From sequence record MT446423.1: a stretch of DNA of 64,000 nucleotides; one strand, 5' to 3'. Of the stretch, positions 1 through 64,000 are shown one piece after another (positions within the stretch are counted from its first letter, which is position 1; each line of letters begins with the position of its first letter). The notes below the pieces were generated by a model. It had not been told where the DNA came from. It worked only from the letters and a program-made list of their open reading frames with translations, and made no database searches. A program made the position numbers and the translations under genes. The stretch comes from Escherichia virus TH58.

Positions 1-145
1 AGGTGTGTTCGACGATGAGAAAATTACTGAGCTTCTGGTTAAGCTTGGTCGTGAATCACAAGTCGGATTGACTATGCCTCAAGTGTTTGCTCCTGATGGA
101 ACTTCGATCGGTGGCTTTGACCAACTACGAGAATATTTTAAATGA
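1..145 (+). CDS. nrdC: NrdC thioredoxin/glutaredoxin, C-terminal fragment (gene begins upstream of window)
   Basis: Frame open from window edge to TGA 143-145; translation ..GLTMPQVFAPDG..GGFDQLREYFK resembles T4 NrdC C-terminus; position upstream of gene 49 as in T4. Confidence 0.7.
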   Translation, partial: GVFDDEKITELLVKLGRESQVGLTMPQVFAPDGTSIGGFDQLREYFK

Positions 146-489
146 CATATTCATTAAATCTTAAAGATTTCCAAGATGTATACGAAGTTTGTGCCAATGA
201 ACTTGGTCCTGATGCTCCAACTATTATTGAAGTTTTAAATGTGCTCCCTTCATCATTAGCTTACGAAGCCAAATCATGGGGTTGGAACGACACTGTCGTT
301 CGTGATGACCTTTACGTCCTGATGAACGATATGATGGTTAAAAAGCCTGAAACAATGGTTACTATTACTGTTGAAGAATATAATCGCCTGCAAGCCATTG
401 AAGAGCTTCTGTGGAACATTGAATGTGACCTGCCGTCAGGGCTAGAATCCTGGATTGATTATGAAGAGCTCAATAAACTCCGGGGCTAA
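142..489 (+). CDS. hypothetical protein (115 aa)
   Basis: Track ORF; ATG overlaps nrdC stop (ATGA); no recognisable motif. Confidence 0.5.
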   Translation: MTYSLNLKDFQDVYEVCANELGPDAPTIIEVLNVLPSSLAYEAKSWGWNDTVVRDDLYVLMNDMMVKKPETMVTITVEEYNRLQAIEELLWNIECDLPSGLESWIDYEELNKLRG

Positions 490-590
490 ACCGTGGTATT
501 CGGCTCGATGGGAGACAGTCGAGCCAGACGTCGAAACAGTTTACAATGACGAAGAAACGTGTTATGATGAACCTTCAATAAATGAATTAA

Positions 591-788
591 TTGATATGGA
601 AATGGGAAGAGATTATTATGCAAGTTAAATTATTGTACCGTTTATTAAAAAATGGCAAGCATGATTGGTATTTGCTTATTAAAACCGATCCGAATTTTTT
701 CTCTGGACAACCATTTACAGTTCGTCCTACTAAACGTCAGCTTCGCAAAGCTAAACGTTCTCATCGTAACTTTTATAGAGAATATTGA
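591..788 (+). CDS. small basic hypothetical protein (true start may be ATG 618)
   Basis: Track ORF; C-terminal basic tail FTVRPTKRQLRKAKR, shared with ORF 30409-30621. Confidence 0.3.
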   Translation: MIWKWEEIIMQVKLLYRLLKNGKHDWYLLIKTDPNFFSGQPFTVRPTKRQLRKAKRSHRNFYREY

Positions 789-789
789 T

Positions 790-1215
790 ATGAATATTTC
801 TGAAACTCGCGGTAAATGGTTCAAGATTGTTAAAGAAGACGAAGAACTCCAATATAAGTTTCCTGAATTAAAGAAAGATACGATCATCAAGGTAATTGGT
901 ACTACTGCCGAAGATGGTTATGGCGACCATGGAATTATCGAAGTGATGTTGAACACAGGTGAGAAACTTTGCATCTATGACCGTGATACTTCTCTTTGGT
1001 GCTTCTGGGAATCCCATTCAATAGATGAACTCGAAGAAATTGATTCGGCTGATATTGCTGGTGTGCTAGGTAGTAAACTTGGCGAATTCGAAGGTGAACG
1101 TATTTCTTATGCATTAGCTAAATTAGCCGGACAAGAAAATAACGACGGCTATGAAGGTAATCTGATGCAAGCCGCAGCGGAATACATTGAATATTTAGAA
1201 AGACGTTTAAGTTAA
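790..1215 (+). CDS. hypothetical protein (141 aa)
   Basis: Start refined to internal ATG (MNISETRGKWF) of track ORF 652-1215; upstream part of track ORF looks non-coding. Confidence 0.5.
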   Translation: MNISETRGKWFKIVKEDEELQYKFPELKKDTIIKVIGTTAEDGYGDHGIIEVMLNTGEKLCIYDRDTSLWCFWESHSIDELEEIDSADIAGVLGSKLGEFEGERISYALAKLAGQENNDGYEGNLMQAAAEYIEYLERRLS

Positions 1216-1250
1216 TAAATACCCTTATCTATTTAAGGTAAGGGTTTATC

Positions 1251-1724
1251 ATGTTATTATCAGGCGCAAAATATAAAGAAGAAAAACAAAAATTTTATGA
1301 TGCACAGAATGGTAAGTGTCCTATTTGCCACCGTGAATTAGACCCTGATGTTCAAGGTAACCATCTTGACCACGACCACGAATTAAACGGGCCAAAAGCA
1401 GGTAGAGTTCGTGGGTTACTCTGTAATCTGTGCAACGCAGCAGAAGGTCAAATGAAGCATAAGTTCAACCGTTCCGGTCTTAAAGGACGTGATGTTGACT
1501 ACCTCGAATGGCTTGAAGCTCTTCTTGCTTATTTGAAACAAGATTATTCTGATAATAATATCCATCCTAATTTTGTTCCAGACAAAACTAAAGAGTTCTC
1601 AAGACTAGGTAAAGAGGAAATGATGGCTGAGATGCTTCAAAGAGGATTTGAATATAATGAATCTGATACCAAAACACAATTAATAGCTTCATTCAAAAAG
1701 CAGCTTAGAAAGAGTTTAAAATGA
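1251..1724 (+). CDS. 49: endonuclease VII (Holliday-junction resolvase), gene 49
   Basis: 157 aa; CPICHRE..HLDHDH..CNLCN zinc/His motifs; matches T4 endo VII as remembered; adjacent to nrdD as in T4. Confidence 0.88.
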   Translation: MLLSGAKYKEEKQKFYDAQNGKCPICHRELDPDVQGNHLDHDHELNGPKAGRVRGLLCNLCNAAEGQMKHKFNRSGLKGRDVDYLEWLEALLAYLKQDYSDNNIHPNFVPDKTKEFSRLGKEEMMAEMLQRGFEYNESDTKTQLIASFKKQLRKSLK

Positions 1725-2258
1725 AAATTGAAAAAGAAATTGAAGGATTAATTCATAAAACTAATAAAGATCTTTTGAACGAGAATGCTAATAAAGATTC
1801 TCGTGTTTTTCCAACTCAACGGGACCTTATGGCTGGTATTGTGTCTAAGCACATTGCTAGAAATATGGTCCCGTCTTTTATTATGAAAGCACATGAAAGC
1901 GGAATTATCCATTTCCATGATATTGATTATTCCCCTGCTCTTCCGTTTACTAATTGCTGTTTAGTAGATTTAAAAGGAATGCTTGAGAATGGATTTAAAT
2001 TAGGCAATGCTCAAATTGAAACGCCTAAATCTATTGGCGTTGCTACTGCAATTATGGCACAAATTACTGCACAAGTTGCTTCACATCAGTACGGCGGAAC
2101 GACTTTTGCTAATGTAGATAAAGTACTTTCTCCTTATGTTAAACGCACCTATGCAAAACATATTGAGGATGCAGAAAAATGGCAAATCGCTGATGCGTTG
2201 AATTATGCCCAATCTAAAACAGAAAAAGACGTATACGATGCATTCCAAGCTTATGAGT
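1721..2258 (+). CDS. nrdD: anaerobic ribonucleotide reductase NrdD, exon 1
   Basis: N-terminal NrdD sequence; reading frame hits TAA 2264-2266 just inside a group I intron; 5' splice site placed after U2258 by P1 pairing (exon AUGAGU with intron GCUCAU at about 2272-2277). Confidence 0.85.
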
Positions 2259-2469
2259 TAATTTAATTCAGGCTCATGTAAAACCGGTCTAAACGGGGAA
2301 CCTCTCTAGTAGACAATCCCGTGCTAAATGTTCTTTTGAACTAAATGCCTAACGACTAACCGTGATGAATGTAGCGGTGTAGAATAGAAGCTAATGCTAT
2401 TCGAAACGGCCGGCATCGAAAGATGAAGATATAGTCTAATCTGCATGGCGACATGCAGCAGTCATCTTG

Positions 2470-2477
2470 TATAAATA
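2470..2477 (+). promoter_or_regulatory. T4 late-promoter motif TATAAATA upstream of intron ORF
   Basis: Exact TATAAATA about 30 nt upstream of ATG 2507, followed by GAGGTG Shine-Dalgarno. Confidence 0.4.
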
Positions 2478-2506
2478 AGATTATCTTATGAATACGAGGT
2501 GAAACA

Positions 2507-3277
2507 ATGAAATGGATAAAAAGACGTTGTACTAAAATAAAAGATAAAGACGCATTTACATACTTAGTTAAGTTTTCTAATGGCGACATTTATATCGGTT
2601 ATAAAAAATTTAGAACAATTAAAAACAAGCCCACAAACTGGAAAACTTACACAACGTCATCTAAGTATATAAATGAACGCTTAAAAACTGATACACCTAC
2701 TAAATGGATAATTTTAAAAACATTTGATAGTTATAAAGACGCATTAAAACATGAAGAAGAGGTCATACGTAAATATTTTTATAACAAAAAATGTTTAAAT
2801 AAATCCATAGGCGGTAAAAAGTTTTATAAGCATCCGGATACTGAAGAACATATTCAAAAATTAAGAGATGCTCATAAGGGTAAAGTGTTATCCGAATCTC
2901 ATAAAAACAATATAAAATCTTCTGTAGCTGAATATTATGCTAAAAACGGAAGATCTAAGGAACATGTGCAAAATAATATCAATAGTCGAAAAAGTAAAAA
3001 ACAAGTATCGATAAAGCTTAAAAATAAAACTTTTAGAAGTTTTAAAAAAGCGGCGGAATATTTAAATTGCACTGAAAGTGAAGTCGAAACTCATCCTCTT
3101 GTTTTGAGTATTAAGACTACTATTCATAAAGTTCCTGAATATGTGGTTGTTGACGGTATTAAGTATACGTCTTATATAGAAGCAGCTAAAGCGCTAAATT
3201 TTCATCCTAGCACTATAAAAGAACGTTGCATATCTATGGACTATCCAAATTTTGTTGTTTCATATAAACGGGCATGA
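2507..3277 (+). CDS. intron-encoded GIY-YIG homing endonuclease (I-TevII-like)
   Basis: 256 aa within nrdD intron; N-terminal GIY-YIG-like segment (..DIYIGYKK..), repeated NUMOD3-like basic repeats, C-terminal helix-turn-helix (VVDGIKYTSYIEAAKALN). Confidence 0.8.
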   Translation: MKWIKRRCTKIKDKDAFTYLVKFSNGDIYIGYKKFRTIKNKPTNWKTYTTSSKYINERLKTDTPTKWIILKTFDSYKDALKHEEEVIRKYFYNKKCLNKSIGGKKFYKHPDTEEHIQKLRDAHKGKVLSESHKNNIKSSVAEYYAKNGRSKEHVQNNINSRKSKKQVSIKLKNKTFRSFKKAAEYLNCTESEVETHPLVLSIKTTIHKVPEYVVVDGIKYTSYIEAAKALNFHPSTIKERCISMDYPNFVVSYKRA

Positions 3278-3291
3278 ATTTGCGACTCATG

Positions 3292-4583
3292 CTGAATATA
3301 ATGATGAAGTAAATACACTTTTCAGCTCTAATGGACAAACGCCTTTTGTAACAATTACATTTGGAACAGGAACTGACTGGACTGAACGAATGATTCAAAA
3401 AGCAATTCTGAAAAATCGTATTAAAGGTCTTGGACGTGACGGGATAACTCCTATTTTCCCTAAACTTGTTATGTTCGTTGAAGAAGGTGTTAATCTTTAT
3501 AAAGACGACCCGAACTACGATATTAAGCAGCTTGCTCTAGAGTGTGCAAGCAAAAGAATGTATCCTGATATTATTTCGGTTAAGAATAATAAAACTATCA
3601 CCGGTTCTTCAGTTCCTGTTTCTCCAATGGGCTGCCGTAGTTTCTTGAGCGTATGGAAAGATTCGACTGGTAATGAAATTCTTGATGGACGTAATAATCT
3701 TGGCGTTGTAACACTGAATCTTCCTCGTATTGCATTAGATTCTTATATTGGAACACAATTCAATGAACAGAAATTTGTTGAGTTATTTAATGAACGAATG
3801 GATCTGTGTTTTGAAGCCTTGATGTGTAGAATTAGTTCCTTAAAAGGAGTTAAAGCGACTGTTGCTCCTATTCTTTATCAAGAAGGTGCATTTGGGGTTC
3901 GTCTTAAACCTGATGATGACATAATTGAGTTATTTAAAAACGGTAGAAGTTCGGTGTCTTTAGGATACATTGGTATTCATGAATTGAATATTCTTGTCGG
4001 ACGTGATATTGGGCAAGAAATTTTAACTAAAATGAATGCTCGTCTTAAGCAGTGGACTGAAAGAACTGGTTTTGCTTTTAGCTTGTATTCTACTCCCGCT
4101 GAAAACCTTTGTTATCGCTTCTGTAAACTTGATACCGAGAAATATGGAAGTGTAAAAGATGTTACTGATAAAGGCTGGTACACTAATAGTTTCCATGTTT
4201 CAGTAGAAGAAAATATCACTCCGTTTGAAAAGATTTCTCGCGAAGCACCATATCATTTCATTGCGACCGGCGGACACATTTCTTATGTTGAACTTCCTGA
4301 TATGAAAAATAACTTAAAAGGACTTGAGGCTGTATGGGATTATGCCGCACAACATTTAGATTATTTTGGTGTTAATATGCCAGTAGATAAATGTTTTACA
4401 TGTGGAAGTACCCATGAAATGACTCCTACCGAAAACGGATTTGTTTGTTCTATTTGTGGAGAAACTGATCCTAAAAAGATGAACACAATAAGAAGAACAT
4501 GCGGTTATCTCGGAACTCCTAGCGTTGTTCCGTGGAATTTAGGTAAAATGAAAGAAATGGTAAAACGAGTAAAACATGCATAG
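3292..4583 (+). CDS. nrdD: anaerobic ribonucleotide reductase NrdD, exon 2
   Basis: Continues NrdD; zinc site CFTCGS..CSICG and C-terminal glycyl-radical motif RRTCGYLG; spliced protein about 609 aa. Confidence 0.85.
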
Positions 4584-5406
4584 GTATTATATAATTTATA
4601 AAATAACAAATATAATTAATTCAAAGGAATATATCGGTGCGCATAGCACCGATAACATAAATGACGGTTATATGGGGTCAGGAACATTGATTCGTGCCGC
4701 TTTATTAAAATATGGTAGAAAAAATTTTAATAAAGAAATTTTACATGTTTTTGATAATGAAAAACAAATGTATGATAAAGAAGCTGAACTTGTAACCGAA
4801 GAGTATTGTCTAAAAGAAAATACATATAATATTAAACCTGGTGGAAAAGGTGGAACTGCCTATGAACAGACACTTGAACATCGCCGCAAAAATAGTTTAG
4901 CAAATAAAGGTAAAAAGAGAACAGAAGAAACTAAAATAGCTATTTCACGTGCTTTAAAGAAATATAAACGTACGCCAGAGCATCAAGCAAATTTAAATAA
5001 AGCCGTAAGCATAGCTATGAAGCGAAAAGATGTTAGAAGTAAATTAGCTGGAGAGCGGTCTGAGAAAGATAAATTATCTATATCAAACGGTGTTAAAAAA
5101 TATTACAATTCTTTGAGTGAAGAAGAACGCGAACTTCATCGCAAGCGAATTATTGAAGGTAAAAAGAATTCTCCCATGTCATTGGAATCTAGACAAAAGC
5201 TTTCAAAAGCTTTAAAAGGACTTCAAGTTGGTTCAAAAAATCCAATGTATGGAAAAATTTCTCCGACTAGCAAAACCGTTTCAGTTGACGGTATTAAATA
5301 TGATTCAATTAAAAAGTGCTCAAATGCCATAAAAGTTTCTAGACATCTTATACTAAAACGCTGTAATTCTACTGATGAAGCTTGGAAAAATTGGGTATTA
5401 TTATGA
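4576..5406 (+). CDS. free-standing GIY-YIG homing endonuclease (Seg-like)
   Basis: 276 aa; classic YYIIYKITNIINSKEYIGAHST..GYMGSG GIY-YIG motif, NUMOD3 repeats, C-terminal HTH; inserted between nrdD and nrdG with overlapping start/stop. Confidence 0.8.
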   Translation: MHRYYIIYKITNIINSKEYIGAHSTDNINDGYMGSGTLIRAALLKYGRKNFNKEILHVFDNEKQMYDKEAELVTEEYCLKENTYNIKPGGKGGTAYEQTLEHRRKNSLANKGKKRTEETKIAISRALKKYKRTPEHQANLNKAVSIAMKRKDVRSKLAGERSEKDKLSISNGVKKYYNSLSEEERELHRKRIIEGKKNSPMSLESRQKLSKALKGLQVGSKNPMYGKISPTSKTVSVDGIKYDSIKKCSNAIKVSRHLILKRCNSTDEAWKNWVLL

Positions 5407-5873
5407 ATTATGATAGATTTTATCCTTGCGATTTTGTGAATGGTCCTGGTTGCAGGGTTGTTCTTTTCGTTACAGGGTGTTTGCATAAATGCGAAGGGTG
5501 TTATAATAAATCAACATGGAATGCTAGAAATGGTATTCCATTCACTGGTGAAACACTAGAGCAATTAATTGAATGTTTGAATAATGATTATATAGAAGGA
5601 TTAACTATAACTGGAGGAGACCCTCTCTATCCTGATAACCGAGATGTTGTTCATTGCATCGTTCAAACAGTAAAAAATCTTTGTCCCAATAAAAGCATTT
5701 GGTTATGGACAGGATATAAGTTTGAAGATATTAAACAACTAGAAATGCTTAAATATGTTGATGTTATTATTGATGGGAAGTATGAGAAAAATCTTCCGAC
5801 CAAAAAACTGTGGCGAGGATCAGATAATCAGCGACTTTGGTCAAATACCGATGGGGTGTGGAAACATGATTAA
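5403..5873 (+). CDS. nrdG: anaerobic RNR activating enzyme NrdG (radical SAM)
   Basis: Start refined to MNYDRFYPCDF; CLHKCEGC radical-SAM cluster motif; matches T4 NrdG. Confidence 0.9.
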   Translation: MNYDRFYPCDFVNGPGCRVVLFVTGCLHKCEGCYNKSTWNARNGIPFTGETLEQLIECLNNDYIEGLTITGGDPLYPDNRDVVHCIVQTVKNLCPNKSIWLWTGYKFEDIKQLEMLKYVDVIIDGKYEKNLPTKKLWRGSDNQRLWSNTDGVWKHD

Positions 5874-5987
5874 ATTGAATTATATTATGGATACTATAAA
5901 TGATATGATTTTTCATTTTGGTCCAGAATTTTATTCGCAGTATAGTTTGGTGTTTATCAATGTTTGGTTAATCAATTAAGGGTAAAT

Positions 5988-6203
5988 ATGTATAAATTTC
6001 GTAAAGGTTTAGCTGATTTTCTTACAACTGTAACGTTCTTTTTGTTTATGGCAGTTGGAGCTATTTTTCTTATTCCTTTTACTGTTGTATTTTTCGTGAT
6101 TAGTTTAATTTCTCCTGAAAAGGGTTTATCCTCCAGCGAATTCAATGAACGTTTGGACAAAATTACTAATAAACTGAATTCTGTTCTTGATAAAAAGGCT
6201 TAA
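5988..6203 (+). CDS. small membrane protein (71 aa)
   Basis: Internal ATG of track ORF 5964-6203 with AAGGG SD; one long hydrophobic segment. Confidence 0.4.
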   Translation: MYKFRKGLADFLTTVTFFLFMAVGAIFLIPFTVVFFVISLISPEKGLSSSEFNERLDKITNKLNSVLDKKA

Positions 6204-6205
6204 TT

Positions 6206-6517
6206 ATGATTAGATTTGAAGAATATGTTGTAACAAAATGGAATGAATGGGACAAGTTCGGTGATGAATGGTATTTCCATGATTGTGACCTGAACCCAGA
6301 GTTCTTTGTCGGTAAAGAAGACGACCTTAAAGACATCTATGCGTTGTCTGAGATTCATGGTATTAAGCCTACGGTTTATTTCAGCTTCGACGATACCGGA
6401 TTCCTTATCCAGGTTTATGTTCCTTATGAAACCGTTGATGAAGAAGCTGTTTGCGAAGAAGTTCTAAAAACCTGGAACTATCAAGGGGTAATTTCCTGTG
6501 GGTCAAAACTTAATTGA
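6206..6517 (+). CDS. hypothetical protein (103 aa)
   Basis: Track ORF, acidic protein. Confidence 0.5.
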   Translation: MIRFEEYVVTKWNEWDKFGDEWYFHDCDLNPEFFVGKEDDLKDIYALSEIHGIKPTVYFSFDDTGFLIQVYVPYETVDEEAVCEEVLKTWNYQGVISCGSKLN

Positions 6518-6806
6518 AATTTATGGCATCCCTGAAGAAGTAGGACGTTGTCCAGGATGTTATACTGTTACAAAACTTTTAAAGGAGCTCAATGCTCCTT
6601 ATACATTTTATAAAGTCCTCACTAATAATGGTAAGATTGAATATGACCGTCCTTTAATCGTATCTCTTGCTAAACGTGCAGGATTCACTTCACTTAATAT
6701 TCGTTATCCTGTCATATTTTTAAATGGTAAGAAACAAAAGAATATTGCAGAGTTTAAAAAGTCCTTGATTTCATTAGGATACGACTCTGATATCATAGAA
6801 GATTGA
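6498..6806 (+). CDS. nrdH: glutaredoxin-like protein (NrdH-like), apparent GTG start
   Basis: CPGC redox motif near N-terminus; no in-frame ATG before the motif so GTG 6498 is the likely initiator; position near nrd genes. Confidence 0.55.
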   Translation: MGQNLIEIYGIPEEVGRCPGCYTVTKLLKELNAPYTFYKVLTNNGKIEYDRPLIVSLAKRAGFTSLNIRYPVIFLNGKKQKNIAEFKKSLISLGYDSDIIED

Positions 6807-6830
6807 CCAGGTGCCGCCTGGTCTTCTTTA
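6807..6830 (+). terminator. putative rho-independent terminator
   Basis: Hairpin CCAGG-tgccg-CCTGG followed by TCTTCTTTA. Confidence 0.45.
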
Positions 6831-6971
6831 TCCCATTTCTAATATAATCCATTGGAATCTTCATTTCACTATCTCCTTGTGCCCCTCTCAAATCAAAAAT
6901 ATTTTCATAAAACAGTTTACATCCTCAATAGATGTGTTAAGATTAAACCATCTACTATAGAGGAAAACAAA

Positions 6972-7154
6972 ATGACAATTGAAGATAAAGAAATTAAGGT
7001 CGACCAGTACTATTCTGTCAACGGTAATGCAGTACAGATAACCAGAGTTTCAAGCCTGGATGTTTGGTACCGTTCGATCAAACATCCAGAAATTGGTGAA
7101 ATGCTTTGTGACCGTAGTATCTTCTGTTCAATTGCGAAGGAAATTAAGCCATGA
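6972..7154 (+). CDS. hypothetical protein (60 aa)
   Basis: Internal ATG (MTIEDKEIKV) of track ORF 6852-7154 preceded by AGGAAA. Confidence 0.35.
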   Translation: MTIEDKEIKVDQYYSVNGNAVQITRVSSLDVWYRSIKHPEIGEMLCDRSIFCSIAKEIKP

Positions 7155-7399
7155 CTAGTTTAGATTCAAAGAAAGTTGTTCTAACTCTTAATGTAAACAA
7201 CGAACGTCTGATATTCATTACCATTTCCGATTTGAACGTTGAAATTGCTAATGGCGTCCGTACTTATCAAACGTCTAAAACACAATGGGACTATATCCCA
7301 ATGTTGACGCTTACTCAGCGTTTAGAATCAATCGGTCTTAAAGACCTTTCAGTAAGTGAAGTGAATTTTATCAAACGCATTGTATCAATCAACCTCTGA
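7151..7399 (+). CDS. hypothetical protein (82 aa)
   Basis: Track ORF, start overlaps upstream stop. Confidence 0.45.
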   Translation: MTSLDSKKVVLTLNVNNERLIFITISDLNVEIANGVRTYQTSKTQWDYIPMLTLTQRLESIGLKDLSVSEVNFIKRIVSINL

Positions 7400-7406
7400 G
7401 GTACTT

Positions 7407-7700
7407 ATGGGTAAAACGTATCGTCGTAAAGATTTGAAAGTTCGTGATTACGACTATTTTGGTAAACGTAAAGCTCCTGACGGTGTTAGCCACAAAGACA
7501 TGGTTGAAAATATTTTCCGCTCAGATAAATGGAAACGTATGAAAGGTGTTGATTCTGAAGTCAAGAACGAAATGAATCGACAACTTCGCAAAGAAGTTCG
7601 TAAGTTGAAAAAAGATGTTTACAGTAAAGAAGAGTATGATTATAATACTTCTCATACTGAAGCCAAACGTAAAGCTAACGAATGTTATCGTTACAGTTGA
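7407..7700 (+). CDS. hypothetical basic protein (97 aa)
   Basis: Internal ATG (MGKTYRRKD) of track ORF 7380-7700 preceded by GAGG. Confidence 0.45.
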   Translation: MGKTYRRKDLKVRDYDYFGKRKAPDGVSHKDMVENIFRSDKWKRMKGVDSEVKNEMNRQLRKEVRKLKKDVYSKEEYDYNTSHTEAKRKANECYRYS

Positions 7701-7707
7701 GGAAATT

Positions 7708-7842
7708 ATGAATATCAAACGAATGCTTTTTAAGCAGGGATTATATACTTTAAATGTTAATCCAAAGGGTGATACAACTAAATGGTCTGTAAATGACTGG
7801 ATTAAGTTCATCGATGAAAATGGGGCGTGGAACACAAAATGA
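7708..7842 (+). CDS. small hypothetical protein (44 aa)
   Basis: Internal ATG of track ORF 7615-7842 preceded by GAGGAAA. Confidence 0.3.
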   Translation: MNIKRMLFKQGLYTLNVNPKGDTTKWSVNDWIKFIDENGAWNTK

Positions 7843-8039
7843 ATCCTGAAAATATTGTGTCATGGCAACTTCGTGAAGAACGTGCCGAATTCTTTGCCAA
7901 TATGAAACTCAACGGCGTTGAGGACGAAGACTTCTTACGCTGGTTCTGGATTTACAAATACAAAGAATGCCAGCACGCTGTACTACTGACTTGTGCAGTT
8001 ATGTATGAAGGCTGGAAAGGCGCTAAAAAGTTCGGTTAA
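7839..8039 (+). CDS. hypothetical protein (66 aa)
   Basis: ATG overlapping upstream stop (ATGA); Trp-rich small protein. Confidence 0.4.
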   Translation: MNPENIVSWQLREERAEFFANMKLNGVEDEDFLRWFWIYKYKECQHAVLLTCAVMYEGWKGAKKFG

Positions 8040-8050
8040 TAATGTACAAC

Positions 8051-8080
8051 GATAGGAAGATAATAACATGTCTTCCTATC
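8051..8080 (+). other. perfect 10-bp inverted repeat (stem-loop) between genes
   Basis: GATAGGAAGA ..10 nt.. TCTTCCTATC immediately upstream of the RBS of gene 8103; weak T tract. Confidence 0.4.
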
Positions 8081-8102
8081 GTCTTAAAATGAGGAAAATA
8101 TC

Positions 8103-8342
8103 ATGACCCAAGAATTAGATTTTATCAAATTCAAAAAACACCTCGACGTTAAAATTGGGGATTCAAATGTTAGGATTGAGTATGACATTTTAACAGATGC
8201 TATTACTGTTAGTTGTGATGGAAATAGTTTCAGCTTCGATACAACCGAAAACAAATACCCAATCTATAAAGGCATCTTTGATATGGGTGTTGATATTACT
8301 CCACGTGATACAAATTACTTACTTTTCATGCTTAAAAAATAG
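8103..8342 (+). CDS. hypothetical protein (79 aa)
   Basis: Track ORF with AGGAAAATATC ATG. Confidence 0.45.
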   Translation: MTQELDFIKFKKHLDVKIGDSNVRIEYDILTDAITVSCDGNSFSFDTTENKYPIYKGIFDMGVDITPRDTNYLLFMLKK

Positions 8343-8372
8343 TATAACAAACTCTTGAGAGCAGAGTATAAT
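8343..8372 (+). promoter_or_regulatory. early-type promoter (weak -35, -10 TATAAT)
   Basis: aaactcttgagagcagag TATAAT; near-identical copy at 52575-52604. Confidence 0.4.
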
Positions 8373-8411
8373 TCTCTCTCATTGGATAATAAAATAACCG
8401 AGGAAAATAAT

Positions 8412-8744
8412 ATGTCTACTAAAATCAAAAACGTAGTTAATTCTTTCGCTTTCGATAAAGTTGTTGCTCTTCTGGAATCCGGCAATATTGTTACTCCTCA
8501 AGTTCTTGACGCGTGGGAATTCCGTCTTTATGAAAACATGCAAAAACACGATCAGAAAATTGGACGTAATTCTATTCGTGAAATTCTAGTACAATATATT
8601 CTTTCTGAATTTGACGTTGCTGCATTTGGTGTTGAATCTAAAGCTTATCAGAAACATGAAATCTCTGAAAAGACTATCCGTCGTATGAAAAATCAACGTA
8701 AGAAAAAATTCGTTGACCTGAAAATTGTTAAGGCGGTAAAATGA
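8412..8744 (+). CDS. hypothetical protein (110 aa)
   Basis: Internal ATG (MSTKIKNV) of track ORF 8355-8744 preceded by AGGAAAA. Confidence 0.5.
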   Translation: MSTKIKNVVNSFAFDKVVALLESGNIVTPQVLDAWEFRLYENMQKHDQKIGRNSIREILVQYILSEFDVAAFGVESKAYQKHEISEKTIRRMKNQRKKKFVDLKIVKAVK

Positions 8745-8968
8745 GCGTATTAACAGAAGCTTTGATTAATGACCTGCGTCTAGCTGGTTACGAAGTTGGT
8801 ACAAATAGCCTAGGTCTTCCTCAGATTGAAGGTCCTGGATTTATCCTAGAATATGAATTCAAACAATGGTGGTTATATGCTACGGTTGACGATGCGTTGA
8901 ATATTGATTTCGTTGACCAATTTGATTCGCTGGATGCTGCTCTTGAAGCAGCAAAGGAACTAGAATGA
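8741..8968 (+). CDS. hypothetical acidic protein (75 aa)
   Basis: Track ORF, ATGA overlap with upstream gene. Confidence 0.5.
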   Translation: MSVLTEALINDLRLAGYEVGTNSLGLPQIEGPGFILEYEFKQWWLYATVDDALNIDFVDQFDSLDAALEAAKELE

Positions 8969-9124
8969 AACCATCTCGAATCACTATAACCGAATAAAAG
9001 TTTAGGTGAATTTTAAGTCGTCAACTTTATGAAAGTTACGTATCTTTGATAGTATCTCGTGCTTTAAGATAGGTCTCTAAATATTATGATATAATAGACC
9101 TATGAATTGAGCTAAGAGGTACTT

Positions 9125-9682
9125 ATGACTGAACAAAAACCTAAAAATAATTATGTGAATAATAAAGAGCTTCTCGCCGCTATAATCGAGTGGAAAAAGG
9201 AGCTCTTAAATAATAAAGACCCAAACAAAATTATTCGTCAGAATGATACCATCGGTTTAGCAATTATGCTTATCGCCGAAGGCCTGTCCAAACGTTTCAA
9301 CTTTTCAGGATATACCCAGTCTTGGAAGCAGGAGATGATTGCAGATGGGATTGAAGCCTCTATTAAGGGACTTCATAATTTCGACGAAACTAAGTACAAT
9401 AACCCACATGCATACATAACTCGAGCTTGTTTTAATGCTTTTGTCCAACGTATCAAAAAAGAACGTAAGGAAGTTGCAAAGAAATATAGTTACTTCGTTC
9501 ATAATGTCTACGACAGTCATGACGATGATATGGTAGCGTTGGTAGATGAAACGTTTATTCAAGACATCTACGATAAAATGACGCATTATGAAGAATCCGC
9601 TTATAAAGCTCCTGGGGCTGAAAAGAAGGAAGTTGTTAGCGATTCGCCTAGTTTGGATTTTTTATATGAGGATGACAATTGA
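9125..9682 (+). CDS. 55: late-transcription sigma factor gp55
   Basis: 185 aa; sequence (..[50 protein letters not shown]..) matches T4 gp55 as remembered. Confidence 0.92.
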
Positions 9683-9881
9683 CATCTCTAACTACTTAGA
9701 AGAACCTTTTGACGAAGCAATCCCTTATTTGGTAAAACTGTTGGGTCGTGAATTTAAAATTAATTTTGACATCGACCCTTTGAACCCACATGACGTGTCA
9801 TTTTCGATAAATGGGACTCCAGTTGAGTATGAGTTCCGTATTGAAGAGGATGGACGTTTTTATTTTAATTTAATGAGATAA
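9672..9881 (+). CDS. hypothetical protein (69 aa)
   Basis: ATG overlapping end of gene 55; occupies the region where T4 carries alpha-gt. Confidence 0.4.
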
Positions 9882-9882
9882 T

Positions 9883-10206
9883 ATGACTACCGAGATTATT
9901 GAAAATAAAGAAGCAGAAGATGCAGTAGCTAAAATGCTACAAGAAATCCAAAAGAAAAATGAAGCTGAAGCACGTAAAAAATCTGAAAAGATTCTTAAAA
10001 AGAATCGTTTTGAACTAAACCGTCTTTATGCTCATGCTCAAGAAGCAGCAATTCAAAACAACTTCGAAGCTTACGAATATGCTATTAAGAAATCTCGGGA
10101 TATTCTACGACAACCATATAATGACAAGTTAATTAAAATCCAGTGGATTACTACTCGTCAGGCTATTGAGGACATCATTAATGGCGCTAGTTCAAACAAA
10201 GTTTAA
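9883..10206 (+). CDS. hypothetical protein (107 aa)
   Basis: Track ORF, charged helical-looking protein. Confidence 0.5.
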   Translation: MTTEIIENKEAEDAVAKMLQEIQKKNEAEARKKSEKILKKNRFELNRLYAHAQEAAIQNNFEAYEYAIKKSRDILRQPYNDKLIKIQWITTRQAIEDIINGASSNKV

Positions 10207-10387
10207 ACGTCTTAATCTGAACGCAGGATTCTCCCTTAAATTGGGAGGTCCTCTTTGTGTTAAAATCTCTGAAAAGGAATATCACGACGGTTCTATTACA
10301 GAAATTTGTCCGCCTATTGTAAAGGCAGACCCAAAACAACTCGTGTGGGTTGATTCATTTCAAGTTAAGAAATGGTGGAAACGATGA
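10181..10387 (+). CDS. hypothetical protein (68 aa)
   Basis: Internal ATG of track ORF 10166-10387. Confidence 0.35.
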   Translation: MALVQTKFKRLNLNAGFSLKLGGPLCVKISEKEYHDGSITEICPPIVKADPKQLVWVDSFQVKKWWKR

Positions 10388-10426
10388 GAGAAATCGATTT
10401 AGGTATTTTCTGAGAGGTGATTATGC

Positions 10427-10600
10427 ATGACGAACGACCTGACCTCTGAAAATTTCGATAAAATCCGTAAAGGCAAAGCAGAAAGAATGAGACGTTTTAA
10501 AGAGTCTTATGATAAAGCTAAAGCCGAAGGAACTATTACATACAAGCCTATTCGATTTAAAAGTTCAAATGAGCCTCTGTATGGTGTACTATGTGGATAG
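10427..10600 (+). CDS. small hypothetical protein (57 aa)
   Basis: ORF below track cutoff, read by eye; GAGGTGA SD 6 nt upstream; ends at terminator. Confidence 0.3.
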   Translation: MTNDLTSENFDKIRKGKAERMRRFKESYDKAKAEGTITYKPIRFKSSNEPLYGVLCG

Positions 10601-10626
10601 GAACTCTTCGGAGTTCCTTTTTTTTT
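10600..10626 (+). terminator. rho-independent terminator
   Basis: GGAACTC-ttcg-GAGTTCC hairpin followed by nine T. Confidence 0.8.
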
Positions 10627-10650
10627 GCTTTATATTTGGGATGATAAAAT
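10626..10650 (+). promoter_or_regulatory. putative middle (MotA-dependent) promoter upstream of gene 47
   Basis: MotA-box TGCTTTA, 12-nt spacer, -10 TAAAAT. Confidence 0.45.
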
Positions 10651-10673
10651 GAACCAACTAATGAGGAAAACAT

Positions 10674-10817
10674 ATGATTATATTTTTAGGTGTGACTATA
10701 TTGATATTAGCCTTCTATCTATTCACTAGGGCGTGTTGGATAGGTTTCTTTAGTACCCCAGATGGATTAATTTCTATGGTTTTATTTTGCATTGCGATAA
10801 TGGCGTTAGACTTATGA
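10674..10817 (+). CDS. small hydrophobic protein (47 aa)
   Basis: ORF read by eye; GAGGAAAA SD; stop overlaps ATG of gene 47. Confidence 0.35.
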   Translation: MIIFLGVTILILAFYLFTRACWIGFFSTPDGLISMVLFCIAIMALDL

Positions 10818-11833
10818 AAATTTTGCACTTAGGCGACTTCCATATCGGAGTCAAACAAGACGACCCATGGGTTCAAGATATTCAACGTGATGGTATTCGT
10901 CAAGCAATTGAATACTCTAAGAAACATGGGATTAAAACTTGGATTCAGTACGGTGATTGGTTTGACGTCCGTAAAGCAATAACACATCGTACAATGGAAT
11001 TCAATCGTGAAATCGTTGATATGATTTCTAAAGCAGGCATTCACGTTCATGTCACGATAGGAAACCATGACATGGCGTTTAAGAATACAATAACACCTAA
11101 CACTGTTTCTGAATTGTTAACTCAATTTGAAAACTTTACTATTTACGAGCATCCAACTACTGTAGATTTTGACGGATGTCTGATTGATATCGTTCCATGG
11201 ATGTGTGAAGAAAATACAGGTGAAATCTTAGAGCACATCAAGACTTCTTCCGCAGCGTATTGTGTTGGGCACTGGGAACTGAATGGCTTTTATTTCTATA
11301 AAGGAATGAAGTCTCATGGGCTTGAACCTGATTTCTTAAAGACCTATAAACAAGTCTGGTCCGGCCACTTCCACACAATCTCTGAAGCTGCTAACGTCAA
11401 ATATATTGGGACACCATGGACCCTTACTGCAGGCGATGAGAACGACCCTCGAGGATTCTGGGTATTTGACACTGATGTTGAACGTATGGAATTTATTCCT
11501 AATGAAACAACATGGCATCGACGAATCACTTATCCGTTTAAAGGCAAAATCAATTATTCTGATTATACTAATCTAGCCATACGTGTTATAGTATCAGAAA
11601 TTGATTCAGAGTTGACTAAGTTTGAATCTGAACTTGAAAAAGTAGTTCACTCTCTTCGTATGGTTTCTAAAGTTGATAACAGTGTTGAATCTGATGATGA
11701 CCAGGAAATCGAGATTAAATCACTTCAAGATATCATTAAAGAATATATTGACGCGATTCCAGATATCTCAGATGAAGATAGAGAAGCGCTGGTCAAATAT
11801 TCCAACGAACTTTATATTGAGGCAACACAATGA
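10814..11833 (+). CDS. 47: recombination nuclease subunit gp47 (Mre11-like)
   Basis: Start refined to MKILHLGDFHIG; calcineurin-like phosphoesterase motifs (GDFH, GNHD); 339 aa as in T4. Confidence 0.9.
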   Translation: MKILHLGDFHIGVKQDDPWVQDIQRDGIRQAIEYSKKHGIKTWIQYGDWFDVRKAITHRTMEFNREIVDMISKAGIHVHVTIGNHDMAFKNTITPNTVSELLTQFENFTIYEHPTTVDFDGCLIDIVPWMCEENTGEILEHIKTSSAAYCVGHWELNGFYFYKGMKSHGLEPDFLKTYKQVWSGHFHTISEAANVKYIGTPWTLTAGDENDPRGFWVFDTDVERMEFIPNETTWHRRITYPFKGKINYSDYTNLAIRVIVSEIDSELTKFESELEKVVHSLRMVSKVDNSVESDDDQEIEIKSLQDIIKEYIDAIPDISDEDREALVKYSNELYIEATQ

Positions 11834-12087
11834 CTTTAGATGAATTTAACAATGCTGGTCTCAGGCTTGAAGTCGAAATGGACGTTAAAGATGATGATGG
11901 ATTCGAGAACACTATCAAGTATTGGATTGAGCCGTTACGCGTTGAAGGCAATGAAGTTAAAGCAGTTCATGTCTGCACCGACTGGGCTATTGAATTTAGC
12001 TTTAATATAATGGACAACGATACTCCTGGCTCTATTCTTAAAATGGCTGAAGCATGTATTGAGGACGCGTATAATGACGAAGACTGA
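11830..12087 (+). CDS. hypothetical protein (85 aa)
   Basis: Track ORF between genes 47 and 46. Confidence 0.45.
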   Translation: MTLDEFNNAGLRLEVEMDVKDDDGFENTIKYWIEPLRVEGNEVKAVHVCTDWAIEFSFNIMDNDTPGSILKMAEACIEDAYNDED

Positions 12088-12313
12088 TTATGAAATCCAT
12101 CGTCATGAATTTAGTATTGGTGACGGTTATATTGGTGTCGTTGAATGGACTGAGAATTACGAGGAATCAACTCCTCGTTTCTTTGGAACAATGTATGTTA
12201 CCTGTGAGTACGCACCGGGTGTTGTTATGTATGCAGAACTAGATGAATATTTTGCTGATAGAGATGTCATGTTAAAATATGTAGAGGACTTCATTCGAAG
12301 AGAATACATATGA
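12074..12313 (+). CDS. hypothetical protein (79 aa)
   Basis: Internal ATG of track ORF 12059-12313. Confidence 0.4.
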   Translation: MTKTDYEIHRHEFSIGDGYIGVVEWTENYEESTPRFFGTMYVTCEYAPGVVMYAELDEYFADRDVMLKYVEDFIRREYI

Positions 12314-13998
12314 AATCATTTAAATTAAATCGTGTTCGTTATCAAAACATCATGTCGGTAGGTGGGAATCCTATTGATATCCAATTAGATAAAGTCCAAA
12401 AGACATTAATCACTGGTAAAAATGGCGGTGGTAAATCTACGATGTTAGAAGCCATTACTTTCGGACTTTTCGGTAAACCATTTCGTGATGTTAAGAAAGG
12501 GCAAATCATTAATAGCACGAACAAGAAAGAGCTCTTAGTTGAGCTTTGGATGGAATTCGATGGTAAAAAATACTTCATTAAACGTGGCCAAAAGCCCAAT
12601 ATTTTCGAAATCTCCGTTGACGGTGTTCGTCTTGATGAATCTGCCAGCAGTCGTGACTTCCAAGAAGAATTTGAACGTAGCATCGGAATGTCATACGCGT
12701 CTTTTAAACAAATCGTTGTGCTTGGGACGGCAGGGTATACCCCTTTCATGGCTCTTAGCACCCCTGCTCGCAGAAAACTGGTCGAAGACCTTTTAGAAGT
12801 CGGCACACTCGCTGAAATGGATAAAATCAATAAGTCTCTAGTTCGAGAACTTAATTCCCAGGGACAAGTTCTCGATGCCAAGAAAGATGGTGTTATCCAA
12901 CAAATTAAGATTTATAACGAGAATATCGAACGTCAAAAGAAATTATCTGGTGATAATGTAGCGCGTCTACAGAATATGTATGACGACCTAGCCAAAGAAG
13001 CTCGTTCATTAAAAGCAGAAATCGAAGAAGCTAATGAGCGACTACTTAATATCGTTCTTGATGAAGACCCTACTGAGGCATTCAACAAGATCGGACAAGA
13101 AGCATTCTTGATTAAATCTAAAATCGACTCATATAACAAAGTTATTAAGATGTATCATGATGGTGGCACATGTCCTACTTGTGCATCACAGTTGCACCAG
13201 GGTGATCCTATTGTCTCTAAGATTACCGATAAGCTTCACGAATGTAATCACTCATTCGAGCAACTTACATGTCACAGAGATAATCTGAGTGTCCTAGTGG
13301 ACGAATATAGAGCTAATGTTAAGACTAAACATGACCTTGCATCCGATATTCGTACCAAGAAACAAGCAATGATTGCCACTATTGATAAAGCTAAGAAAGT
13401 TAAAGCTGCAATAGAACAAGCCTCAGCTGAATTTATCGACCATGCCGATGAGATAGCTTTGCTTCAAAAAGAACTTGATAAAATCATTAAAACAAAATCT
13501 GATATCGTTCTTGAAAAATACCATCGTGGTATTATCACAGATATGTTAAAAGATTCTGGTATTAAAGGTGCTATCATTAAAAAATATGTGCCTCTGTTCA
13601 ACAAGCAGATTAACCATTATCTTAAAATCATGGAAGCTGATTATGTGTTTTCTATTGACGAAGAATTCAATGAATCTATAAAATCACGTGGTCGTGAAGA
13701 TTTTAGTTATGCTTCATTTAGTCAAGGTGAAAAGGCACGTATCGATATCGCATTGTTGTTTACATGGCGAGATATTGCTGAAAAGGTCTCTGGTGTTAGA
13801 ATCAATACATTAATTATGGACGAAGTCATGGATTCCGCTACTGATTCTGAAGGTATTAAAGCTATTTCAACAATTCTTAACTCTCTAACCGATGCAAACG
13901 TGTTTATAATTAGTCATAGAGACCATGACCCACAAGCTTATGGACAACATCTTCAAATGAGCAAAGTTGGACGATTTACAGTAATGACTGTTTCATAA
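12310..13998 (+). CDS. 46: recombination nuclease subunit gp46 (Rad50/SbcC-like ATPase)
   Basis: 562 aa; Walker A GKNGGGKST, central coiled coil with CPTCASQL zinc hook, C-terminal signature/Walker B region. Confidence 0.92.
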   Translation: MKSFKLNRVRYQNIMSVGGNPIDIQLDKVQKTLITGKNGGGKSTMLEAITFGLFGKPFRDVKKGQIINSTNKKELLVELWMEFDGKKYFIKRGQKPNIFEISVDGVRLDESASSRDFQEEFERSIGMSYASFKQIVVLGTAGYTPFMALSTPARRKLVEDLLEVGTLAEMDKINKSLVRELNSQGQVLDAKKDGVIQQIKIYNENIERQKKLSGDNVARLQNMYDDLAKEARSLKAEIEEANERLLNIVLDEDPTEAFNKIGQEAFLIKSKIDSYNKVIKMYHDGGTCPTCASQLHQGDPIVSKITDKLHECNHSFEQLTCHRDNLSVLVDEYRANVKTKHDLASDIRTKKQAMIATIDKAKKVKAAIEQASAEFIDHADEIALLQKELDKIIKTKSDIVLEKYHRGIITDMLKDSGIKGAIIKKYVPLFNKQINHYLKIMEADYVFSIDEEFNESIKSRGREDFSYASFSQGEKARIDIALLFTWRDIAEKVSGVRINTLIMDEVMDSATDSEGIKAISTILNSLTDANVFIISHRDHDPQAYGQHLQMSKVGRFTVMTVS

Positions 13999-14052
13999 AC
14001 GCTTTAACACGATGTGGTTATAATGACCACATCAAATTAAATGGAGAACAAC

Positions 14053-14241
14053 ATGGAGTATTCAACCGGCCAACATCTTCTCGTTGTCCCTGAAATTAAA
14101 AAATATGTTTTGACCAATACTTTTTCAGGTGAAGAACATATTGTTACTGAACAAATGCTCAAATCTGCTTTTAAAGATGAGTATAATAAAATAATGTCTA
14201 ATCGCAATTCCGCATGGACAGTTACCGACTTCTACGAATAA
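14053..14241 (+). CDS. hypothetical protein (62 aa), at the T4 45.2 position
   Basis: Internal ATG of track ORF 14041-14241; size and position only. Confidence 0.35.
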   Translation: MEYSTGQHLLVVPEIKKYVLTNTFSGEEHIVTEQMLKSAFKDEYNKIMSNRNSAWTVTDFYE

Positions 14242-14253
14242 GAGAGAAATAAT

Positions 14254-14670
14254 ATGTTTACTACTGCTAAAGGTTTCACTGCTGCTGATCTGAAAGTTAC
14301 TTCTATCCGTACTGACGCTAACCCACATAACCATAATCGTGTTCGTAAAGCATGGGTCCTGCATTGTGATGACGCAAGTGCTAAAAAACTCCAATCTTTG
14401 CCACAAGAAACTCGTTTTATGATTTATGGTTTTATTGATAACGATGTATCTGATATGTGGATTCATCTGATGCGTAAGCACTATAAAGATTCTATTGAAG
14501 CCGGCGGAAAAATCGTTCTTGATAAAGATGGTTCTGAGCGTCTGGAAGATTTCTACTGTGTTGATGCAGACGAACAACTAATTGCAGCCGGCGAAATTGT
14601 TGCTTCTAAAATTCCAGAATATATTGAATCACTGCCTGAAGCTATTAAAAAGCAGATGGTTTCTGCTTAA
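14254..14670 (+). CDS. hypothetical protein at the T4 rpbA position (138 aa)
   Basis: Track ORF immediately upstream of gene 45; assignment by synteny only. Confidence 0.4.
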   Translation: MFTTAKGFTAADLKVTSIRTDANPHNHNRVRKAWVLHCDDASAKKLQSLPQETRFMIYGFIDNDVSDMWIHLMRKHYKDSIEAGGKIVLDKDGSERLEDFYCVDADEQLIAAGEIVASKIPEYIESLPEAIKKQMVSA

Positions 14671-14712
14671 TAAATTTGTTATAAACTTTGAATTGTCTTG
14701 AAAGGAAATAAA

Positions 14713-15399
14713 ATGAAACTGTCTAAAGATACTATCGCTATTCTGAAAAACTTTGCCTCTATTAACTCCGGCATTCTGCTGAGTCAAGGTAAATTTATTA
14801 TGACTCGTGCAGTTAATGGCACCACTTATGCGGAAGCAAATATCTCTGATGAAATTGATTTTGACGTAGCACTTTATGATTTGAATAGCTTCTTAAGCAT
14901 TTTGAGTCTAGTGTCTGATGATGCTGAAATTTCAATGCACACCGATGGCAATATTAAAATTGCAGATACACGTTCCACGGTTTATTGGCCTGCCGCTGAC
15001 AAGAGCACCATTGTTTTTCCTAATAAGCCAATTCAATTCCCAGTGGCTTCTGTGATTACTGAAATTAAAGCTGAAGACCTTCAACAATTGCTTCGAGTTT
15101 CACGTGGACTTCAGATTGATACAATTGCTATTACAAATAAAGATGGCAAAATTGTTATCAATGGTTATAATAAAGTTGAAGATTCTGGACTAACTCGTCC
15201 TAAGTATTCTTTGACTCTTACCGATTATGATGGTTCTAACAATTTTAACTTCGTAATCAATATGGCTAATATGAAAATCCAGCCAGGTAACTATAAAGTA
15301 ATGTTGTGGGGAGCTGGTGATAAAGTTGCAGCCAAGTTTGAAAGCTCTCAAGTAAGTTATGTTATTGCGATGGAAGCTGATTCTACTCACGACTTCTAA
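14713..15399 (+). CDS. 45: sliding clamp gp45
   Basis: Start refined to MKLSKDTIAILKNF; 228 aa; matches T4 gp45 throughout. Confidence 0.92.
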   Translation: MKLSKDTIAILKNFASINSGILLSQGKFIMTRAVNGTTYAEANISDEIDFDVALYDLNSFLSILSLVSDDAEISMHTDGNIKIADTRSTVYWPAADKSTIVFPNKPIQFPVASVITEIKAEDLQQLLRVSRGLQIDTIAITNKDGKIVINGYNKVEDSGLTRPKYSLTLTDYDGSNNFNFVINMANMKIQPGNYKVMLWGAGDKVAAKFESSQVSYVIAMEADSTHDF

Positions 15400-15474
15400 G
15401 TCAAAGCTTTACGTTTAATGTAGTACTATTATGGAGGAGAAATCCTCCAGTTTAATGATAATGAGGAAAATTAC

Positions 15475-16437
15475 ATGATTACTATCAATTCCAAAGAACA
15501 CATTCTAGAACAGAAATATCGTCCTTCTTCCATTGACGAATGTATTCTGCCTGCGTATGACCATGAAACATTCAAGTCTTTAGTATCTAAAGGAAAACTT
15601 CCTCATATTATTTTACACTCTCCATCTCCTGGTACAGGTAAAACAACCGTAGCAAAAGCATTATGTAACGATATCAACGCCGAAATGATGTTCGTCAACG
15701 GTTCTGATTGTAAAATTGATTTTGTACGCGGCCCGTTAACCGCATTCGCTCGTTCAGTCTCAATGGAAGGCAAGCCGAAAGTTATCGTTATCGATGAATT
15801 TGACCGTAGTGGCCTTGCTGAATCACAACGGCACCTTCGTACATTCATGGAAGAATTCTCTAGTAACTGTTCTATTATTATTACTGCTAACAACATCGAT
15901 GGAATTATTGAACCATTACGTAGTCGTTGTCGAGTTATCGAATTCGGACGTCCAACCGAAGAAGATAAAATCTCGATGATGAAGAAGATGATTCATCGTA
16001 TGGTTGAAATCTGTAAGAACGAAAATATCGAAATCGCTGATATGAAAGTTGTTGCAGCTCTGGTTAAAAAGAACTTCCCGGACTTTCGTCGTACAATTGG
16101 TCAATTAGACCGGTACTCGTCTAAAGGTGTTCTTGATGCAGGTATTTTGTCGATTGTAACCAATGATCGTGGCACGGTAGATGATGTCATAGAAGCAATG
16201 AAAAATAAAGATATCAAACAGCTTCGTGCATTAGCTCCAAAATACGCCGCAGATTATTCATGGTTCATCGATAAATTAGTTTCAGAATGTTATGACAAAG
16301 TTGCACCTGGTAAAAGTATTATTTCACTTTACGAAATTGCAGGCGAAAACAATAAGTTTCATGGATTAGCAAGTAATATTGAATTACATGTTATGTATAT
16401 GCTTCTTCAACTAACCTGCGAACTGACTTGGAAATAA
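15475..16437 (+). CDS. 44: clamp loader large subunit gp44 (AAA+)
   Basis: Walker [11 protein letters not shown], Walker [12 protein letters not shown] motif; 320 aa. Confidence 0.92.
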
Positions 16438-16438
16438 T

Positions 16439-17002
16439 ATGAACTTATTCGATGATGACGTCCGGCTTAACGAGCACCAAATTGCATGGAAGTCTAATGA
16501 CGCTGATGCGATTCAAAAATGTGCTGATATGTTTAAAGAAAAACCTGAGAATGAATTCTTTAAAATCATTAATGCTATTAATGAAAAGAAATCTATGTCA
16601 ATTGCTCAGGTCGACTACTCAAAATTTATGGTTGAGAACTCATTATCCCAGTTCCCAGAATGTATGCCAGCTGTTTACATGATGAACTTAGTCGGTTCTG
16701 AATTAAGTGATGAAGCGCACTTCAACTATATGATGGCGGCAATTCCGCGTGGTCGTCGATTCTCTAAATGGGCTAAACTAGTCGAAGACACTTCAGAGTT
16801 ACTAGTTATCAAACTGTTGATGAAACATTACACAATCAACATGAATGATGCTACCGAGTATAAGCGGCTCCTTGAAAAAAATAACAAGTTGCCAATAGTC
16901 CTTAAAGAACTGAAGGCCATGGTCACTGATGAGTTTCTCAAAGAAGTTACAAAAAATGTGAAAGAACAAAAACAATTTAAAAAAATAGCATTGGAATGGT
17001 AA
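16439..17002 (+). CDS. 62: clamp loader small subunit gp62
   Basis: 187 aa immediately after gene 44, T4 synteny and size. Confidence 0.88.
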
Positions 17003-17004
17003 AA

Positions 17005-17373
17005 ATGATTGAAATTAAATTGAAGAACCCTGAAGATTTTCTGAAAGTCAAAGAGACTTTGACCCGTATGGGCATCGCTAATAACAAGGATAAAGTCCTT
17101 TACCAGTCTTGTCATATCCTCCAAAAGCAAGGTAAGTACTATATCGTCCACTTTAAAGAAATGTTGCGTATGGATGGACGTCAGGTTGATATTGACGGTG
17201 AAGATTATCAGAGACGTGATTCGATTGCCCAGTTGCTTGAAGACTGGGGATTGATTGTTATTGAAGACTCTGCTCGTGAAGATCTATTTAGCCTGACTAA
17301 TAACTTCCGAGTTATCTCTTTTAAACAGAAAGATGTCTGGACTTTGAAAGCAAAATATACAATTGGTAATTAA
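17005..17373 (+). CDS. regA: translational repressor RegA
   Basis: Start refined to MIEIKLKNPEDFLKVKETLTRMGIANNKDKVLYQSCHILQK; 122 aa as in T4. Confidence 0.92.
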   Translation: MIEIKLKNPEDFLKVKETLTRMGIANNKDKVLYQSCHILQKQGKYYIVHFKEMLRMDGRQVDIDGEDYQRRDSIAQLLEDWGLIVIEDSAREDLFSLTNNFRVISFKQKDVWTLKAKYTIGN

Positions 17374-17377
17374 AGCA

Positions 17378-17395
17378 ATGGGACTTCGGTCCCAT
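17378..17395 (+). promoter_or_regulatory. UUCG-loop hairpin between regA and gene 43 (terminator and/or gp43 translational operator candidate)
   Basis: ATGGGAC-ttcg-GTCCCAT then TTTGGAGTATAAT; lies about 60 nt upstream of gene 43 ATG. Confidence 0.4.
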
Positions 17396-17455
17396 TTGGA
17401 GTATAATAAGTTCCATCAACAAACAAAAGACAATAACTCGTCTAAAGGAAATTAA

Positions 17456-20167
17456 ATGAAAGAATTTTACCTAACGGTTGAACAGATTGGTGATTCAATT
17501 TTTGAACGTTACATCGATTCTAATGGCTGTGAACGTACTCGTGAAGTAGAGTATAAGCCATCATTGTTTGCACATTGTCCTGAAAGTCAGGCCACGAAAT
17601 ATTTTGATATCTACGGTAAACCTTGTACTCGTAAACTGTTCGCTAACATGCGTGATGCCTCCCAATGGATTAAACGCATGGAAGATATCGGACTTGAAGC
17701 ACTTGGTATGGACGATTTCAAATTGGCGTATTTGTCTGACACTTATAACTATGAAATCAAATACGACCATACAAAAATTCGTGTGGCTAACTTCGACATC
17801 GAAGTAACATCTCCGGATGGGTTCCCTGAGCCGTCGCAAGCAAAACATCCGATTGATGCTATCACCCATTATGACTCAATTGACGACAGGTTCTACGTAT
17901 TTGATCTATTGAATTCTCCATATGGTAATGTGGAAGAATGGTCTATCGAAATTGCAGCTAAGCTTCAAGAACAAGGTGGTGATGAAGTTCCATCCGAAAT
18001 TATCGACAAAATCGTTTATATGCCGTTCGATAACGAAAAAGAATTGTTGATGGAATATCTCAACTTCTGGCAACAGAAAACTCCTGTCATTTTGACTGGA
18101 TGGAACGTTGAGTCATTTGATATTCCATATGTGTATAACCGAATCAAGAATATTTTTGGCGAATCTACTGCGAAACGTTTATCACCACATCGTAAAACTC
18201 GTGTTAAAGTTATCGAAAACATGTATGGTTCTCGTGAAATCATTACATTGTTCGGTATCTCTGTTCTTGATTACATTGACCTTTACAAAAAATTCTCTTT
18301 TACCAATCAACCGTCGTATTCTCTGGATTACATTTCAGAATTTGAATTGAACGTTGGTAAACTGAAATATGACGGCCCTATTTCTAAGCTTCGTGAAAGC
18401 AATCACCAACGATATATTTCTTATAACATTATCGACGTGTATCGTGTATTGCAAATTGATGCTAAGCGTCAGTTCATCAACTTGAGTTTGGACATGGGTT
18501 ATTATGCTAAGATACAGATTCAATCTGTGTTTAGTCCAATTAAAACATGGGATGCTATTATTTTTAATAGCCTTAAAGAGCAGAACAAGGTGATTCCACA
18601 AGGTCGTTCTCATCCGGTTCAACCTTATCCTGGCGCTTTTGTTAAGGAACCTATTCCAAATCGATACAAATATGTAATGAGTTTCGACCTTACATCTCTG
18701 TATCCAAGTATTATTCGCCAAGTGAATATTAGCCCAGAAACAATAGCAGGAACGTTTAAAGTAGCTCCATTGCATGATTATATTAACGCTGTTGCTGAAC
18801 GTCCTTCTGATGTGTACAGTTGTTCTCCTAACGGCATGATGTATTATAAAGACCGTGATGGTGTAGTTCCAACTGAAATCACTAAAGTCTTTAATCAACG
18901 TAAAGAACATAAAGGTTACATGCTTGCAGCTCAACGTAATGGTGAAATAATTAAAGAGGCATTGCATAATCCTAATCTTTCTGTCGACGAACCATTAGAT
19001 GTTGATTATCGTTTCGACTTCAGTGATGAGATTAAAGAAAAGATTAAAAAGTTGTCTGCTAAATCTCTTAATGAAATGTTGTTTAGAGCTCAACGTACTG
19101 AAGTTGCAGGTATGACTGCCCAAATTAACCGTAAATTGCTTATCAACTCACTTTATGGTGCACTTGGCAACGTTTGGTTCCGTTATTATGATTTGCGTAA
19201 TGCTACCGCAATCACAACATTTGGTCAAATGGCTTTACAGTGGATTGAACGTAAAGTTAATGAATATCTGAATGAAGTTTGTGGTACAGAAGGTGAAGCT
19301 TTCGTTCTATATGGTGATACAGACTCTATTTACGTATCTGCTGATAAAATTATCGATAAGGTTGGTGAATCTAAATTCCGTGATACCAACCATTGGGTAG
19401 ACTTCTTAGATAAGTTTGCACGTGAACGTATGGAACCAGCTATTGATAGAGGTTTCCGTGAAATGTGTGAATACATGAACAATAAACAACACTTAATGTT
19501 CATGGACCGAGAAGCTATCGCTGGTCCTCCGCTCGGTTCTAAAGGTATTGGTGGATTCTGGACTGGTAAGAAACGTTATGCATTAAACGTGTGGGACATG
19601 GAAGGTACTCGTTACGCTGAGCCTAAACTCAAAATAATGGGTCTAGAGACTCAGAAATCTTCGACTCCTAAAGCAGTACAGAAAGCTCTTAAAGAATGTA
19701 TTCGTCGTATGCTTCAAGAAGGTGAAGAATCATTACAAGAATATTTTAAAGAGTTTGAAAAAGAATTCCGTCAATTGAATTATATTAGCATCGCGTCGGT
19801 ATCTTCTGCGAATAACATTGCTAAATATGAAGTAGGTGGATTCCCGGGTCCTAAATGCCCGTTCCATATTCGTGGAATTCTGACGTATAACCGGGCTATC
19901 AAAGGTAATATCGATGCACCGCAAGTTGTAGAAGGTGAAAAAGTATATGTTCTGCCTTTACGTGAAGGAAACCCATTCGGTGATAAATGTATCGCATGGC
20001 CTTCTGGTACTGAAATCACAGATTTAATTAAAGACGACGTACTTCATTGGATGGACTACACTGTTCTCCTTGAGAAGACATTTATTAAACCACTTGAAGG
20101 ATTCACATCAGCAGCGAAACTCGATTACGAGAAGAAAGCATCTCTGTTCGATATGTTCGATTTTTGA
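17456..20167 (+). CDS. 43: DNA polymerase gp43 (family B)
   Basis: 903 aa; exonuclease motif FDIEV, polymerase motifs DLTSLYPSII and YGDTDSIYV; sequence matches RB69 gp43 as remembered. Confidence 0.97.
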   Translation: MKEFYLTVEQIGDSIFERYIDSNGCERTREVEYKPSLFAHCPESQATKYFDIYGKPCTRKLFANMRDASQWIKRMEDIGLEALGMDDFKLAYLSDTYNYEIKYDHTKIRVANFDIEVTSPDGFPEPSQAKHPIDAITHYDSIDDRFYVFDLLNSPYGNVEEWSIEIAAKLQEQGGDEVPSEIIDKIVYMPFDNEKELLMEYLNFWQQKTPVILTGWNVESFDIPYVYNRIKNIFGESTAKRLSPHRKTRVKVIENMYGSREIITLFGISVLDYIDLYKKFSFTNQPSYSLDYISEFELNVGKLKYDGPISKLRESNHQRYISYNIIDVYRVLQIDAKRQFINLSLDMGYYAKIQIQSVFSPIKTWDAIIFNSLKEQNKVIPQGRSHPVQPYPGAFVKEPIPNRYKYVMSFDLTSLYPSIIRQVNISPETIAGTFKVAPLHDYINAVAERPSDVYSCSPNGMMYYKDRDGVVPTEITKVFNQRKEHKGYMLAAQRNGEIIKEALHNPNLSVDEPLDVDYRFDFSDEIKEKIKKLSAKSLNEMLFRAQRTEVAGMTAQINRKLLINSLYGALGNVWFRYYDLRNATAITTFGQMALQWIERKVNEYLNEVCGTEGEAFVLYGDTDSIYVSADKIIDKVGESKFRDTNHWVDFLDKFARERMEPAIDRGFREMCEYMNNKQHLMFMDREAIAGPPLGSKGIGGFWTGKKRYALNVWDMEGTRYAEPKLKIMGLETQKSSTPKAVQKALKECIRRMLQEGEESLQEYFKEFEKEFRQLNYISIASVSSANNIAKYEVGGFPGPKCPFHIRGILTYNRAIKGNIDAPQVVEGEKVYVLPLREGNPFGDKCIAWPSGTEITDLIKDDVLHWMDYTVLLEKTFIKPLEGFTSAAKLDYEKKASLFDMFDF

Positions 20168-20207
20168 TATAATGACATGGACGGTAAACTAATTAAATGA
20201 GAGAAAT

Positions 20208-20843
20208 ATGAAAACTACTCCTATTACTATCGCTATTGACGCAATCATAAAACAAGCTTCTTCTTTGGCCGCTATGGCCAAAGTAATTAGTCAAAACCCT
20301 GCTCGTTATAATGCTATTCTAGAAACTCTTCGACGCCCAGGACTTAGTAATTATGAAAGTCGTGTAATTATTACAGGTGTTGGTAAGAACGCTAATATCG
20401 CAACTAAAGCTTCTGAGACTTTTGCTTCATTAGGTATTCCTAGCATGTATTTGAACACCGGGCATTATTCTCACGGCGATGCAGGATTCATTGCGCCTAA
20501 TGATGTGTTGATTCATATTAGTCGTTCTGGTAAAACTGAAGAAATGATAGGCGTGGCTAAGCATCTTAAAATGATTCGTCCGAACGTCAAACAGATTCTG
20601 TTGCATTGTAACCCAGACATTCCACAAGAAAATGAAGCCCTTTTTGATTACTCTTTCTGTACAGGCATCGCAGTAGAGGTTGATGAGAATTCTCTGGCTC
20701 CGACTATGTCCACTACATTGTTGTTAGCGCTTATCGATACGTTTGCTATCAACCTTTCGTCTGAACGTGGATTTACCTCTAATGACTTCCTTAAGTTCCA
20801 CCCTGGTGGTGCACTAGGTGCCATGTTACGAGGCGAACAATGA
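20208..20843 (+). CDS. SIS-domain sugar-phosphate isomerase, arabinose-5-phosphate isomerase-like (no CBS domains)
   Basis: GVGKNANIATKASETFASLGIPSMYL..HGDAGFIAPNDVLIHISRSGKTEE matches the KdsD/KpsF/GutQ SIS signature; not found at this locus in T4. Confidence 0.8.
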   Translation: MKTTPITIAIDAIIKQASSLAAMAKVISQNPARYNAILETLRRPGLSNYESRVIITGVGKNANIATKASETFASLGIPSMYLNTGHYSHGDAGFIAPNDVLIHISRSGKTEEMIGVAKHLKMIRPNVKQILLHCNPDIPQENEALFDYSFCTGIAVEVDENSLAPTMSTTLLLALIDTFAINLSSERGFTSNDFLKFHPGGALGAMLRGEQ

Positions 20844-20983
20844 AAGCAATAACAATAGGACTTTTACTATTGATGCTTGTCATGACTATCTACTGGAGCT
20901 TAACGGCTCCAGTAATGATTCCAACACTTGTAATCGGATGGATTATGATTGGACTACAAGCAAAGTATGAATGCTTTAACTAG
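20840..20983 (+). CDS. small hydrophobic protein (47 aa)
   Basis: ORF read by eye; ATG overlaps stop of the SIS gene; two predicted TM segments. Confidence 0.3.
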   Translation: MKAITIGLLLLMLVMTIYWSLTAPVMIPTLVIGWIMIGLQAKYECFN

Positions 20984-20996
20984 AATAGTGTACAAT
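20970..20996 (+). promoter_or_regulatory. putative middle promoter upstream of nucleotidyltransferase-kinase gene
   Basis: MotA-box aaTGCTTTA, 12-nt spacer, -10 TACAAT. Confidence 0.45.
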
Positions 20997-21024
20997 ACTC
21001 CTACTTACCAATGAGGACCACAAC

Positions 21025-22710
21025 ATGAAAAAAGCTGTTATTCTTGGTGCTGGACTGGCAACTCGTTTGTATCCAATAACGCATCATATTCCTAAGGTGC
21101 TTGTTAACTATAAACAAGACACTATTCTGAGCAATTTGTATACAATTTATTCTGACCTTGGCGCAGATGAAATTATTGTAGTAGTTCATTCAAAATTTGC
21201 TGAAACCGTTCGAGCTTATTGTGAGCAAGAAGGGTTCAATGTGACTATTCGTACAGTTGATGAAGCATATGGTTCTGCTTATGCTCTTGCTAAATTGCAC
21301 AAAGATTTAGACGGTCATAATGTAATTGTTAACTGGTGTGATATTATTCCCGATTTTGGTTCATGGTCTTGGAATGTTAACGCAATCTATGTTAAGGGTG
21401 ACGAATGTCGATATAATTTCGACGGTGAAAATATCACTAACGTAGGTTCAACAGGTGGTAATGTTGTAGGAATTTATCAGTTCAAAGACTGGGAATTCTA
21501 TATGGGTTCTACTGATGAGGAAATTCATGAATACTGCAAAGGACGTGATTTCGTAGAATTCCTTTACGGCAGCGCATTCAATAAATCAGAGCTTATGAAT
21601 CTAATTGATTTAGGTGATATGCCTAAACTTGAAAAGGCTCATGAAGTTCGTGAACTTAATCGTAGTTTTAATGCGGTTGAAATTGGTGAAGAAACTGTAA
21701 CTAAATTCGCATTAACCGAACAGGGCCGATCTCTTCAGAAAGATGAGATTTCATGGTATCTTAAAGTGAAATCAGATTCAGTTCCTCAGTTAGTTTCTGT
21801 TAATGAAAATAACTTTGAAATGGAACGCATTAAAGGTAAGCCGGCATTTGAATATATTAAATCCAAATCGAGTCTTGCTCGTCCACAAATTGTTGATGCA
21901 ATTTTAGATGCACTGAAATTCAGCACAGACACTTATTTTGTAAGTCCTGAAACTGTTCGTCGTGATTTCACTAAAGAATTCTATACTAAAGTCATCGATC
22001 GTTGTGAAAGTATTCAACCATTGATTGATTCATTTGGTAAAATCACACATGTGAACTACACTAAGATTGGACGTCTGAAGCCAATGTTGAAACAAGCTTT
22101 AGAACACCTTATTCGTTATCATAACCGTTCTCAGGGACAGTACTCTGTTATTCATGGTGACCCGAACTTCAGTAATACTATGATTACTGATAATGGTGAA
22201 GTAAAGTTTATCGACCCTCGTGGATATTTTGGTGAAACCAAGATTTACGGGCCAAAATTGTATGACGAAGCTAAAGTGCTTTACGCTGTTTCAGGTTATG
22301 ATGAATTCAACGCCAATCCGACCTGGGGACAGTTTACTATTGATGAAATAACCTGTAATGTGACTATTAACATCAATCCATTAGTTTACAAATATGGAAA
22401 GATGAGTTCGTTTAACGTGTATCATCATTTGGCAGTGGCAATTATCTGGATTGCATTAGGTGGTTATTTCAAGAATAATCCACTTAAAGCGGTAGCCGCA
22501 TATTATAAAGGTATGGAACTTCTGACTAAGCAATTACGTAACATGGGCCGTGTACTTCAGGACGGCACTATTAGTTATGATGTAGCAGAACCTGTAACGG
22601 CTACTCTGATTACAAAAAATCCTGGTAAATGGGTACTAACTGATAAAGAAACTGGTGTTTCTTATCGTCCAATCGGTGGCGATAACACTCATCAATGGGA
22701 ACGAATCTAA
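21025..22710 (+). CDS. bifunctional sugar-1-phosphate nucleotidyltransferase / sugar kinase (561 aa)
   Basis: N-terminal GAGLATRL nucleotidyltransferase signature; C-terminal choline-kinase/APH-like kinase fold with HGDPNFSN catalytic loop and FIDPRGYF. Confidence 0.75.
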   Translation: MKKAVILGAGLATRLYPITHHIPKVLVNYKQDTILSNLYTIYSDLGADEIIVVVHSKFAETVRAYCEQEGFNVTIRTVDEAYGSAYALAKLHKDLDGHNVIVNWCDIIPDFGSWSWNVNAIYVKGDECRYNFDGENITNVGSTGGNVVGIYQFKDWEFYMGSTDEEIHEYCKGRDFVEFLYGSAFNKSELMNLIDLGDMPKLEKAHEVRELNRSFNAVEIGEETVTKFALTEQGRSLQKDEISWYLKVKSDSVPQLVSVNENNFEMERIKGKPAFEYIKSKSSLARPQIVDAILDALKFSTDTYFVSPETVRRDFTKEFYTKVIDRCESIQPLIDSFGKITHVNYTKIGRLKPMLKQALEHLIRYHNRSQGQYSVIHGDPNFSNTMITDNGEVKFIDPRGYFGETKIYGPKLYDEAKVLYAVSGYDEFNANPTWGQFTIDEITCNVTININPLVYKYGKMSSFNVYHHLAVAIIWIALGGYFKNNPLKAVAAYYKGMELLTKQLRNMGRVLQDGTISYDVAEPVTATLITKNPGKWVLTDKETGVSYRPIGGDNTHQWERI

Positions 22711-23096
22711 TGCACCGTGTAAAAAACATGCTTAATCTTTGTTTTGACGTCGATGATTGTATAACAGAGTGGAATAACAATCGTGATTACGTGAACTTCA
22801 AACCGGACGTCGAAATGGTGTCTGCCATTAATGCCCTGTATGATGCAGGGCATACCATAACGCTTTACACTGCTCGCGGTATGAAGTCAGTCGGTCCTGG
22901 TCGTATAGCAATTGACATTCTCCCAAGTCTGATTCAGAACTTGGCAAACATTGGATTGAAGTACCATAATTTGCTAACACATAAACCAGTATATGATTGG
23001 ATTATCGACGACAAAGCTATGCGTCCTGACGAATTCAAAGCTCTTATGAATAAAGGCGAATTCGAAACATTTAAATCATATAAACCGAATCTATAA
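22710..23096 (+). CDS. HAD-superfamily phosphatase (128 aa)
   Basis: HAD motif I FDVDDCIT, motif II LYTARG, motif IV IIDDKA; start may instead be ATG 22695. Confidence 0.65.
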   Translation: MHRVKNMLNLCFDVDDCITEWNNNRDYVNFKPDVEMVSAINALYDAGHTITLYTARGMKSVGPGRIAIDILPSLIQNLANIGLKYHNLLTHKPVYDWIIDDKAMRPDEFKALMNKGEFETFKSYKPNL

Positions 23097-23150
23097 TAAT
23101 TTAAGTAAGACCTGCAAAAACCATCGCAACAATTAACGCGAGATGCAAAA

Positions 23151-24311
23151 ATGAATACCTTTAAAATCGGAACGAATTTTGATTTAGCTCTTCTTGATAA
23201 AATCGTAGAGCTCAATAAAACTTATCCTAATAGCTTGATAAACGAAGTATACGGCTCTACAAGAGAAATGGCTTTTGTAGCAGCCAGACCTGATTTTAGG
23301 CTTCCTGACGTTGACAAAAAGATGTTAGAAGATTACGTTAAACGTTGTAACGAATTAGGTATTTGCTTTAACTATACACTCAACACGATAAATCCTGGTT
23401 CAAAAAGAGAACTAGTTGAGTGGAAGAAGAAAGCTATTCAGGATTATGTTCAGTATCTTTGGTCAATAGGTGTATGGCGTATTACTATCGCTAACCCTGT
23501 TGTTATGGAAATTGTTCGTGAAGTCAATAAAGACATTGAGATTGAAGTTTCAACAATTCTACATGTCGATGCTGTAACTCAAATCAAATACTTGCATGAC
23601 CAATATAATATCAAAAAGGTCTGCTGTGGAATTCACAAGAACCGTTCAGTTTCTTTCCTGAAGCGTGCAGCAGAGTTTTGCAATAAGAACAATATAATAT
23701 TTGAAGTTCTTGTAAATGAGTTCTGTTCTAATGCTGGTAAAGGGTATACAACACATTGTAGTTATCGTGACTCTTGCTATATTTTCCATAGCACCGATGT
23801 TACAGTAGATGATGCCAAATCCTTAAATGGATATCCAATGCAACACTGTATTAAAGCTCGTGATACAGATCCATTTAACTGGTTGAGAACTCGTTTTGTT
23901 CGTCCTCAAGATTTGAAACTTTATAATGATATTGGTATCACTCAATTCAAAGTTTCAGGACGTACAGGTAGCACAGACTACATTTTGAAAGTTCTTGAAG
24001 CATACGCTTCTGAAAAGTTTGAAGGTAATTTGTTAGAACTGTGGAAGCCTTTAGAGACTATTTTCACTCTTGAAAACGAAACTGAGTTTTCACATACAGT
24101 AAATATTGAAACCTCTTTGTTAGATGGCTTTTTAGAAAAAAGGTGGTTCAAACATCCAGATTTCGATTGTGCTAATGAAATCTGCGGGACGACGTGTACA
24201 TATTGTGAAAGATATTATAAACGTCAGTTATCTAAAAATGGGTTATCAGAAAACTCTATATCTATTATTGATATAACTAACTCTGACGACGCTTTGAGGT
24301 ACCCAGAATGA
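23151..24311 (+). CDS. Cys-rich enzyme of unknown function, possibly TIM-barrel / peptidase-U32-like (386 aa)
   Basis: Alternating beta-strand/helix pattern and EVLVNEFCSNAGKGYTTHC segment loosely resemble U32-family proteins; C-terminal CANEICGTTCTYC cysteine cluster; assignment uncertain. Confidence 0.55.
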   Translation: MNTFKIGTNFDLALLDKIVELNKTYPNSLINEVYGSTREMAFVAARPDFRLPDVDKKMLEDYVKRCNELGICFNYTLNTINPGSKRELVEWKKKAIQDYVQYLWSIGVWRITIANPVVMEIVREVNKDIEIEVSTILHVDAVTQIKYLHDQYNIKKVCCGIHKNRSVSFLKRAAEFCNKNNIIFEVLVNEFCSNAGKGYTTHCSYRDSCYIFHSTDVTVDDAKSLNGYPMQHCIKARDTDPFNWLRTRFVRPQDLKLYNDIGITQFKVSGRTGSTDYILKVLEAYASEKFEGNLLELWKPLETIFTLENETEFSHTVNIETSLLDGFLEKRWFKHPDFDCANEICGTTCTYCERYYKRQLSKNGLSENSISIIDITNSDDALRYPE

Positions 24312-24589
24312 TTTCTAGAAAAACTTTTAACCACCAACTTAATGAAGAGATTTTGACTACGAAAATTAACAGCAACGAACAAATTCTTAAAAAGGCCCTT
24401 ATTGGCCTGTTTGAAACTAAAGCGGCTAAAGTGATTAAAGAACCTGTTCAATTGTAATACTACGCTGATGCATTTCTTCATAGTGTTCTTGGAAATATCG
24501 ATGCTGAAGCTTTACGTTATATCAACACCGCTAAGAAATTCAAATAAGCTTTATGAATTGAGTATATAATAAATTGTATTGAGGTAAAC

Positions 24590-25306
24590 ATGGGAAAACA
24601 TAACACAATGAAATATATTAAAGCCGCAGATTTTCAATCCGCATTTAAAGCTGTCAATCGTGAAATTTTAGAAAACCCGGAATTCGTTACTGATTCTCGT
24701 ATTGGACGTTGTAATGAAATTGGGTCTATGACAGTAGTTGTTGACACTCCATCATCATTCAAAATGACCGACCCACGTATTAACCGCATCTCTTATGAAT
24801 ATGCTGAAGATTTCTGGAAGTTTATGATTTCTGGCGGTACCGACGCAGAAGAAGCATTTAAGGCATATCCTAATGTCGCTAAATTTATTTCTAAACCAAA
24901 ATCAGATGCTTTGCCTGCGAACTTCAACACTTTCTATGGTCCACGAATTGCGGCCCAGTTACCAGCTCTTCTCAAAGAACTTAAAGAGAAACCTAATTCA
25001 CGAAGAGTTGTGTTCCAAATTCTAGAAAGTTCAGATCAGGCTTTGCTTGATTCGGACGAAACACTTGAATATCCATGTACTGACTCAGTGACTTATTATA
25101 TTCGTGATGGTAAGCTTTATACCCACTGTCATATGCGTTCTCAGAACTGTGCTGTTGTTATGCAGTTGGATTTTTATCTCCAAGGAAAATTACTTCATTA
25201 TATCGCTAACGAATGTGGTGTAGAAGTTGGTGATTATACTCATACCATGGTAAGTGCCCATGTGTTTGAACGTGATTTTGATTATGTTAAAGGATTCCTT
25301 GACTAA
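24590..25306 (+). CDS. 42: dCMP hydroxymethylase gp42 (thymidylate-synthase fold)
   Basis: 238 aa; TS-family active-site region PCTDSVTYYIRDGKLYTHCHMRSQNCAVVMQLDF; position between gene 43 and uvsX. Confidence 0.82.
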   Translation: MGKHNTMKYIKAADFQSAFKAVNREILENPEFVTDSRIGRCNEIGSMTVVVDTPSSFKMTDPRINRISYEYAEDFWKFMISGGTDAEEAFKAYPNVAKFISKPKSDALPANFNTFYGPRIAAQLPALLKELKEKPNSRRVVFQILESSDQALLDSDETLEYPCTDSVTYYIRDGKLYTHCHMRSQNCAVVMQLDFYLQGKLLHYIANECGVEVGDYTHTMVSAHVFERDFDYVKGFLD

Positions 25307-26205
25307 TGGCTATTTTCCGCGTACCTATCTTGAGTATGCGGTCTTATGAAACTGGTCAGTATGCTATCCTTAAGGATGGTAACTTCCAACTTCATTTGCA
25401 CCGTGCTAATCCAGGTGATGTGATTACATATCCACGTAATGCATCTGATATTAAAGAATGTGAACGTCTTTTCCCAGAATTTAAGTTTGTTCCATTATGG
25501 TATAAAGATAACGCGTATAACACTCGTAAATATTTCTGGTCTGAAAATGAATTTGTGGTTGATTCATTAATTGCTTATTATGATTGTGATTTTCTAATCA
25601 CAGATATCACTGGATATGACGGCGCTTTTGATGTGGAATTCAATTTCAATATCACTGCAGACCCTAATAAACCGCGTTTTTATATTGACGAATTCTTAAA
25701 AACCGACATGTTGTCGGTTAATCGTTCACTTCAAACTACTGTGTTGAATGAACGTCAAAAGGAAGTGCTGGTTAACGCTGGTGCGGATGGTAATAAGATT
25801 ATCGTAACGCAGAAAGTTATACGTCCTTCCATCATGCAGCGTCTTGTAGGTGATTTGGCTCCTATTCATCTAGATGGTATTTTTCATCCATTTCGAATTA
25901 GTGACCCGTGCTATCGTTTTGAACAAGTGGTTGAATGTGCAATTCAATTAGGTCAACCGCTTTATATAACCGATCCAAATAATAGCTTCGACAGAAATAA
26001 GTATCCTGAAGAAGCGCTGATTCGAATTTTTAAACCAACTAAAACTGAGTACTATCAAATTCTTAAAGGTCGGCCGAAGATTCAATATTTCGAAAATCCT
26101 GAAGAAGTATTCCATCCAGGTCTTGGCGAGTTCATCTACTTTAACGCTTTAATTTCTTCGCCGTATAATATACCTAAATATGAAGATGTCGTAATCGAGG
26201 AATAA
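25306..26205 (+). CDS. putative glycosyltransferase at the beta-gt locus (candidate hmC-DNA arabinosyltransferase), 299 aa
   Basis: Occupies the T4 beta-gt position but is unrelated to beta-gt; C-terminal FEQVVECAIQLGQPLYITD resembles a GT-B donor-binding segment; function inferred. Confidence 0.5.
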   Translation: MAIFRVPILSMRSYETGQYAILKDGNFQLHLHRANPGDVITYPRNASDIKECERLFPEFKFVPLWYKDNAYNTRKYFWSENEFVVDSLIAYYDCDFLITDITGYDGAFDVEFNFNITADPNKPRFYIDEFLKTDMLSVNRSLQTTVLNERQKEVLVNAGADGNKIIVTQKVIRPSIMQRLVGDLAPIHLDGIFHPFRISDPCYRFEQVVECAIQLGQPLYITDPNNSFDRNKYPEEALIRIFKPTKTEYYQILKGRPKIQYFENPEEVFHPGLGEFIYFNALISSPYNIPKYEDVVIEE

Positions 26206-26206
26206 A

Positions 26207-26755
26207 ATGGCTAAAATTATTTTAGTAGATGGCCCGGATAATGCTGGTAAAACAACTTTCATTAATGACATAATGGAAATTAGTGAAAGATATGTAAAGA
26301 TTGATTTCCCTAAACGAACAGTTGACGGACGTTTCGATGTTAAGTCTCGAAATGAAGTTGGTTGTTTCGAAACGATGTTGAATTATTTAGATCCTACTAA
26401 GATTTATCTGTTAGACCGTGGATATATTAGTAACTGGGTTTATGGACGTATTCGTCAAGATGCTGACTCGGTTCTTGACGTTTATGAACAGGATTATGTT
26501 CGTCTTTGCCAAAACCACGATGTGTTCACAATTATTTTAACACGTAACGAAATGACTGAAAGTTTTGAAGACGACCTTATTACTTTGTCTTCATTCGGTT
26601 TTAATACAGTAATTTCATATTTTGAAGAGTTTGCAATCCATAACGAAATCCAAACGTATCAATTACTTAATCATGATGGTGCTAACAAAGTTATAGGATT
26701 TAATGCAAGCGAACGTAATAATTTGATTACAGAAATTATCAAATGGGCTCGTTAA
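26207..26755 (+). CDS. P-loop kinase, nucleotide-kinase-like (182 aa)
   Basis: Walker A ILVDGPDNAGKTT at N-terminus, LDRGYISN downstream; thymidylate/deoxynucleotide-kinase-like architecture. Confidence 0.6.
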   Translation: MAKIILVDGPDNAGKTTFINDIMEISERYVKIDFPKRTVDGRFDVKSRNEVGCFETMLNYLDPTKIYLLDRGYISNWVYGRIRQDADSVLDVYEQDYVRLCQNHDVFTIILTRNEMTESFEDDLITLSSFGFNTVISYFEEFAIHNEIQTYQLLNHDGANKVIGFNASERNNLITEIIKWAR

Positions 26756-26854
26756 GAGCCTGTTTAAAGTTTTAAATGCTGTATAACCCTTAGTATATAA
26801 TCGTCTTATCTTTTAAACATGAGTAAAATATAATGATGCCTATGGAAAAATACA

Positions 26855-28027
26855 ATGTCTGATTTAAAATCTCGTCTGATTAAAGCTTCTACTTCTAAAA
26901 TGACTGCAGACTTGACTAAGTCTAAGTTGTTTAATAATCGTGATGAAGTCCCTACTCGTATTCCGATGTTGAATATTGCATTAGGTGGTGCACTGAATGC
27001 TGGGTTGCAATCAGGCTTAACTATTTTTGCTGCTCCTTCTAAACACTTTAAAACGTTGTTTGGACTGACCATGGTTGCAGCATATATGAAGAAATATAAA
27101 GATGCAATTTGTTTGTTCTATGATTCAGAATTTGGTGCTTCAGAATCTTATTTTCGTTCAATGGGTGTTGATTTAGACCGTGTAGTTCATACTCCTATTC
27201 AATCTGTCGAACAACTTAAAGTTGATATGACTAATCAGCTTGACGCGATTGAACGCGGTGATAAAGTTATTATCTTTATCGATTCAATCGGTAATACTGC
27301 ATCTAAGAAAGAAACTGAAGATGCATTGAACGAGAAAGTCGTAGGTGATATGTCTCGTGCTAAGGCACTTAAATCTCTTTTCCGCATTGTGACTCCTTAT
27401 CTGACTATTAAAGATATTCCGTGTGTTGCAATTAACCATACCGCAATGGAAATCGGTGGATTGTATCCTAAAGAGATTATGGGTGGTGGTACAGGTATTC
27501 TTTACTCTGCTAACACTGTATTCTTTATCTCTAAACGTCAGGTTAAAGAAGGTACAGAATTGACGGGTTATGACTTCACGTTGAAAGCAGAAAAATCTCG
27601 CACCGTTAAAGAAAAATCTACTTTCCCAATCACGGTTAATTTTGATGGCGGTATTGACCCATTCAGTGGCTTGTTAGAAATGGCAACTGAAATTGGTTTT
27701 GTAGTTAAGCCTAAAGCTGGTTGGTATGCTCGTGAATTCCTTGACGAAGAAACAGGCGAAATGATTCGTGAAGAGAAATCGTGGCGTGCTAAAGCTACTG
27801 ATTGTGTAGAATTCTGGGGACCATTGTTTAAACACAAACCTTTCCGAGATGCAATTGAAACTAAATATAAACTAGGTGCTATCTCTTCTATTAAAGAAGT
27901 TGATGATGCTGTTAACGACCTTATTAATTGCAAAGCAACAACTAAAGTTCCGGTTAAAACTTCTGATGCTCCGTCTGCAGCAGATATTGAAAACGACCTT
28001 GACGAAATGGAAGATTTCGATGAATAA
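26855..28027 (+). CDS. uvsX: recombinase UvsX (RecA-like)
   Basis: 390 aa; Walker A APSKHFKT; acidic C-terminal tail; T4 synteny. Confidence 0.95.
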   Translation: MSDLKSRLIKASTSKMTADLTKSKLFNNRDEVPTRIPMLNIALGGALNAGLQSGLTIFAAPSKHFKTLFGLTMVAAYMKKYKDAICLFYDSEFGASESYFRSMGVDLDRVVHTPIQSVEQLKVDMTNQLDAIERGDKVIIFIDSIGNTASKKETEDALNEKVVGDMSRAKALKSLFRIVTPYLTIKDIPCVAINHTAMEIGGLYPKEIMGGGTGILYSANTVFFISKRQVKEGTELTGYDFTLKAEKSRTVKEKSTFPITVNFDGGIDPFSGLLEMATEIGFVVKPKAGWYAREFLDEETGEMIREEKSWRAKATDCVEFWGPLFKHKPFRDAIETKYKLGAISSIKEVDDAVNDLINCKATTKVPVKTSDAPSAADIENDLDEMEDFDE

Positions 28028-28361
28028 TCTCGATGATTTGAATCTAGAAATCGTTGATGAATCCCCTTCTTCGGAAGGGGAAGACATTCGCAAAGAACGA
28101 GTGTTTAATGAATCTCTTAAAATTATCCGTTCAGCAATGGAAAATGTCATTCAAGAGATTCTGATTACACTTGAAGACGGTTCCCATCATATAGTCTATA
28201 TTACAAAACTAGACTGGGTTGATGGTAAAATCGTAATGGACTTTGCAGTTCTTGACCAGGACAGAAAAGCAGAACTTGCACCACATGTTGAAAAATGTGT
28301 TACAATGCAAGTACAACAAGCTTTTAATGAACGGACCAAGAAAAAATTTAAATTCTTTTAA
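28020..28361 (+). CDS. 40: head vertex assembly chaperone gp40
   Basis: ATG overlapping uvsX stop; 113 aa; position between uvsX and 41. Confidence 0.7.
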   Translation: MNNLDDLNLEIVDESPSSEGEDIRKERVFNESLKIIRSAMENVIQEILITLEDGSHHIVYITKLDWVDGKIVMDFAVLDQDRKAELAPHVEKCVTMQVQQAFNERTKKKFKFF

Positions 28362-28370
28362 GGAGTTATC

Positions 28371-29813
28371 GTGGTAGAAATTATTTTGTCTCATCTAGTA
28401 TATGACCAGGCTTATTTTTCTAAGGTCTGGCCTTATATGGATTCTGAGTATTTTGAGCGTGGACCGGCAAAAAATGTCTTTAAAATTATAAAGAGCCACG
28501 TTAACGAATATAATGCAATGCCATCTATTAATGCGTTAAAGGTGGCTTTAGATAACAGTTCTTTAACTGAAGCCGAATACAAAGGAACTTCAGACCTAAT
28601 TGAAAAATTGGCTGATACTCCTGAAGACCACGAATGGTTGGTTAAAGAAACTGAGAAATATGTCCAGCAAAAAGCGATGTATAATGCTACATCCAAAATC
28701 ATTGAGATTCAGTCTAATGCTGAACTACCTCCAGAACAACGTAACAAGAAAATGCCTGACGTAGGAGCTATTCCTGATATTATGCGTCAAGCACTTTCAA
28801 TTTCGTTTGATAGTTATGTTGGGCATGACTGGATGGAAGACTACGAAGCACGCTGGCTTTCTTATCTAAATAAAGCACGTAAGGTCCCGTTCAAATTAAA
28901 CATTCTGAATAAAATCACTAAAGGTGGTGCTGAAACCGGTACGCTGAATGTTTTAATGGCCGGTGTTAACGTTGGTAAATCTTTAGGCCTTTGTTCACTT
29001 GCTGCAGATTATCTTCAAACAGGTCATAATGTTCTTTATATTTCCATGGAAATGGCCGAAGAAGTTTGTGCTAAGCGTATAGATGCAAACATGCTTGACG
29101 TATCACTCGATGATATCGATGATGGTAACGTATCTTATGCTGAATATAAAGCTAAGATGGAAAAATGGCGTTCAAAATCCACATTAGGACGTTTAGTAGT
29201 TAAACAGTATCCTACTGGCGGAGCTAATGCTAATACATTCCGTGCGTTGCTTAATGAATTGAAACTCAAGAAGAACTTTGTGCCATCTGTAATCATGGTT
29301 GATTACTTAGGTATTTGTGGGTCTTGTCGTATCAGAGTTTACACTGAAAATAGCTACACATTAGTTAAAGCTATCGCAGAAGAACTTCGTGCATTAGCAG
29401 TAGAATCTGAAACAGTTCTATGGACTGCAGCTCAAGTAGGACGTGCAGCATGGGATGCTTCAGACATGAACATGAGCGATATTGCAGAATCAGCAGGTTT
29501 ACCAGCAACTGCAGATTTCATGTTGGCCGTAATTGAAACCGAAGAACTTGCACAAGCTGAACAACAACTTATCAAACAAATCAAATCACGATACGGTGAT
29601 AAGAATAAGTGGAATAAATTCCTGATGGGTGTACGCAAAGGCAACCAGAAATGGGTTGAGATTGAGCAAGAAGGCATGAACACACCTAACACAGTAAATG
29701 AAAACGCAGGTGCTCAGATGCGTCAGGCAGAGGTGAATCGTACGGAACGCGTAGGTAAAGCCAAAGCAACACGTGCTGACCTAGATAGCTTAGCCAATGA
29801 GTTAAAATTTTAA
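28371..29813 (+). CDS. 41: replicative DNA helicase gp41 (DnaB-like), GTG start
   Basis: 480 aa starting VEIILSHL; Walker A AGVNVGKSLGL; matches T4 gp41 as remembered, which also begins MVEIIL. Confidence 0.95.
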   Translation: MVEIILSHLVYDQAYFSKVWPYMDSEYFERGPAKNVFKIIKSHVNEYNAMPSINALKVALDNSSLTEAEYKGTSDLIEKLADTPEDHEWLVKETEKYVQQKAMYNATSKIIEIQSNAELPPEQRNKKMPDVGAIPDIMRQALSISFDSYVGHDWMEDYEARWLSYLNKARKVPFKLNILNKITKGGAETGTLNVLMAGVNVGKSLGLCSLAADYLQTGHNVLYISMEMAEEVCAKRIDANMLDVSLDDIDDGNVSYAEYKAKMEKWRSKSTLGRLVVKQYPTGGANANTFRALLNELKLKKNFVPSVIMVDYLGICGSCRIRVYTENSYTLVKAIAEELRALAVESETVLWTAAQVGRAAWDASDMNMSDIAESAGLPATADFMLAVIETEELAQAEQQLIKQIKSRYGDKNKWNKFLMGVRKGNQKWVEIEQEGMNTPNTVNENAGAQMRQAEVNRTERVGKAKATRADLDSLANELKF

Positions 29814-29819
29814 TAAAAA

Positions 29820-29838
29820 GGAGACTTCGGTCTCCTTT
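29820..29838 (+). terminator. putative terminator hairpin after gene 41
   Basis: GGAGAC-ttcg-GTCTCC followed by TTTCGGGGTTT. Confidence 0.4.
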
Positions 29839-29842
29839 CGGG

Positions 29843-29872
29843 GTTTACATCTTCCTCTAGGCATGGTATGAT
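29843..29872 (+). promoter_or_regulatory. early promoter (-35 GTTTAC, -10 TATGAT)
   Basis: GTTTAC, about 18-nt spacer, TATGAT. Confidence 0.5.
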
Positions 29873-29901
29873 AGACTTACACCAACCAAGAGGAGAACAA
29901 A

Positions 29902-30219
29902 ATGAAAACCATCGATTGTAAAGCAGAATTTAAGATTTTTTATCACGGTTCAAGTAGTTCAGCTAACATCGAAAACATGCTTTGCCCTCCTGAAGAAACA
30001 GGAGTTCTGTCTGAAACTGGACGTAAGAAAAACTTGGATCGTGTATTCTTTACTGAAGATATCGGTTTAGCAAAGATTTATGCAGGACGAGCAGCACGCT
30101 CTTATGGAGGTGAACCACGTCTCTATCGAGTAATTTCTCCGGTGGACGTAGTTCAAATGAATAATACTAAAGGTGCTACAGTTTATCACGCTGAATGGGC
30201 ATTTTGCGAGGAAATATGA
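29902..30219 (+). CDS. hypothetical protein (105 aa)
   Basis: Track ORF with AGAGGAGAA SD. Confidence 0.5.
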   Translation: MKTIDCKAEFKIFYHGSSSSANIENMLCPPEETGVLSETGRKKNLDRVFFTEDIGLAKIYAGRAARSYGGEPRLYRVISPVDVVQMNNTKGATVYHAEWAFCEEI

Positions 30220-30407
30220 GCAAATTAACTAAAGTTACTTTTATCGGTTGGTTTAAAAGCGGCGAGATGTTCACTAAAGATATCATGTTATCAGGTGATC
30301 GCGAAGAAATCGAGTGGGTTGCGGTACAACTTGCTGAAGTGAACAACGCATTAGTTAAAGCATTTGTTAATGACGAGAAAGTTTTTGAAGCTGATTTCAG
30401 AGGATAA
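30216..30407 (+). CDS. dmd: Dmd-like antitoxin (discriminator of mRNA degradation)
   Basis: Internal ATG (MSKLTKVTFIGWFKSGEMFTKDI..) of track ORF 30195-30407; about 63 aa; resembles T4 Dmd as remembered; position between 41 and sp. Confidence 0.6.
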   Translation: MSKLTKVTFIGWFKSGEMFTKDIMLSGDREEIEWVAVQLAEVNNALVKAFVNDEKVFEADFRG

Positions 30408-30408
30408 T

Positions 30409-30621
30409 ATGTATTCAACTGTGTTTAAACCATCAACATACGAATTTGCATCAACTACACAATGGAAAGCTCTTATTCTGGAAGGATGGGAACTAATGAT
30501 GGACTGTGAAGCATCTGAAAAGTTTCCACACGGCAAAGTGGACTTCGTTAAATTTGCTGTACGTCCGACTAAACGACAGATTCGTCAAGAAAAACGCAAA
30601 TTTCGCAAAAGTTTAAAATAA
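30409..30621 (+). CDS. small basic hypothetical protein (70 aa)
   Basis: Internal ATG of track ORF 30364-30621; basic tail FAVRPTKRQIRQEKRKFRK, shared with ORF 591-788. Confidence 0.45.
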   Translation: MYSTVFKPSTYEFASTTQWKALILEGWELMMDCEASEKFPHGKVDFVKFAVRPTKRQIRQEKRKFRKSLK

Positions 30622-30623
30622 CT

Positions 30624-30653
30624 GTTTACAAGCATCGCATACTGTGTTACTAT
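30624..30653 (+). promoter_or_regulatory. early promoter (-35 GTTTAC, -10 TACTAT)
   Basis: GTTTAC, about 18-nt spacer, TACTAT; upstream of lipoprotein gene. Confidence 0.5.
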
Positions 30654-30681
30654 CTTTCTATCAACTACAGAGGAAATTGAA

Positions 30682-31050
30682 ATGAAAAAATTAATCGCTT
30701 TAGCAATGGTATTTGGATTAACCGGATGTGGTGCCCATGGCTTTATCCCTAATAACGTTGGCCAACTGATTTACAATCCGAATGTTAAACAGTATGACCA
30801 ACCTAAAGTTGAAGTGGAAGACCCGGTTACTGTAGGTAATCGAATGATTCAAGCTGATGCTCATGCTCAACGTTATCGTGACTCTGATACTGTAGCATTG
30901 TCAAAAGAACAACGCGTTAAAGAACATTGTCTACAGGCTACTGAAATCGCATTCATTCGCTATGTTGAAACAACTGGTAAAGAGCCTACCCAGAAACAAA
31001 TCGCGAATAACTACGTCCAGTGTATTGAACGTTTAAACAAATTTAATTAA
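30682..31050 (+). CDS. lipoprotein (122 aa)
   Basis: Signal peptide with lipobox LTGC (MKKLIALAMVFGLTGCG). Confidence 0.6.
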   Translation: MKKLIALAMVFGLTGCGAHGFIPNNVGQLIYNPNVKQYDQPKVEVEDPVTVGNRMIQADAHAQRYRDSDTVALSKEQRVKEHCLQATEIAFIRYVETTGKEPTQKQIANNYVQCIERLNKFN

Positions 31051-31053
31051 TTG

Positions 31054-31083
31054 GTTTACACCAAAGTTAAAATAAGATATTAT
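31054..31083 (+). promoter_or_regulatory. early promoter (-35 GTTTAC, -10 TATTAT)
   Basis: GTTTAC, about 18-nt spacer, TATTAT. Confidence 0.5.
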
Positions 31084-31111
31084 AAACATAACAAATCAAG
31101 AGGAAATTAAC

Positions 31112-31360
31112 ATGGAATTATTCGTAGCTAGTTCAGTAGCAGTTTTAATCGCAGGTATTGGTTCAATCATCATTTACATGTTGCCTTGGGTAATCGCACT
31201 TATTCGTGGCACAAAAAGCACAACAGCAATCTTCTTTGTATCTTTACTCTTTAACTGGACGATGATTGGTTGGATTGGAACTTTAATTTGGTCTATCGTT
31301 GCCGAAAAGAAATCTGCTCAGCAGCCTCAACAAGTAATTATTATTCGCGAAAAAGAATAA
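31112..31360 (+). CDS. imm: superinfection-immunity (Imm-family) membrane protein (82 aa)
   Basis: Two TM segments with IALIRGTKSTTAIFFVSLLFNWTMIGWIGTLIW, resembling the Imm superinfection-immunity family; not at the T4 imm locus. Confidence 0.55.
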   Translation: MELFVASSVAVLIAGIGSIIIYMLPWVIALIRGTKSTTAIFFVSLLFNWTMIGWIGTLIWSIVAEKKSAQQPQQVIIIREKE

Positions 31361-31363
31361 ACT

Positions 31364-31393
31364 TGTTTACATTATAGATGGACTATGGTATAG
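31364..31393 (+). promoter_or_regulatory. early promoter (-35 GTTTAC, -10 TATAGT)
   Basis: GTTTAC, about 18-nt spacer, TATAGT then AGTCCTATC. Confidence 0.5.
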
Positions 31394-31423
31394 TAGTCCT
31401 ATCAAATCAACTAAGGAGTTAAA

Positions 31424-31717
31424 ATGAAAAAGTTATCATTGGCAGCAATCTTACTTGCAGTATCATGTGCACCAGCTCCAGTTACGGCAGGTTATGATAA
31501 AGACCTCTGTGAGTGGTCAATGACTGCAAATCAAGAAGATGTTGAACAACAAATCTTCTCTGATATCATGAACATCACTAAACGAGACCGTCCTAATATG
31601 GTTAATAAAGTTGTTGGACAACTTAAGTCTGGCGGTATCATGCAGTACAACTATGTTTTGTATTGTGACCCTAATTTCGATAACAAAGATATCGTAACCG
31701 AAATCACAGGTGAATAA
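31424..31717 (+). CDS. sp: spackle periplasmic protein Sp (superinfection exclusion / lysis inhibition)
   Basis: 97 aa with signal peptide; GYDKDLCEWSMTA..SGGIMQYNYVLYCDPNF matches T4 Sp as remembered. Confidence 0.85.
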   Translation: MKKLSLAAILLAVSCAPAPVTAGYDKDLCEWSMTANQEDVEQQIFSDIMNITKRDRPNMVNKVVGQLKSGGIMQYNYVLYCDPNFDNKDIVTEITGE

Positions 31718-31718
31718 T

Positions 31719-32369
31719 ATGATTTATTATATGCACAAAAATGCACCGTTTAAATATGGTAAATTTCCTAATGCACAATGTTATAATATAACGCCGAATG
31801 AAAATAATAACGGATATCATATTGGTGTAATTTTTGTAATTGTTAAAGATAACGAAATCGTTGCCTGGGCAGATTTTAAAGGTACAACATATGATGTTAA
31901 TCCTGTGCCTTTCACATATTACAATATAATGGATTTGGCATATGATTATAATTGGTTTACTCATGACACGTTGGATCATATTGAAGGTGTAGGATTTGAC
32001 ATCTCTTATTCTAGCTATTCATTATGTCCTATGAGCCGAGCTCACGGTAAAGATGTATCATATCTTTCAATTCGGAAACGTGTAAACTTCAAACGTAGTA
32101 CAGAGTATGTTGGTGGTCTCTTTGTTAAAGATAATAAAATAACCCGTATTAGTTATCCTTTAAGTGTAGGTCAAAAAGATGTTGATGTTGATTTAGACTT
32201 AACTGAAAGTAACATTAATCGTATTGCTTCTGTATATTTTGATATCGATGAAAAAATTGTAGTGTGTGGATACGAATTACCACCTGAAGAAAAGGCTGAA
32301 ACAATTGAAGTCGAATTAGAAATTTCTGTTGATGACCAAATATTTAATGCATTTATGAATCGAGGTTAA
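31719..32369 (+). CDS. hypothetical protein (216 aa)
   Basis: Track ORF 31710-32369, start refined to first ATG. Confidence 0.5.
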   Translation: MIYYMHKNAPFKYGKFPNAQCYNITPNENNNGYHIGVIFVIVKDNEIVAWADFKGTTYDVNPVPFTYYNIMDLAYDYNWFTHDTLDHIEGVGFDISYSSYSLCPMSRAHGKDVSYLSIRKRVNFKRSTEYVGGLFVKDNKITRISYPLSVGQKDVDVDLDLTESNINRIASVYFDIDEKIVVCGYELPPEEKAETIEVELEISVDDQIFNAFMNRG

Positions 32370-32370
32370 A

Positions 32371-32568
32371 ATGACTACTGCAATTTGCACTGGTTCTAAA
32401 ATTAGTGTTTTTACAAGTTTTGAAGATTATGAAGTTGTTTCAAAACACCAATGCCATATTAGCGTAAAAGCTAATGATGGTGTAATTTGGAATATTCCAC
32501 ACTATGAAGACACTACATATGAAGTCACAGATGCGAACGGTGATAAAGCGATCTTTGTGATTGATTAA
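32371..32568 (+). CDS. hypothetical protein (65 aa)
   Basis: Track ORF. Confidence 0.4.
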   Translation: MTTAICTGSKISVFTSFEDYEVVSKHQCHISVKANDGVIWNIPHYEDTTYEVTDANGDKAIFVID

Positions 32569-32587
32569 ATATACTCAGGAGGTACCT

Positions 32588-33055
32588 ATGGGTATTATTA
32601 ACACTGCAATAGATTCTGTTTATGCATATAAGTTTATTCGACTAATGCAAAAACCTTTTACCGAATGGAAAGCATACGAAGCCAAAATCATCGATGAACG
32701 TGGAAGTGTTCTTAAACGCCCTTCCACTCCCGAAGAGAAAGCTGCGTATACACCTTTTCATGCTTCAGTTCGTTCAATGAAGCGAATGATGAGCACTATT
32801 CCAGGTCTTAATGGAATGGCCTCAATGATGTCTGCCTGGAGTGCTGTAGCTTCACGCTATAACATTACGGAAGAACAACAGAAAGAAATATTTAAAGAAC
32901 TCCCTTTATTTGAGGATATGGTTGCTGGTGATTCAGGTGGCAGCCCTCAAGCTATTGCATCAGGAACAACTACAGGTGCAGTCGTAAATAAAGGTCCAGA
33001 AAAAATTCCTTCCAAGAAAAGAAAGCGAATTAAAGTAAATATTAATAAGTTGTGA
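32588..33055 (+). CDS. hypothetical protein (155 aa)
   Basis: Internal ATG of track ORF 32561-33055 preceded by CAGGAGGT. Confidence 0.5.
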   Translation: MGIINTAIDSVYAYKFIRLMQKPFTEWKAYEAKIIDERGSVLKRPSTPEEKAAYTPFHASVRSMKRMMSTIPGLNGMASMMSAWSAVASRYNITEEQQKEIFKELPLFEDMVAGDSGGSPQAIASGTTTGAVVNKGPEKIPSKKRKRIKVNINKL

Positions 33056-33094
33056 TATGATGGCCTTATTAATTTAAGGCCTCTGGAGAATACT

Positions 33095-34117
33095 ATGGCT
33101 GAATGGATAGATAATGAATTTGCTTATCGTGCGTTTTCTCACCTACCTCGTTTTAGACAAATCAATAATTCAAGCACATTTAAATTAACATTTCGATGCC
33201 CAGTTTGTGGCGACTCCCAGACAGATGCAATGAAAGCTCGCGGATGGTATTATGGCGGTACTCCAGGTAATGTGCATTGCTATAACTGTCAATATCATAA
33301 TACGATTTCCGGATACTTAAAAGAGTATGACGAAGAGCTTTATCGTGAATATCTAATGGAAGTTCGTAAAGAAAAAGCTAGAATGGAACCAAAGATTGAA
33401 AAGGTTCCTGAACATAAACCAGAACCGGAGAAAAAGACTATAAATTCTTTGCCGTCTTGTTCTCGTCTGGACAAGTTGCCTGAAGAGCATCCTATTGTGA
33501 AATATGTTAAGTCTCGGTGTATTCCTAAAGAATCATGGAACAGATTATGGTTCACATTAGAATGGCCTAAATTGGTCAACAAGATTCAACCAGGCACGTA
33601 TAAGAAAGAGATTCCAGAACCGCGTTTAGTGATTCCTATTTTTAATAAAGACGGGAAGGCTGAGTCATTTCAAGGACGTGCACTTCGCAAAGATGCTCCT
33701 CAGAAATATATCACTATTAAAGCGTTTGAGTCTGCAACAAAAATTTATGGTGTTGAACGTGTTAAGGAAGGAGACGTCTGGGTAATGGAAGGCCCTATTG
33801 ATAGTTTATTCATACCCAATGCAATCGCTATTACAGGCGGCTCAATAGATTTAGATGTGGTACCATTTAAAGAACGTCGGGTATGGGTGATGGATAATGA
33901 ACCTAGGCATCCGGATACTATAGCTCGTATGAAGCGATTAGTAGATGCAGGCGAACGTGTTATGTTCTGGGATAGAGCTCCATGGAGTTCAAAGGATGTG
34001 AATGATATGGTAATGAAAGAAAATGCAACACCACAAGAAATTTTAGAATATATGAAACAGAATATTTCAAGTGGGTTGCATGCTAAAATGAGATTATCTC
34101 GTTATTCGAAGATTTAA
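33095..34117 (+). CDS. 61: DNA primase gp61
   Basis: 340 aa; N-terminal zinc ribbon CPVCGDS..CYNC; WIDNEFAYRAF..NNSSTFKL start matches T4 primase as remembered. Confidence 0.92.
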   Translation: MAEWIDNEFAYRAFSHLPRFRQINNSSTFKLTFRCPVCGDSQTDAMKARGWYYGGTPGNVHCYNCQYHNTISGYLKEYDEELYREYLMEVRKEKARMEPKIEKVPEHKPEPEKKTINSLPSCSRLDKLPEEHPIVKYVKSRCIPKESWNRLWFTLEWPKLVNKIQPGTYKKEIPEPRLVIPIFNKDGKAESFQGRALRKDAPQKYITIKAFESATKIYGVERVKEGDVWVMEGPIDSLFIPNAIAITGGSIDLDVVPFKERRVWVMDNEPRHPDTIARMKRLVDAGERVMFWDRAPWSSKDVNDMVMKENATPQEILEYMKQNISSGLHAKMRLSRYSKI

Positions 34118-34311
34118 ACAAGCCCTATAATAGCAAAGGCCAAATCAACTACAGTATCCAAAGGAACAGAAGGAACCATAACACCATGGGCAACTAACAA
34201 TGGTGCAATCCCGAAGTTCCATGAAATAATGCCACCTACAACTATTGCAGCGATAGCAGTTTTCTTTTTATTGCCTTTAATAGCGTTGATTAACGATGGA
34301 AGTTTAAACAT
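34114..34311 (-). CDS. small membrane protein on the opposite strand (65 aa)
   Basis: Track ORF; AAGGAG SD 5 nt upstream of ATG on - strand; hydrophobic TM-rich sequence; convergent with gene 61. Confidence 0.5.
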   Translation of the reverse strand: MFKLPSLINAIKGNKKKTAIAAIVVGGIISWNFGIAPLLVAHGVMVPSVPLDTVVDLAFAIIGLV

Positions 34312-34401
34312 AATATCTCCTTAGTTACCTTATTATTTATTACGCTTTATAAAATTAATGTTAGAATTAACTTCTCTTATACTGAATTGAAAGGAAAAAT
34401 A

Positions 34402-34923
34402 ATGGCGCACTTTAATGAATGTTCACAACTTATTTCTGGTGTTGATAAAGCAGAAGAAGCTTATTTTAATGCTCTGATTCACGAAGATAAAGACCCACTT
34501 CAGGTAATGCTTGATATGCAGAAATCTTTACAGGTTCGTCTGGCAAATGACAAGCCTGATCATAACAAACATCCTGATGAATTGGCCACTGCCGGCGATG
34601 TTGTTGATTGGTTGCGTAATCAGAAAGATTATATTGATGATGAATTCCGTGAACTGCTGACTTCACTTGGTGGTATGTCCAACGGTGAAAAAGCCGCTAG
34701 CTCTGTATGGAAGCCATGGAAAGCACAACATGCTGAATATCGAAATCGTCGTATCGATGAACTGTCTCCTGAAGACCAGCTTGAAATTAAATTCGAGATG
34801 ATTGATATCCTCCACTTTGTTCTGAATATGTTCCAAGGTCTGGGACTTTCCGCTGAAGAAATCTTTAAACTGTATTACTTGAAGAATGCTGAAAACTTCG
34901 CTCGCCAAAACCGAGGTTACTAA
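34402..34923 (+). CDS. 56: dCTP pyrophosphatase gp56 (MazG-like)
   Basis: Start refined to MAHFNEC; 173 aa; matches T4 gp56 as remembered. Confidence 0.9.
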   Translation: MAHFNECSQLISGVDKAEEAYFNALIHEDKDPLQVMLDMQKSLQVRLANDKPDHNKHPDELATAGDVVDWLRNQKDYIDDEFRELLTSLGGMSNGEKAASSVWKPWKAQHAEYRNRRIDELSPEDQLEIKFEMIDILHFVLNMFQGLGLSAEEIFKLYYLKNAENFARQNRGY

Positions 34924-35096
34924 TGGCTCGTTTAAATAAACGACAGCTTAAGAAAGCCCACAAGAAACGTATTGACCAGCTATTTAAAAATGATAACAGT
35001 GAGCTTATTTGTAAGCTCCTGTCTAATCAGCTTCAGCATGTTAGTCAATTATCAGACCATCTACATATGGTTGATTGGGTTGCAAATGAAACTTGA
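34923..35096 (+). CDS. small basic hypothetical protein (57 aa)
   Basis: ORF below track cutoff; ATG overlaps gene 56 stop (TAATG). Confidence 0.25.
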   Translation: MARLNKRQLKKAHKKRIDQLFKNDNSELICKLLSNQLQHVSQLSDHLHMVDWVANET

Positions 35097-35310
35097 TTTT
35101 TATGCATGGCAAAAAGCCGGGAGACCGGCTAATAAAGCATTCGGCTCTGATGGATATAGTACTAGACTCCACTGGAAATTTAATACTCCGGATGATTATT
35201 CTCCGGTAATAATTAACGGTGATGTTGTTATATTAGCTAAATTCGGATATTTTATTGTCCCGAAGAAATTTATTATAAATACACCTGTAATTAAACAACA
35301 AAGGAGTTAA
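35086..35310 (+). CDS. hypothetical protein (74 aa)
   Basis: Internal ATG (MKLDFYAWQKAG) of track ORF 34972-35310; contains the soc late promoter near its 3' end. Confidence 0.35.
   Translation: MKLDFYAWQKAGRPANKAFGSDGYSTRLHWKFNTPDDYSPVIINGDVVILAKFGYFIVPKKFIINTPVIKQQRS
35274..35281 (+). promoter_or_regulatory. late promoter TATAAATA for soc
   Basis: Exact TATAAATA about 32 nt upstream of soc ATG, followed by AAGGAG SD. Confidence 0.55.
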
Positions 35311-35312
35311 TT

Positions 35313-35549
35313 ATGGGTGGTTATGTAAACATCAAAACCTTTACGCATCCTGCTGGTGAAGGTAAAGAAGTTAAAGGCATGGAAGTTTCTGTACCGTTTG
35401 AGATTTATTCAAACGAACACCGGATTGCAGATTCTCATTACCAAATCTTTCCATCAGAAAAGGCAGCATATTCTACTGTAGTTTCTGATGCAGCTGATTG
35501 GAAAACTAAGAATGCTGCAATGTTTACGCCTACACCAGTAAGTGGTTAA
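35313..35549 (+). CDS. soc: small outer capsid protein Soc
   Basis: 78 aa; YVNIKTF..HYQIFPSEKAAYSTV matches T4 Soc as remembered. Confidence 0.88.
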   Translation: MGGYVNIKTFTHPAGEGKEVKGMEVSVPFEIYSNEHRIADSHYQIFPSEKAAYSTVVSDAADWKTKNAAMFTPTPVSG

Positions 35550-35557
35550 ATAATTTA

Positions 35558-35583
35558 AGGAATCCTTCGGGATTCCTTTTTTT
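35558..35583 (+). terminator. rho-independent terminator
   Basis: AGGAATCC-ttcg-GGATTCCT followed by TTTTTT. Confidence 0.85.
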
Positions 35584-35592
35584 GTTTCTACG

Positions 35593-35622
35593 GTTTACAA
35601 CCACTAAAAACTGTGTTAAGAT
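35593..35622 (+). promoter_or_regulatory. early promoter (-35 GTTTAC, -10 TAAGAT)
   Basis: GTTTAC, 18-nt spacer, TAAGAT. Confidence 0.45.
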
Positions 35623-35650
35623 ATTCTTACTTACTCAAGAGGAGAACAAT

Positions 35651-35878
35651 ATGTTAAATCGTTGGATTAAACCTAATAACACATTAGGTGCTTTGATTGC
35701 TCAAGAAGTTTCGTTGAAATACGGCCTTGGATATTATGATGATGTAGTCGTACACTCATTCATGATGGATGGTGAAGACGTCAAATTTAATGCCGAAATT
35801 CGTTGGGATGATGGTGGTGTTCGTTTTGTTCGAGGAACAATTAATGCTTACGATGCTGAAGAAGTTGTTTGCTGTTAA
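35651..35878 (+). CDS. hypothetical protein (75 aa)
   Basis: Internal ATG of track ORF 35582-35878 with AGAGGAGAA SD. Confidence 0.45.
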   Translation: MLNRWIKPNNTLGALIAQEVSLKYGLGYYDDVVVHSFMMDGEDVKFNAEIRWDDGGVRFVRGTINAYDAEEVVCC

Positions 35879-35891
35879 ACCAGGCGAAGGT

Positions 35892-36092
35892 ATGATGCCT
35901 ATTCCTGATACACACGAAAAAAGTTGGGAATATATCGGTGACGGAATGATGGAAGAAGTTGTTCGTCCAAAAGCAAAACATGTTAATGCTTCAAGCTCTT
36001 CCGATTATAATCATTCATACGTATCGTCTTGGCCTGGTGATTCTGGGCCAAGTTATTCTGATTGTGGTTCAAGCTCAGGGAGCTGCGAATGA
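35892..36092 (+). CDS. hypothetical Ser-rich protein (66 aa)
   Basis: Internal ATG of track ORF 35769-36092 preceded by GAAGG. Confidence 0.4.
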   Translation: MMPIPDTHEKSWEYIGDGMMEEVVRPKAKHVNASSSSDYNHSYVSSWPGDSGPSYSDCGSSSGSCE

Positions 36093-36268
36093 ACAAGATA
36101 GTTAAATGGTTTAAAAGCTGGAATGATGGAGTCGGTCCGGAAGATTGGCTGGATGTTCTTGAAGAGAATATGGCTAAAGAATTCCAGAAACACGAAGAGA
36201 AGCTCGTCGAAGATGAAGGCGAACGTATTGTAAAACTTTATATGGGTGAACCATCGAGGAAATTATAA
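36089..36268 (+). CDS. hypothetical protein (59 aa)
   Basis: Internal ATG of track ORF 36062-36268. Confidence 0.4.
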   Translation: MNKIVKWFKSWNDGVGPEDWLDVLEENMAKEFQKHEEKLVEDEGERIVKLYMGEPSRKL

Positions 36269-36732
36269 TGGATGCTATGTTATTTAAAATGTATTTGCTT
36301 GAAGCCAAGTCGTTTAAACATATACCAGTAGAAGATAAGACTCCACTGGAAATAGCTATTCTCATTAACAAAAGTCTAAATAACCCGCAATATATCGTAG
36401 AAGAATTCTGCAAATTGCAGATTCCTAAAGGTTACAAAATTCGTGTAGAGCGAGTTGGAGCTATTACTCGTTCTAAAAATTCTCCGTTTAGTCTTGAAGA
36501 AGGCATAAAGGACTTAGGTTATGAATCTACGGAAAATGCCGTTTATGTGAATCCTGAAAAGCGTTTAGACTTGTTTGAAAAGCGAGACCATAAGTATTTT
36601 GCCAAAAAATACTTTATTACATCATTAGCAGATTTAACCCATTTGCAACGAGCTATTTGGAAATTTTTTAAGACAAAAGGTGTAGCACTAGAAACATTCT
36701 CTGAACCTGCTAGTTTTTATCTCGGTGAATAA
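36268..36732 (+). CDS. hypothetical protein (154 aa)
   Basis: Track ORF, TAATG overlap with upstream ORF. Confidence 0.55.
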   Translation: MDAMLFKMYLLEAKSFKHIPVEDKTPLEIAILINKSLNNPQYIVEEFCKLQIPKGYKIRVERVGAITRSKNSPFSLEEGIKDLGYESTENAVYVNPEKRLDLFEKRDHKYFAKKYFITSLADLTHLQRAIWKFFKTKGVALETFSEPASFYLGE

Positions 36733-36733
36733 T

Positions 36734-36913
36734 ATGGACTTGATGAGTATGTTTGATGAGCCCGAAGTTGAGGCTCCTAAAGTGCATCGTAGTGAACTTG
36801 TTGATGAACTAGATAGTATTATAAAACGACACGGCTTTAGTTTACCTGTCGAAGCCCTGAAAGATCTTGCCTCTTATTATGACGACCCTCCACCATGGAG
36901 TCCTTGGAAATGA
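36734..36913 (+). CDS. hypothetical acidic protein (59 aa)
   Basis: First ATG of track ORF 36725-36913. Confidence 0.4.
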   Translation: MDLMSMFDEPEVEAPKVHRSELVDELDSIIKRHGFSLPVEALKDLASYYDDPPPWSPWK

Positions 36914-37074
36914 AAGAGAAATTTAAAGAGAAATTCTTACTAGAAATCAAGGAAAAAGACTTTGAGACATGGTATCGAATGGTGAAAGGGTTGACATTGC
37001 TTTTTAAAGCATCATTATTCATGCTAGAACAACCTGGACCTGACGGACCTTTAGTAGGAAAGCTTAAAAAGTAG
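36910..37074 (+). CDS. small hypothetical protein (54 aa)
   Basis: ORF below track cutoff; ATGA overlap with upstream stop. Confidence 0.3.
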   Translation: MKEKFKEKFLLEIKEKDFETWYRMVKGLTLLFKASLFMLEQPGPDGPLVGKLKK

Positions 37075-37102
37075 TTTACATTCCCTCCTCTCGTGTTATG
37101 AT
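37074..37102 (+). promoter_or_regulatory. early promoter (-35 GTTTAC, -10 TATGAT)
   Basis: GTTTAC, 17-nt spacer, TATGAT. Confidence 0.5.
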
Positions 37103-37129
37103 AGGCTTATCTTTAAATGGAGGTCTATC

Positions 37130-37711
37130 ATGACATGTCAATCTGAACTTCAAGAACGTGAATACCTAACAAATCTGATTGATAGCAAATTCACCCGCCA
37201 AGAACAAAACATTCTCTGGGCTTGCACTGATTCTAAGGAAGACCCGGATTTCCACTATGAATTAGACCATCTTGTTCGTAAGCATATGACTTCTACAGTA
37301 CCAGTAGAACTCTACCGTGGTGTAACTCCAGAAGAAGTAGAACGTCTTTCCCTTCTTTCTGTTGGATGTCATTGGTCTCCTGGACGAGTAACATCGTTCA
37401 CAACTGATTTCAGTACAGCTCGTCAATTCTCCGGGAGTTGGGAGTATCAGACGTACACTATTCTTAGTCTCAGGAATGCTCCATTCATTTTTGATTACTA
37501 CCAAAACATGATTAACATTGTACTTGCCGGAAAGAACCCTAAGCATGTTATGGAAGAAAAACGTGTTGACGTCCTAGATATGATTGAATCTGAACAAGAG
37601 TACATGGTCTCAGGTATCTCTAGATTTGAGATTGTGGAAATTGAAGACTTAGAATATGACCCTTTATCTCGATTATACAAAATCATTCATTTAAAAATGT
37701 TGAATTTTTAG
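37130..37711 (+). CDS. modB: ADP-ribosyltransferase, ModA/ModB family (193 aa)
   Basis: Arg (ELYRGV), Ser-rich segment (TSFTT) and EQE (ExE) catalytic motif; paralog of next gene; symbol assigned only from T4 gene order. Confidence 0.55.
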   Translation: MTCQSELQEREYLTNLIDSKFTRQEQNILWACTDSKEDPDFHYELDHLVRKHMTSTVPVELYRGVTPEEVERLSLLSVGCHWSPGRVTSFTTDFSTARQFSGSWEYQTYTILSLRNAPFIFDYYQNMINIVLAGKNPKHVMEEKRVDVLDMIESEQEYMVSGISRFEIVEIEDLEYDPLSRLYKIIHLKMLNF

Positions 37712-37740
37712 TGTACAAACTCTTCCGACGATGATACTAT
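37711..37740 (+). promoter_or_regulatory. early promoter (-35 GTGTAC, -10 TACTAT)
   Basis: GTGTAC, 18-nt spacer, TACTAT. Confidence 0.4.
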
Positions 37741-37768
37741 ACTTTTATCAACCACAGGAGAAACCTAA

Positions 37769-38377
37769 ATGTTTATGCCGTATAACGAGTGTGAAATTGA
37801 AGAAATGGTTCGTCGTGCTCAATGCCCGGATTATCAAGATATGCTTCAGTACAAAATCGATGAGCAATTCAGCGACATTGAACAAAGTGTACTATGGCAG
37901 TGTATGGAAAACAAGCCAGACAGCATCCAACAAGATTTAAGTGCAATTGTTCGTAGAAATTGGTCTTCTTCAGTTCCTGAGACAATGTATCGTGGAATCT
38001 CTAAGAAAACTATGGCCACACTTGATGATAAAGGCATAGGTAGTATTATTAAATTTGACAGAGTAATGAGCTTTAGTCCGGTGTTCGGTGTAGCACGTAA
38101 CTTCGCTTCATATAATTTTTACGGAACATTTAATATGTTCTGCATCAAAGATGCACCATTTGCTTTCAACTTCCGTGAACATATGCTTAACATGATTCTG
38201 GCTGCGCCATCTTGTGAGTTCAATGGAGCTTTCCCTGAAGCGACAAGACGGTCTAATGCTAGACTTATATCTGACGAATGTGAATTTATGCTCCCTATAG
38301 GGACTACACTGCGTGTAGATTCTATTATTCAAGATGGACGTTATACAATCTGGAATCTGTCTATTATCGGTTACTGA
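37769..38377 (+). CDS. modA: ADP-ribosyltransferase, ModA/ModB family (202 aa)
   Basis: Arg (TMYRGIS), ECE (ExE) motif aligned with upstream paralog; symbol assigned only from T4 gene order. Confidence 0.55.
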   Translation: MFMPYNECEIEEMVRRAQCPDYQDMLQYKIDEQFSDIEQSVLWQCMENKPDSIQQDLSAIVRRNWSSSVPETMYRGISKKTMATLDDKGIGSIIKFDRVMSFSPVFGVARNFASYNFYGTFNMFCIKDAPFAFNFREHMLNMILAAPSCEFNGAFPEATRRSNARLISDECEFMLPIGTTLRVDSIIQDGRYTIWNLSIIGY

Positions 38378-38451
38378 CTGGATTGGAATAACCGGATGGA
38401 ACTCAGAACCATTATAACACATAAAAAATTAAAGCATTTTACGAAAAAAGT

Positions 38452-38480
38452 GTGTACACTACCTGAGGGCGTGATATTAT
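38452..38480 (+). promoter_or_regulatory. early promoter (-35 GTGTAC, -10 TATTAT)
   Basis: GTGTAC, 17-nt spacer, TATTAT then AGACCTATCA. Confidence 0.4.
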
Positions 38481-38530
38481 AGACCTATCAGCTAAATGAC
38501 CTTAACGTCCGTAAGACAGAGGAAAATATT

Positions 38531-39277
38531 ATGTTATCAAATAATAAAATTAACAAAATCAATCGTCGTCTTGACCACACCAGAGCTTCTGCGAAGAGAC
38601 GCTCTAAGGATTTTAACTTAGACTTTAATTACCTTAAAAACATTCTTGATCAAAAGGTCTGCGCTTACTCAGGTGAATCTTTCAATAACTCTGTTGAAGG
38701 TGAGAAATTATCCTTAGAACGTTTTAATAACGATATCGGCTACATTAAAGGTAATGTTATCCCAGTTAAGAAAAAATATAACACGGCTCGTTCTGATTTA
38801 ACATTAGAAGAACTTATTGAGAAACGTGATGCCATTGCAAGACGTATCGCTAATCCTTCTGCCCGTAAAGTAGAGAAACTTAATCTCGACGAGAAGAAAT
38901 GGGCCCAAATTAAAAAGGTTTATGATACTATTTTAAAAATCCGAGCAAAACGTGAAAATCGTGTTAAGCATATGGCGAACATGATGAAAAATCAACCTTT
39001 ATCTAACGAATCTAAACTTAAAATTGTTGCTTTGAAAGCACGCATTAATGGCTCACATCAAGCAGAAGGCCATGAACTTACTAAACTCAACGTTCTTCTT
39101 AAAGGCTCTGACTGGAAAACTAAAACTAAATTAACTGACGCTGAATCGCTTTTCGATACATATGATAAAGTTATCAAAGGTCTGCAACGTTTTGAAAAGA
39201 TCGGTTTCATTGGTAAATTAAAATTGAAACGTGGCTTACCACTTAGCGCATCATTATTCCAACTGATTAAAGGTTAA
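38531..39277 (+). CDS. hypothetical basic protein at the T4 srd position (248 aa)
   Basis: Track ORF between mod genes and dda; Srd assignment is by synteny and size only. Confidence 0.45.
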   Translation: MLSNNKINKINRRLDHTRASAKRRSKDFNLDFNYLKNILDQKVCAYSGESFNNSVEGEKLSLERFNNDIGYIKGNVIPVKKKYNTARSDLTLEELIEKRDAIARRIANPSARKVEKLNLDEKKWAQIKKVYDTILKIRAKRENRVKHMANMMKNQPLSNESKLKIVALKARINGSHQAEGHELTKLNVLLKGSDWKTKTKLTDAESLFDTYDKVIKGLQRFEKIGFIGKLKLKRGLPLSASLFQLIKG

Positions 39278-39279
39278 TT

Positions 39280-39591
39280 ATGGTTTATGTATATGCAATA
39301 GTTTATCGAGATATGGAAGGATTTACTGTCCCGGTTCCACTCGATGAGCATCGTCCTGCAGTATTTTTTAGAAAGGATATTGCAGATAAAGTTTTCGATA
39401 CTTTGAAAACCCAGTATAAAACAGATTTAAAAATGGGAGCTCTAAGAATGGTCGAAACTCCGCGTAAGTTCTGGTTTAATAAGCTTGAAATGAAACACAT
39501 TAAACTAGATGCGGAGACGCAAAAATTGTATCAACGAATCCTGGATACAGGCCGTATTGTTAGTATTCCAATTGCAGGGACTTTACGATGA
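39280..39591 (+). CDS. hypothetical protein (103 aa)
   Basis: Track ORF immediately upstream of dda. Confidence 0.5.
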   Translation: MVYVYAIVYRDMEGFTVPVPLDEHRPAVFFRKDIADKVFDTLKTQYKTDLKMGALRMVETPRKFWFNKLEMKHIKLDAETQKLYQRILDTGRIVSIPIAGTLR

Positions 39592-40901
39592 CATTTGATG
39601 ATTTGACTGAAGGCCAGAAAAACGCCTTCAACGTTGTTATGAACGCTATTAAAGAAAAGAAACATCATGTAACTATTAATGGGCCTGCTGGTACAGGTAA
39701 AACAACCCTTACTAGATTCATCGTTGAAGCCCTTATTTCTTCTGGAGAATCAGGTATTATTTTAGCAGCCCCTACACATGCTGCTAAAAAGGTTCTAAGC
39801 AAACTTGCGGGTCAAGAAGCATCGACTATTCATAGCATTCTTAAAATCAACCCAACTACATACGAAGAAAACGTATTGTTTGAACAGAAAAAGGTTCCCG
39901 ACTTAGCCTTGTGTCGTGTACTGTTATTTGATGAAGCGTCAATGTGCGACCGTTCTCTGTTTAAAATAATGTTAGCTAGTATCCCTAAATGGTGTACAGT
40001 AATTGGAATCGGCGACAGATGCCAGATTCGTCCGGTAGACCCAGGCGAATCAACTGCGTATCTAAGTCCTTTCTTCACTCACAAAGACTTCGTGCAATGC
40101 AACCTTACAGAAGTTAAACGTAGCAATGCACCAATTATTGATGTTGCTACTGATATTCGTAATGGCAAATGGATCTACGATAAAGTAGTTGATGGGCACG
40201 GTGTTCATGGATATACAGACCTTAAATCGTATATGATGAACTATTTTAACGTCGTTAAAACTCCTGAAGACCTTTTCGAAAATCGAATGATGGCATTCAC
40301 AAATAAGTCGGTGGACAAGTTAAATTCAATTATTCGCCGAAAACTTCTTGAAACAGAAAAACCATTTATTAAAGACGAAGTCATTGTTCTACAGGAGCCA
40401 TTTACTAAGACATATAAGCTAGATGGTAAAAATATGACCGAAATGCTTTTCAATAACGGCCAATTCGTTCGTATTCGAGATGCTGTAGAAACGTCTACAT
40501 TCGTTAAAGCACGTGGTGTTTCAGGCGAATATATGATACGATACTGGAATCTTACAGTAGAAACATATGGGGATGATGAAGAATATATCCGTGAAGATAT
40601 AAAGGTTATTTCTTCTGAAGAAGAGCTTTATAAATTTAATTTGTTTTTAGCTAAGACCGCAGAAACATACAAATTTTGGAATAAAGGTGGTAAAGCTCCA
40701 TGGAGCGAATTCTGGGATGCTAAACGTATGTTCACTAAGGTGAAGGCACTACCAGTATCAACTTTCCATAAGGCCCAGGGTATGTCTGTTGACACGGCCT
40801 TTGTTTATACACCGTGTATCCATTATGCTGATTCAGAATTAGCTAAACAGTTATTGTATGTCGGCACAACTCGTGGTCGTTTTGACGTCCATTTTATTTG
40901 A
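39588..40901 (+). CDS. dda: DNA helicase Dda (SF1B)
   Basis: 437 aa; MTFDDLTEGQKNAFN start; Walker A GPAGTGKTT; matches T4 Dda as remembered. Confidence 0.95.
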   Translation: MTFDDLTEGQKNAFNVVMNAIKEKKHHVTINGPAGTGKTTLTRFIVEALISSGESGIILAAPTHAAKKVLSKLAGQEASTIHSILKINPTTYEENVLFEQKKVPDLALCRVLLFDEASMCDRSLFKIMLASIPKWCTVIGIGDRCQIRPVDPGESTAYLSPFFTHKDFVQCNLTEVKRSNAPIIDVATDIRNGKWIYDKVVDGHGVHGYTDLKSYMMNYFNVVKTPEDLFENRMMAFTNKSVDKLNSIIRRKLLETEKPFIKDEVIVLQEPFTKTYKLDGKNMTEMLFNNGQFVRIRDAVETSTFVKARGVSGEYMIRYWNLTVETYGDDEEYIREDIKVISSEEELYKFNLFLAKTAETYKFWNKGGKAPWSEFWDAKRMFTKVKALPVSTFHKAQGMSVDTAFVYTPCIHYADSELAKQLLYVGTTRGRFDVHFI

Positions 40902-40910
40902 GAGAAAATT

Positions 40911-41588
40911 ATGAGCACTGATGTTATTATAGATTTTGAAACATTCGGCAATACATCAAAAGCGGCTGTTATTGACCTTGCGGTTATTGCATATAATTCC
41001 GACCCTGAAGTTGTTGAATCATTTGAAGAACTTGTTCAACGAGGTAAGCGAATTAAATTTAATCTAGCTTCTCAGAAAGGGAAGCGAGTTTTCGCTAAAT
41101 CCACTATGAAATGGTGGAAAGAGCAATCGGCTGAAGCACGTAAAAACTTGGCTCCATCTGAAGACGATGTCACTACGCTTGAAGGCATTAAAATCTTTTT
41201 AGACTATTGCCGAGCTAATAAAGTTGACCAATGGAAATCACAGATGTGGTGCCGTGGTATGAGCTTTGACTTCCCGATCTTGGTCGATTTGATTCGTGAC
41301 CTCTATCGTGATGAAGGTGTTCTTGAACCGGATATTGATACTGATAAATTAGAACCGGTTAAATTCTGGGCTCAACGTGATATTCGTACGGCAATCGAAG
41401 CTTACTCGTTGACACGAGGATTAAGTATGTGTCCATTACCGATGGGTACACTAAAAGGATTCGTTGCCCATGATAGTATTCATGATTGTGCTAAAGATAT
41501 TTTGATGTTAAAATATGCTCAGCGTTATGCGCTTGGTCTTGAAGATGTCCCTGAGAATCCTGACCCGTTAAGTGTAAAACAGCGATAA
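40911..41588 (+). CDS. dexA: exonuclease A DexA (DEDD 3'-5' exonuclease)
   Basis: 225 aa; N-terminal IIDFETFG exonuclease motif; follows dda as in T4. Confidence 0.88.
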   Translation: MSTDVIIDFETFGNTSKAAVIDLAVIAYNSDPEVVESFEELVQRGKRIKFNLASQKGKRVFAKSTMKWWKEQSAEARKNLAPSEDDVTTLEGIKIFLDYCRANKVDQWKSQMWCRGMSFDFPILVDLIRDLYRDEGVLEPDIDTDKLEPVKFWAQRDIRTAIEAYSLTRGLSMCPLPMGTLKGFVAHDSIHDCAKDILMLKYAQRYALGLEDVPENPDPLSVKQR

Positions 41589-41593
41589 AACCA

Positions 41594-41623
41594 GTTTACA
41601 ACCAAGGATGGTTGGAGTATAAT
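41594..41623 (+). promoter_or_regulatory. early promoter (-35 GTTTAC, -10 TATAAT)
   Basis: GTTTAC-aaccaaggatggttggag-TATAAT; near-duplicate of promoter at 42151. Confidence 0.55.
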
Positions 41624-41653
41624 CTTTCTATCTTAACCAAACAGGAAAACATT

Positions 41654-42148
41654 ATGAACATCAATACTACGGCTACTTACATCCTGAAAGACGAAAAACA
41701 AATCAACTGGTACGGTGCTTCAGTGCGAGCTTATGAAAAGTTTTGTGAAATTTTAGGTGCCACTCAAGGTAATAGTTTCACTATTGTTAACTTCATCAAA
41801 CAAGCTGAAGGTCCTTGGTTATTCTTAGAAATTAAAAATTCATATGGTACAATTTCTACTACCGCCCTTCCAAGCACCGACTTTGAACTGTTGATTGAAG
41901 AAGCACCTGTTAAAGATGGTCTCCACTTTGATATGGATATCGCTTGTATGTACGGTACTCTGATTAAGCCTATTGAGCCTACTGATTTGTTGTGTAAAGC
42001 TGTTTCGATTCGTCGTCCGTTTGCAGGTCCAGTGAGTGGATGGGTAACTGATCAGTGGATTGAAGACGGCGTTGAACTTCTGAACGTTGTTCATGCAGGT
42101 GATTTTAGTGTAGTTCCACGTAGTGCTGTGGTTAATATCCTTAATTAA
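41654..42148 (+). CDS. hypothetical protein, tandem paralog 1 of 3 (164 aa)
   Basis: Internal ATG of track ORF 41612-42148; C-terminal domain ..GWVTDQWIEDGVELLNVVHAGDFSVVP shared with next two genes. Confidence 0.5.
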   Translation: MNINTTATYILKDEKQINWYGASVRAYEKFCEILGATQGNSFTIVNFIKQAEGPWLFLEIKNSYGTISTTALPSTDFELLIEEAPVKDGLHFDMDIACMYGTLIKPIEPTDLLCKAVSIRRPFAGPVSGWVTDQWIEDGVELLNVVHAGDFSVVPRSAVVNILN

Positions 42149-42150
42149 TG

Positions 42151-42180
42151 TTGTACATCCAAGGATGGATGGAGTATAGT
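42151..42180 (+). promoter_or_regulatory. early promoter (-35 TTGTAC, -10 TATAGT)
   Basis: TTGTAC-atccaaggatggatggag-TATAGT. Confidence 0.5.
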
Positions 42181-42210
42181 GAATTCAATTTAAACAAAGA
42201 GAGAGAAATT

Positions 42211-42708
42211 ATGATTACTATTGGTGAAATCCTTCGTGTATCTCCTGCTTCTCGTTCTAAAGCTGCAGGTCGTCTGGTTGAAGTAGCAGGGCTTCGTACT
42301 AACGGCATGGGACGTGTTAAAGAAGTTAAAGTTCGAATCATGCCCAGTTTTGGCGGACAAGAGGCCCAGTATGCTTACGTAAGTCCTAAATTCCTGGAAA
42401 AACATATACGAGTCCAATTTGCTTCAAGCGAAGAAGTTGCACCTGCACACTTTGCTTCAAACGATATCGTTGAGCCTACTACACAGTTCAAATGGGCCCT
42501 TTGCAAAGGCGTTGAATTTATAACCGATAAAGAATTTGATTACATCGACGAATACGGTTATCCAAGCAAAACTGATATTATGTGCGGCTTCATTAGTGAC
42601 CAATGGGTTGAAGATGGTAAAAAGTTATACAATATTGTATTTTTAGGTGACTTCCGAGTTGTTGAAGAATCTGAAATCACTCGCTATGTTTCTCCTCGTA
42701 AAGCTTAA
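42211..42708 (+). CDS. hypothetical protein, tandem paralog 2 of 3 (165 aa)
   Basis: Internal ATG of track ORF 42148-42708; N-terminal SPASRSKAAGRLVEV and C-terminal GFISDQWVEDGKKLYNIVFLGDFRVV shared with paralog 3. Confidence 0.5.
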   Translation: MITIGEILRVSPASRSKAAGRLVEVAGLRTNGMGRVKEVKVRIMPSFGGQEAQYAYVSPKFLEKHIRVQFASSEEVAPAHFASNDIVEPTTQFKWALCKGVEFITDKEFDYIDEYGYPSKTDIMCGFISDQWVEDGKKLYNIVFLGDFRVVEESEITRYVSPRKA

Positions 42709-42717
42709 GGAATTATT

Positions 42718-43137
42718 ATGAATATTGCAAATCTCTCTATTGGTGATTATGTACACGTATCAGATGCTTCTCGCTCTAAAGTTGTCGGGAAGTTGGTCGA
42801 AGTTCTTTCTGTGAGTGATCCGGTTTTTGGACGTAACGAAGTTAAAGTTCGTGACGCTGATGGTAACATTGGTTACGTTAAAAGCCAATTCATTGAACCA
42901 GAAGAAAAAGCGTTCAAATGGAAACTGTGCAGATCGGTTTTAGTTGTAAAAGACCATGAATTTACTATTGCTGCTGCAACTGACGGGTCTCCATGGAAAA
43001 CTAAGCAAATAGCCGGATTTATTAGCGACCGTTGGGTAGAAGATGGTGTTAAGCTTTATAACATCGTTTTCGCTGGGCAGTTCATGGTAGTTCCTGAGTT
43101 CCAAATCAAAAAATATTGTCCAGCATCTTTTGCATAA
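42718..43137 (+). CDS. hypothetical protein, tandem paralog 3 of 3 (139 aa)
   Basis: Track ORF; N-terminal SDASRSKVVGKLVEV and C-terminal GFISDRWVEDGVKLYNIVFAGQFMVV. Confidence 0.5.
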   Translation: MNIANLSIGDYVHVSDASRSKVVGKLVEVLSVSDPVFGRNEVKVRDADGNIGYVKSQFIEPEEKAFKWKLCRSVLVVKDHEFTIAAATDGSPWKTKQIAGFISDRWVEDGVKLYNIVFAGQFMVVPEFQIKKYCPASFA

Positions 43138-43141
43138 AGTT

Positions 43142-43170
43142 GTTTACTTCTCCTCTAGATGTGTTACTAT
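43142..43170 (+). promoter_or_regulatory. early promoter (-35 GTTTAC, -10 TACTAT)
   Basis: GTTTAC, 17-nt spacer, TACTAT then AGACCTATCA. Confidence 0.5.
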
Positions 43171-43198
43171 AGACCTATCAAAACAAGAGGAGAATATT

Positions 43199-43426
43199 AT
43201 GAAACGTCAAATCATTAAAAATGTAACTACTGATTCAAACATCGATGAGTTTGAAGATGTTCTGTTTAATCCTGATTTAGTTGTTGTACAGAAAAACTGG
43301 ACCGAATTTTTATGCTACACCGAAGTGGTTTACGTTTACGAAAAACTCGGTGATGAAATGCCTATCTACGGTATCTTCCGTGAAATCACTGAAAACGGTA
43401 CAACTTATTGGAAGGAAACTTACTAA
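43199..43426 (+). CDS. hypothetical protein (75 aa)
   Basis: Internal ATG of track ORF 43130-43426 with AGAGGAGAA SD. Confidence 0.45.
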
Positions 43427-43836
43427 TGGCTAATAAATTCCGCGTTAACTCATGGTACCAATTTATAGATAAACGTGCCCAAGAAGAGTTTATTAAAGAC
43501 CACACTGATAATGGGATTTATGCACGACGTCTTGGCATGGAACCATTTAAAGTATTAGATGTTGACCATCTTGGTCGTCCTACTAAAATTGTGACATCTA
43601 CTGGCATGGTTGGATATGCAACAGGCGGTGATATCCTTGATGAAAACTTTATCTGGCTCTCCACGAATGAAGCAGAGTTCTTTGAAGAAGTTGGAAATCC
43701 ATATCAAGCGTCTGAAGAGCAAGATTCTGGTGAACTTGACGAATTGTCTGAATTTCCTGTGATGACGATTACTATCGAAAATAATGACCAGGCATGGTCT
43801 TTGTATCAAATGTTGAAAGCACATTTTAAGGAATAA
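43426..43836 (+). CDS. hypothetical protein (136 aa)
   Basis: Internal ATG of track ORF 43408-43836. Confidence 0.5.
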
Positions 43837-43838
43837 TA

Positions 43839-44018
43839 ATGCCGTTATACGACTATAAATGCCAATCTGAAGATTGTGGTCATGAATATGAAAAAATTAA
43901 AAGGATTTCTGAACGAGAAAACGATGTTTGCCCTGAATGTCATCGTCTGTCTACTCGTCGGGTTTCTGCTCCTAAACATGTGAACGGTGGTTTTTACGAC
44001 TTACTTAAGAAGGGTTAA
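43839..44018 (+). CDS. small zinc-ribbon protein (59 aa)
   Basis: ORF below track cutoff; YDYKCQSEDCGHEYE .. CPECH two CxxC pairs; ATG just after upstream stop. Confidence 0.4.
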   Translation: MPLYDYKCQSEDCGHEYEKIKRISERENDVCPECHRLSTRRVSAPKHVNGGFYDLLKKG

Positions 44019-44020
44019 TT

Positions 44021-44446
44021 ATGGCTTTTAAAGGTTTTGAAGTTGGTAAGAAATATCGTATTATCAAAGGACAGGAAGATAATTTCTTGAGACTTCTTAA
44101 TACGACTGGTAAACGTCTTAATACTAATCTGCATACTACTTTATTGTCCAAAGATTTTATTGTGGAAAAGATGATTGGTTACGGTGTTTCTGTGATTGCT
44201 GTAGAAGCCGTAGGCGATTATGGCCGAACTATTCATAGTATGCAAGGTGATATTCTGCTTTATGGTGCAGAATTTAAATTCTTTGAAGAAGTTCCGGAAC
44301 CAGATACAGCTGTCGATTTCAAAAAAGGCTCTGTAGAATTTGTTGATGGTTCGGTGATCGTATCAGGTGATGTGGTCATTACAGTTAAAAGTGAACAAGG
44401 GCGTTTGGCTGCAATTGATGCACTTCAGAAAATTAAATTTAAATAA
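44021..44446 (+). CDS. hypothetical protein (141 aa)
   Basis: Track ORF. Confidence 0.5.
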   Translation: MAFKGFEVGKKYRIIKGQEDNFLRLLNTTGKRLNTNLHTTLLSKDFIVEKMIGYGVSVIAVEAVGDYGRTIHSMQGDILLYGAEFKFFEEVPEPDTAVDFKKGSVEFVDGSVIVSGDVVITVKSEQGRLAAIDALQKIKFK

Positions 44447-44468
44447 GGGCTTCGGCCCTTTTTGCTTT
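44445..44468 (+). terminator. rho-independent terminator
   Basis: GGGC-ttcg-GCCC followed by TTTTTGCTTT. Confidence 0.7.
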
Positions 44469-44487
44469 AGATTTCGGATGATAGAAT
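44463..44487 (+). promoter_or_regulatory. putative middle promoter for gene 39
   Basis: MotA-box TGCTTTA overlapping terminator T tract, 12-nt spacer, -10 TAGAAT. Confidence 0.4.
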
Positions 44488-44509
44488 ACCTTCATAACGA
44501 GGAGACAAC

Positions 44510-46330
44510 ATGATTAAAAATGAAATTAAGGTATTGTCAGACGTAGAACATATTAAGAAACGTAGTGGCATGTATATTGGTTCTTCGGCCAAAGAAGCCC
44601 ACGAGCGTTTTTTGTTTGGTAAATATCAACAAGTTGAATATGTTCCTGGTCTGGTTAAATTAATCGATGAGATTATTGACAACTCGGTTGATGAAGCTAT
44701 TCGTACATCATTTAAGTTTGCAAATAAAATTGATGTGCAAATTAAAAATAATCAAGTTTCTGTTGAAGATAACGGACGTGGTATTCCTCAAGGTTTAGTT
44801 ACCGACCAAACAGGTGAACAAATTCCTGGGCCTGTAGCAGCCTGGACTATTCCAAAGGCTGGCGGTAACTTTGGTGATGACTCTGAACGTAAGACTGGTG
44901 GTATGAATGGCGTCGGTAGTAGTTTAACTAATATCTTCTCTACGTTGTTTACAGGCATCACGTCAGATGGTGAAAATGAAATCACTGTTAACTGTTCAAA
45001 TGGAATGGAAAACAAATCATGGACTTCTAAGAAATCTAAAGGTAAAGGCACTAAAGTAATCTTCACTCCTGATTTCTCTTCATTCGAAGAGCATAATTTA
45101 TCTCAAATTTATTTAGATATTACTTTAGACCGACTTCAAACATTGGCAGTCGTTTATCCTGATATCAAGTTCACATTTAATGGTAAAAAGGTTGATGGTA
45201 ATTTTAAACGATTTGCTAAACAATTTGGCGAAGATAACATCATTCAAGAAAATGATAAAGTCTCTATAGCATTCACAACATCACCAGACGGCTTCCGTCA
45301 TTTAACTTATGTGAATAACATCCATACCAAAAATGGCGGTCATCATGTTGAATGTGTAATGGATGATATCTGCGAACATCTTTTGCCGGGTATTAAAAAG
45401 AAATATAAGGGTATTGAAGTCACTAAAGCTCGTGTTAAAGAATGTCTCACAATGTTGATGTTTATTAGAGACATGAGCAACATGCGTTTTGATTCTCAGA
45501 CTAAAGAACGTTTAACGTCAACGTATGGTGATATTCGTAATCATATCCAATTGGATGCTAAGAAAATTGCTCAGGCACTTCTTAAAAACGAAGCCTTGAT
45601 TATGCCTATTGTTGAAGCAGCATTAGCTCGTAAATTGGCAGCAGAAAAGGCTGCAGAAACTAAAGCAGCTAAAAAGGCAACTAAAGCTAAGGTTCATAAG
45701 CATATTAAAGCTAACCAATGTGGTAAAGATGCAGATACGACATTGTTTTTAACAGAAGGTGATTCGGCAATTGGTTATCTCATTGATGTTCGTGACCGTG
45801 AACTACACGGCGGATTCCCATTACGTGGTAAGGTGATGAATAGCTGGGGTATGTCATATGCTGATATGATGAAGAACAAAGAGCTCTTTGATATCTGTGC
45901 TATCACAGGTCTTATTCTTGGTGAAAAGGCAGAGAATACAAACTATCGTAATATTGCAATTATGACCGATGCCGATCATGACGGTCTTGGAAGTATTTAC
46001 CCGGCTTTGCTTGCTTTCTTTAGTAATTGGCCTGAATTGTTTGAACAAGGACGTATTCGCTTTGTTAAAACACCTGTAATTATTGCACAAATTGGCAAAA
46101 CTCAAAAATGGTTTTATACTGTAGCTGAGTATGAAGAAGCCAAAGATACACTGCCTAAGCATAGTATTCGATACATCAAGGGATTGGGCTCACTTCAGCG
46201 GGATGAATATAAAGAAATGATTCAAAACCCTGTGTACGATGTAGTTAAACTTCCTGAAAATTGGAAAGAACTATTTGAAATGCTCATGGGTAACGACCCT
46301 GAACTCCGTAAAGACTGGATGCTTGGTTAA
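44510..46330 (+). CDS. 39: DNA topoisomerase II large subunit (gp39 and gp60 as one continuous ORF)
   Basis: 606 aa; GHKL ATPase (IDNSVDEA), Toprim (LFLTEGDSA, IMTDADHDG); covers both the T4 gp39 and gp60 regions in a single frame. Confidence 0.9.
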   Translation: MIKNEIKVLSDVEHIKKRSGMYIGSSAKEAHERFLFGKYQQVEYVPGLVKLIDEIIDNSVDEAIRTSFKFANKIDVQIKNNQVSVEDNGRGIPQGLVTDQTGEQIPGPVAAWTIPKAGGNFGDDSERKTGGMNGVGSSLTNIFSTLFTGITSDGENEITVNCSNGMENKSWTSKKSKGKGTKVIFTPDFSSFEEHNLSQIYLDITLDRLQTLAVVYPDIKFTFNGKKVDGNFKRFAKQFGEDNIIQENDKVSIAFTTSPDGFRHLTYVNNIHTKNGGHHVECVMDDICEHLLPGIKKKYKGIEVTKARVKECLTMLMFIRDMSNMRFDSQTKERLTSTYGDIRNHIQLDAKKIAQALLKNEALIMPIVEAALARKLAAEKAAETKAAKKATKAKVHKHIKANQCGKDADTTLFLTEGDSAIGYLIDVRDRELHGGFPLRGKVMNSWGMSYADMMKNKELFDICAITGLILGEKAENTNYRNIAIMTDADHDGLGSIYPALLAFFSNWPELFEQGRIRFVKTPVIIAQIGKTQKWFYTVAEYEEAKDTLPKHSIRYIKGLGSLQRDEYKEMIQNPVYDVVKLPENWKELFEMLMGNDPELRKDWMLG

Positions 46331-46344
46331 TTGATAGATGTCCT

Positions 46345-46376
46345 AAGCTCCTGAAGGAGCTTCATTTTAATTTTTA
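46345..46376 (+). terminator. putative terminator
   Basis: AAGCTCC-tgaa-GGAGCTT followed by CATTTTAATTTTT. Confidence 0.5.
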
Positions 46377-46389
46377 ATAAGGCTTAATT

Positions 46390-47490
46390 ATGAAAGTTAT
46401 GTTTATCCCATCTCGTGCGGTCCCATTTAATCCTGACCGTGTACAAGGTGGCCTTGAAGCAGTACATTTAAATGTGTTGAAATATTTAGTTTCTATTGGT
46501 GCTGATATTGATTATATCGGTTTTGATAATGACACGTTTGGTGACTGGAAAGTTACACACCATCCTGTTGGTCATCTGACTAAATTCAGTCTAGGTATGA
46601 GTTATACTATGGCTCGTAAGATTGTTGAACTAGCCGGCATCCATGAATACGATTTTGTTGTTACTATGGAACCGACTAAACTAACCGTTCAGGCAATTAA
46701 AGACGCAGGTCTCTCTAAAGTTCATAAGAATTTTATGGCAACACCATTTGAACCGGTATCTCGTGGCATTGTTCAAATTTGGGACCAGACTATTCAAATT
46801 CATAAGAATGGTGGTAAGAGTTATGCTCCTACTAAAGCCTTCCGTGAATTTGAACGTAAATATTGTTATATGACTTCAGGTCTGACTGACAAAATTGATT
46901 ATGATTATTGGCGAGCAAATCCGTTGTTTGAAGCCGAAGATTATCCGGTTATTTGTTTGAATGAGAAACCTGAAGTTCTTCCGGCGACTGATTTGATTAT
47001 TAGTGCACAACGTTATGACACTAAAATGCGTCGTACTGATGTTGCTCTTGAAGCGATTAAAGCACTAGGCGAAAATGGTGTAGGATATTGTCCAAGCAAA
47101 TGGGCACCACCAGCTAAATATCCTGTTATTATTGATGCTCAACATAGTGAAATCATGGAACGTCTTAAAACAGCTAAAGCACTTATTAATACGTGTCCTG
47201 ACACAGGTACGGTAGAGAATAGTTCTATTGAAGCCATCTCTAAAGGTGTCCCTGTAATCCAGTTAGTTTTTAAGGATTATCCTCATGCGACATTCGAATA
47301 CGACCCAGATACTGTGCGTGTAGAAATTGATTCCTCTACTCCTAAGAAAGAAGTAGTTGCGCTTTACACAAAAGCTGTATTAGAATTCACTGACACATAC
47401 GAAGCTCGAGTTAAACGTGCTGAAGCAGTATGGAAGAAGTATAATCGAGATGCAGTTGTTGCGATGTGGGATAAAATCTTCACAGCGTAA
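46390..47490 (+). CDS. GT-B-fold glycosyltransferase (GT1/GT4-like), 366 aa; second candidate DNA-modifying glycosyltransferase
   Basis: N-terminal MKVMFIPSRAV..GGLEAVHLNV and C-terminal GTVENSSIEAISKGVPVI resemble GT-B donor-binding motifs; absent from T4 at this locus. Confidence 0.6.
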   Translation: MKVMFIPSRAVPFNPDRVQGGLEAVHLNVLKYLVSIGADIDYIGFDNDTFGDWKVTHHPVGHLTKFSLGMSYTMARKIVELAGIHEYDFVVTMEPTKLTVQAIKDAGLSKVHKNFMATPFEPVSRGIVQIWDQTIQIHKNGGKSYAPTKAFREFERKYCYMTSGLTDKIDYDYWRANPLFEAEDYPVICLNEKPEVLPATDLIISAQRYDTKMRRTDVALEAIKALGENGVGYCPSKWAPPAKYPVIIDAQHSEIMERLKTAKALINTCPDTGTVENSSIEAISKGVPVIQLVFKDYPHATFEYDPDTVRVEIDSSTPKKEVVALYTKAVLEFTDTYEARVKRAEAVWKKYNRDAVVAMWDKIFTA

Positions 47491-47506
47491 ATCCTGAATA
47501 GCCTGA

Positions 47507-47557
47507 GGCACTATTACACATAAGATGATAAATTATATGGTCTTTAGTAATAGTGCC
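47507..47557 (+). repeat. perfect 11-bp inverted repeat with 29-nt loop
   Basis: GGCACTATTAC ..29 nt.. GTAATAGTGCC between glycosyltransferase gene and ORF 47583. Confidence 0.5.
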
Positions 47558-47582
47558 CTAGCAATCTACTGAAGAGAATATT

Positions 47583-47783
47583 ATGAGAACGTATAACGTA
47601 GACTTGGAACTTTTTGATAAAGCAGTGCTCCGGGAATTCCGGCTTATCCAAAGATTTTTTGATATCGAATCAGCTGAAGCCTTTAAAGAACGCTTTAAGG
47701 AAATTCGATATAAAATACAAAACGATACAGCTACTAAAGAAGAACTTCTTGAAGTAGCAGAAATTTTTAAACGTAACTTGTGA
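47583..47783 (+). CDS. hypothetical protein (66 aa) upstream of rIIA
   Basis: Track ORF with GAAGAGAA SD. Confidence 0.5.
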   Translation: MRTYNVDLELFDKAVLREFRLIQRFFDIESAEAFKERFKEIRYKIQNDTATKEELLEVAEIFKRNL

Positions 47784-47795
47784 TGAGAGAAAAAT

Positions 47796-50009
47796 ATGAT
47801 TATTGAAACGGCTAAAGAAACGATTATTGGTTCAGGCGGTAAGAGCACAGCATTTACTATTCAAGGCAATAGCAAAGTTTATAAGATTTTGTCTAATGAC
47901 CTTTATACAAACAAAGAATTGGCTTGTGTACGTGAATTAATCACAAACTGTATCGATGGACAAATTCTTAACGGTTGCACTGATAAGTTTATTGTTCAGG
48001 CTCCAGGTCGTTTAGACCCGCGTTTTGTAGTTCGAGACTTTGGTCCTGGTATGAGTGATTTCACCATTCGAGGTAATGACGAAGAGCCAGGAATCTATAA
48101 CTCATATTTTGCTTCAACTAAAACATCGAGTAACGATTTCATTGGTGGATTCGGACTCGGCTCTAAAGCTCCACTAGCATATACCGATACGTTTAACCTT
48201 ACGTCTTATCACAACGGTGAAGTTCGTGGTTATGTAATTTATCAAGATGACAGTGGTCCACAAATTAAGCCAACCTTTGTAGATAAGATGGGCCCTGATG
48301 ACCGGACTGGCGTTGAAGTAGTTGTGCCTGTTAACCCAGAAGATTTTGAAAAGTTCGCATCTGAAATTGCATATGTTATGCGTCCTCTAGGTGATATTGC
48401 AGAAGTTCGTGGTGTTAAAGATATCAAATACTTCCCTGAATTTGACGATGTATATTTGGCCAAGGAAGCTCCATGGGGTGAACGCGGTAATATCATGGCT
48501 GTTTATGGCGGTATTGTATATCCAATCGGAAGTGTTATTAAAGAACAAACGTGGATGATGACGCGATGCACTACAGCTTATATTAAATTCCCTATGGGTG
48601 AACTAGATGTAGCTCCGTCTCGTGAAGCATTGTCATTTGATAAACGTACAGTAGCAAATATCCATAAACGTGTTGCAGAAATCGATGCTAAATTGTTCGC
48701 TGAAGATTCTAAGAAATGGATTGATTGTAAATACCCACGTCATGTGTTCCGTGAAATTGATTCTCTTGGCTATACCGCTCGTAAATACATGGAAAAGGCC
48801 GGGTCTAATATTGAATCACTGAAATACTCTAAAGAACAACTAACTTATTCTGAGTTGTACAAACGTTTTAAAATGGGGCCTGAGTGGTGTAATCTTGGTG
48901 TCGTATACGATATCGTTGAATCCCCTCGTCTTCGTCGTATTCGTGAAAGCGGTAGCTCAACGGCAACCATTTCAATTAACAGTCTGATTGGCATTAACAT
49001 TAAAAATGTTGAAATTGTTATTGACGACGTTAAGGGACGCGTTCCATTAATGCGAGCTCTTAATTCAATTGAAATGTCTAAAGACGAGGTTAAATTAACC
49101 GGTAAAGTTCCACGCGGTTTTGGTAAAAGCGTACTATTCGTTGACCCTACAGACGAAGATGCAATGAAACTTCTGGAACGCCTTAAAGTTATCTTTGATG
49201 GCGACAACATTAACATGTACAAGACTTCAGAGCTTTTACAAATCGTTAAGCCATGGATTGAAGTCAGGAAACGGACTAATGAGCCTCGTCCTAAATCGCC
49301 AAGTGCTCATCGATTCTTTAAGAATGAAAACGATGTTTGGGTATCAGAAGACCTCTTTATTCCGGCAAGTGAAGCAGATGAAATCCAAGGTTATGCTATA
49401 GTTCGTAATCGTTCTAATGCTGAATGTCTTGACGCAGATAAAGGTTGGTTGAACTATGACTCCAATTTCTTAACCCGTATTGCTGATTTGTCAGGTATTA
49501 AAGAGTTCACTGTAGTTCGTCCACAGATTGCTAAGAAAGTTCGTAAACTTGGTGAAGTAGAATGCTTGTTCGAAAAATCAATTAATGACTATATTACGCT
49601 AATCGATAAAGTGGATTATGATGAGTATGTATCACCAAGTCGTAGAGCACAGCCTTATTTGAATCATATTACTCGTAATGAAGAGCTTAACTTCCTTAGT
49701 AAGTATTTTAGCTCTAAGAACAAAGAAATCAGTAAAGACTTTGCAAAGCTCTCAACAGTAAATAATCGTTGGGGATGGAATCGATTCGCAGGTGCTACTA
49801 ATACAGACCTGAATAAGAAGTTAGAATTGTGTGCTAAAATTTTCGATAAGCTTAAAGATAATGCTTACGATAATGATGATAAAATGGTTATTGAATTTGA
49901 AACCAATTATCATATTGTGTCAGAATACATGGGACGACGTGGTACTCTTTCTAAAGAACAGGTCGCTCAAATCGTTAAATTCATGAAGGCCGTGGAAGCG
50001 GCCAAATAA
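47796..50009 (+). CDS. rIIA: rIIA protein
   Basis: 737 aa; N-terminal GHKL-like ATPase region; followed by rIIB as in T4. Confidence 0.9.
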   Translation: MIIETAKETIIGSGGKSTAFTIQGNSKVYKILSNDLYTNKELACVRELITNCIDGQILNGCTDKFIVQAPGRLDPRFVVRDFGPGMSDFTIRGNDEEPGIYNSYFASTKTSSNDFIGGFGLGSKAPLAYTDTFNLTSYHNGEVRGYVIYQDDSGPQIKPTFVDKMGPDDRTGVEVVVPVNPEDFEKFASEIAYVMRPLGDIAEVRGVKDIKYFPEFDDVYLAKEAPWGERGNIMAVYGGIVYPIGSVIKEQTWMMTRCTTAYIKFPMGELDVAPSREALSFDKRTVANIHKRVAEIDAKLFAEDSKKWIDCKYPRHVFREIDSLGYTARKYMEKAGSNIESLKYSKEQLTYSELYKRFKMGPEWCNLGVVYDIVESPRLRRIRESGSSTATISINSLIGINIKNVEIVIDDVKGRVPLMRALNSIEMSKDEVKLTGKVPRGFGKSVLFVDPTDEDAMKLLERLKVIFDGDNINMYKTSELLQIVKPWIEVRKRTNEPRPKSPSAHRFFKNENDVWVSEDLFIPASEADEIQGYAIVRNRSNAECLDADKGWLNYDSNFLTRIADLSGIKEFTVVRPQIAKKVRKLGEVECLFEKSINDYITLIDKVDYDEYVSPSRRAQPYLNHITRNEELNFLSKYFSSKNKEISKDFAKLSTVNNRWGWNRFAGATNTDLNKKLELCAKIFDKLKDNAYDNDDKMVIEFETNYHIVSEYMGRRGTLSKEQVAQIVKFMKAVEAAK

Positions 50010-50018
50010 GGAAACATT

Positions 50019-50966
50019 ATGTACAATATCAAATGCTTGTCCCAAGAAGAACAGTTAGAAGCTTACGGCCTGGTTGAATCAGGCAAATGGACTCGTAAAG
50101 AAATTGCTGATTACTTCGACATTTCAACAGATACTCTTCGTAAGATTGTTAAGAATTTTAAAGCTGAAGGCGTTGTCCCTGAAGCAAACGATGCCTCTTA
50201 TGTAATCGAAGAAGTTCCAGAAAATAATGAACCTATTATTACAGGTCACCGTCCAGAAATAGTATGGAACGCGTCATCTAAATTTATTTCAATCATTGAA
50301 GGACGCGTAGCATACAATGCGACCCCATCAAGTCATGCAAATTTTGAAGAAATTAAAGCTAATTTGGTCGCAGGAAACCTTAGTAAAGCTGTCGAACTTA
50401 TTAACATCAAGAAAGCTATTAGTAAGTTTGTTGACGGTAATGTTGTTATTGAAGGTGGTAGTTTATTTTATCAAGGTATAGAGATTCGTTCTGGTCTGGT
50501 TAATCGTATTATTGATTCTATGGAAAAAGGCGAAGACTTTAAATTCTATCTACCGTTCCTTGAAAACCTGTTAGAAAACCCAAGCGAAAAAGCTGTACAA
50601 CGTTTATTCGACTTCTTGGTTGCAAATGATATTGAAATCACTGAAGATGGGCATTTCTACGCGTGGAAAGTAGTTCGTAAAGATTATTTAGATTGCTATA
50701 GCGGTACATTTGATAACTCACCAGGTAAAGTTGTTTCAATGCCTCGTACTCGTGTTAACGATGATGATACACAAACCTGCTCCCGTGGTCTACATGTTTG
50801 CGCTAAATCGTATATTCGTTACTTTGGTTCTAGCTCAGATAAAGTTGTTAAGGTTAAAGTTCATCCACGTGATGTTGTGTCCATCCCAGTTGACTATGGC
50901 GATGCTAAGATGCGTACTTGTCGTTATGAAGTAATTTCAGACGTTACTGAATTATTTGCAGAATAA
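50019..50966 (+). CDS. rIIB: rIIB protein
   Basis: 315 aa directly downstream of rIIA; T4 size and synteny. Confidence 0.88.
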   Translation: MYNIKCLSQEEQLEAYGLVESGKWTRKEIADYFDISTDTLRKIVKNFKAEGVVPEANDASYVIEEVPENNEPIITGHRPEIVWNASSKFISIIEGRVAYNATPSSHANFEEIKANLVAGNLSKAVELINIKKAISKFVDGNVVIEGGSLFYQGIEIRSGLVNRIIDSMEKGEDFKFYLPFLENLLENPSEKAVQRLFDFLVANDIEITEDGHFYAWKVVRKDYLDCYSGTFDNSPGKVVSMPRTRVNDDDTQTCSRGLHVCAKSYIRYFGSSSDKVVKVKVHPRDVVSIPVDYGDAKMRTCRYEVISDVTELFAE

Positions 50967-50971
50967 TAATT

Positions 50972-50994
50972 GGGGACTTCGGTCCCCTTTTTTT
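50972..50994 (+). terminator. rho-independent terminator
   Basis: GGGGAC-ttcg-GTCCCC followed by seven T. Confidence 0.85.
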
Positions 50995-51008
50995 CTTTAG
51001 GGGTAATT

Positions 51009-51296
51009 ATGATTCATCCATTTGACGTATCAGAATCCAAAATTGCTAATCTTCGTGGTCATCATAAGTGTAAATCAGTTTATTGTGCTAAATTGGTAAA
51101 ACATCCTGGCGATGCACACTACGGTTGGTTAGAATGCGACGAAGTTGTTATTGAAATCCCACCGGTAGATGCAGAATATCTTGAAGAAGGTGACCGCATT
51201 TATTTTGGCGAACTACACATCAGAGGTATCTATGGTAAAGACGAACTTGGGACTGTTGAGACTGAAGAATCTTCCGACATTTATCCTGTCGAATGA
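51009..51296 (+). CDS. hypothetical protein (95 aa)
   Basis: Internal ATG (MIHPFDV) of track ORF 50970-51296; the track start lies inside the terminator. Confidence 0.45.
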   Translation: MIHPFDVSESKIANLRGHHKCKSVYCAKLVKHPGDAHYGWLECDEVVIEIPPVDAEYLEEGDRIYFGELHIRGIYGKDELGTVETEESSDIYPVE

Positions 51297-51312
51297 GTTT
51301 TTGACTAGTGAA

Positions 51313-51789
51313 ATGAAGGTGAAGATTGCTGACACTGCTCGGTATTCCCTGAGCCAAAATCCTGACCAAAACAAAGAAGATGTAGTTCGACGTTGTAAGG
51401 TTGCGGTCTTTGCAGAGTATGTAGTAGCAAATTGGCTAGACGGATATGTTAATAAAGGTATTGAAGATGTAGAAGACCCGTACACGTATGCATGGGACGT
51501 GTTAGCCCATCCCAAATATTGTGGAATTCGTGTAGAAGTCAAGACACACCAGATAGATTCTAAATGGATTTCTGTTACCACAGGATACAGTGGTGATTAT
51601 CCGGGTGGCAACGGAATCAATATAGGGCCCTTCTTGAACCATCGAGTCGCAGATTGCATTATTATATTAGATGTCAAAGAAACCTCACCTGACGTCTTCT
51701 CTTATTCTATAAAGTTCGTGGGAGACCATGAAGACCTAAAGAAAATCGTCCGCAAGAGCAACTACAATGGGTGGTATCTTCAACTTTAA
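51313..51789 (+). CDS. hypothetical protein (158 aa), at the T4 denB position
   Basis: First non-overlapping ATG of track ORF 51169-51789; start uncertain; no endonuclease motif recognised. Confidence 0.4.
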   Translation: MKVKIADTARYSLSQNPDQNKEDVVRRCKVAVFAEYVVANWLDGYVNKGIEDVEDPYTYAWDVLAHPKYCGIRVEVKTHQIDSKWISVTTGYSGDYPGGNGINIGPFLNHRVADCIIILDVKETSPDVFSYSIKFVGDHEDLKKIVRKSNYNGWYLQL

Positions 51790-51801
51790 TTTCATAAAAG
51801 T

Positions 51802-51831
51802 GTTTACAACTAAGTAGGACTATGATATAGT
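51802..51831 (+). promoter_or_regulatory. early promoter (-35 GTTTAC, -10 TATAGT)
   Basis: GTTTAC, 18-nt spacer, TATAGT then AGTCCTATC. Confidence 0.55.
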
Positions 51832-51857
51832 AGTCCTATCTAAAAGAGGATAACATC

Positions 51858-52121
51858 ATGAAATTTAAATTTTTCTACGCAAAACATAAAGTAACAGGCG
51901 AATTTGTTTCAATGTACAACACTGCAGATGACGAAGGGATGATTTATACCCATTTGGGACTATCTCATTGGGACTCAGACGTGCCTTATATGTCATCTGA
52001 AGCCGAAATAACTCGTCTGGTTAATGGACATATGAACGACCATTTTAGTGTTATTCTTTCTAAAGACCTTAAAGAGGTTATCAACAAAGGATATATGGAA
52101 CTCGCGGAAGTTGAGATATGA
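51858..52121 (+). CDS. hypothetical protein (87 aa)
   Basis: Track ORF with AGAGGA SD. Confidence 0.5.
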   Translation: MKFKFFYAKHKVTGEFVSMYNTADDEGMIYTHLGLSHWDSDVPYMSSEAEITRLVNGHMNDHFSVILSKDLKEVINKGYMELAEVEI

Positions 52122-52204
52122 GCTCTAAAATGTGGATCGGAATATGGTTGCTTAGTATCCCTATGATTTGTATAATATTTTCAATTGCATTGAGGTACTT
52201 ATGA
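52118..52204 (+). CDS. small hydrophobic peptide (28 aa)
   Basis: ORF read by eye; ATGA overlap with upstream stop; single TM-like segment. Confidence 0.25.
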   Translation: MSSKMWIGIWLLSIPMICIIFSIALRYL

Positions 52205-52311
52205 AAAATGCACTTCTTATTGTACTAAGAACAATTTGCGATACAGGTTTTTACATCGCATGTTCGTTCACCGGAACATGGTTGGCTTTAACATATTTTA
52301 ATGTAATTTAA
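52201..52311 (+). CDS. small hydrophobic peptide (36 aa)
   Basis: ORF read by eye; GAGG SD 6 nt upstream of ATG. Confidence 0.3.
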   Translation: MKNALLIVLRTICDTGFYIACSFTGTWLALTYFNVI

Positions 52312-52313
52312 TT

Positions 52314-52343
52314 GTTTACATCAAGGTAGGATTATGGTATAGT
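52314..52343 (+). promoter_or_regulatory. early promoter (-35 GTTTAC, -10 TATAGT)
   Basis: GTTTAC, 18-nt spacer, TATAGT then AGTCCTAC. Confidence 0.55.
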
Positions 52344-52371
52344 AGTCCTACTGAAACATGAGGAACACAAA

Positions 52372-52572
52372 ATGGCTAAGCTTTTTAAAGATGTTGAAAT
52401 TGGTGAAAAATTTGTTCTGAATAATGGTCAGCAGCTTATTCGTGTAGCTTCTATCGCCGGACAAACTCATAACTGTATCGCCCCAACGTGTTGGACTCGA
52501 TTCTTTATTGAAGATGATACTGAATGTTTAACTGTTGAAGAGCTTTTTGAACGTTCTGATATGGCCGAATAA
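52372..52572 (+). CDS. hypothetical protein (66 aa)
   Basis: Track ORF with GAGGAA SD. Confidence 0.45.
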   Translation: MAKLFKDVEIGEKFVLNNGQQLIRVASIAGQTHNCIAPTCWTRFFIEDDTECLTVEELFERSDMAE

Positions 52573-52574
52573 AA

Positions 52575-52604
52575 TTGTACAAACTCTTGAGAGCAGAGTA
52601 TAAT
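52575..52604 (+). promoter_or_regulatory. early promoter (-35 TTGTAC, -10 TATAAT) with -10 inside a short hairpin
   Basis: TTGTAC-aaactcttgagagcagag-TATAAT; TGAGAGCA..TGCTCTCA inverted repeat spans the -10; near-identical copy at 8343. Confidence 0.5.
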
Positions 52605-52648
52605 GCTCTCATGGATTACAAAAACATTAATCAATTGAGGAAATTAGC

Positions 52649-53095
52649 ATGTCCAAATATTTAACTCGTAAAGACCTTCTGGCAGTTGGCGGTGAAGTTG
52701 TTGCAGTAGTTCGTAATGGCGAATACGGTTCTGAAGTTTCTAAAGAGTTTCGTTCTCGTGAAGGTTTTTACTTCTTTGTTAAAGGTTCATCTGATTGGCG
52801 TCAAGTAGCAGCACGATTCTTTGTAGGACGTCAACGTTCTAAACAAGGGTTGGATGCAATTCTTTCTCACATTCGTCAAGGCCGTTCGCAACTAGCCCGT
52901 ACCATGGGCACTAACAATATTGAATATGATGTAATCTTTGTTGCAGCTAAGAACATGAAACCACTGACTACTGGTTATGGTAAAGGACAATTGGCTCTAG
53001 CATTCACTCGCAATCATACATCAGAATATCAAACACTCACTGAAATGAACCGTCTTCTGGCAGATAATTTCAAATTCATTCTGCAGAGTTACTAA
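52649..53095 (+). CDS. ndd: nucleoid disruption protein Ndd
   Basis: 148 aa; ..[61 protein letters not shown] matches T4 Ndd as remembered. Confidence 0.85.
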
Positions 53096-53102
53096 TTTAT
53101 AC

Positions 53103-53136
53103 GGGCCTATTAAGTTGGCCCTTTAATTTATTTTTT
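53103..53136 (+). terminator. rho-independent terminator
   Basis: GGGCC-9 nt loop-GGCCC followed by TTTAATTTATTTTTT. Confidence 0.6.
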
Positions 53137-53148
53137 GAGGTAATTAAA

Positions 53149-53295
53149 ATGGTAACATGGATTATTGCATTGCTGTGTTGGACGTTTTTATTCGTTAACA
53201 CTTTAGTTACAGGCGAAACAACAGTATTTCAACAGGCGGTGTCACAAGGTACTTTAGCGGTCTTAGCTCTTTTTAACGTATTAAAAGGCGAGTAA
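53149..53295 (+). CDS. small membrane protein (48 aa), possible ac-like
   Basis: ORF read by eye between ndd and gene 52; hydrophobic; T4 carries ac and stp here. Confidence 0.35.
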   Translation: MVTWIIALLCWTFLFVNTLVTGETTVFQQAVSQGTLAVLALFNVLKGE

Positions 53296-53435
53296 TGATT
53301 AAGAAAATCTTAGCAGGAGCCTTCGGGCTCTTGTTGTTGCTTATGGTTCTGTACTATGGTGTGATGTTTGGACTAATCCAAGTAGTGCTTTTCATTTCAG
53401 ATGTTATAATGACTATTCGTTCATTAATATGGTGA
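53295..53435 (+). CDS. small membrane protein (46 aa)
   Basis: ORF read by eye; TAATG overlap with previous small ORF; hydrophobic. Confidence 0.35.
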   Translation: MIKKILAGAFGLLLLLMVLYYGVMFGLIQVVLFISDVIMTIRSLIW

Positions 53436-53439
53436 AAAT

Positions 53440-54765
53440 ATGCAATTGAATTCTCGTAATCTAAAAAGTATTATTGATAACGAAGCCTTAGCATATGCTA
53501 TGTACACCGTTGAAAACCGTGCAATCCCAAACATGATTGATGGATTTAAGCCGGTTCAACGTTTTGTAGTTCATCGTGCATTAGATTTGGCTCGTGGTAA
53601 TAAAGAAAAATTTCATAAACTTGCGTCAATTGCAGGTGGTGTAGCAGACCTTGGATATCATCATGGTGAAATCTCTGCGCAAGACGCAGGTGCTTTGATG
53701 GCTAATACTTGGAATAATAACTTTCCTCTGTTAGATGGTCAAGGAAACTTTGGTTCTAGAACAGTCCAAAAAGCTGCAGCATCTCGTTATATTTTTGCTC
53801 GTGTAAGTAAAAATTTCTATAACGTATATAAAGATACTGAATATGCTCCAGCTCATGAAGATAAAGAACACGTTCCACCAAAATTCTATCTTCCTATTAT
53901 TCCGACAGTTCTTTTGAATGGTGTCTCCGGTATTGCAACCGGTTATGCAACAAATATTCTGCCTCATAGTTTTAAATCGGTCAAAAAGGCGGTATTACAA
54001 GCTCTTCAAGGTAAAAATGTCACTAAGCCAAAAGTTGAATTCCCAGAATTCCGTGGTGAAGTGCATGAAGTTGATGGGCGTTATGAGATTCACGGAACAT
54101 ACAAGTTCACATCTCGTACTCAAATGCAGATAACTGAAATCCCATATAAATTCGACCGTGAAACGTATGTGAGTAAGGTTCTTGACCCGTTGGAAGACAA
54201 AGGTCTAATCTCATGGGAAGATGATTGTGGTGAACACGGCTTTGGGTTTAAGGTGAAGTTCCGTAAAGAGTACTCGCTTCCTGATGATGAAGAGCTACGT
54301 CATGAAAAAATCATGAAAGATTTTAGTCTCATCGAACGTCGCTCACAAAACATCACAGTGATTAATGAAAAGGGTAAATTAGCGGTCTACGATAACGTAG
54401 TGGACTTAATCAAAGATTTTGTTGAAGTCCGTAAGACTTACGTTCAGAAACGTATTGACAACAAAATCCTTGAATCTGAAAAAGCATTTAAACTGGCTTT
54501 TGCTAAGGCACACTTCATCAAAAAAGTTATCAGTGGCGAAATTGTGATTCAAGGCAAGACCCGTAAAGCTTTGACTGAAGAGCTAGCACAAATCGAAATG
54601 TACAAAGAACATGTCGATAAACTGGTGGGTCTTAACATCTTCCATATCACTTCTGACGAAGCACGTAAACTGGCAGAAGAAGCTAAAGCTAAGAAAGAAG
54701 AAAATGAGTATTGGAAGTCTACTGATGTTGTGACAGAGTACACTAAAGACTTGGAGGCGCTTTGA
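53440..54765 (+). CDS. 52: DNA topoisomerase II medium subunit gp52 (GyrA-like)
   Basis: 441 aa; N-terminal ..TVENRAIPNMIDGFKPVQRFV.. topo IIA DNA-cleavage domain. Confidence 0.9.
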   Translation: MQLNSRNLKSIIDNEALAYAMYTVENRAIPNMIDGFKPVQRFVVHRALDLARGNKEKFHKLASIAGGVADLGYHHGEISAQDAGALMANTWNNNFPLLDGQGNFGSRTVQKAAASRYIFARVSKNFYNVYKDTEYAPAHEDKEHVPPKFYLPIIPTVLLNGVSGIATGYATNILPHSFKSVKKAVLQALQGKNVTKPKVEFPEFRGEVHEVDGRYEIHGTYKFTSRTQMQITEIPYKFDRETYVSKVLDPLEDKGLISWEDDCGEHGFGFKVKFRKEYSLPDDEELRHEKIMKDFSLIERRSQNITVINEKGKLAVYDNVVDLIKDFVEVRKTYVQKRIDNKILESEKAFKLAFAKAHFIKKVISGEIVIQGKTRKALTEELAQIEMYKEHVDKLVGLNIFHITSDEARKLAEEAKAKKEENEYWKSTDVVTEYTKDLEAL

Positions 54766-54841
54766 GTGCCCTAGCCTTAGGATTTCTCGGTGCAATAGCT
54801 GCACTAGTGATTTGGCTGTATTGGTTAGACAAACATGATTA

Positions 54842-54861
54842 GGGAGCTTCGGCTCCCTTTT
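54842..54861 (+). terminator. rho-independent terminator
   Basis: GGGAGC-ttcg-GCTCCC followed by TTTTGTGCATTTTTTT. Confidence 0.8.
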
Positions 54862-54884
54862 GTGCATTTTTTTCTCACAAAACA

Positions 54885-54913
54885 GTTTACATGTGCTTCA
54901 AACATGATATTAT
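54885..54913 (+). promoter_or_regulatory. early promoter for motA (-35 GTTTAC, -10 TATTAT)
   Basis: GTTTAC, 17-nt spacer, TATTAT then AGACCTATCA. Confidence 0.55.
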
Positions 54914-54952
54914 AGACCTATCAAAACAAAACAACCAAATTGGAGAAATAAA

Positions 54953-55585
54953 ATGTCTAAAGTTACTTACATCATCAAAGCTTCTGAAAACGCTCTGAAT
55001 GAAAAAACTGCTGCAATAATGGTTTATATCATTAAGAACAACTTCACCACTGCTGCCAATGTCCGTGAAGCTCTGGAAGCAGAATACAATGCATCAGTTG
55101 TTAACTCTAACATTGGTGTATTGATTAAGAAAGGTTTAGTCGAAAAATCAGGTGATGGACTTGTAGCAACAGGCGAAGCAATGGATATTATCCAAAAAGC
55201 CGCAGACCTCTTTGCCCAAGAAAATGCTCCAGAACTTCTTCAGAAACGTAACACCAGAAAAGCACGTGGAGTTACTCCTGAAATGCATGAATTAGCAAAC
55301 TTTGTTTTTGAAAATATTAAAGATAAAGTTGAAGTTAAAGAAATTGGCGAAAACCGTAGTAACTTAGAAGTTCGATTTGCAAAACGAGTTCTAGGTATTC
55401 GCCAGATCGAAATTCGTCGAGATGGTTCTCTTAGAATCTTTGCGTACAACATGTCAGAAACTGAATCAAAGCTGTTTACTTCTCTTGAAAATGATGTTAA
55501 GATTAAAATCGGTGGTAAATATACTTACATTGACTTCCCTAATGTGTCCAAAGAAATCATTACCCTTGTAACTAACGTACTGTGA
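54953..55585 (+). CDS. motA: middle-transcription activator MotA
   Basis: 210 aa; MSKVTYIIKAS..NSNIGVLIKKGLVEKSGDGL..QENAPELL matches T4 MotA as remembered. Confidence 0.9.
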   Translation: MSKVTYIIKASENALNEKTAAIMVYIIKNNFTTAANVREALEAEYNASVVNSNIGVLIKKGLVEKSGDGLVATGEAMDIIQKAADLFAQENAPELLQKRNTRKARGVTPEMHELANFVFENIKDKVEVKEIGENRSNLEVRFAKRVLGIRQIEIRRDGSLRIFAYNMSETESKLFTSLENDVKIKIGGKYTYIDFPNVSKEIITLVTNVL

Positions 55586-55595
55586 GGAATACATA

Positions 55596-55925
55596 ATGAA
55601 TAAGCTGAATATTATTAACGAACTTCGTAAATGCGCAGAACCTACTCAGGAAGGATGGGATATTTGGTACCACGGAGCTTATCTTGGAACTATTGTAAAG
55701 ATTAAGACTGGTAAATACATGATTATTCGTGAATGTAAAGATGCTCCAGTAGGTATTCGCAATAATTTCATGGCAGCGATAAGTTCCTTTACAGATTCAG
55801 CTTACGAAATTTACCTTGCTGATTATAAAGAATTCCAGGAATCTCAACCAGTTATTCGCTCAATTGGTGTTAACAAAGCTCAACAGAAAACTTTGTGGCA
55901 ACGTATTAAAGGATGGTTTAAATGA
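55596..55925 (+). CDS. hypothetical protein (109 aa)
   Basis: Track ORF with GAGGAA SD. Confidence 0.5.
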   Translation: MNKLNIINELRKCAEPTQEGWDIWYHGAYLGTIVKIKTGKYMIIRECKDAPVGIRNNFMAAISSFTDSAYEIYLADYKEFQESQPVIRSIGVNKAQQKTLWQRIKGWFK

Positions 55926-56215
55926 ATATAAAGACAATCGAAGAGCAGTATAAAGATTACTCTAAGTTGGTTCATTCAGTAAAAACAATCAGCATTATTA
56001 ATCTTCAGGTTAATAATTTAACTCTTAATTTTGGTAATGAACTGGCTAAATATTGTTGTATTATTAATACAAATCTAACACCAGTTGATATGTATGGTTC
56101 ACGCCAAACTGCTGATATCAAGATTTCAGGTGAATCACTGAATGATGTATTAGATACCGCCGCCAAGATTCGAGCTTTCTGTGCAGTTAACAATTATGAG
56201 GCCTTAATCAAATGA
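55922..56215 (+). CDS. hypothetical protein (97 aa)
   Basis: Track ORF, ATGA overlap. Confidence 0.5.
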
Positions 56216-56673
56216 AAACTTTTAAAGAGCGCCTTGAACTTTTAGACCAGGCTTTATCGCGTGAGACTCCTGAAAGCCTAGCAGCTAAATTACAGTCCTA
56301 TGGTTATAATTATTCTGCTGATGATGTAATGAATGAAGTTCCTGAAATCTGTTGGCAAACGTGCTATTGGAATAATGACCAAAAAGTTCAACGTGTTATA
56401 GTATGTGCAGCTAATAGGTTTAAATTGAAGAGTGGTGGAACTCTGGTTATTCCTGGAGTTCGTCATTACTCTAAAGATATGGCTGAAGTACTTGATATAG
56501 TTGGTCCTCAATTAGTCTCGCAACAAGTTTGTGGTGACGACCAAGGCTTTATCGATCAATACTCTAATTACTGGACTCGTGAAGAAGCAATGATTATTGC
56601 AACGTATGCTGGACAGGTACGTATTGAACGTGGCGGAAGTGAGAAAGAACTTTATTCAGAGGACCTTTATTAA
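56212..56673 (+). CDS. hypothetical protein (153 aa)
   Basis: Track ORF, ATGA overlap; no motif recognised. Confidence 0.5.
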
Positions 56674-56954
56674 TGAATATTAAACAACTGCAGAAAGATG
56701 CTATTGAATCACGTATCCAAGATATCAAACGTCTTAATCATATGATGGAAGAAAACTATGGTATGTATGCTAATCAGCCTGGTTGGGATGCTTTAGACCA
56801 TCCTTATTTGGTTAATTTATGTAAAGGTGATACGTTAGCAATTATTCGTGATGGGTTAAAACCTTTCTTGCGTGACATGTATATTAAAATGAACGAAGAA
56901 ATTATTAGCTCGTTGCAATATCAATTAAGGAAATTAGATGATGAGAATAATTGA
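56673..56954 (+). CDS. hypothetical protein (93 aa)
   Basis: Track ORF, TAATG overlap. Confidence 0.5.
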   Translation: MNIKQLQKDAIESRIQDIKRLNHMMEENYGMYANQPGWDALDHPYLVNLCKGDTLAIIRDGLKPFLRDMYIKMNEEIISSLQYQLRKLDDENN

Positions 56955-57156
56955 TTCTAAAGCAGATTATTTTAATTCTGTTAATGATAAGAATAAAGCT
57001 TTAATTCGTCACTTTATTACTGAGATGGGATATACCGACTCTAAAGATTTGAAAGAGCACATTGTCGAATGTTCTGTGGCTAAAAAGTTTTCTTTCACAG
57101 ACAAATGTTTAAACGAGGTTATAAATCATTATGAACAATCTTGTAGCAAAACATGA
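56938..57156 (+). CDS. hypothetical protein (72 aa)
   Basis: Track ORF overlapping upstream gene end. Confidence 0.4.
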   Translation: MMRIIDSKADYFNSVNDKNKALIRHFITEMGYTDSKDLKEHIVECSVAKKFSFTDKCLNEVINHYEQSCSKT

Positions 57157-57239
57157 TTTCAATAAGGCTTCCGTCCATAAGGACAAGAAGAAATCAGAAC
57201 TTCAATCTAAACGTAAACAAAAACATAAGGGTAAAGACT

Positions 57240-57539
57240 ATGCTTACTAAAATCAAAGAAAATCCTGCCACTGAACTTGTTATTCGATGTGAAGAACTTG
57301 CAGAGCTTTATCAGGTTAACCGAGAAGTGTATCGTAGTGTTGTTGCAGATATGGCAGACGAAGTATGTTCTCGTATTCCTTTTAGTGTCGATTTCAATCA
57401 CATGAAGCCTGGTGAAATCACTATCGTCTTTGGTTCTGACTATACTGAAGAACGGGCTCTTAATGCCCTAGAATATGAAATGTCATTCTTTGACATACAG
57501 GACTATATTGATAGTTATAAGGAACGATATGAGTCATAA
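57240..57539 (+). CDS. hypothetical acidic protein (99 aa), at the T4 arn region
   Basis: Internal ATG of track ORF 57153-57539 preceded by AAGGG; acidic composition; Arn identity not verifiable by eye. Confidence 0.4.
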   Translation: MLTKIKENPATELVIRCEELAELYQVNREVYRSVVADMADEVCSRIPFSVDFNHMKPGEITIVFGSDYTEERALNALEYEMSFFDIQDYIDSYKERYES

Positions 57540-57693
57540 TCTTCAGAACGTAGTAGAGGCCGAACGTGAGCGTGAGGCTTTAGTCTATAATGAACTATTA
57601 GTTCCGTTCTTGGCCTTACACTCGTACGAACAAGAAGACTACATTGATTACGTTAAAAGCGTAGAAAAAGCCGTTTACAATCAACACCGATAA
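57529..57693 (+). CDS. small hypothetical protein (54 aa)
   Basis: Internal ATG of track ORF 57475-57693 overlapping upstream stop. Confidence 0.3.
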   Translation: MSHNLQNVVEAEREREALVYNELLVPFLALHSYEQEDYIDYVKSVEKAVYNQHR

Positions 57694-57736
57694 TGGTACT
57701 ATATCCATATCAACTAAGTGGAATGAATAAAACGTT

Positions 57737-58009
57737 ATGAATAAAGATATTGAAATCGTGCGTGAAATTATTACTATTGCTTCTATTTTGATTAAATTCT
57801 CTAGGGAAGATATTGTTGAAGACCGAGCAAGTTTCATCGGATTCTTGAATGAGATTGGAATTAAAAAAGATGGTCGGCAGCTAAATCAGAATTCGTTCAG
57901 AAAACTAATTACAAATTTAACTGCCGAAGAAAAGAAAACACTGATTAGTGAATTCAATGAAGGTTTTGAAAATATTTATCGTCATTTAGCGATGTATTCT
58001 AACAACTAA
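57737..58009 (+). CDS. asiA: anti-sigma70 factor AsiA
   Basis: 90 aa; ..VREIITIASILIKFSREDIVE.RA.FI.FLNEIG..NQNSFRK..EFNEGFE.IYR matches T4 AsiA as remembered. Confidence 0.92.
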   Translation: MNKDIEIVREIITIASILIKFSREDIVEDRASFIGFLNEIGIKKDGRQLNQNSFRKLITNLTAEEKKTLISEFNEGFENIYRHLAMYSNN

Positions 58010-58669
58010 TTATTTAGCCCTTCCTAGTATTCGGACCGCTTGGTTGCATATAGCCGCTAAGCGATCCTCCTCAAGTATATTACTCCCCTTATACCAATAC
58101 ATCGTCACAGTTCCAGCATAGATGTTATCCAAATTAAAGTATGGGCAACTATACATATAAGAAAGTTCGGCAGTCTTAGATTTTGTAGGCAAAAATGCAA
58201 ATTCTGATTTAGATGAGAAATGACGGCCACTTAAATGAATTATATATTCATTAGCCGTTTTATCCACCGGGAATCCGCCAAGGGACTTTTCAGAAATTGT
58301 GCTAGGTAGTTTGCCTTCATAAGCTATAAGGTCGACGAAATAATTTAAGTTTTTAGGTCTGAAAGAATACACAGCACTAAAATCTGCACCAGATGAGATA
58401 TGAACTATTTGCAGTTGTTCTAGAGCCGCAGATTCAAAACGTAAAGCTCGTTCTTTTTGGATTACTTCAGTATAAGTATCATACTTAGCTCTTACATAAT
58501 AATCCAGCAAAATACTTCCTTTGTACCATATTAGTGCCATTAGGAACAAAAGAATAATTACCGCTACTCGGGATATTAAGACTTTCCCAGTAGCGTTATC
58601 TTTGAAAATACGATCTAGCAACCCAAATAGAATATCACTAGGCGAAAATGATACTTTTGGTGTTGCCAT
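58010..58669 (-). CDS. t: holin T (lysis inhibition holin)
   Basis: 219 aa; single N-terminal TM segment plus large periplasmic domain; matches T4 T as remembered; GAGGAGG SD. Confidence 0.92.
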   Translation of the reverse strand: MATPKVSFSPSDILFGLLDRIFKDNATGKVLISRVAVIILLFLMALIWYKGSILLDYYVRAKYDTYTEVIQKERALRFESAALEQLQIVHISSGADFSAVYSFRPKNLNYFVDLIAYEGKLPSTISEKSLGGFPVDKTANEYIIHLSGRHFSSKSEFAFLPTKSKTAELSYMYSCPYFNLDNIYAGTVTMYWYKGSNILEEDRLAAICNQAVRILGRAK

Positions 58670-58678
58670 AATACCTCC

Positions 58679-59230
58679 TCACTTAAAGATATTTATAATC
58701 GCTTTAATAATAGATTTGTTTTCAAGGTCAGGGAATTTAGGGAACTCGCCGCCAAGATGCTTGTGTTTTTCTAAAAGGGCAAAGAATTTTTTGAGCTCTT
58801 TAAATTTTTGTTTTTCTTCTCTATTAGCAACCTCAGCATCAATAAGAGAACTTAAAACACTGAATAATTTATAGAGTTCACGAATTTTCTTATCGCGTTG
58901 AACTGTGCGCTTATACACTTCATCTTCCTTCCATCCGTTGCCTGTCCAAAGGTCAAATTCACCCGGTTCTTCTGTGGTGACATTTTGAAGAGGGCCCAGA
59001 GTGTCAATAACAATTTTTTGCTTATCATAAGTCCATACTGTTTTTCCACGATGGTCTTCGATGTATTCCCAGTCCTTTTCACGTTCATTAAAAATAACAG
59101 CGTATCCATCTTTAGGTTCTAAAGGTGGTATTTCCGAGGAGTGTGCCGGTAATCCTAATCCCGGGATTACCGTATGGTCGGTTTCTTTATAAAATTCAAA
59201 TGTGTCATAATAATAGTGATAAATTTTCAT
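58679..59230 (-). CDS. 38: long tail fibre assembly/adhesin protein gp38
   Basis: 183 aa; MKIYHYYYDTFEFYKE..GLGLPAHS..EPGEFD.WT..GWKEDE..FFALLEKH.HLGGEFP matches T4 gp38 as remembered. Confidence 0.9.
   Translation of the reverse strand: MKIYHYYYDTFEFYKETDHTVIPGLGLPAHSSEIPPLEPKDGYAVIFNEREKDWEYIEDHRGKTVWTYDKQKIVIDTLGPLQNVTTEEPGEFDLWTGNGWKEDEVYKRTVQRDKKIRELYKLFSVLSSLIDAEVANREEKQKFKELKKFFALLEKHKHLGGEFPKFPDLENKSIIKAIINIFK
58690..58697 (-). promoter_or_regulatory. late promoter TATAAATA for holin t
   Basis: TATAAATA on - strand about 20 nt upstream of t ATG, inside the 3' end of gene 38. Confidence 0.5.
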
Positions 59231-59256
59231 AATTAAAGGGGCTAACGCCCCTCTCC
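59231..59256 (-). promoter_or_regulatory. hairpin-interrupted ribosome binding site of gene 38
   Basis: mRNA reads UAA-GGAGA-GGGGC-guua-GCCCC-UUUAAUU-AUG: SD about 22 nt from AUG with an intervening 5-bp stem-loop. Confidence 0.55.
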
Positions 59257-62200
59257 TTAGGCTAAGCGAACGATATAGTTAAAAGCAATGTTTTTAACAG
59301 TGTTTTCGGTGTTACCGGTGCTGTTAACAGTAATTGTATGGCCATGAGCAGCAATAGAAAACGTGTGAGTATGTGAACCTATAGCCACTGTATGGTTATG
59401 TGTACCGATATCAGTATAGTGACTATGTTCTGGAGCGACTGATGTAGTACCTGACCACGTGTGTGAGTGTAGACCATCCTCGTTAGTCCATGTCGTTGCT
59501 GTCTGACCGGAACTGGATGCTGCAAATCTACCGGACTGAACGTTAGCGTTGTTACCAAGTGAAGCAGTGTGTGCGTGCCTACCGTCAGTACTCGTTGTAC
59601 CGGATACTGTATGAGTATGTGCACCAGCGGTGTTAGTATGTTTACGGCCTAGATCTGTTGTACTAACAGTTTTAGTCCCTAAATCAGTAGCGCTTGTAGT
59701 ACCAGACAAAGCAGTAGTGGATGCAGAAGCAATATGGGTATGGGACTTAATACCATCAGCTTCAGCACTCAACACTGCGCGACCGCTCGGTTTACCCTTA
59801 ATAGTCTGCCCTCGCATATCAGGAATTACGCCACTAGGATACGCAACAGCTAGCTTTGGATATGCAGACTTATCAAAGGTCTGGCCTTCCATTAAAGCAA
59901 ATCCGGCTGGAACTGAATCACTCGGCCATGGAATCGGAGCACCGACCGGATAAGGTATCTGGGCATCAGAATACATCATATACACTTGTCCGAGTATATG
60001 GCCTGCAGGTAATTCTTCTACTGGTGTTTGGGCGCCGCTGTTAATCCCAACAACTGACACGGTGGAGTTGGCTGAGCACTCATATTCAACCACCAACGAG
60101 TTTGCATAGGCCCCAACATATACATAAACATCATACACATCACCGGAGGTATTCATGGTAGCAATATTAGTGAAACCCTTATCGGTACGAGACCATAAAG
60201 TAGCGTTAATGGCTTTAGGATTATTATTGCCTGTACGAAGAACAATTTCTGTAATAGTAGCTTGTTCCGGAGAATTGGCATTAAATCCACTACCACCCAT
60301 TACTTTAAAGCTTGCAGTCCCTACAGATTGTGGAATATTTACTGTAGCAAATTTATACCATCCAGCGCTTGCGCCTGCGGCACTCCAACCACCCGTATTA
60401 ACCTTACGGTCTAAAGTGGTGTTCAAGTTAGAAAAGTTACCAGTACCGCCAGTAATATTACCATCAGTTCCTAATTTAGTATTTCCTATTTTAAGAGGCT
60501 TAGTAATATCGACAGTATCAGAGTTTAATGCAATACCATGGGCGTAGGTGTAATTATGCATACGAACAATGTTTCCACCATCACCAATACCTACATACCA
60601 TTTTGTAACATCTGCTTTGCGTCCTTGGATGAAGTTAGAAGACTCTTGTGTTGGAGCATTTATTCTAATAGCATCGGCGGCAGTATTAACTGTTATACGC
60701 TGAGATGCTGTAGTACCTGATGTATCTACTTTAAACTTGCCCGCACCAATATCAACAACGTGATTCATAGAAACTGCGCCGGTGCCTAACTCAATACTAA
60801 ACGGGCGAAGGTTGTTTATTTCACCATTTTCCCCTTCATTTTCGTTAGTTGGGATAATATGTAATGATGTTTCTGAGCGTCGGAAAATGGCACCATAACG
60901 AGAGTTCCAAATTCTTAATGCATTGATGATGCCACCGATTTTAACTGGTCCATTTGCAGTTAAATTGTTGGTAAGTAAATTACCAAATGTCACAGTTTGA
61001 CCTTCACCGACGCCAAGGTTATTACGGGCAGCAGCTACAGAAGTCGCTCCAGTACCACCTAAATTAATCGGTTGAACACCAGATACAACTTCCTGCCATG
61101 CAGTCCACGATCCGCCTTGTCCGTAGCGAACATATACGCCTAAAGCATTACCGCTCTTTGTAGTAAAGGTCTGCTTACATGACCAGTCGCTATCGGAAAC
61201 TTTACGCAAAGACAGAACTTCGAGAACAAAGTTTCCATCAGAGGTAGGTTTGTTCAATATATTAGAACCACCACCAGAAGATGTACATTTATACAGCTTA
61301 CGAGTACCTAAATCTGAACGTCTAATAATCAGGCTATTAAGGTCAATAGTCTGGTCAGTAATATCAACTGCTTCTTCAACACCACGGTAAGTTTGCTTAA
61401 AAACTAAATCACCTTCTACTTCAAGACCGTTAGGTTTAATTAGAATATACTTACTAGGAGATGGAGTAACAACTGTAGGTTGATAACCAAATTGCACGTG
61501 TCCTTCAGGAGTAATTTTAAGCATTGCTACACCAGCGCCATCTCCAATTTTACGAGCAAGAGTTAATCTGCTATACTTATCAGATTCCTCTGAACCTAAA
61601 TCAACAAACGTTCCGTTGGTGTTTTCGACTTTTAAGTTAGCGTTAATAGTCAAGTTACCGGTCATGGTATCGCCGGTTTTACTTACTTTCTTATTATCAC
61701 CAGCAACAATGTCATTTTTAATAGAAGTCAAATAGTTGTTAAGGTTACCACCAAACAATGAACCTGACGTAATGTTACCGTCTTTGGTTAGCATCGCAGC
61801 CCCGCCGATTTTAACTGCTACAGGAACCTCAAATTGGCCATCAGAGCGGAAACTGTACTCGCCGGCAGAAACACCACCTGTGGTTTTTGCCCGAATACGT
61901 ACAGTGCCTAGGTCTGAGGTGTTTGGAGTAGCCCAAATCACACCACGTTCTATACCATTGTTATTTTCAAACCAAACATGTGTATTCGCATCGACATCTG
62001 GAGCACGAGCATAATAAGAACCAGACCGAGCATAATAAGTTGTTGCAATTATAGCGGCTCCAGAATTAATACCGCCCGTGGTATTAATACCAGCTAGAGT
62101 CTGAACATACGCACCATTTAATGTTAATTTACCGTTGATAGTCACATCACCATCGACTTGCCCACCTTTAGCGAAGCCAAGGTCGATAATTTGACCTGCA

Positions 62201-62328
62201 TCATCTTTAGTAAAAATTGTTCTATCTTTTAAGTTTATAGCCAATTCACCTTCGGCTAATACTGAAGCAGCAGGACGTGCACCTGCGGTTTTGCTTCTTT
62301 TAAATTGTATTTGTTTTAAAGTAGCCAT
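59257..62328 (-). CDS. 37: long tail fibre distal subunit gp37 (receptor-binding)
   Basis: 1023 aa; C-terminal HxH repeat region (HTHTVSG, HAHTAS, HSHTWSG, HNHTV, HTHTFS, HGHTI) and terminal NYIVRLA. Confidence 0.92.
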
Positions 62329-62336
62329 AAGTCCTC

Positions 62337-63002
62337 TTAATAATAGCCGAAATCTTGAACAGAATCCTTAATTACGATTTGGTCAAATCGTGGAACATGC
62401 GAAGGTTGAGATGCAGGATTCTGTGAGAAAAAGTTTGGCGCTGTTAAGTTACCTGTCATGGTATCACCTGACCGTAGCACCCTGGAATTTGCGTTATCTG
62501 TAACAATATTTATTCGTCCATCAACGTAATCTTTTCTTGTGAGATCATTCGCTGCTATAGGAGCAGTCGCATCACTTCTTACTTGACCAGCTGCCGACAC
62601 AACACCTTTTGTATTAATATCACCATTACGTGCATTAATTACAACAGTTCGGGCTGCTGAACCCTGTGATGATTTAAAACCAATGCCATTCCACGAAACA
62701 ATATCGATATTTGCTACAGCAAAAGTAGCATTATCACCGTTACCTGGATAAATACCACATGGGTTTGTATTGTTTACAGCATATGGTACTTGAACACCAG
62801 CATTAAATGTTACCTTTGATGCATAAGTACCGCCATTAGCTTTAGAAACGAAATCGTTATCAGCAGCTTGTGGTTTATTATATTCTGAATAAAGTTTAAA
62901 CGTTTTATACAGGACGTCATCACCTGCCGGCATTAAAGGGAAATTACCTTGATGCCATATAACGGCACCACCAGCTGTACTACCAGCTTTTAAATCGGCC
63001 AT
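62337..63002 (-). CDS. 36: long tail fibre distal connector gp36
   Basis: 221 aa directly upstream of gene 37; AAGGAGA SD. Confidence 0.88.
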
Positions 63003-63026
63003 AGTTGTCTCCTTATATGTATACCA

Positions 63027-63034
63027 TATTTATA
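63027..63034 (-). promoter_or_regulatory. late promoter TATAAATA for genes 36-37-38
   Basis: TATAAATA on - strand about 25 nt upstream of gene 36 ATG, immediately after the gene 35 terminator. Confidence 0.55.
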
Positions 63035-63035
63035 C

Positions 63036-63059
63036 AAAAATGGGAGACCGAAGTCTCCC
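63036..63059 (-). terminator. rho-independent terminator after gene 35
   Basis: On - strand GGGAGAC-uucg-GUCUCCC followed by AUUUUUG. Confidence 0.7.
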
Positions 63060-63064
63060 TAAAT

Positions 63065-64000
63065 TTATTCTGATGCTTCTTTAAATTCTTGTCCAAATAC
63101 CTTACCAGTATCAGTTGAAGATTGAGTAGGTAATGTCATTATGTCTGGGGCACTTAAAGATTCTGAAACATAATTTACACGAATACCATTTATACCAAAC
63201 TCAGCAGGTTTTGAAACGCTTCCATTACCTGATACTTCAGTGAATATAATGTTTCTTAATCCGCCTTGTCCTATTGGAGCTGTACGATAACAATAAATCG
63301 TGAACCCGTCAGCACCAGCAGGAATTTCTATGTAGTCTTCATATATCTTCCATTCACCTGCGGCCCCATCAAAGTTTATATCCTTAAATGAAATAGGTGA
63401 AGTAGAAGGAGATTTAAAGAAACGAATAGAAAGACGTGTCGTTCCTTGTGCTAACAAATCAGCATCTGCCGTTAGTTGGAATTTCGTATAAAGGAAATTT
63501 CCGGGCTTCAATTTGTACCCAGCGAGAGGTGTAATAAGGGATGTTGTAGGCATCCTTTTAATTTCGTTATTAGTACCTCCAACAGCAGATAAAAATGTGT
63601 CTATCGATTCATACATACGTCTAGGGAAGCCAGTAGCACCAATATCATCAATCGTGTCATACACAACGTCAAGTGGTGTACTATAGTCAGTTGAAGTTTT
63701 CTTATTACTGTACTTAATATGTTCTAATGCTATAGCATTCTTACCGGAAATATAAAATGCTGAATAAGAAATGTCCACTATATTTAAAACTTGTTGTGCT
63801 AATGGAATAACAGAACTCCCGACTTTAGTAAACCATGCAAGAACTTCAGGAGGAAAGTTTGTTTTAGCATTAGTAACAAGGGCAAATATAAAATTAGAAG
63901 CATATGTGTCCATGTAAGTAACGAATGCACTCGACGTGGCGTCATTTACAGTAGAGAAATTATATGACTTAGATTCAACTACCGCACCTGTTGTAGGATT
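63065..64000 (-). CDS. 35: long tail fibre hinge protein gp35, 3' portion (gene continues beyond window end)
   Basis: Frame open on - strand from stop at 63065 to the window edge; the track ATG at 63913 is internal; position upstream of gene 36. Confidence 0.75.
   Translation of the reverse strand, partial: NPTTGAVVESKSYNFSTVNDATSSAFVTYMDTYASNFIFALVTNAKTNFPPEVLAWFTKVGSSVIPLAQQVLNIVDISYSAFYISGKNAIALEHIKYSNKKTSTDYSTPLDVVYDTIDDIGATGFPRRMYESIDTFLSAVGGTNNEIKRMPTTSLITPLAGYKLKPGNFLYTKFQLTADADLLAQGTTRLSIRFFKSPSTSPISFKDINFDGAAGEWKIYEDYIEIPAGADGFTIYCYRTAPIGQGGLRNIIFTEVSGNGSVSKPAEFGINGIRVNYVSESLSAPDIMTLPTQSSTDTGKVFGQEFKEASE

What the first reader, a model, noticed from the sequence alone, without database searches (positions are those of the whole stretch)
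17378..17455. UUCG-loop hairpin in the regA-43 intergenic region: candidate translational operator
Directly after regA an 18-nt hairpin (AUGGGAC-uucg-GUCCCAU) precedes the gene 43 SD. T4-family DNA polymerases repress their own translation by binding a hairpin-containing operator here; the element may act as partial terminator, operator or both.
Basis: partly seen in the sequence, partly recalled or inferred. Interest (0 to 1): 0.4.

Follow-up and report, generated by a model that had tools for sequence, protein, structure and literature searches.

The report
Terminator-type hairpin, not the polymerase operator
The UUCG hairpin after regA is real and conserved, but it is an ordinary T4-type intergenic hairpin at the end of the upstream operon; the known DNA-polymerase translational operator is a second hairpin 31 bases downstream, so nothing here is new.

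Summary
The window is an RB69-like (Mosigvirus) T4-family phage. The hairpin AUGGGAC-UUCG-GUCCCAU is present at 17378-17395 and extends to 8 bp (17377-17396). It starts 3 nt after the regA stop codon. It is stable (-10.3 kcal/mol, z -3.8). A hairpin is conserved at this position, with compensatory stem changes, in 49 of 51 distinct related sequences.

It is not the gp43 operator. The operator characterised in RB69 is the 16-nt hairpin AGAC-AAUAACUC-GUCU at 17428-17443 plus the ribosome-binding site, and this part of the window is identical to RB69. A conserved GGAGTATAAT lies between the two hairpins at 17398-17407. It aligns with the -10 element of T4 middle promoter P43, whose mapped start lies just 5' of the operator hairpin. 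P43 transcripts therefore lack the UUCG hairpin.

The two hairpins evolve in opposite ways:
- **Hairpin 1:** the stem covaries and the loop swaps among ultra-stable tetraloops (UUCG, UACG, UCCG, GAAA).
- **Hairpin 2:** the loop sequence is conserved.

Hairpin 1 belongs to the known T4 class of intercistronic C(UUCG)G hairpins, and seven comparable intergenic ones lie on the same strand of this window. It most likely acts as a leaky terminator and 3'-end protector. Its U-tract is poor, and T4 RNA-seq shows no drop in read density across the site. All elements are already known.

The parts
17371..17373 (+). regA stop codon (TAA)
   Evidence: ORF 16996/17005-17373; Pfam PF01818 Translat_reg, E 2.3e-59.
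17377..17396 (+). Proposed leaky terminator and 3'-end-protecting hairpin of the 45-44-62-regA transcripts.
   Evidence: Folds at -10.3/-11.7 kcal/mol, z -3.8. All 8 pairs covary across 29 distinct homologous hairpins. RNAalifold recovers it. Approximate d'Aubenton-Carafa terminator score is -15, because the U-tract is poor.
17379..17388 (+). TGGGACTTCG: a possible degenerate MotA box (ACTT core) lying in the hairpin loop and 5' arm DNA, 13 bp upstream of the -10. Inference only.
   Evidence: MotA box consensus wwwTGCTTtA sits 12+/-1 bp from the -10, and an ACTT core is known in T4 P46. The match here is 5/10 at a 13-bp spacer. ACTTCG-N13-TATAAT occurs once in the window.
17398..17407 (+). GGAG + TATAAT: the -10 element of the gene 43 middle promoter (homologue of T4 P43). 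TATAAT is 17402-17407.
   Evidence: GGAGTATAAT is the best-conserved block of the intergenic alignment. T4 P43 start site 29933 lies 40 nt before the T4 ATG at 29893, a few nt 3' of the aligned TATAAT.
17413..17415 (+). Predicted transcription start of the gene 43 promoter (6-8 nt after the -10). Inferred, not mapped.
   Evidence: Inferred by homology with the T4 P43 start.
17428..17443 (+). gp43 translational operator hairpin: AGAC-AAUAACUC-GUCU (4 bp stem, 8-nt loop, 16 nt).
   Evidence: Identical to RB69 AY303349. Fits the 16-base RB69 operator hairpin with the -UAAC- loop described in PMC3014915. The loop is conserved as AAUNACUC in 42 of 51 distinct upstream regions while the stems covary.
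17445..17449 (+). Shine-Dalgarno sequence of gene 43 (AAGGA within AAAGGAAA); part of the operator.
   Evidence: Read directly from the sequence. The review states that the operator overlaps the ribosome-binding site.
17456..20167 (+). Gene 43, family B DNA polymerase (903 aa)
   Evidence: ORF; Pfam PF03104 and PF00136. The regA-43 query (605 bases, 16996-17600) is 97% identical to Mosigvirus phages.

Best explanation
The regA-43 intergenic region holds three separate, already known elements in a row.

(1) The UUCG hairpin (17377-17396) is a T4-type intercistronic C(UUCG)G hairpin. It marks the 3' end of the 45-44-62-regA transcription unit. On RNA read from upstream promoters it most likely acts as a weak, leaky intrinsic terminator and as a barrier to 3' exonucleases. 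This function is inferred.

(2) GGAGTATAAT (17398-17407) is the -10 element of the MotA-dependent middle promoter of gene 43. The homology to T4 P43 is shown here. Promoter activity in this phage is inferred.

(3) The hairpin AGAC-AAUAACUC-GUCU (17428-17443), together with the Shine-Dalgarno sequence, is the gp43 autogenous translational operator. Its sequence identity to the experimentally characterised RB69 operator is shown here. gp43 not engaged on DNA binds it and blocks ribosome access, as established for T4 and RB69.

The UUCG hairpin is not part of the operator.
For: - The window's intergenic region equals RB69 except for one extra C.
- The review PMC3014915 describes the RB69 operator as a 16-base hairpin-loop sharing its -UAAC- loop with the T4 operator, which overlaps the RBS. 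Only 17428-17443 fits that description.
- T4 P43 start 29933 and T4 ATG 29893 place the start 3' of TATAAT and 5' of the operator hairpin. P43 mRNA therefore lacks the UUCG hairpin.
- Among 51 distinct upstream regions, hairpin 1 loops are UUCG 36, UACG 4, UCCG 1 and GAAA 3. Two phages with the same stem (L052, L053) differ only in the loop, UUAC against GAAA. This points to selection for stability, not for a protein-read loop.
- Hairpin 2 shows the opposite pattern. Its loop is AAUNACUC in 42 of 51 regions, its stems covary, and its 3' end stays 9-23 nt from the ATG.
- The gap between the two hairpins varies from 6 to 39 nt.
- Regions without a recognisable operator hairpin (L056, L057) still have hairpin 1 followed by a U-run.
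- Seven other intergenic C(UUCG)G hairpins lie on the + strand of this window. Five start within 7 nt of, or overlap, the end of an ORF of at least 60 aa; the other two (10599, 54841) lie further from the nearest such ORF. Most are followed by a T-run and then a promoter-like sequence.
- In distant relatives hairpin 1 carries a good U-tract, with approximate terminator scores of +11 to +13.
Against: - The U-tract in this phage is poor (UUUGG). My approximate d'Aubenton-Carafa score is -15, against +11 to +46 for five other UUCG hairpins in the same window. T4 scores +3, which is borderline.
- The terminator scan did not call the hairpin on the + strand.
- In T4 RNA-seq (Patterson-West 2018, Table S1) read density does not fall across the site. 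In wild type, regA has 32.4 reads/nt and gene 43 has 45.4. In the motA amber infection the values are 1.65 and 1.89 (my division of the counts). Efficient termination is therefore unlikely. Different mRNA stabilities could confound this comparison.
- No 3'-end mapping for this phage was available.
- The primary papers on T4 and RB69 transcript mapping were not held in the library, so a documented terminator at this site rests on my memory only.
Confidence: 0.8

Rival explanations
1. One reading: the UUCG hairpin is, or is part of, the gp43 translational operator.
For: It lies in the regA-43 intergenic region, where the operator is known to be. It is also present on read-through transcripts from upstream promoters.
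Against: - The described RB69 operator hairpin is 16 nt with a -UAAC- loop, which is a different hairpin.
- The T4 P43 start lies downstream of the UUCG hairpin.
- The hairpin's 3' end is 48 nt from the SD (17445) and 59 nt from the ATG, and its distance to the operator hairpin varies from 6 to 39 nt among relatives.
- The loop is replaced by GAAA, UACG or UCCG in relatives.
- The same motif recurs at seven other intergenic sites in the window that have nothing to do with gene 43.
- A commentary in the library states that no proteins bind the CUUCGG tetraloop (PMC4371310).
Confidence: 0.04
2. Dual use at the DNA level. This does not exclude the best explanation. In T4- and RB69-type phages the loop and 5' arm of the hairpin ((G/A)CTTCG) also serve as the degenerate MotA box of promoter P43, so the UUCG loop is kept partly for promoter activation.
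For: - P43 is listed as a MotA-dependent middle promoter. T4 gene 43 RNA falls about 26-fold in a motA amber infection (log2 -4.73).
- The -30 region of the promoter lies inside the hairpin. The window has TGGGACTTCG 13 bp from TATAAT, with an ACTT core as in T4 P46.
- Where the hairpin sits 18-21 nt from TATAAT, a separate and better MotA-like box appears at 12 bp: TTTTACTTTA at 9/10, TTCTGCTATC at 7/10.
- Canonical MotA-box/-10 pairs are five-fold enriched in the window (26 against 5.2 +/- 2.5), so this phage uses such promoters.
Against: - The match is only 5/10.
- The spacing is 13 bp in the window, 14 bp in a Klebsiella phage and 15 bp in T4, against the canonical 12+/-1.
- Relatives with GAAA or UACG loops keep the hairpin next to TATAAT with no CTT core (L021, L053).
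- regA RNA is equally MotA-dependent (log2 -4.46), so much of the gene 43 effect could come from upstream promoters.
Confidence: 0.25
3. A processing module. On read-through transcripts the RegB endoribonuclease cuts the conserved GGAG (17398-17401) just 3' of the hairpin. The hairpin is then left as the exonuclease-resistant 3' end of the regA-proximal RNA without transcription termination.
For: - GGAGUAUAAUA matches the strong RegB site consensus GG*AGRAYARAA at 9 of 11 positions (consensus from PMC3014915; my count).
- GG(A/G)G 5' of TATAAT is kept in most genera although a -10 element does not require it.
- This model fits the absence of a density drop in T4 RNA-seq.
Against: - The review says most middle transcripts with an intergenic GGAG are resistant to RegB.
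- GGAG is replaced by AGAG, GUAG or GGGG in some relatives.
- No cleavage data for this site were found.
- RB69 regB is reported as divergent.
Confidence: 0.12
4. The palindrome works on the opposite strand, as a terminator of antisense transcripts entering the replication cluster.
For: The simple terminator scan called it only on the - strand (hairpin followed by GCTTTAATTA). A-run/hairpin/T-run symmetry is common among the homologues.
Against: All long ORFs from 14.0 to 22.7 kb are on the + strand. Strong UUCG hairpins in the window are almost all on the + strand. The symmetry of a perfect palindrome makes a - strand call automatic.
Confidence: 0.05

Closest known systems
gp43 autogenous translational operator of phages T4 and RB69 (Karam and Gold laboratories; summarised in Uzan & Miller 2010, PMC3014915)
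   Same: Window 17417-17458 is base-for-base the RB69 sequence. It carries the 16-nt hairpin AGAC-AAUAACUC-GUCU followed by the SD and AUG. The loop is the same as in the T4 operator AGCCU-AAUAACUC-GGGCU.
   Different: Nothing differs for hairpin 2.
C(UUCG)G intercistronic hairpins of T4 mRNA (Tuerk et al. 1988 PNAS 85:1364; cited in PMC4371310 and PMC8948821)
   Same: The hairpin has a C(UUCG)G loop with a C:G closing pair and sits in an intergenic position on the transcribed strand. It is unusually stable. T4 has the orthologous AAGGGGC-UUCG-GCCCCUU at the same place.
   Different: Only the stem sequence differs (GGGAC/GUCCC against GGGGC/GCCCC). The U-tract is shorter than in T4.
T4 middle promoter P43 (start 29933; Hinton 2010, PMC2988021, Table 1)
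   Same: GGAGTATAAT is identical in T4 and the window, and it occupies the same position relative to both hairpins.
   Different: The spacing from the (G/A)CTTCG loop to TATAAT is 13 bp here and 15 bp in T4. The core is ACTT instead of GCTT.
Rho-independent (intrinsic) terminators
   Same: A GC-rich stem-loop at the end of a transcription unit, flanked by an A-run and a T-run. Homologues in distant T4-like phages have full U-tracts.
   Different: Only 3 consecutive U follow here, two of which can pair in the stem. The approximate score is below the terminator threshold.

Membership tests
gp43 translational operator (T4/RB69) | Hairpin with the conserved 8-nt loop AAUAACUC (-UAAC- core) | tested here: not met
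   Hairpin 1 has a UUCG tetraloop. The feature is met instead by 17428-17443.
gp43 translational operator (T4/RB69) | Contiguous with, and overlapping, the gene 43 ribosome-binding site | tested here: not met
   The 3' end of hairpin 1 is 48 nt from the SD and 59 nt from the ATG. The 3' end of hairpin 2 is 1 nt from the SD and 12 nt from the ATG.
gp43 translational operator (T4/RB69) | Present on the gene 43 mRNA made from its own promoter | tested here: not met
   By homology, the T4 P43 start 29933 lies 3' of the UUCG hairpin. The start was not mapped in this phage.
gp43 translational operator (T4/RB69) | Specific binding by gp43 and repression of translation | not testable with these tools
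   This needs a gel shift or a reporter assay.
C(UUCG)G intercistronic hairpin of T4-type phages | UUCG tetraloop closed by a C:G pair on a Watson-Crick stem | tested here: met
   GGGAC-UUCG-GUCCC.
C(UUCG)G intercistronic hairpin of T4-type phages | Intercistronic position on the mRNA strand, recurring through the genome | tested here: met
   It starts 3 nt after the regA stop codon. Seven other intergenic examples lie on the + strand, and there are 15 UUCG hairpins against 4.0 +/- 2.0 expected.
Intrinsic terminator | GC-rich hairpin immediately followed by a U-rich tract (about 5 or more U in 8) | tested here: not met
   The tail is UUUGGAGU, with 4 U in 8 when the paired U are counted. Approximate d-score -15. 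Not called on the + strand.
Intrinsic terminator | RNA 3' ends and a drop in transcription at the site | tested here: inconclusive
   Only indirect T4 data were available: no drop in reads/nt between regA and gene 43, with or without MotA. No data exist for this phage.
MotA-dependent middle promoter (P43) | Good sigma70 -10 element TAnnnT | tested here: met
   TATAAT at 17402-17407, found in 41 of 51 distinct relatives.
MotA-dependent middle promoter (P43) | MotA box (a/t)(a/t)(a/t)TGCTTtA 12+/-1 bp upstream of the -10 | tested here: inconclusive
   TGGGACTTCG at 13 bp matches 5/10 with an ACTT core.
MotA-dependent middle promoter (P43) | Transcription start mapped and dependent on MotA/AsiA | not testable with these tools
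   Known for T4 only.

The most novel reading that the evidence does not exclude
The conserved hairpin-GGAG-TATAAT block is a compact multi-use module. The UUCG loop DNA supplies the (degenerate) MotA-box core of the gene 43 promoter. On read-through RNA the same hairpin, together with a RegB-type GGAG cut 2-4 nt downstream, creates a protected 3' end for the regA-proximal transcripts. One 30-nt stretch would then be read as a terminator or stabiliser in RNA and as an activator site in DNA.
Probability: 0.15. Interest if true: 0.3.

Novelty: already known. Interest (0 to 1): 0.08.

Why it matters
It matters little beyond correct annotation. The case shows that the most conspicuous hairpin in the regA-43 spacer is not the regulatory one. 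The gp43 operator is the weak 4-bp hairpin (-3.2 kcal/mol) next to the ribosome-binding site. Anyone designing gp43 binding or expression constructs from this phage should use 17417-17458, not the UUCG hairpin. The comparative set assembled here (51 distinct upstream regions) also gives a clean contrast. A hairpin selected for stability keeps its structure while its loop is swapped. A hairpin selected for protein recognition keeps its loop sequence.

Tried and rejected
- An Rfam search of 17000-17800 at a permissive E-value found only a chance mir-203 hit. Neither hairpin belongs to a curated RNA family.
- The sigma70 promoter scan did not list the gene 43 promoter, because it has no -35 element. 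The terminator scan called the hairpin only on the - strand.
- The primary papers were not held in the library: Petrov & Karam 2002 (PMC137073), Miller et al. 2003 (PMC150520), Tuerk et al. 1988 (PMC279771) and Yeh, Hsu & Karam 1998 (PMC107123). The operator definition therefore rests on the Uzan & Miller review. My recollection that Hsu & Karam 1990 mapped termination and processing sites in this cluster is memory only.
- The T4 RefSeq record carries no promoter, terminator or operator features here.
- Literature searches for the loop strings AGCAACCU and AAUAACUC returned only unrelated siRNA and miRNA papers.
- The small third hairpin in the MFE fold (UGGAG...UUCCA, 17397-17416) depends on the single extra C that distinguishes this phage from RB69. 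It is not conserved, so I rejected it as a feature.
- I considered a late promoter: TATAATAA has one mismatch to TATAAATA. I rejected it because the conserved block is TATAAT and aligns with the mapped middle promoter.

Full report
**What the window is.**
The ORFs around the finding are gene 45 (14698-15399), 44 (15475-16437), 62 (16439-17002), regA (to 17373) and a 903-aa gene 43 (17456-20167), all on the + strand. Pfam confirms regA (PF01818, E 2e-59) and a family B DNA polymerase. Megablast of the regA-43 junction hits 159 phage records. The best is 97.2% identical, and all top hits are RB69-like Escherichia or Shigella phages. RB69 itself (AY303349, genus Mosigvirus) matches 17300-17520 at 98.2%. 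In the intergenic region the window differs from RB69 by one extra C (agttCCatc against agttCatc).

**The observation.**
The sequence AUGGGAC-UUCG-GUCCCAU is at 17378-17395. One more A-U pair extends it to 17377-17396. It starts 3 nt after the regA stop codon. It folds at -10.3 kcal/mol (z -3.79, 0 of 200 shuffles as stable) and dominates the fold of the whole spacer.

**What else is in the spacer.**
Folding the spacer also gives a weak hairpin, AGAC-AAUAACUC-GUCU, at 17428-17443 (-3.2 kcal/mol, z -5.7 for the 22-mer). It lies directly in front of AAAGGAAAUUAA-AUG. T4 has the same layout:
- stop codon;
- AAGGGGC-UUCG-GCCCCUU;
- AUUUGGAGUAUAAU;
- AGCCU-AAUAACUC-GGGCU;
- SD and AUG.

**Which hairpin is the operator.**
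The Uzan & Miller review (PMC3014915) states that gp43 binds an operator made of a hairpin upstream of the start codon plus sequence overlapping the ribosome-binding site. It gives the T4 hairpin-loop as 18 bases and the RB69 one as 16 bases. It says the loop nucleotides are shared, with -UAAC- as the core that was also selected in the first SELEX experiment. AGCCU-AAUAACUC-GGGCU is 18 nt and AGAC-AAUAACUC-GUCU is 16 nt. The UUCG hairpins fit neither the sizes nor the loop. The operator in this window is therefore 17428-17443 plus the SD, and it is identical to the experimentally studied RB69 sequence.

**The promoter between the hairpins.**
Hinton's review (PMC2988021, Table 1) lists a T4 middle promoter P43 with start site 29933. 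The T4 gene 43 ATG is at 29893 on the complementary strand. The start is therefore 40 nt upstream of the ATG. That position is a few nt 3' of the TATAAT and at most 4 nt 5' of the operator hairpin (sequence). GGAGTATAAT is identical in T4 and the window (17398-17407), and it is the most conserved block in the alignment of 21 diverse upstream regions. Two consequences follow:
- mRNA made from P43 contains the operator hairpin but not the UUCG hairpin;
- the hairpin DNA occupies roughly -35 to -17 of that promoter.

**Comparative evidence.**
I collected 10 annotated loci from seven genera and 53 IMG/VR loci found with an alignment of gp43 N-termini. These gave 51 distinct 140-nt upstream regions.

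Hairpin 1:
- 49 of the 51 regions have a GC-rich hairpin upstream of the -10 element.
- The loops are UUCG 36, UACG 4, UCCG 1, GAAA 3 and a few others.
- On 29 distinct hairpin sequences, all 8 stem pairs show changes on both sides. There are 46 such cells against 12.5 +/- 2.5 in shuffles, and pairing collapses when the 3' arm is slid by one column.
- The rows were picked as the best hairpin per sequence, so pairing is partly by construction. RNAalifold on the unselected MAFFT alignment nevertheless predicts exactly two helices, hairpin 1 and the operator hairpin.
- L052 and L053 share the stem GGAGCC/GGCUCC but have UUAC and GAAA loops.

Hairpin 2:
- 44 of the 51 regions have it.
- The loop is AAUCACUC in 19, AAUAACUC in 14 and AAUUACUC in 9.
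- The stems covary: 29 cells changed on both sides, against 8.1 +/- 2.4 in shuffles.
- Its 3' end is 9-23 nt from the ATG.

The gap between the two hairpins ranges from 6 to 39 nt. Regions with no recognisable operator (L056, L057) still have hairpin 1 followed by a U-run. In Dhakavirus KIT01 and Pectobacterium phage PM2 an extra ORF of about 71 aa follows regA, and the hairpin comes after that ORF.

The pattern is clear. Hairpin 1 is selected for stability at the end of the upstream transcription unit. Hairpin 2 is selected for a specific loop sequence next to the ribosome-binding site.

**The hairpin as a member of a genomic class.**
The window holds 15 UUCG hairpins with stems of at least 5 bp, against 4.0 +/- 2.0 expected. 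Besides 17377, seven strong ones on the + strand lie in intergenic sequence: 10599, 29817, 35557, 44445, 50972, 53311 and 54841. Five of them start within 7 nt of, or overlap, the end of an ORF of at least 60 aa. Hairpins 10599 and 54841 lie further from the nearest such ORF. One more lies on the - strand at 63042. Most are followed by a T-run and then a promoter-like sequence:
- TTTGCTTTA-N12-TAAAAT and TTTGCTTTA-N12-TAGAAT at 10599 and 44445;
- GTTTAC-type -35 boxes at 29817, 35557 and 54841.

This is the situation described for T4 by Tuerk et al. 1988, as summarised in two papers held in the library. CUUCGG hairpins are abundant in T4 intergenic regions and extraordinarily stable. The commentary PMC4371310 adds that no proteins bind this tetraloop.

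**Is it a terminator?**
In my approximate re-implementation of the d'Aubenton-Carafa score, the scores are as follows.

| Hairpin | Approximate score | Note |
|---|---|---|
| Window 17377 | -15 | tail UUUGGAGU |
| T4 homologue | +3 | borderline |
| Five other UUCG hairpins in the window | +11 to +46 | |
| Homologues L021, L041 and L057 | +11 to +13 | better U-tracts |

T4 RNA-seq counts (Patterson-West et al. 2018, Table S1) give these read densities by my division.

| Infection | regA (reads/nt) | gene 43 (reads/nt) |
|---|---|---|
| Wild type | 32.4 | 45.4 |
| motA amber | 1.65 | 1.89 |

There is no visible drop across the hairpin even when MotA-dependent promoters are off. The hairpin is therefore at most a leaky terminator in T4- and RB69-type phages. 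Protection of the upstream RNA's 3' end against exonucleases is the more probable main role. This step is inferred, not shown.

**Possible second use in DNA.**
The MotA box consensus (a/t)(a/t)(a/t)TGCTTtA lies 12+/-1 bp from the -10 element. Deviations are tolerated, and T4 P46 has an ACTT core. The window uses such promoters: GCTTYA-N11-13-TANNNT occurs 26 times, against 5.2 +/- 2.5 expected. In front of gene 43 the only candidate is TGGGACTTCG (17379-17388), 13 bp from TATAAT, with 5/10 matches. The corresponding spacing is 15 bp in T4 and 14 bp in a Klebsiella phage. Where the hairpin lies 18-21 nt from TATAAT, a separate and better box appears at 12 bp (TTTTACTTTA, TTCTGCTATC). Relatives with GAAA or UACG loops have no CTT core at all. 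I rate the dual-use idea at about 0.25. It does not affect the main verdict.

**A further untested idea.**
GGAGUAUAAUA (17398-17408) matches the strong RegB cleavage consensus GG*AGRAYARAA at 9 of 11 positions (consensus). A cut there would leave the hairpin 2-4 nt from a new 3' end. The same review notes that most middle transcripts with an intergenic GGAG are resistant to RegB. Some relatives have AGAG, GUAG or GGGG instead. I rate this at about 0.12.

**Verdict.**
The UUCG hairpin is the RB69-lineage orthologue of a T4 intercistronic C(UUCG)G hairpin. The gp43 operator and the gene 43 promoter are the two elements downstream of it. All three are already known kinds, and the operator sequence is identical to the studied RB69 one. 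Interest is low.

Noticed in passing
L043 788-900 (Serratia phage PS2, KJ025957/NC_024121); L044 has a similar sequence: The hairpin in front of gene 43 reads GUCC-AGCAACCU-GGAC. Its loop has the -CAAC- core instead of -UAAC-. Uzan & Miller ask whether any natural phage carries the SELEX 'major variant' -CAAC- loop. From memory, AGCAACCU is exactly that variant from Tuerk & Gold 1990. This may be a natural example. Seen; phage identified.
   Followed up: partly
window 10599-10618, 29817-29838, 35557-35578, 44445-44460, 50972-50987, 53311-53336, 54841-54858 (+); 63042-63059 (-): A family of intergenic C(UUCG)G hairpins. Most are followed by a T-run and then a promoter-like sequence. At 10599 and 44445 the terminator's T-run runs straight into a consensus MotA box TTTGCTTTA.
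   Followed up: partly
window 20208-20843 and 21025-22710 (+): Directly downstream of gene 43 lie a SIS-domain protein (PF01380) and a 561-aa protein with an N-terminal nucleotidyl-transferase domain (PF00483). T4 has no such genes at this position. From memory, RB69 modifies its DNA with arabinose, and genes like these were proposed for the sugar pathway. Not checked here.
   Followed up: no
L025 791-903 (IMGVR_UViG_2974737508, 175 kb, X20-like): The TATAAT directly abuts the operator-type hairpin (ggggTATAAT-GUCC-UAAUAACUC-GGAC). A transcript from that -10 element would start inside the hairpin, which raises the question of whether autogenous control works there.
   Followed up: no
L008 701-916 (Dhakavirus KIT01) and L009 684-902 (Pectobacterium phage PM2); also L013-L016, L019-L021, L023, L024, L027, L029: An extra small ORF (about 71 aa, hypothetical) is inserted between regA and the hairpin. 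The module of hairpin, -10 element and operator stays intact on the gene 43 side.
   Followed up: no
window 17398-17408: GG(A/G)G immediately 5' of TATAAT is conserved across most genera, although a -10 element does not need it. GGAGUAUAAUA resembles the RegB cleavage consensus.
   Followed up: partly
window 17413-17414: One extra C relative to RB69 (agttCCatc) is the only difference in the spacer. It creates a small non-conserved third hairpin in the MFE fold.
   Followed up: yes

Follow-up and report, generated by a model that had tools for sequence, protein, structure and literature searches.

A U32-family protein predicted to hydroxylate pyrimidines independently of O2 beside the arabinose-donor genes of an RB69-like phage

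Arabinosylated 5-hydroxycytosine and the U32 family

A sugar pathway for the DNA of phage RB69 was proposed in 2018 (PMC6024577) and the AfhE/AfhF pathway of phage HY126 has since been reconstituted biochemically, these two proteins alone taking D-arabinose 5-phosphate (Ara5P) to UDP-arabinofuranose (UDP-Araf; PMC13326640). The order of steps is from Ara5P to Araf-1,5-P2 (kinase), to Araf-1-P (phosphatase) and then to UDP-Araf, and cytosine in virion DNA is replaced completely (PMC13326640). RB69 gp48, a ThyA homologue, was found by experiment to make 5hodCMP with incorporation of 18O2, and the ThyA homologue by itself yields 5hodC in aerobic E. coli (PMC13326640). The same work proposed the RB69 gp46:47-type protein as the first arabinosyltransferase; its Table 1 enters the RB69 gp45-type protein as a nucleotide kinase and labels a U32 gene only as 'sugar or heterocycle reductase' (PMC13326640).

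The characterised U32 proteins RlhA, TrhP and UbiU/V carry out O2-independent hydroxylation that depends on prephenate and Fe-S clusters, the product of RlhA being 5-hydroxycytidine (ho5C; PMC5727448, PMC10990095, PMC6599085). Mutagenesis has identified E161, C169 and C176 of RlhA as required for ho5C formation. In vitro reconstitution as a hydroxylase has so far been achieved for no U32 protein (PMC10990095).

The locus and its sugar-donor genes

The window analysed here is a stretch of 64,000 nucleotides from Escherichia virus TH58 (MT446423.1), an RB69-like Mosigvirus whose local proteins share 96-100% identity with those of RB69 and HY126. The first-pass annotation had described four ORFs as one sugar-nucleotide cassette between genes 43 and 42. 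All four are present on the forward strand with the coordinates that it gave (Table 1), and profile searches (Pfam, NCBIfam) upheld the families proposed for the first three. In comparison with HY126, pN/pS for the SIS, HAD and U32 genes is 0.02-0.05, the same as for gp43, which indicates genuine genes rather than chance ORFs. The placement holds in that gp43 lies upstream and a ThyA-family homologue downstream. It does not hold for the function implied by 'gene 42', since the product, which shares 99.6% identity with RB69 gp48 and 99.2% with the HY126 enzyme, is not of the T4 type (dCMP hydroxymethylase) but an O2/flavin-dependent 5-hydroxy-dCMP synthase (PMC13326640).

Table 1. Features of the locus, in window coordinates
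Feature	Position	Strand	Length (aa)	Remarks
gp43	17456-20167			Upstream of the four-gene cassette
SIS-only D-arabinose-5-phosphate isomerase, RB69 gp55 orthologue (ORF1)	20208-20843	+	211	Ru5P to Ara5P
Small hydrophobic ORF	20840-20983	+	47	Overlaps SIS stop codon; PHROG 3610, unknown function, 7e-27
Bifunctional nucleotidyltransferase/kinase, AfhE orthologue (ORF2)	21025-22710	+	561	N-terminal UDP-arabinofuranose pyrophosphorylase; C-terminal APH/choline-kinase-like Ara5P 1-kinase
HAD-type phosphatase, AfhF orthologue (ORF3)	22710-23096	+	128	Araf-1,5-P2 to Araf-1-P
Peptidase-U32-family Fe-S protein, RB69 gp50 orthologue ('Cys-rich enzyme')	23151-24311	+	386	Pfam Peptidase_U32, 6e-11
ORF049c, disrupted	24308-24547	+		Truncated by nonsense codon GAA to TAA at 24455-24457
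ThyA-family 5-hydroxy-dCMP synthase, flavin/O2-dependent	24590-25306	+		'Gene 42' position; Thymidylat_synt, 2.4e-15
Putative first DNA arabinosyltransferase, RB69 gp46:47 orthologue	25306-26205	+		PHROG 3891, unknown function
Thymidylate-kinase-like nucleotide kinase, RB69 gp45 orthologue	26207-26755	+		P-loop; PHROG 'thymidylate kinase', 5e-45

ORF1 matches Pfam SIS (1e-10), the NCBIfam KpsF/KdsD/GutQ models (2e-32 to 9e-23) in their SIS portion alone, the CBS pair being absent, and the PHROG 'arabinose 5-phosphate isomerase' (4e-116). It is identical to RB69 ORF055c and 99.1% identical to its HY126 counterpart. This isomerase is optional in the system: Marfavirus, Thanatos and Dhakavirus loci lack it. 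ORF2 carries an NTP_transferase domain (Pfam, 8.5e-10, residues 3-99) and weak APH/choline-kinase-like matches at residues 308-409; its PDB sequence match is the cytidylyltransferase LicC (1jyk), and the motifs GxGxxTRL and HGDxxxxN/IDPRG are legible in the translation. It shares 96.1% identity with HY126 AfhE and is intact here; the RB69 record splits the same gene by a sequencing frameshift. ORF3, which has an alternative in-frame ATG upstream at 22695 (133 aa), gave no match in Pfam but is recognised by NCBIfam TIGR01689, a HAD-type capsule-biosynthesis phosphatase (4e-13), displays a DxD motif (FDVDDCIT) and is 99.2 and 98.4% identical to the HY126 protein and RB69 gp51, respectively. The AfhF gene adjoins AfhE in all 23 T4-like loci.

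By these family matches and the 96-100% identity, ORFs 1-3 are assigned chemistry that has been demonstrated in near-identical phages. The isomerase would convert ribulose 5-phosphate to Ara5P, the C-terminal kinase domain of AfhE would phosphorylate C1, the HAD phosphatase would strip the 5-phosphate from the bisphosphate and the N-terminal domain of AfhE would form UDP-D-arabinofuranose, from which glycosyltransferases encoded downstream would move the sugar onto 5-hydroxycytosine. A candidate for the first transfer gave no match in Pfam; it is 99-100% identical to RB69 ORF047c+046c, which a frameshift splits in the RB69 record. The adjacent nucleotide kinase is 100% identical to that of HY126. 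The earlier claim that three genes suffice to supply nucleotide-activated arabinose for DNA modification thus agrees with the published pathway (PMC6024577, PMC13326640), and this portion, the UDP-D-arabinofuranose pathway, is already known. Three details differ. Firstly, the acceptor is not hydroxymethylcytosine but 5-hydroxycytosine, with ether-linked arabinofuranose (PMC13326640; PMC13390438). Secondly, Ara5P is not dephosphorylated to arabinose before anomeric phosphorylation; the kinase precedes the phosphatase (PMC13326640). Thirdly, the nucleotide, which had been called not determinable from sequence, is now known to be UDP.

The U32 protein and its partners

The fourth gene encodes a protein that hhalign matches to profiles of TrhP, RlhA, UbiU and UbiV with 96.4% probability (E 1e-9). 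The best PDB match to its AF2 model (pLDDT 92.8) is the U32 protein 5d88. Ten cysteines are invariant or near-invariant, including a C-terminal Cx4Cx3Cx2C. Only two canonical [4Fe-4S] ligands out of four have a counterpart in the alignment, which counts against the assignment. Phage E185, C203 and C209 align with the RlhA residues E161, C169 and C176. No other protein of the region is conserved so uniformly (80-87% identity; AfhE 43-73%). Annotation pipelines, PHROG 5757 ('peptidase') and many GenBank records would make it a true U32 peptidase or collagenase. We regard that assignment as exceedingly improbable, since U32 'peptidases' have no established catalytic mechanism, the characterised members function in hydroxylation (PMC10990095, PMC5727448) and the context is throughout one of nucleotide or DNA modification. 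We propose instead that it is not a sugar enzyme but a predicted prephenate-dependent pyrimidine C5 hydroxylase.

Nearly all other phage genera have, directly after U32, a gene for chorismate mutase (CM), the enzyme that produces prephenate. Fifty-six phage records, covering about 13 host genera, carry CM in the slot between U32 and ThyA, and the phage proteins retain EcCM residues R11, R28, K39, E52, S84 and Q88. Entb_45 has a bona fide CM_2 gene that overlaps the stop codon of U32, and in Thanatos-2 the pair stays together, relocated away from the sugar genes. U32-CM behaves as one mobile unit, a module separate from the sugar genes, and the fourth gene does not belong functionally to the sugar-nucleotide cassette in which it had been placed.

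That all four genes form a single pathway, with U32 carrying out an extra pentose step, is suggested by their contiguity on one strand here and by the H51 record of the BASEL collection in GenBank ('putative enzyme involved in UDP-arabinose biosynthesis'). We consider this highly improbable. AfhE and AfhF reportedly suffice for the conversion of Ara5P to UDP-Araf (PMC13326640), and Thanatos-2 parts U32 from the sugar genes while keeping it with CM. Acinetobacter and Dhakavirus phages possess AfhE, AfhF, the ThyA homologue and the glycosyltransferase, with U32 and CM both absent; such Acinetobacter phages make mono- to tri-arabinosylated 5hoC, phage DLP3 still making the tri-arabinosyl form (PMC13326640), so U32 is unnecessary for the sugar donor.

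Further evidence comes from a distant clade of 37 loci of uncultivated phages, viewed over +/-10 kb around U32. AfhE-like genes accompany U32 in 17 of these loci, which favours a single pathway, and this association cannot by itself fully tell a function in base modification from one in sugar synthesis. Against a pentose step, U32 is also present in galactofuranose-type clusters, alongside TAGT and UDP-galactopyranose mutase, and in clusters that lack any gene for sugar activation (L018, L044, L039, L019, L043, L049, L052 and L065). The CM link recurs: beside U32 stand a standalone CM (6/37) or a DAHP synthase (7/37), five of the latter with a fused CM domain.

These data also bear on the idea that U32 assists the ThyA-type synthase or the sugar pathway in a redox capacity, for example as an Fe-S reductase regenerating reduced flavin. 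Conserved cysteines sufficient for two clusters, the fact that most T4-like genomes place U32 beside the ThyA homologue and the published reductase label (PMC13326640) are consistent with such a role. We nevertheless judge it unlikely. Only one distant locus has a ThyA-family gene within +/-10 kb, the other 36 lacking one in that span, although it may lie elsewhere in those genomes; linkage to CM or DAHP synthase would make no sense for a flavin reductase; Acinetobacter and Dhakavirus phages use the ThyA-type enzyme without U32; and the recombinant ThyA homologue is active in E. coli without it (PMC13326640).

The proposed second route to 5-hydroxycytosine

Since the U32 family hydroxylates pyrimidines without O2 by use of prephenate, the protein probably gives the phage an O2-independent path to arabinose-bearing 5-hydroxycytosine. 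We put at somewhat better than even the chance that the locus comprises two functionally distinct modules, both serving arabinosyl-5-hydroxycytosine, with U32 the predicted second route. U32 would make 5-hydroxy-deoxycytidylate, in parallel with the adjacent O2/flavin-dependent synthase. E. coli likewise doubles up, with TrhP beside TrhO and UbiU/V beside UbiI/H/F.

Direct formation of 5-hydroxycytosine in DNA, by a post-replicative 'clean-up' or alternative polymer-level hydroxylase, is less likely, and we find it rather doubtful. The known nucleic-acid-directed U32 proteins all use polymers, namely rRNA and tRNA (PMC6599085, PMC5727448), and distant-clade U32 is coupled most tightly to the DNA glycosyltransferase: a homologue of the first glycosyltransferase adjoins it in 26 of the 37 loci and the genes often overlap. 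However, the extensions that RlhA (DUF3656) and TrhP carry at the C terminus are missing from the phage protein, enzymes acting on mononucleotides are common among its neighbours (dCMP deaminase, Tmk-like kinases, dNK, NT5C, dCTP deaminase/dUTPase) and total replacement of cytosine would be easier via the dNTP pool.

U32 and CM might alternatively modify RNA, introducing ho5U34 into tRNAs of phage or host, or ho5C into rRNA, and so tuning translation during infection. T4-like phages carry tRNA genes, and prephenate also feeds CmoA, for cmo5U. Such modification is the documented task of TrhP and RlhA (PMC6599085, PMC5727448). We think it quite improbable for the phage protein, which lacks the RNA-associated C-terminal domains. 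Among cultured phages U32 is confined to genera with the arabinosyl-5hoC cluster, always in or beside it; the overlap with DNA glycosyltransferase genes in the distant clade argues against an RNA role, and neither CmoA nor CmoB was found nearby, apart from CmoA at one locus (L006).

For the proposed nucleotide-level hydroxylation, prephenate would in most genera come from the CM translationally coupled to U32. No CM was found in any frame of the window, and with the gene lost in this Mosigvirus lineage host PheA/TyrA would have to provide prephenate. U32 in Mosigvirus is under strong purifying selection (pN/pS 0.02-0.03) although CM is missing. If the proposal is correct, a gut phage could go on replacing all of its cytosine when O2 is scarce. 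T4-like Acinetobacter phages have also lost nrdG, the anaerobic RNR gene (PMC4177764). Dhakaviruses infect E. coli without U32, which is therefore not obligatory in facultative anaerobes.

Two small ORFs deserve mention. ORF049c occupies the CM slot of other genera but shows no similarity to CM, with an E value of 0.15 in hmmsearch and a probability of 0.1-0.2% in hhalign. It is intact in RB69 and L022 (79 aa), frameshifted in HY126 and interrupted by a nonsense codon here, with pN/pS of 0.25-0.5. The statement that T4 has only imm in the interval from gene 43 to gene 42 was nearly right; imm.1 lies there as well. The 47-residue ORF that follows the isomerase showed no significant similarity to Imm of T4 or IME08. 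It is conserved, with 100% identity in RB69, 98% in HY126 and 64-66% in Kanagawavirus and Winklervirus, and its pN/pS is 0-0.14.

The four-gene cassette and the arabinose donor

The four genes that the first-pass annotation placed between genes 43 and 42 are all present, on one strand. It had also stated that T4 has only imm at this site; imm is there, but imm.1 lies beside it. The ORFs have a GC content of 35-40%, the same as their flanks, and their composition is unremarkable. Compared with phage HY126, the SIS, HAD and U32 genes carry 18-26 synonymous and 1-3 non-synonymous differences (pN/pS 0.02-0.05, equal to gp43), and the cassette ORFs are therefore constrained coding genes. A scan of the cassette for sigma-70 promoters and terminators gave none above shuffled controls.

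Features of the cassette and its surroundings in the window
Feature	Position	Strand	Length	Placement
RB69-type gp43 DNA polymerase	17456-20167			5' flank of the four-ORF cassette
ORF1, SIS isomerase	20208-20843	+	211 aa	
Small hydrophobic ORF	20840-20983		47 aa	
ORF2, AfhE orthologue	21025-22710	+	561 aa	
ORF3, HAD phosphatase (AfhF orthologue)	22710-23096	+	128 aa	
ORF4, U32-family protein	23151-24311	+	386 aa	
ORF049c	24308-24547			
ThyA-family gene ('gene 42' position)	24590-25306			3' flank of the four-ORF cassette
Glycosyltransferase (GT)	25306-26205		299 aa	

By megablast the region matches 152 near-full-length phage records, nearly all of them Escherichia or Shigella Mosigvirus, with a nucleotide identity of 97.5% to RB69 and 98.1% to the best match; its proteins are 98-100% identical to those of RB69 and 96-100% to those of HY126. 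The genes and their order are those of RB69 gp45-gp55 and of the HY126 Afh cluster (identities: SIS 99-100%, AfhE 96-99%, AfhF/HAD 98-99%, U32 99%, 5-hydroxy-dCMP synthase 99-99.6%, GT 99-100%, kinase 99-100%). The window is one more Mosigvirus isolate of this published system. It differs from RB69 in a nonsense codon in ORF049c and in two unsplit genes: the AfhE and GT genes are each one intact ORF in the window, whereas the RB69 record (AY303349) splits them into ORF053c/052c and ORF047c/046c, respectively. The published explanation of the RB69 splits as sequencing errors fits this arrangement.

ORF1 matches Pfam SIS (1e-10; 41.9 bits against a 25-bit cut-off) and, over the SIS part only, the NCBIfam KpsF/KdsD/GutQ models (2e-32 to 9e-23), of which it spans profile positions of about 2-200 out of about 270-330. 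The tandem C-terminal CBS domains are absent from ORF1, and the NCBIfam scores of 81-113 bits compare with curated cut-offs of 204-505. Judged from these matches, ORF1 is a SIS-only form of arabinose-5-phosphate isomerase; structural similarity of the isomerase to the arabinose-5-phosphate isomerase 3etn has been described (PMC13326640). The N-terminus of ORF2 matches NTP_transferase (Pfam, 8.5e-10, residues 3-99) and PDB entry 1jyk. At its C-terminus (residues 308-409) there are weak matches to APH/choline-kinase-like families (1.7e-3 to 3.4e-2), and the translation carries the kinase-domain motifs HGDPNFSN (HGDxxxxN) and IDPRG. ORF2 is 96.1% identical over its full length to HY126 AfhE and shares its domain fusion. 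ORF3 gave no Pfam match; it aligns with TIGR01689, a HAD-type capsule-biosynthesis phosphatase (4e-13, short of the curated cut-off of 162), contains the DxD nucleophile motif in FDVDDCIT and is 99.2% identical to the HY126 protein.

The reading of these three genes as an arabinose-donor pathway was correct, but it is already in print, and the nucleotide is now known to be UDP. ORF055c and a fused ORF053_052c were proposed as UDP-arabinose genes by Thomas et al., 2018 (PMC6024577). The pathway as outlined by Lee et al., 2026 (PMC13326640), citing the biochemistry of He et al., 2026 on HY126, has the isomerase convert ribulose-5-P to Araf-5-P, the AfhE kinase domain form Araf-1,5-P2, the AfhF phosphatase release Araf-1-P and the AfhE nucleotidyltransferase domain produce UDP-Araf. 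In that outline the kinase step precedes the phosphatase, the reverse of the order first suggested for the window. UDP-Araf is the active donor for the glycosyltransferases of phage DLP3 in vitro (PMC13326640). By analogy with near-identical phages in which both steps are demonstrated, ORF1-3 would make UDP-Araf and the glycosyltransferases would attach arabinose to 5-hydroxycytosine (5hoC).

The acceptor is not hydroxymethylcytosine, as had been supposed: arabinose is ether-linked directly to 5hoC (PMC13326640; independently for Mosigvirus NP, PMC13390438). Nor is the enzyme at the 'gene 42' position a hydroxymethylase. It is a 5-hydroxy-dCMP synthase that binds flavin; 18O2 labelling identified O2 as the source of its oxygen, and the ThyA homologue of the window, 99.6% identical to the RB69 enzyme so characterized, would likewise convert dCMP, O2 and flavin to 5-hydroxy-dCMP. 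The T4 system (gp42, alpha-gt, beta-gt) shares the 43 ... 42 ... uvsX neighbourhood and the logic of a ThyA homologue making a modified dCMP, followed by transfer of sugar to the exocyclic hydroxyl. T4, however, draws on the UDP-glucose of its host and attaches the sugar to a hydroxymethyl handle, whereas the window phage must make its own donor sugar and uses a C5 hydroxyl handle.

The sugar-donor genes thus hold nothing new. The new part is the U32 gene, and it is the part worth following up.

Two further observations concern the cassette. Firstly, the HAD phosphatase (PHROG 1238) is widely misannotated as 'phosphoheptose isomerase', AfhE is labelled 'GlmU' and the U32 protein appears in many GenBank records as 'peptidase' or 'collagenase-like protease', so that automated annotation hides the pathway. 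Secondly, the small ORF, which encodes a strongly hydrophobic product, shares an ATGA overlap with the stop codon of SIS. It is retained at 100% identity in RB69, 98% in HY126 and 64-66% in Kanagawavirus and Winklervirus, with low pN/pS, and is probably a real small membrane protein; the RB69 annotation has only the shorter ORF054c at this site. We considered whether it might be Imm and rejected this, as there is no significant similarity.

A U32-family protein beside the sugar genes

The fourth gene had been grouped with the sugar genes but encodes a U32-family protein. ORF4 matches Peptidase_U32 (PF01136; 6.3e-11, 42.4 bits against a 22.4-bit cut-off). The best PDB fold match (Foldseek) of an AlphaFold2 model calculated from 62 homologues (pLDDT 92.8, pTM 0.91) is the U32 protein Mk0906 (5d88; E = 1.2e-7), the remaining matches being generic TIM barrels. 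Alignment of the ORF4 family with Escherichia coli TrhP, RlhA, UbiU and UbiV by hhalign gave a probability of 96.4% (E = 1.1e-9, 208 columns). BLASTP against UbiU and RlhA was uninformative and a PDB sequence search returned no match; the kinship is therefore visible only by profile and fold methods. PHROG-type annotation labels ORF4 'peptidase'. Lee and coworkers list the gene once, as a 'sugar or heterocycle reductase' with no assigned role, and never mention U32, prephenate or chorismate (PMC13326640).

Glu185, Cys203 and Cys209 of ORF4 align with Glu162, Cys170 and Cys177 of TrhP, which correspond to Glu161, Cys169 and Cys176 of RlhA, residues needed for ho5C2501 formation as judged by mutagenesis. 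Both cysteines are invariant and the glutamate is kept in at least 90% of the subfamily, with a pair spacing of Cx5C against Cx6C in the characterized U32 proteins. Ten cysteines are invariant or nearly so among 121 family members down to 48% identity: Cys158, Cys177, Cys192, Cys203, Cys209, Cys233 and a C-terminal C340-x4-C345-x3-C349-x2-C352. Two canonical cluster ligands (CX6CX15CX3-4C; Cys169, Cys176, Cys193 and Cys232 in UbiU) align with ORF4, while the third and fourth have no aligned counterpart. From their conservation, Cys158, Cys177, Cys192, Cys233, Cys340, Cys345, Cys349 and Cys352 are candidates that could complete one or two clusters.

The protein is under strong purifying selection in Mosigvirus (pN/pS 0.02-0.03). 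Between the window and five other genera its identity stays within 80-87%. The C-terminal 400 residues of gp43 (60-83%), UvsX (64-90%) and the ThyA homologue (69-83%) are less uniform, and AfhE (43-73%), GT (46-69%) and the kinase (36-72%) are far less conserved. In a search of 1.84 billion representatives at E ≤ 1e-30, the separate, compact subfamily to which the protein belongs amounted to 477 clusters (50% identity). The profile did not pick up the canonical U32 families. Longer members were inspected for Rosetta-stone fusions, and only an intein and DUF2621 were found. The intein (Intein_splicing/Hint matches) interrupts P0180, a subfamily member of 699 residues. The typical home of an intein is a conserved site in an essential enzyme of replication or nucleotide metabolism.

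The characterized relatives suggest a chemistry. 5-Hydroxycytidine at position 2501 of 23S rRNA depends on RlhA, which in turn requires prephenate and Fe-S biogenesis (PMC5727448). For tRNA ho5U, TrhP offers a prephenate-dependent route as an alternative to that of TrhO, which needs O2 (PMC6599085). When ubiquinone is made anaerobically, UbiU/UbiV stand in for three flavin monooxygenases, the oxygen being donated by prephenate (PMC10990095). By analogy, the phage protein would oxidize and hydroxylate C5 of a deoxycytidine nucleotide, with prephenate as the oxygen donor released as phenylpyruvate and CO2 and electrons passing through one or two [4Fe-4S] clusters. Such a route would supply 5hoC when O2 is limiting. 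We would favour a mononucleotide over DNA as the substrate because the neighbouring genes encode nucleotide enzymes and the protein lacks RNA-binding extensions. On balance we consider a new use of U32/prephenate hydroxylation, here for phage DNA modification, to be the most likely role of the fourth gene, with a probability at or slightly above one half.

RlhA (YdcP) is the closest parallel in reaction, cytosine C5 hydroxylation being the one proposed for the phage. The two share the U32 domain, the glutamate and cysteine pair, and further essential Cys towards the C-terminus. They differ in that RlhA, about 17-22% identical, has 653 residues with a DUF3656 domain and acts on a 50S assembly intermediate, while the much shorter phage protein has its own Cx4Cx3Cx2C tail. 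TrhP/TrhO and UbiU-UbiV versus UbiI/H/F are precedents for two non-homologous hydroxylases, one O2-dependent and one of the U32/prephenate type, serving a single product, and we infer such a dual arrangement in the phage. Here, in contrast, a flavin-binding thymidylate-synthase homologue forms the O2-dependent arm, the predicted substrate is a DNA precursor and, unlike the Ubi system, no partner gene resembling UbiT or UbiV is present.

Chorismate mutase and the distribution of U32 in cultured phages

Chorismate mutase (CM), the Pfam CM_2 family, is found next to U32 in many relatives. In Enterobacter phage Entb_45 an 80-codon CM overlaps the U32 stop codon (2.4e-10, above threshold). CM follows U32 in 19 of 23 T4-like loci and, by tblastn, occurs in 56 phage records, beside U32 every time; the hosts include Klebsiella, Serratia, Yersinia, Enterobacter, Edwardsiella, Erwinia, Proteus, Pectobacterium, Providencia, Morganella, Kosakonia and Shewanella, with some Escherichia/Shigella phages. 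Alignment with E. coli PheA shows that Arg11, Arg28, Lys39, Glu52, Ser84 and Gln88, functional residues of the E. coli mutase, are kept. Our literature search found no paper linking U32, chorismate mutase and phage DNA modification. The CM of Bragavirus (Proteus/Shigella; loci L012 and L013, 6854-7228) is the C-terminal part of a 124-residue protein with an N-terminal extension of about 45 residues, separated from U32 by two small ORFs, and that of Serratia phage CHI14 (114 residues) is also N-terminally extended.

A profile of six phage CMs detected no CM_2 in the six frames of the 64 kb window. The CM slot is occupied by ORF049c (PHROG 8601), which is intact (79 residues) in RB69 and one other Mosigvirus isolate, carries a nonsense change (GAA to TAA, 24455-24457) in the window and is frameshifted by two 1-nt insertions in HY126; the two disruptions are independent of each other. 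That ORF049c is a decayed CM was rejected on the basis of no Pfam match, no significant hmmsearch hit and an hhalign probability of 0.1-0.2%. In Mosigvirus, host PheA/TyrA would have to provide the prephenate.

U32 and CM behave as a module separate from the sugar genes. The Shewanella phage Thanatos-2 has these genes in the order AfhE-HAD-ThyA homologue-GT-kinase-U32-CM, the U32-CM pair having moved jointly away from the sugar genes. Dhakavirus IME08 (E. coli) and Acinetobacter phage Lazarus have AfhE, HAD, the ThyA homologue, GT and kinase and neither U32 nor CM. U32 is present in 221 of the 376 cultured-phage records with an AfhE-like protein, and all cultured-phage copies are at least 80% identical. 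Acinetobacter, a strict aerobe, accounts for 57 of the 376, and no Acinetobacter U32 record stood in the summary by organism or among the rows sampled. The Acinetobacter phages DLP3 and Maestro have arabinosylated 5hoC in their DNA (PMC13326640), and U32 is thus dispensable for making or transferring the sugar. T4-like Acinetobacter phages also lack the anaerobic ribonucleotide reductase gene nrdG (PMC4177764). This correlation of U32 with host and oxygen rests on few independent evolutionary events, and E. coli Dhakaviruses lack the module.

Homing endonuclease genes resembling segB lie inside the cassette of some relatives (CHI14, L015, 5078-5716; PQ480333, H35). The CHI14 insertion falls between HAD and U32, marking the junction of the sugar genes and U32 as a recombination-permissive boundary.

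U32 loci in uncultivated phages

Homologues of U32 at 40-58% identity are abundant in metagenomes. We viewed 37 non-redundant loci of this distant clade, ±10 kb, many on viral contigs of 130-290 kb, identifying genes by panel and HMM scans with Pfam/NCBIfam confirmation. A homologue of the putative first arabinosyltransferase, the 299-residue GT of the window, directly flanks U32 in 26 loci; AfhE-like genes occur in 17 and SIS in ten. In three loci (L018, L044 and L039) U32 is accompanied by TAGT-type GTs and/or UDP-galactopyranose mutase in place of the arabinose genes. The further genes around U32 encode dCMP deaminase, dCTP deaminase/dUTPase, Tmk-like kinases, dNK, NT5C, UDG and DNA polymerase III alpha.

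Genes related to prephenate supply recur here too. A standalone CM follows U32 in six loci and DAHP synthase adjoins it in seven, five of these with a fused CM domain (CM_2 in L051), so that CM, DAHP synthase or the fusion lies beside U32 in 13 of 37. The DAHP synthase of L008 scores 2.6e-70 with NCBIfam against 3e-17 for Kdo8P synthase.

The ThyA-type enzyme, on the other hand, is almost never present. A dedicated HMM found a ThyA-family gene in one locus, L038 (E = 2e-75), and no score below E = 0.5 within ±10 kb in the other 36. Pfam assigned the unlabelled neighbours to HAD-like, Tmk-like, radical-SAM-like, exonuclease and GT-like proteins, with no other hydroxylase found among them. The order in L051, GT - Tmk-like - SIS - AfhE - DAHPS/CM - HAD-like - U32, is the whole cluster of the window minus the ThyA-type hydroxylase. 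Gene content in the distant clade suggests that the hydroxylation step has undergone non-orthologous displacement.

Our joint reading is that ORF4 represents the first U32 enzyme acting on a DNA precursor, a prephenate-dependent, O2-independent 5-hydroxylase of dCMP (or DNA cytosine), working with CM where present. In T4-like phages that infect facultative anaerobes it would serve as a reserve for the O2-dependent ThyA-type synthase, and in the larger uncultivated clade it would be the sole hydroxylase, feeding arabinosyl- or galactofuranosyl-5-hydroxypyrimidine DNA. We give this reading as a whole an even chance of being right.

The published pathway has a gap that such an enzyme would fill. 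The sole demonstrated route to 5hoC needs molecular oxygen, and these phages, which prey on gut Enterobacteria, replace all of their cytosine; a second, O2-independent route would explain how replacement can be total. If the reading is true, prephenate-dependent U32 hydroxylation extends from RNA and quinones to DNA precursors, and the hydroxylase of a distinct subfamily is identified. In vitro reconstitution of a U32 hydroxylase has yet to be achieved (PMC10990095), the known substrates of these enzymes being ribosome intermediates, tRNAs and membrane-bound polyprenylphenols. A soluble, small nucleotide such as dCMP would provide a far easier test of prephenate as an oxygen donor, and the phage enzyme could thereby furnish the in vitro system that studies of U32/prephenate hydroxylation have long lacked. 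In phage therapy, oxygen and the aromatic amino-acid metabolism of the host could then govern DNA modification and, through it, escape from restriction and CRISPR.

The phage CmoA-CmoX carboxymethylcytosine system likewise repurposes RNA-modification enzymes for DNA and draws on prephenate, but it uses a SAM carboxylase and a C5-methyltransferase homologue and yields another product. CmoA as the other user of phage-made prephenate was rejected: it is absent from the window and from all T4-like loci, and was seen in L006 only.

That locus (ENA contig LEMO22-1 scaffold_150, 8001-15428) has two divergent U32 paralogues with NT5C, a deoxynucleoside kinase, an NMN-transporter-like gene, a radical-SAM/SPASM protein, a nucleoside 2-deoxyribosyltransferase-like gene and the CmoA-like methyltransferase, and may represent a different nucleoside-level modification or salvage system. 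The dockerin/GH43 gene next to it points to a host among the anaerobic, cellulolytic Firmicutes. Radical-SAM or radical-SAM/SPASM-like genes also lie within a few kb of U32 in L005, L019 and L051; their products might act in maturation of the Fe-S protein or as its partner, or carry out a further base modification.

Follow-up and report, generated by a model that had tools for sequence, protein, structure and literature searches.

The DNA of phage RB69 contains arabosylated 5-hydroxycytosine, whose 5-hydroxyl group is made by gp48, a ThyA homolog that needs flavin and O2; its activity and labelling from 18O2 have been demonstrated, it yields 5hodC in E. coli by itself, and it holds its flavin loosely and requires a reductant (PMC13326640). 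A preliminary description of the locus analysed here had assumed the hydroxymethylcytosine paradigm, which does not apply to this base. As far as the accessible account of the RB69 product goes, NMR and MS define a plain arabinose, with no extra tailoring step needed, and a modification restricted to cytosine, with thymine modification going unreported there. The genes that supply UDP-arabinose have been assigned their roles by homology to AfhE/AfhF, while gp50, encoded in the middle of the pathway, appears in Table 1 of the same work as a "sugar or heterocycle reductase" (PMC13326640); in the record of phage Bas46 its homolog is labelled "putative enzyme involved in UDP-arabinose biosynthesis". 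The arabinosyl-5-hydroxycytosine pathway was elucidated as recently as 2025–2026, and the accessible papers assign no role to this conserved gene, which encodes a protein of the peptidase U32 family. In a literature search that did not extend to He et al. 2026 or Mahler et al. 2025, we found no paper connecting phage U32 genes with hydroxylation, and in the Thanatos and Durham papers the U32 gene goes undiscussed.

U32 proteins outside phages offer the closest functional precedents. RlhA (YdcP) of E. coli is the synthase of 5-hydroxycytidine at C2501 of 23S rRNA; TrhP (YegQ) hydroxylates a pyrimidine at C5 in tRNA (ho5U34), a reaction with an O2-dependent alternative enzyme, TrhO; and UbiU-UbiV, a heterodimer of U32 Fe-S proteins that acts on a lipid and needs UbiT, carries out without O2 the flavin/O2 reactions of UbiI/H/F (PMC10990095). 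Prephenate is genetically required by RlhA, TrhP and UbiUV (PMC10990095; PMC5727448) and is the oxygen donor for UbiUV, although hydroxylation in vitro by any U32 protein is yet to be demonstrated (PMC10990095). U32 enzymes are known to act on RNA polymers or on a lipid and not on free nucleotides, which counts against dCMP as a substrate in the proposal below.

We analysed a window of 64,000 nucleotides (the whole stretch examined) from Escherichia virus TH58 (MT446423.1), a Mosigvirus with about 97% identity to RB69. The gp50 homolog is encoded by a single ORF with an ATG start (Table), the fourth gene of a cassette, following those for the SIS isomerase, the nucleotidyltransferase-kinase and the HAD phosphatase. 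It is a genuine gene, far beyond a chance ORF, since 268 database proteins match it at E<=1e-3, with E<=1.9e-114 for the top 120, and a profile search recruited 1,666 clusters (50% identity), of which 460 reached E<=1e-30. Two genes downstream, after a homolog of RB69 ORF049c, the same cluster encodes a ThyA homolog with 99.6% identity to RB69 gp48 and with the RSQN...D signature. We propose, with a probability only slightly above one half (about 0.55), that the phage U32 protein is a prephenate-dependent, O2-independent cytosine C5 hydroxylase.

Table. Features of the modification cluster discussed in the text (positions in the window)
Feature	Position	Strand	Basis or remark
UDP-arabinose supply genes, joint span	20208..23096	+	Pfam and PHROG matches
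Arabinose-5-P isomerase (SIS)	20208-20843	+	Pfam/PHROG matches
Bifunctional nucleotidyltransferase/kinase	21025-22710	+	Pfam/PHROG matches
HAD phosphatase	22695-23096	+	Pfam/PHROG matches
U32-family protein (RB69 gp50 homolog)	23151..24311	+	386 aa; putative O2-independent, prephenate-dependent cytosine C5 hydroxylase
Core cysteine motif C192-x10-C203-x5-C209-x23-C233, E190 just before	23724..23849	+	alignment
C-terminal cluster C340-x4-C345-x3-C349-x2-C352, CANEICGTTCTYC	24168..24206 (residues 340-352)	+	
RB69 ORF049c homolog, function unassigned	24308..24547	+	PHROG 8601; 79 aa in RB69
ThyA-superfamily 5-hydroxy-dCMP synthase (RB69 gp48 homolog)	24590..25306	+	Pfam Thymidylat_synt
Putative DNA arabinosyltransferase 1 (RB69 gp46:47 homolog)	25306..26205	+	single 299-aa ORF; PMC13326640 Table 1
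Thymidylate-kinase-like nucleotide kinase (RB69 gp45 homolog)	26207..26755	+	PHROG 761; PMC13326640 Table 1

Within the U32 iron-sulfur enzyme family, the phage protein belongs to a separate subfamily. It matches PF01136 (peptidase U32) over residues 94-286 (E=6.3e-11, 42.4 bits against a cut-off of 22.4), and this domain is precomputed on nearly all homologs found. Its structure model is a TIM barrel (pLDDT 93.1, pTM 0.91), as is the sole solved member of the family, the U32 "peptidase" Mk0906 from Methanopyrus kandleri (PDB 5D88; 14% identity, 247 aa), which lacks the C-terminal Cys module; a sequence search of the PDB returned no match at E<=1. The fold, called unclear in the preliminary description, is thus confidently that of U32 proteins: the alternation of strands and helices pointed out there is seen in the model as a barrel, and the resemblance to peptidase U32, described as loose, proved to be a significant match 20 bits above the cut-off. 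The PROSITE signature of the family, PS01276, which we take to be E-x-F-x2-G-[SA]-[LIVM]-C-x4-G-x-C-x-[LIVM]-S, does not match the phage protein as a regular expression; the latter has CX5C instead of CX6C plus an insertion, in the variant form E190-F-C192...C203-x5-C209-Y-I-F-H-S. This mismatch counts against the hydroxylase proposal. The same pattern matches UbiU, RlhA and TrhP, and misses UbiV, a bona fide member of the family.

Among the E. coli paralogs, hhalign favoured RlhA (E=1.2e-5 over 203 columns) over UbiU (E=8e-3) and found no real match to UbiV, while the hmmsearch scores were 14.9 bits for TrhP, 9.3 for RlhA, 6.0 for UbiU and -1.4 for UbiV. By these comparisons the phage protein is about equally remote from all four, which tells against the hydroxylase proposal; its nearest paralog is ambiguous and we claim no orthology. 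RlhA orthology was rejected on domain composition (PF01136 alone in 386 aa, no DUF3656 and no length of ~650 aa) and on the score of 9.3 bits; the UbiU equivalog model (NCBIfam NF047963) gave 19.4 bits, its cut-off being 440; and there is no Thymidylat_synt match that would place the protein among the 5-hydroxy-dCMP synthases of the ThyA superfamily, whose signature is D169N/N177D and to which the product of a separate gene of the cluster belongs (Table).

Most database labels, such as "peptidase", "putative protease" or "collagenase-like protease", follow the family name, and PMC5727448 cites reports of collagenolytic activity for some U32 proteins. That the phage protein is a true peptidase or collagenase seems to us very nearly negligible as an explanation, for no proteolytic catalytic mechanism is known in the U32 family (PMC5727448) and the gene has no protease-like context, all its linkage being to nucleotide and prephenate metabolism.

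The protein contains 13 cysteines (residues 66, 72, 158, 159, 177, 192, 203, 209, 233, 340, 345, 349 and 352), of which the four of the core motif, together with E190, and the four of the C-terminal cluster are invariant in 121 homologs. The core spacing is unlike the CX6CX15CX3C of [4Fe-4S] U32 enzymes. Among 126 distant representatives, C192 and C233 are conserved in 98–100%, the C-terminal four in 83–87%, and C203, C209 and E190 in 60–71%, with C203/C209 at about 60%. The latter figure for the wider subfamily is a point against the hydroxylase reading. Hhalign pairs C203/C209 with C169/C176 of RlhA and E190 with E161, residues that RlhA needs to form ho5C (PMC5727448). Towards its C-terminus RlhA, too, has four cysteines (572, 580, 611 and 614), and it cannot do without C580 and C611 (PMC5727448). 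The C-terminal cluster of the phage protein is modelled at pLDDT 96–97, and its invariance in 121/121 homologs agrees with the earlier suggestion that it binds a metal or Fe-S cluster. Taken together, the conserved cysteines fit metal or Fe-S binding, and the protein may carry an Fe-S cofactor. The arginines R46, R165 and R271 are invariant as well and, with K267, may line a pocket.

RlhA shares with the phage protein the family, the arrangement of four core plus four C-terminal cysteines and, by our proposal, the outcome, a hydroxyl at C5 of cytosine; RlhA requires prephenate, and chorismate mutase genes are linked to the phage subfamily (see below). The two differ in that RlhA (653 aa) carries DUF3656, binds pre-50S particles and acts on rRNA, whereas the phage protein (386 aa) consists of the U32 domain and a short Cys knuckle, has CX5C in place of CX6C, shows a marginal similarity of 9.3 bits and would act on a deoxynucleotide. 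It may thus work like RlhA without being its ortholog. TrhP acts on tRNA, differs in its C-terminal domain and has the canonical motif CX6CX15CX3C, and UbiU-UbiV differs in its heterodimeric state, lipid substrate and need for UbiT; its pairing with UbiI/H/F nevertheless follows the same aerobic/anaerobic logic that we propose for gp48 and gp50. RB69 gp48 and its counterpart DLP3 gp80, 5-hydroxy-dCMP synthases, would share product and pathway position with the U32 protein, but their fold is unrelated, their cofactor is flavin and their oxygen comes from O2, so the likeness is an analogy with no sequence relation.

Gene linkage bears on the proposed chemistry. A gene for a chorismate mutase of 79–114 aa (Pfam CM_2, E=2.4e-10) lies directly downstream of the U32 gene in 56 phage records, which span about 15 host genera. 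The product of chorismate mutase is prephenate. Unrelated low-GC phages and MAGs encode either a fusion of DAHP synthase and chorismate mutase (Pfam E-values 4e-25 and 5e-20) or a free chorismate mutase a few genes from U32, an arrangement present in 7 of 37 distant loci. Two Enterobacter phages of one genus, Entb_45 and Q7622, are 89–95% identical on both flanks and differ by a 1.55-kb segment that contains exactly the U32 and chorismate mutase genes. The numbers of records with ThyA homolog, U32 and chorismate mutase are 9, 4 and 4 in Enterobacter, 9, 7 and 7 in Serratia, and 6, 6 and 6 in Yersinia. U32 and chorismate mutase thus behave as one cassette, gained or lost together, a genomic proxy for a possible dependence of the phage U32 protein on prephenate. 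Six-frame analysis of the window detected no chorismate mutase, and RB69-like phages likewise have none of their own, an absence that counts against the prephenate reading.

The wider neighbourhoods point to pyrimidine C5 as the site of action. A glycosyltransferase similar to gp46/47 ("GT1-like") is present in 21 of the 37 distant loci and an NMP kinase in 9, while a ThyA-family gene, a canonical-looking TS, occurs in 1/37. In a family of phages of 48–52 kb, the slot between the genes for NMP kinase and PolIII-alpha is occupied in 39 loci by a gene X plus a dCMP-type ThyA homolog, and otherwise by the GT1-like gene plus U32, never by both together; in one contig of this family, covered over 94% of its length, no ThyA-family ORF was found in six frames at E<=10. 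Such neighbours, and the exchange with a dCMP-type ThyA homolog, suggest that U32 acts where a pyrimidine-C5 enzyme acts.

The same comparisons bear on the idea that the protein tailors the sugar or serves as a redox enzyme in the arabinose branch, as the Table 1 and Bas46 labels imply and as the position of its gene within the arabinose cassette, after the HAD phosphatase and before the ThyA homolog, might suggest; 13/37 distant loci also contain nucleotidyltransferase-kinase and HAD genes. We regard it as unlikely: close homologs occur with the glycosyltransferase and NMP kinase and with no arabinose or sugar-nucleotide genes whatever, phages without U32 such as DLP3 make arabinosyl-5hoC (PMC13326640), the arabinose of RB69 nucleosides is plain as far as the account cited above describes it, and sugar chemistry does not account for the linkage to chorismate mutase. 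Of the functions suggested in the preliminary description, tailoring of the base is the one that comparative evidence now backs, in the form of cytosine C5 hydroxylation, while tailoring of the sugar is disfavoured; that the protein might be the transferase itself is unsupported, for it shows no similarity to glycosyltransferases and the cluster encodes a separate one (Table). The remark that the arabinose-nucleotide route can do without this gene holds, as DLP3 illustrates.

The proximity of the U32 gene to that of gp48, with ORF049c between them, its many conserved cysteines and the need of gp48 and its loosely bound flavin for a reductant could also mean that the U32 protein is an Fe-S electron-transfer partner that reduces or otherwise services this flavin. 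This is quite unlikely, given that 36/37 distant U32 loci have no ThyA homolog nearby (one genome none over 94% of its length), that the two genes are mutually exclusive in one phage family, and that gp48 functions in E. coli without gp50; the chorismate mutase linkage would also be left over. An RNA hydroxylase similar to TrhP or RlhA, acting on host or phage tRNA or rRNA and located in a DNA-modification cluster by chance, is a further reading. All U32 proteins with roles in nucleic acids act on RNA, TrhP ranks marginally first in hmmsearch, and T4-like phages carry tRNA genes. The consistent position of U32 among DNA-modification genes across unrelated phages, its exchange with the dCMP-type ThyA homolog and the lack of an RNA-binding accessory domain make this reading decidedly improbable.

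Closer to our proposal is a hydroxylase of another substrate in nucleotide metabolism, for instance dUMP, a different base, or cytosine that becomes hydroxylated only once it is in the DNA, at unreplaced sites. The family and chorismate mutase evidence applies to it equally, RlhA and TrhP work on polymers, and in a 466-kb phage contig the U32 homolog overlaps, and is therefore probably translationally coupled to, the gene for a dCMP deaminase, which would supply dUMP. We nevertheless consider it improbable: the RB69 modification is confined to cytosine, with thymine unmentioned in the account available; dCTPase and NMP kinase in the clusters argue for the mononucleotide level; and the phage protein lacks DUF3656, the additional RNA-binding domain of RlhA.

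According to the cytosine C5 hydroxylase proposal, the U32 enzyme would hydroxylate cytosine without O2, dCMP being a likelier substrate than cytosine already in DNA, with prephenate as the oxygen donor, as proposed for RlhA, TrhP and UbiU-UbiV. The product, 5-hydroxy-dCMP, would be the same as that of the flavin/O2-dependent gp48; phosphorylation, incorporation into DNA and arabinosylation would follow, and the phage would possess two routes to one essential precursor, one aerobic (gp48) and one anaerobic (U32). Such duplication would parallel UbiI/H/F with UbiU/V and TrhO with TrhP in E. coli, as well as the phage's own aerobic and anaerobic ribonucleotide reductases (nrdD/nrdG are also present in the window). 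The U32 gene is dispensable at least in air, a point against the proposal, since gp48 alone gives 5hodC and U32-less phages exist, among them the E. coli Dhakaviruses; under anaerobic conditions we would expect it to be needed.

The distribution across hosts, whose oxygen habits were assigned from organism names and whose lineages are not independent, is consistent with this expectation. Phages of strict aerobes (57 Acinetobacter and 22 Rhizobium records) have the ThyA homolog and no U32, and the Acinetobacter clusters, like those of Dhakavirus, lack the U32 gene altogether. Phages and genomes of strict anaerobes (Phocaeicola, Tannerella, Romboutsia, Oscillospiraceae, Erysipelotrichales and Gastranaerophilaceae) have U32 with the gp46/47-like glycosyltransferase and NMP kinase and no ThyA homolog, and the two genes often occur together in phages of facultative anaerobes (Enterobacterales, Shewanella). 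It is conceivable, at somewhat less than even odds, that the subfamily with its 1,666 clusters represents the general oxygen-free route of phages to 5-hydroxycytosine, and the sole one in phages of strict anaerobes (gut Bacteroidales, Clostridia), where it would feed gp46/47-like glycosyltransferases. In that case DNA with glycosylated 5-hydroxycytosine would be common throughout the anaerobic virome, many uncultured phages included. Phages of the RB69 kind infect gut bacteria and encode an anaerobic ribonucleotide reductase, although their known hydroxylase works only with O2; a second, O2-free route would explain replication in the gut and would predict an oxygen-dependent host range for U32-less phages, of relevance to the choice of therapeutic phages. 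If the proposal is correct, prephenate-dependent hydroxylation extends from RNA and quinones to DNA precursors, and the phage enzyme would provide the first tractable in vitro system for it, an assay that the U32 field lacks, because it would consist of one small chain and act on a soluble mononucleotide.

A few minor observations concern the surroundings of the gene. In the window, PADLOC defence models gave no match, and an Rfam search of the nrdD region gave no intron family at the gathering score. Promoter and terminator sites in 20000-27000 were no more numerous than in shuffled sequences, and the candidate promoter TTTAAA-16-TATAAT at 23070-23097 is therefore discounted as evidence. The ORF049c homolog, whose start overlaps the stop of the U32 gene, was considered as a decayed chorismate mutase on account of the same place and the same 79-aa length; this was rejected, as CM_2 does not match it, jackhmmer does not recruit it and its PHROG is a different one, and U32, ORF049 and chorismate mutase genes are consecutive in some phages. 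In the window this gene is interrupted by an in-frame TAA at 24455-24457, leaving a 49-aa ORF (24308-24457), while RB69 has GAA at the same codon and an intact 79-aa ORF.

The open reading frame that the preliminary description had placed inside the sugar cassette is present as described (ATG start, 386 aa, 13 cysteines), together with its C-terminal cluster CANEICGTTCTYC (residues 340-352), and it is a genuine conserved gene. Identity of its product is 99-100% among RB69-like phages; in the T-even-like phages that infect Klebsiella, Enterobacter, Serratia, Yersinia, Proteus, Providencia, Edwardsiella, Pectobacterium and Shewanella it is 80-89%. The gene occurs in 221 phage records, hundreds of metagenomic proteins (~360 aa) are 45-58% identical to its product, and a family profile search of 1.8 billion representatives gave 1,666 clusters at 50% identity. 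The Pfam Peptidase_U32 match exceeds the curated threshold; the sole NCBIfam match is UbiU, far sub-threshold, and a PDB sequence search yielded no match. Database entries label it peptidase, protease or "putative enzyme involved in UDP-arabinose biosynthesis". Of the earlier interpretation, membership of the U32 family is upheld, metal binding fits the cysteine conservation, and the range of proposed functions can be narrowed to base hydroxylation. We predict that the U32 protein is a cytosine-C5 hydroxylase, a reading to which we give slightly better than even odds (about 0.55).

RB69 DNA contains mono- and di-arabinosylated 5-hydroxycytosine (5hoC) rather than hydroxymethylcytosine (PMC13326640, Nucleic Acids Res 2026). 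According to the same study, dCMP is hydroxylated by the flavin-bound thymidylate synthase (ThyA) homolog gp48, with oxygen from 18O2; UDP-arabinose is supplied by gp55, gp52:53 and gp51, the transferase role is putatively assigned to gp46:47 and gp3, and gp45 is a nucleotide kinase (PMC13326640). The U32 member gp50 appears there solely as a table entry, "Sugar or heterocycle reductase" with a 5D88 match, and is not taken up in the text (PMC13326640). The gene itself is already known but has no assigned role, and the new element would be a prephenate-dependent U32 hydroxylase in DNA-precursor synthesis.

The window belongs to a T-even-type phage, and its region 20000-26800 is 97.5% identical to RB69 and 98% to SQ17 and F2, all of the genus Mosigvirus. 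The nucleotidyltransferase/kinase and the putative arabinosyltransferase, split in the RB69 reference record (ORF052c/053c and ORF046c/047c), are each one intact ORF here, consistent with published opinion, which attributes the RB69 splits to sequencing errors. The start of the ORF049c homolog (79 aa in RB69, PHROG 8601) overlaps the U32 stop codon; ORF049c is intact in RB69 and phiE142, and in the window a GAA->TAA change at codon 50 (stop 24455-24457) leaves a 49-aa ORF. Some Yersinia and Pectobacterium phages have the order U32-ORF049-chorismate mutase, so ORF049 may encode a U32 accessory protein.

Features of the window and of U32 loci in other phages and genomes
Sequence	Feature	Coordinates	Strand	Remark
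Window	nrdD, residues 1-179	1721-2257
Window	GIY-YIG-like ORF, 256 aa	2507-3277		separates the two nrdD parts
Window	nrdD, residues 178-606	3297-4583	+
Window	second GIY-YIG-like ORF	4576-5406		between nrdD and nrdG
Window	nrdG	5403-5873
Window	DNA polymerase	17456-20167
Window	arabinose-5-phosphate isomerase	20208-20843
Window	nucleotidyltransferase/kinase fusion, 561 aa	21025-22710
Window	HAD phosphatase	22695-23096
Window	U32 ORF	23151-24311	+
Window	short ORF (RB69 ORF049c homolog)	24308-24547	+	between U32 gene and ThyA homolog
Window	ThyA homolog (gp48 homolog)	24590-25306
Window	putative arabinosyltransferase, 299 aa	25306-26205
Window	thymidylate-kinase-like protein	26207-26755
Window	uvsX			after thymidylate-kinase-like gene
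L007 (Entb_45)	chorismate mutase, 79 aa	7158-7397		overlaps U32 stop codon
L035	DAHP synthase with C-terminal chorismate mutase	6411-7433
L038	DAHP synthase with C-terminal chorismate mutase	6321-7376
L039	DAHP synthase with C-terminal chorismate mutase	6332-7387
L053	DAHP synthase with C-terminal chorismate mutase	6931-7959
L001	U32 homolog with dCMP deaminase gene	9447-11086		the two genes overlap

Nine cysteines (C158, C192, C203, C209, C233, C340, C345, C349 and C352) are invariant in 121 homologs, as are E190, R46, R50, R165, R206, R237, R251, K267 and R271; with this many basic residues the protein would be suited to bind two anions, prephenate and a nucleotide. Among 126 remoter representatives, C192, C233, N78, R165, K267 and R271 are kept in 98-100%, the four C-terminal cysteines in 83-87%, and C203 and C209 in ~60%. 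Profiles of the four E. coli U32 paralogs match weakly: hhalign prefers the 23S rRNA hydroxylase RlhA (E=1.2e-5, 203 columns), pairing C203/C209 with its C169/C176 and E190 with its E161. In RlhA, C169 and C176 are essential and E161 nearly so, and the C-terminal C580 and C611 are essential too (PMC5727448). The 4+4 cysteine layouts are also alike (192, 203, 209, 233 + 340, 345, 349, 352 in the phage protein; 169, 176, 192, 196 + 572, 580, 611, 614 in RlhA). In hmmsearch the tRNA hydroxylase TrhP comes first, with all four scores below 15 bits, and the canonical PROSITE U32 signature is not matched. These weak scores and the signature mismatch indicate a distinct deep U32 subfamily, orthologous to no E. 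coli paralog; that the motif is non-canonical, and in part not conserved in the wider subfamily, speaks against cytosine-C5 hydroxylation.

The product of chorismate mutase (CM) is prephenate. In the Enterobacter phage Entb_45 the gene that follows U32 encodes a CM (Pfam CM_2, E=2.4e-10, above threshold), and tblastn found this gene in 56 phage records, in all those listed between the U32 gene and the ThyA homolog; the hosts are Klebsiella, Serratia, Yersinia, Enterobacter, Edwardsiella, Erwinia, Proteus, Pectobacterium, Shewanella, Providencia, Morganella and Kosakonia. Unrelated phage contigs of low GC content and MAGs have either a DAHP-synthase::chorismate-mutase fusion (Pfam 3.9e-25, 5.4e-20) or a free CM no more than a few genes away from the U32 homolog. 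That prephenate supply is fused or linked to this subfamily in two independent cases is hard to explain unless the U32 enzyme uses prephenate, which is needed for RlhA, TrhP and UbiU-V to function (PMC10990095; PMC5727448) and is the oxygen donor of UbiU-V (PMC10990095). Against the hydroxylase prediction, RB69-like phages themselves lack a CM. A phage-encoded CM lies in the cytosine-modification cluster of T-even-like phages of many Enterobacterales and of the Shewanella phage Thanatos, labelled "hypothetical" in most of the 56 records. The DAHP synthase-CM fusions of the low-GC phage contigs and a Gastranaerophilaceae MAG adjoin U32, HAD, SIS and nucleotidyltransferase genes, and the phage apparently drives flux towards shikimate-pathway products.

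Comparison of two Kanagawavirus genomes, Entb_45 and vB_EclM_Q7622, reveals flanks that align at 89% and 95% around a 1.55-kb segment consisting of just U32 and CM in the former and replaced by 100 bp in the latter, which suggests that the two genes form a single accessory cassette. With genera taken from record names, the phage collection holds ThyA homolog, U32 and CM in 9, 4 and 4 records for Enterobacter, 9, 7 and 7 for Serratia, and 6, 6 and 6 for Yersinia. Both U32 and CM are missing from Acinetobacter phage Lazarus and E. coli Dhakavirus Bp7, which do carry the arabinose, ThyA-homolog and GT genes, and Acinetobacter phage DLP3, without a U32 gene, still makes tri-arabinosyl-5hoC (PMC13326640). 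The U32 gene is therefore best placed outside arabinose activation and transfer, at odds with the earlier suggestion that it could encode the transferase. Its dispensability in air and its absence from some enteric phages count against cytosine-C5 hydroxylation as well.

Enzymes of the gp48 type require O2 (PMC13326640). With host oxygen habits deduced from organism names and lineages that are non-independent samples, phages of strict aerobes carry the ThyA homolog and no U32 (57 Acinetobacter records, 22 Rhizobium records), and neither name occurs among the U32 matches in the phage collection. Strict anaerobes make up most of the genomes and MAGs that carry U32 and no ThyA homolog (Phocaeicola faecalis, Tannerella, Romboutsia, Oscillospiraceae, Erysipelotrichales, Gastranaerophilaceae), and one U32 locus lies in a dockerin-bearing genome; in phages of facultative anaerobes (Enterobacterales, Shewanella) the two genes often occur together. 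This pattern mirrors the paired E. coli systems UbiI/H/F with UbiU/V and TrhO with TrhP (PMC10990095). On its + strand (1721-5873) the window carries nrdD and nrdG, the genes for the anaerobic ribonucleotide reductase, and the phage is thereby equipped for anoxic replication. Relative to RB69, nrdD is split; no group I intron was matched there at the Rfam gathering score, so it is either a split gene or contains an undetected intron.

We examined ~8 kb on each side of 37 distant U32 loci, of which 25 are on viral contigs, 11 in genomes and one on a megaphage-like contig. A gp46/47 transferase homolog (GT1-like) is near U32 in 21, a nucleotidyltransferase-kinase and a HAD phosphatase in 13 each, a SIS isomerase in 10, a thymidylate-kinase-like kinase in nine and CM in seven; a ThyA-family gene is found in only one and resembles ordinary thymidylate synthase. 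Judged from these neighbours, the U32 gene occupies the place of a pyrimidine-C5 enzyme. In a 48-52 kb phage family (RecA at least 78% identical), the slot between NMP kinase and PolIII-alpha, scored in 58 loci, holds a ThyA homolog of the cytosine type (N177D with D169 retained, RSND...D) in 39, 28 of them with the kinase, a GT1-like gene with U32 in two, neither in 17 and both in none. The GT1-like plus U32 arrangement is present in six distinct contigs altogether, three from the RecA-family scan (two with enough upstream sequence to score) and three only from the first viral scan. In one U32 contig, re-assembled from three pieces and the only one checked genome-wide, no ThyA-family ORF was found at E<=10 in six frames across 2,897-49,310 of 49,310 bp (positive control 1e-110), so the U32 gene would be the only candidate maker of the glycosyltransferase acceptor there.

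We infer the following route. Prephenate would be supplied by a host or phage CM; the U32 enzyme, with one or two Fe-S clusters held by core and C-terminal cysteines, would remove two electrons from the cytosine ring of dCMP; decarboxylation of prephenate would then give hydroxide to C5 and release phenylpyruvate, as proposed for UbiU-V (PMC10990095); and, following the published pathway, 5-hydroxy-dCMP would be phosphorylated, built into DNA and arabinosylated (PMC13326640). Cytosine already in DNA is a possible target instead. The remaining probability is shared by a different substrate, tailoring of the sugar, a role as redox partner, an RNA target and proteolysis; it also weighs against cytosine-C5 hydroxylation that none of the U32 hydroxylases has been reconstituted in vitro (PMC10990095).

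The NMP kinase/PolIII-alpha hot spot of the RecA-related 48-52 kb contigs (L065-L144) holds alternative cytosine-modification cassettes, either radical-SAM/SPASM, kinase, a 286-aa unknown protein and a dCMP-type ThyA homolog, or kinase, GT and U32, and is empty in some loci, which suggests frequent swapping of DNA-modification chemistries within one phage lineage. A third context, in cellular-looking contigs (L002/L051, L057-L060), is a conserved set of three genes, for a methyltransferase-like protein of 414-443 aa, an unknown protein of 264-282 aa and U32, followed in L002 by a 5'-nucleotidase (NT5C), a PnuC-like transporter, a deoxynucleoside kinase, a radical-SAM/SPASM protein, a second faint U32 and a nucleoside 2-deoxyribosyltransferase; its role may be modification or salvage at the nucleoside level. 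In the megaphage-like 466-kb JGI contig L001, the overlap between the U32 homolog and the dCMP deaminase gene makes translational coupling probable. MazG/dUTPase-like, radical-SAM/SPASM, thymidylate kinase, UDG and PolIII-alpha genes lie nearby, no glycosyltransferase was seen within 10 kb, and the hydroxylated base might be uracil-derived.
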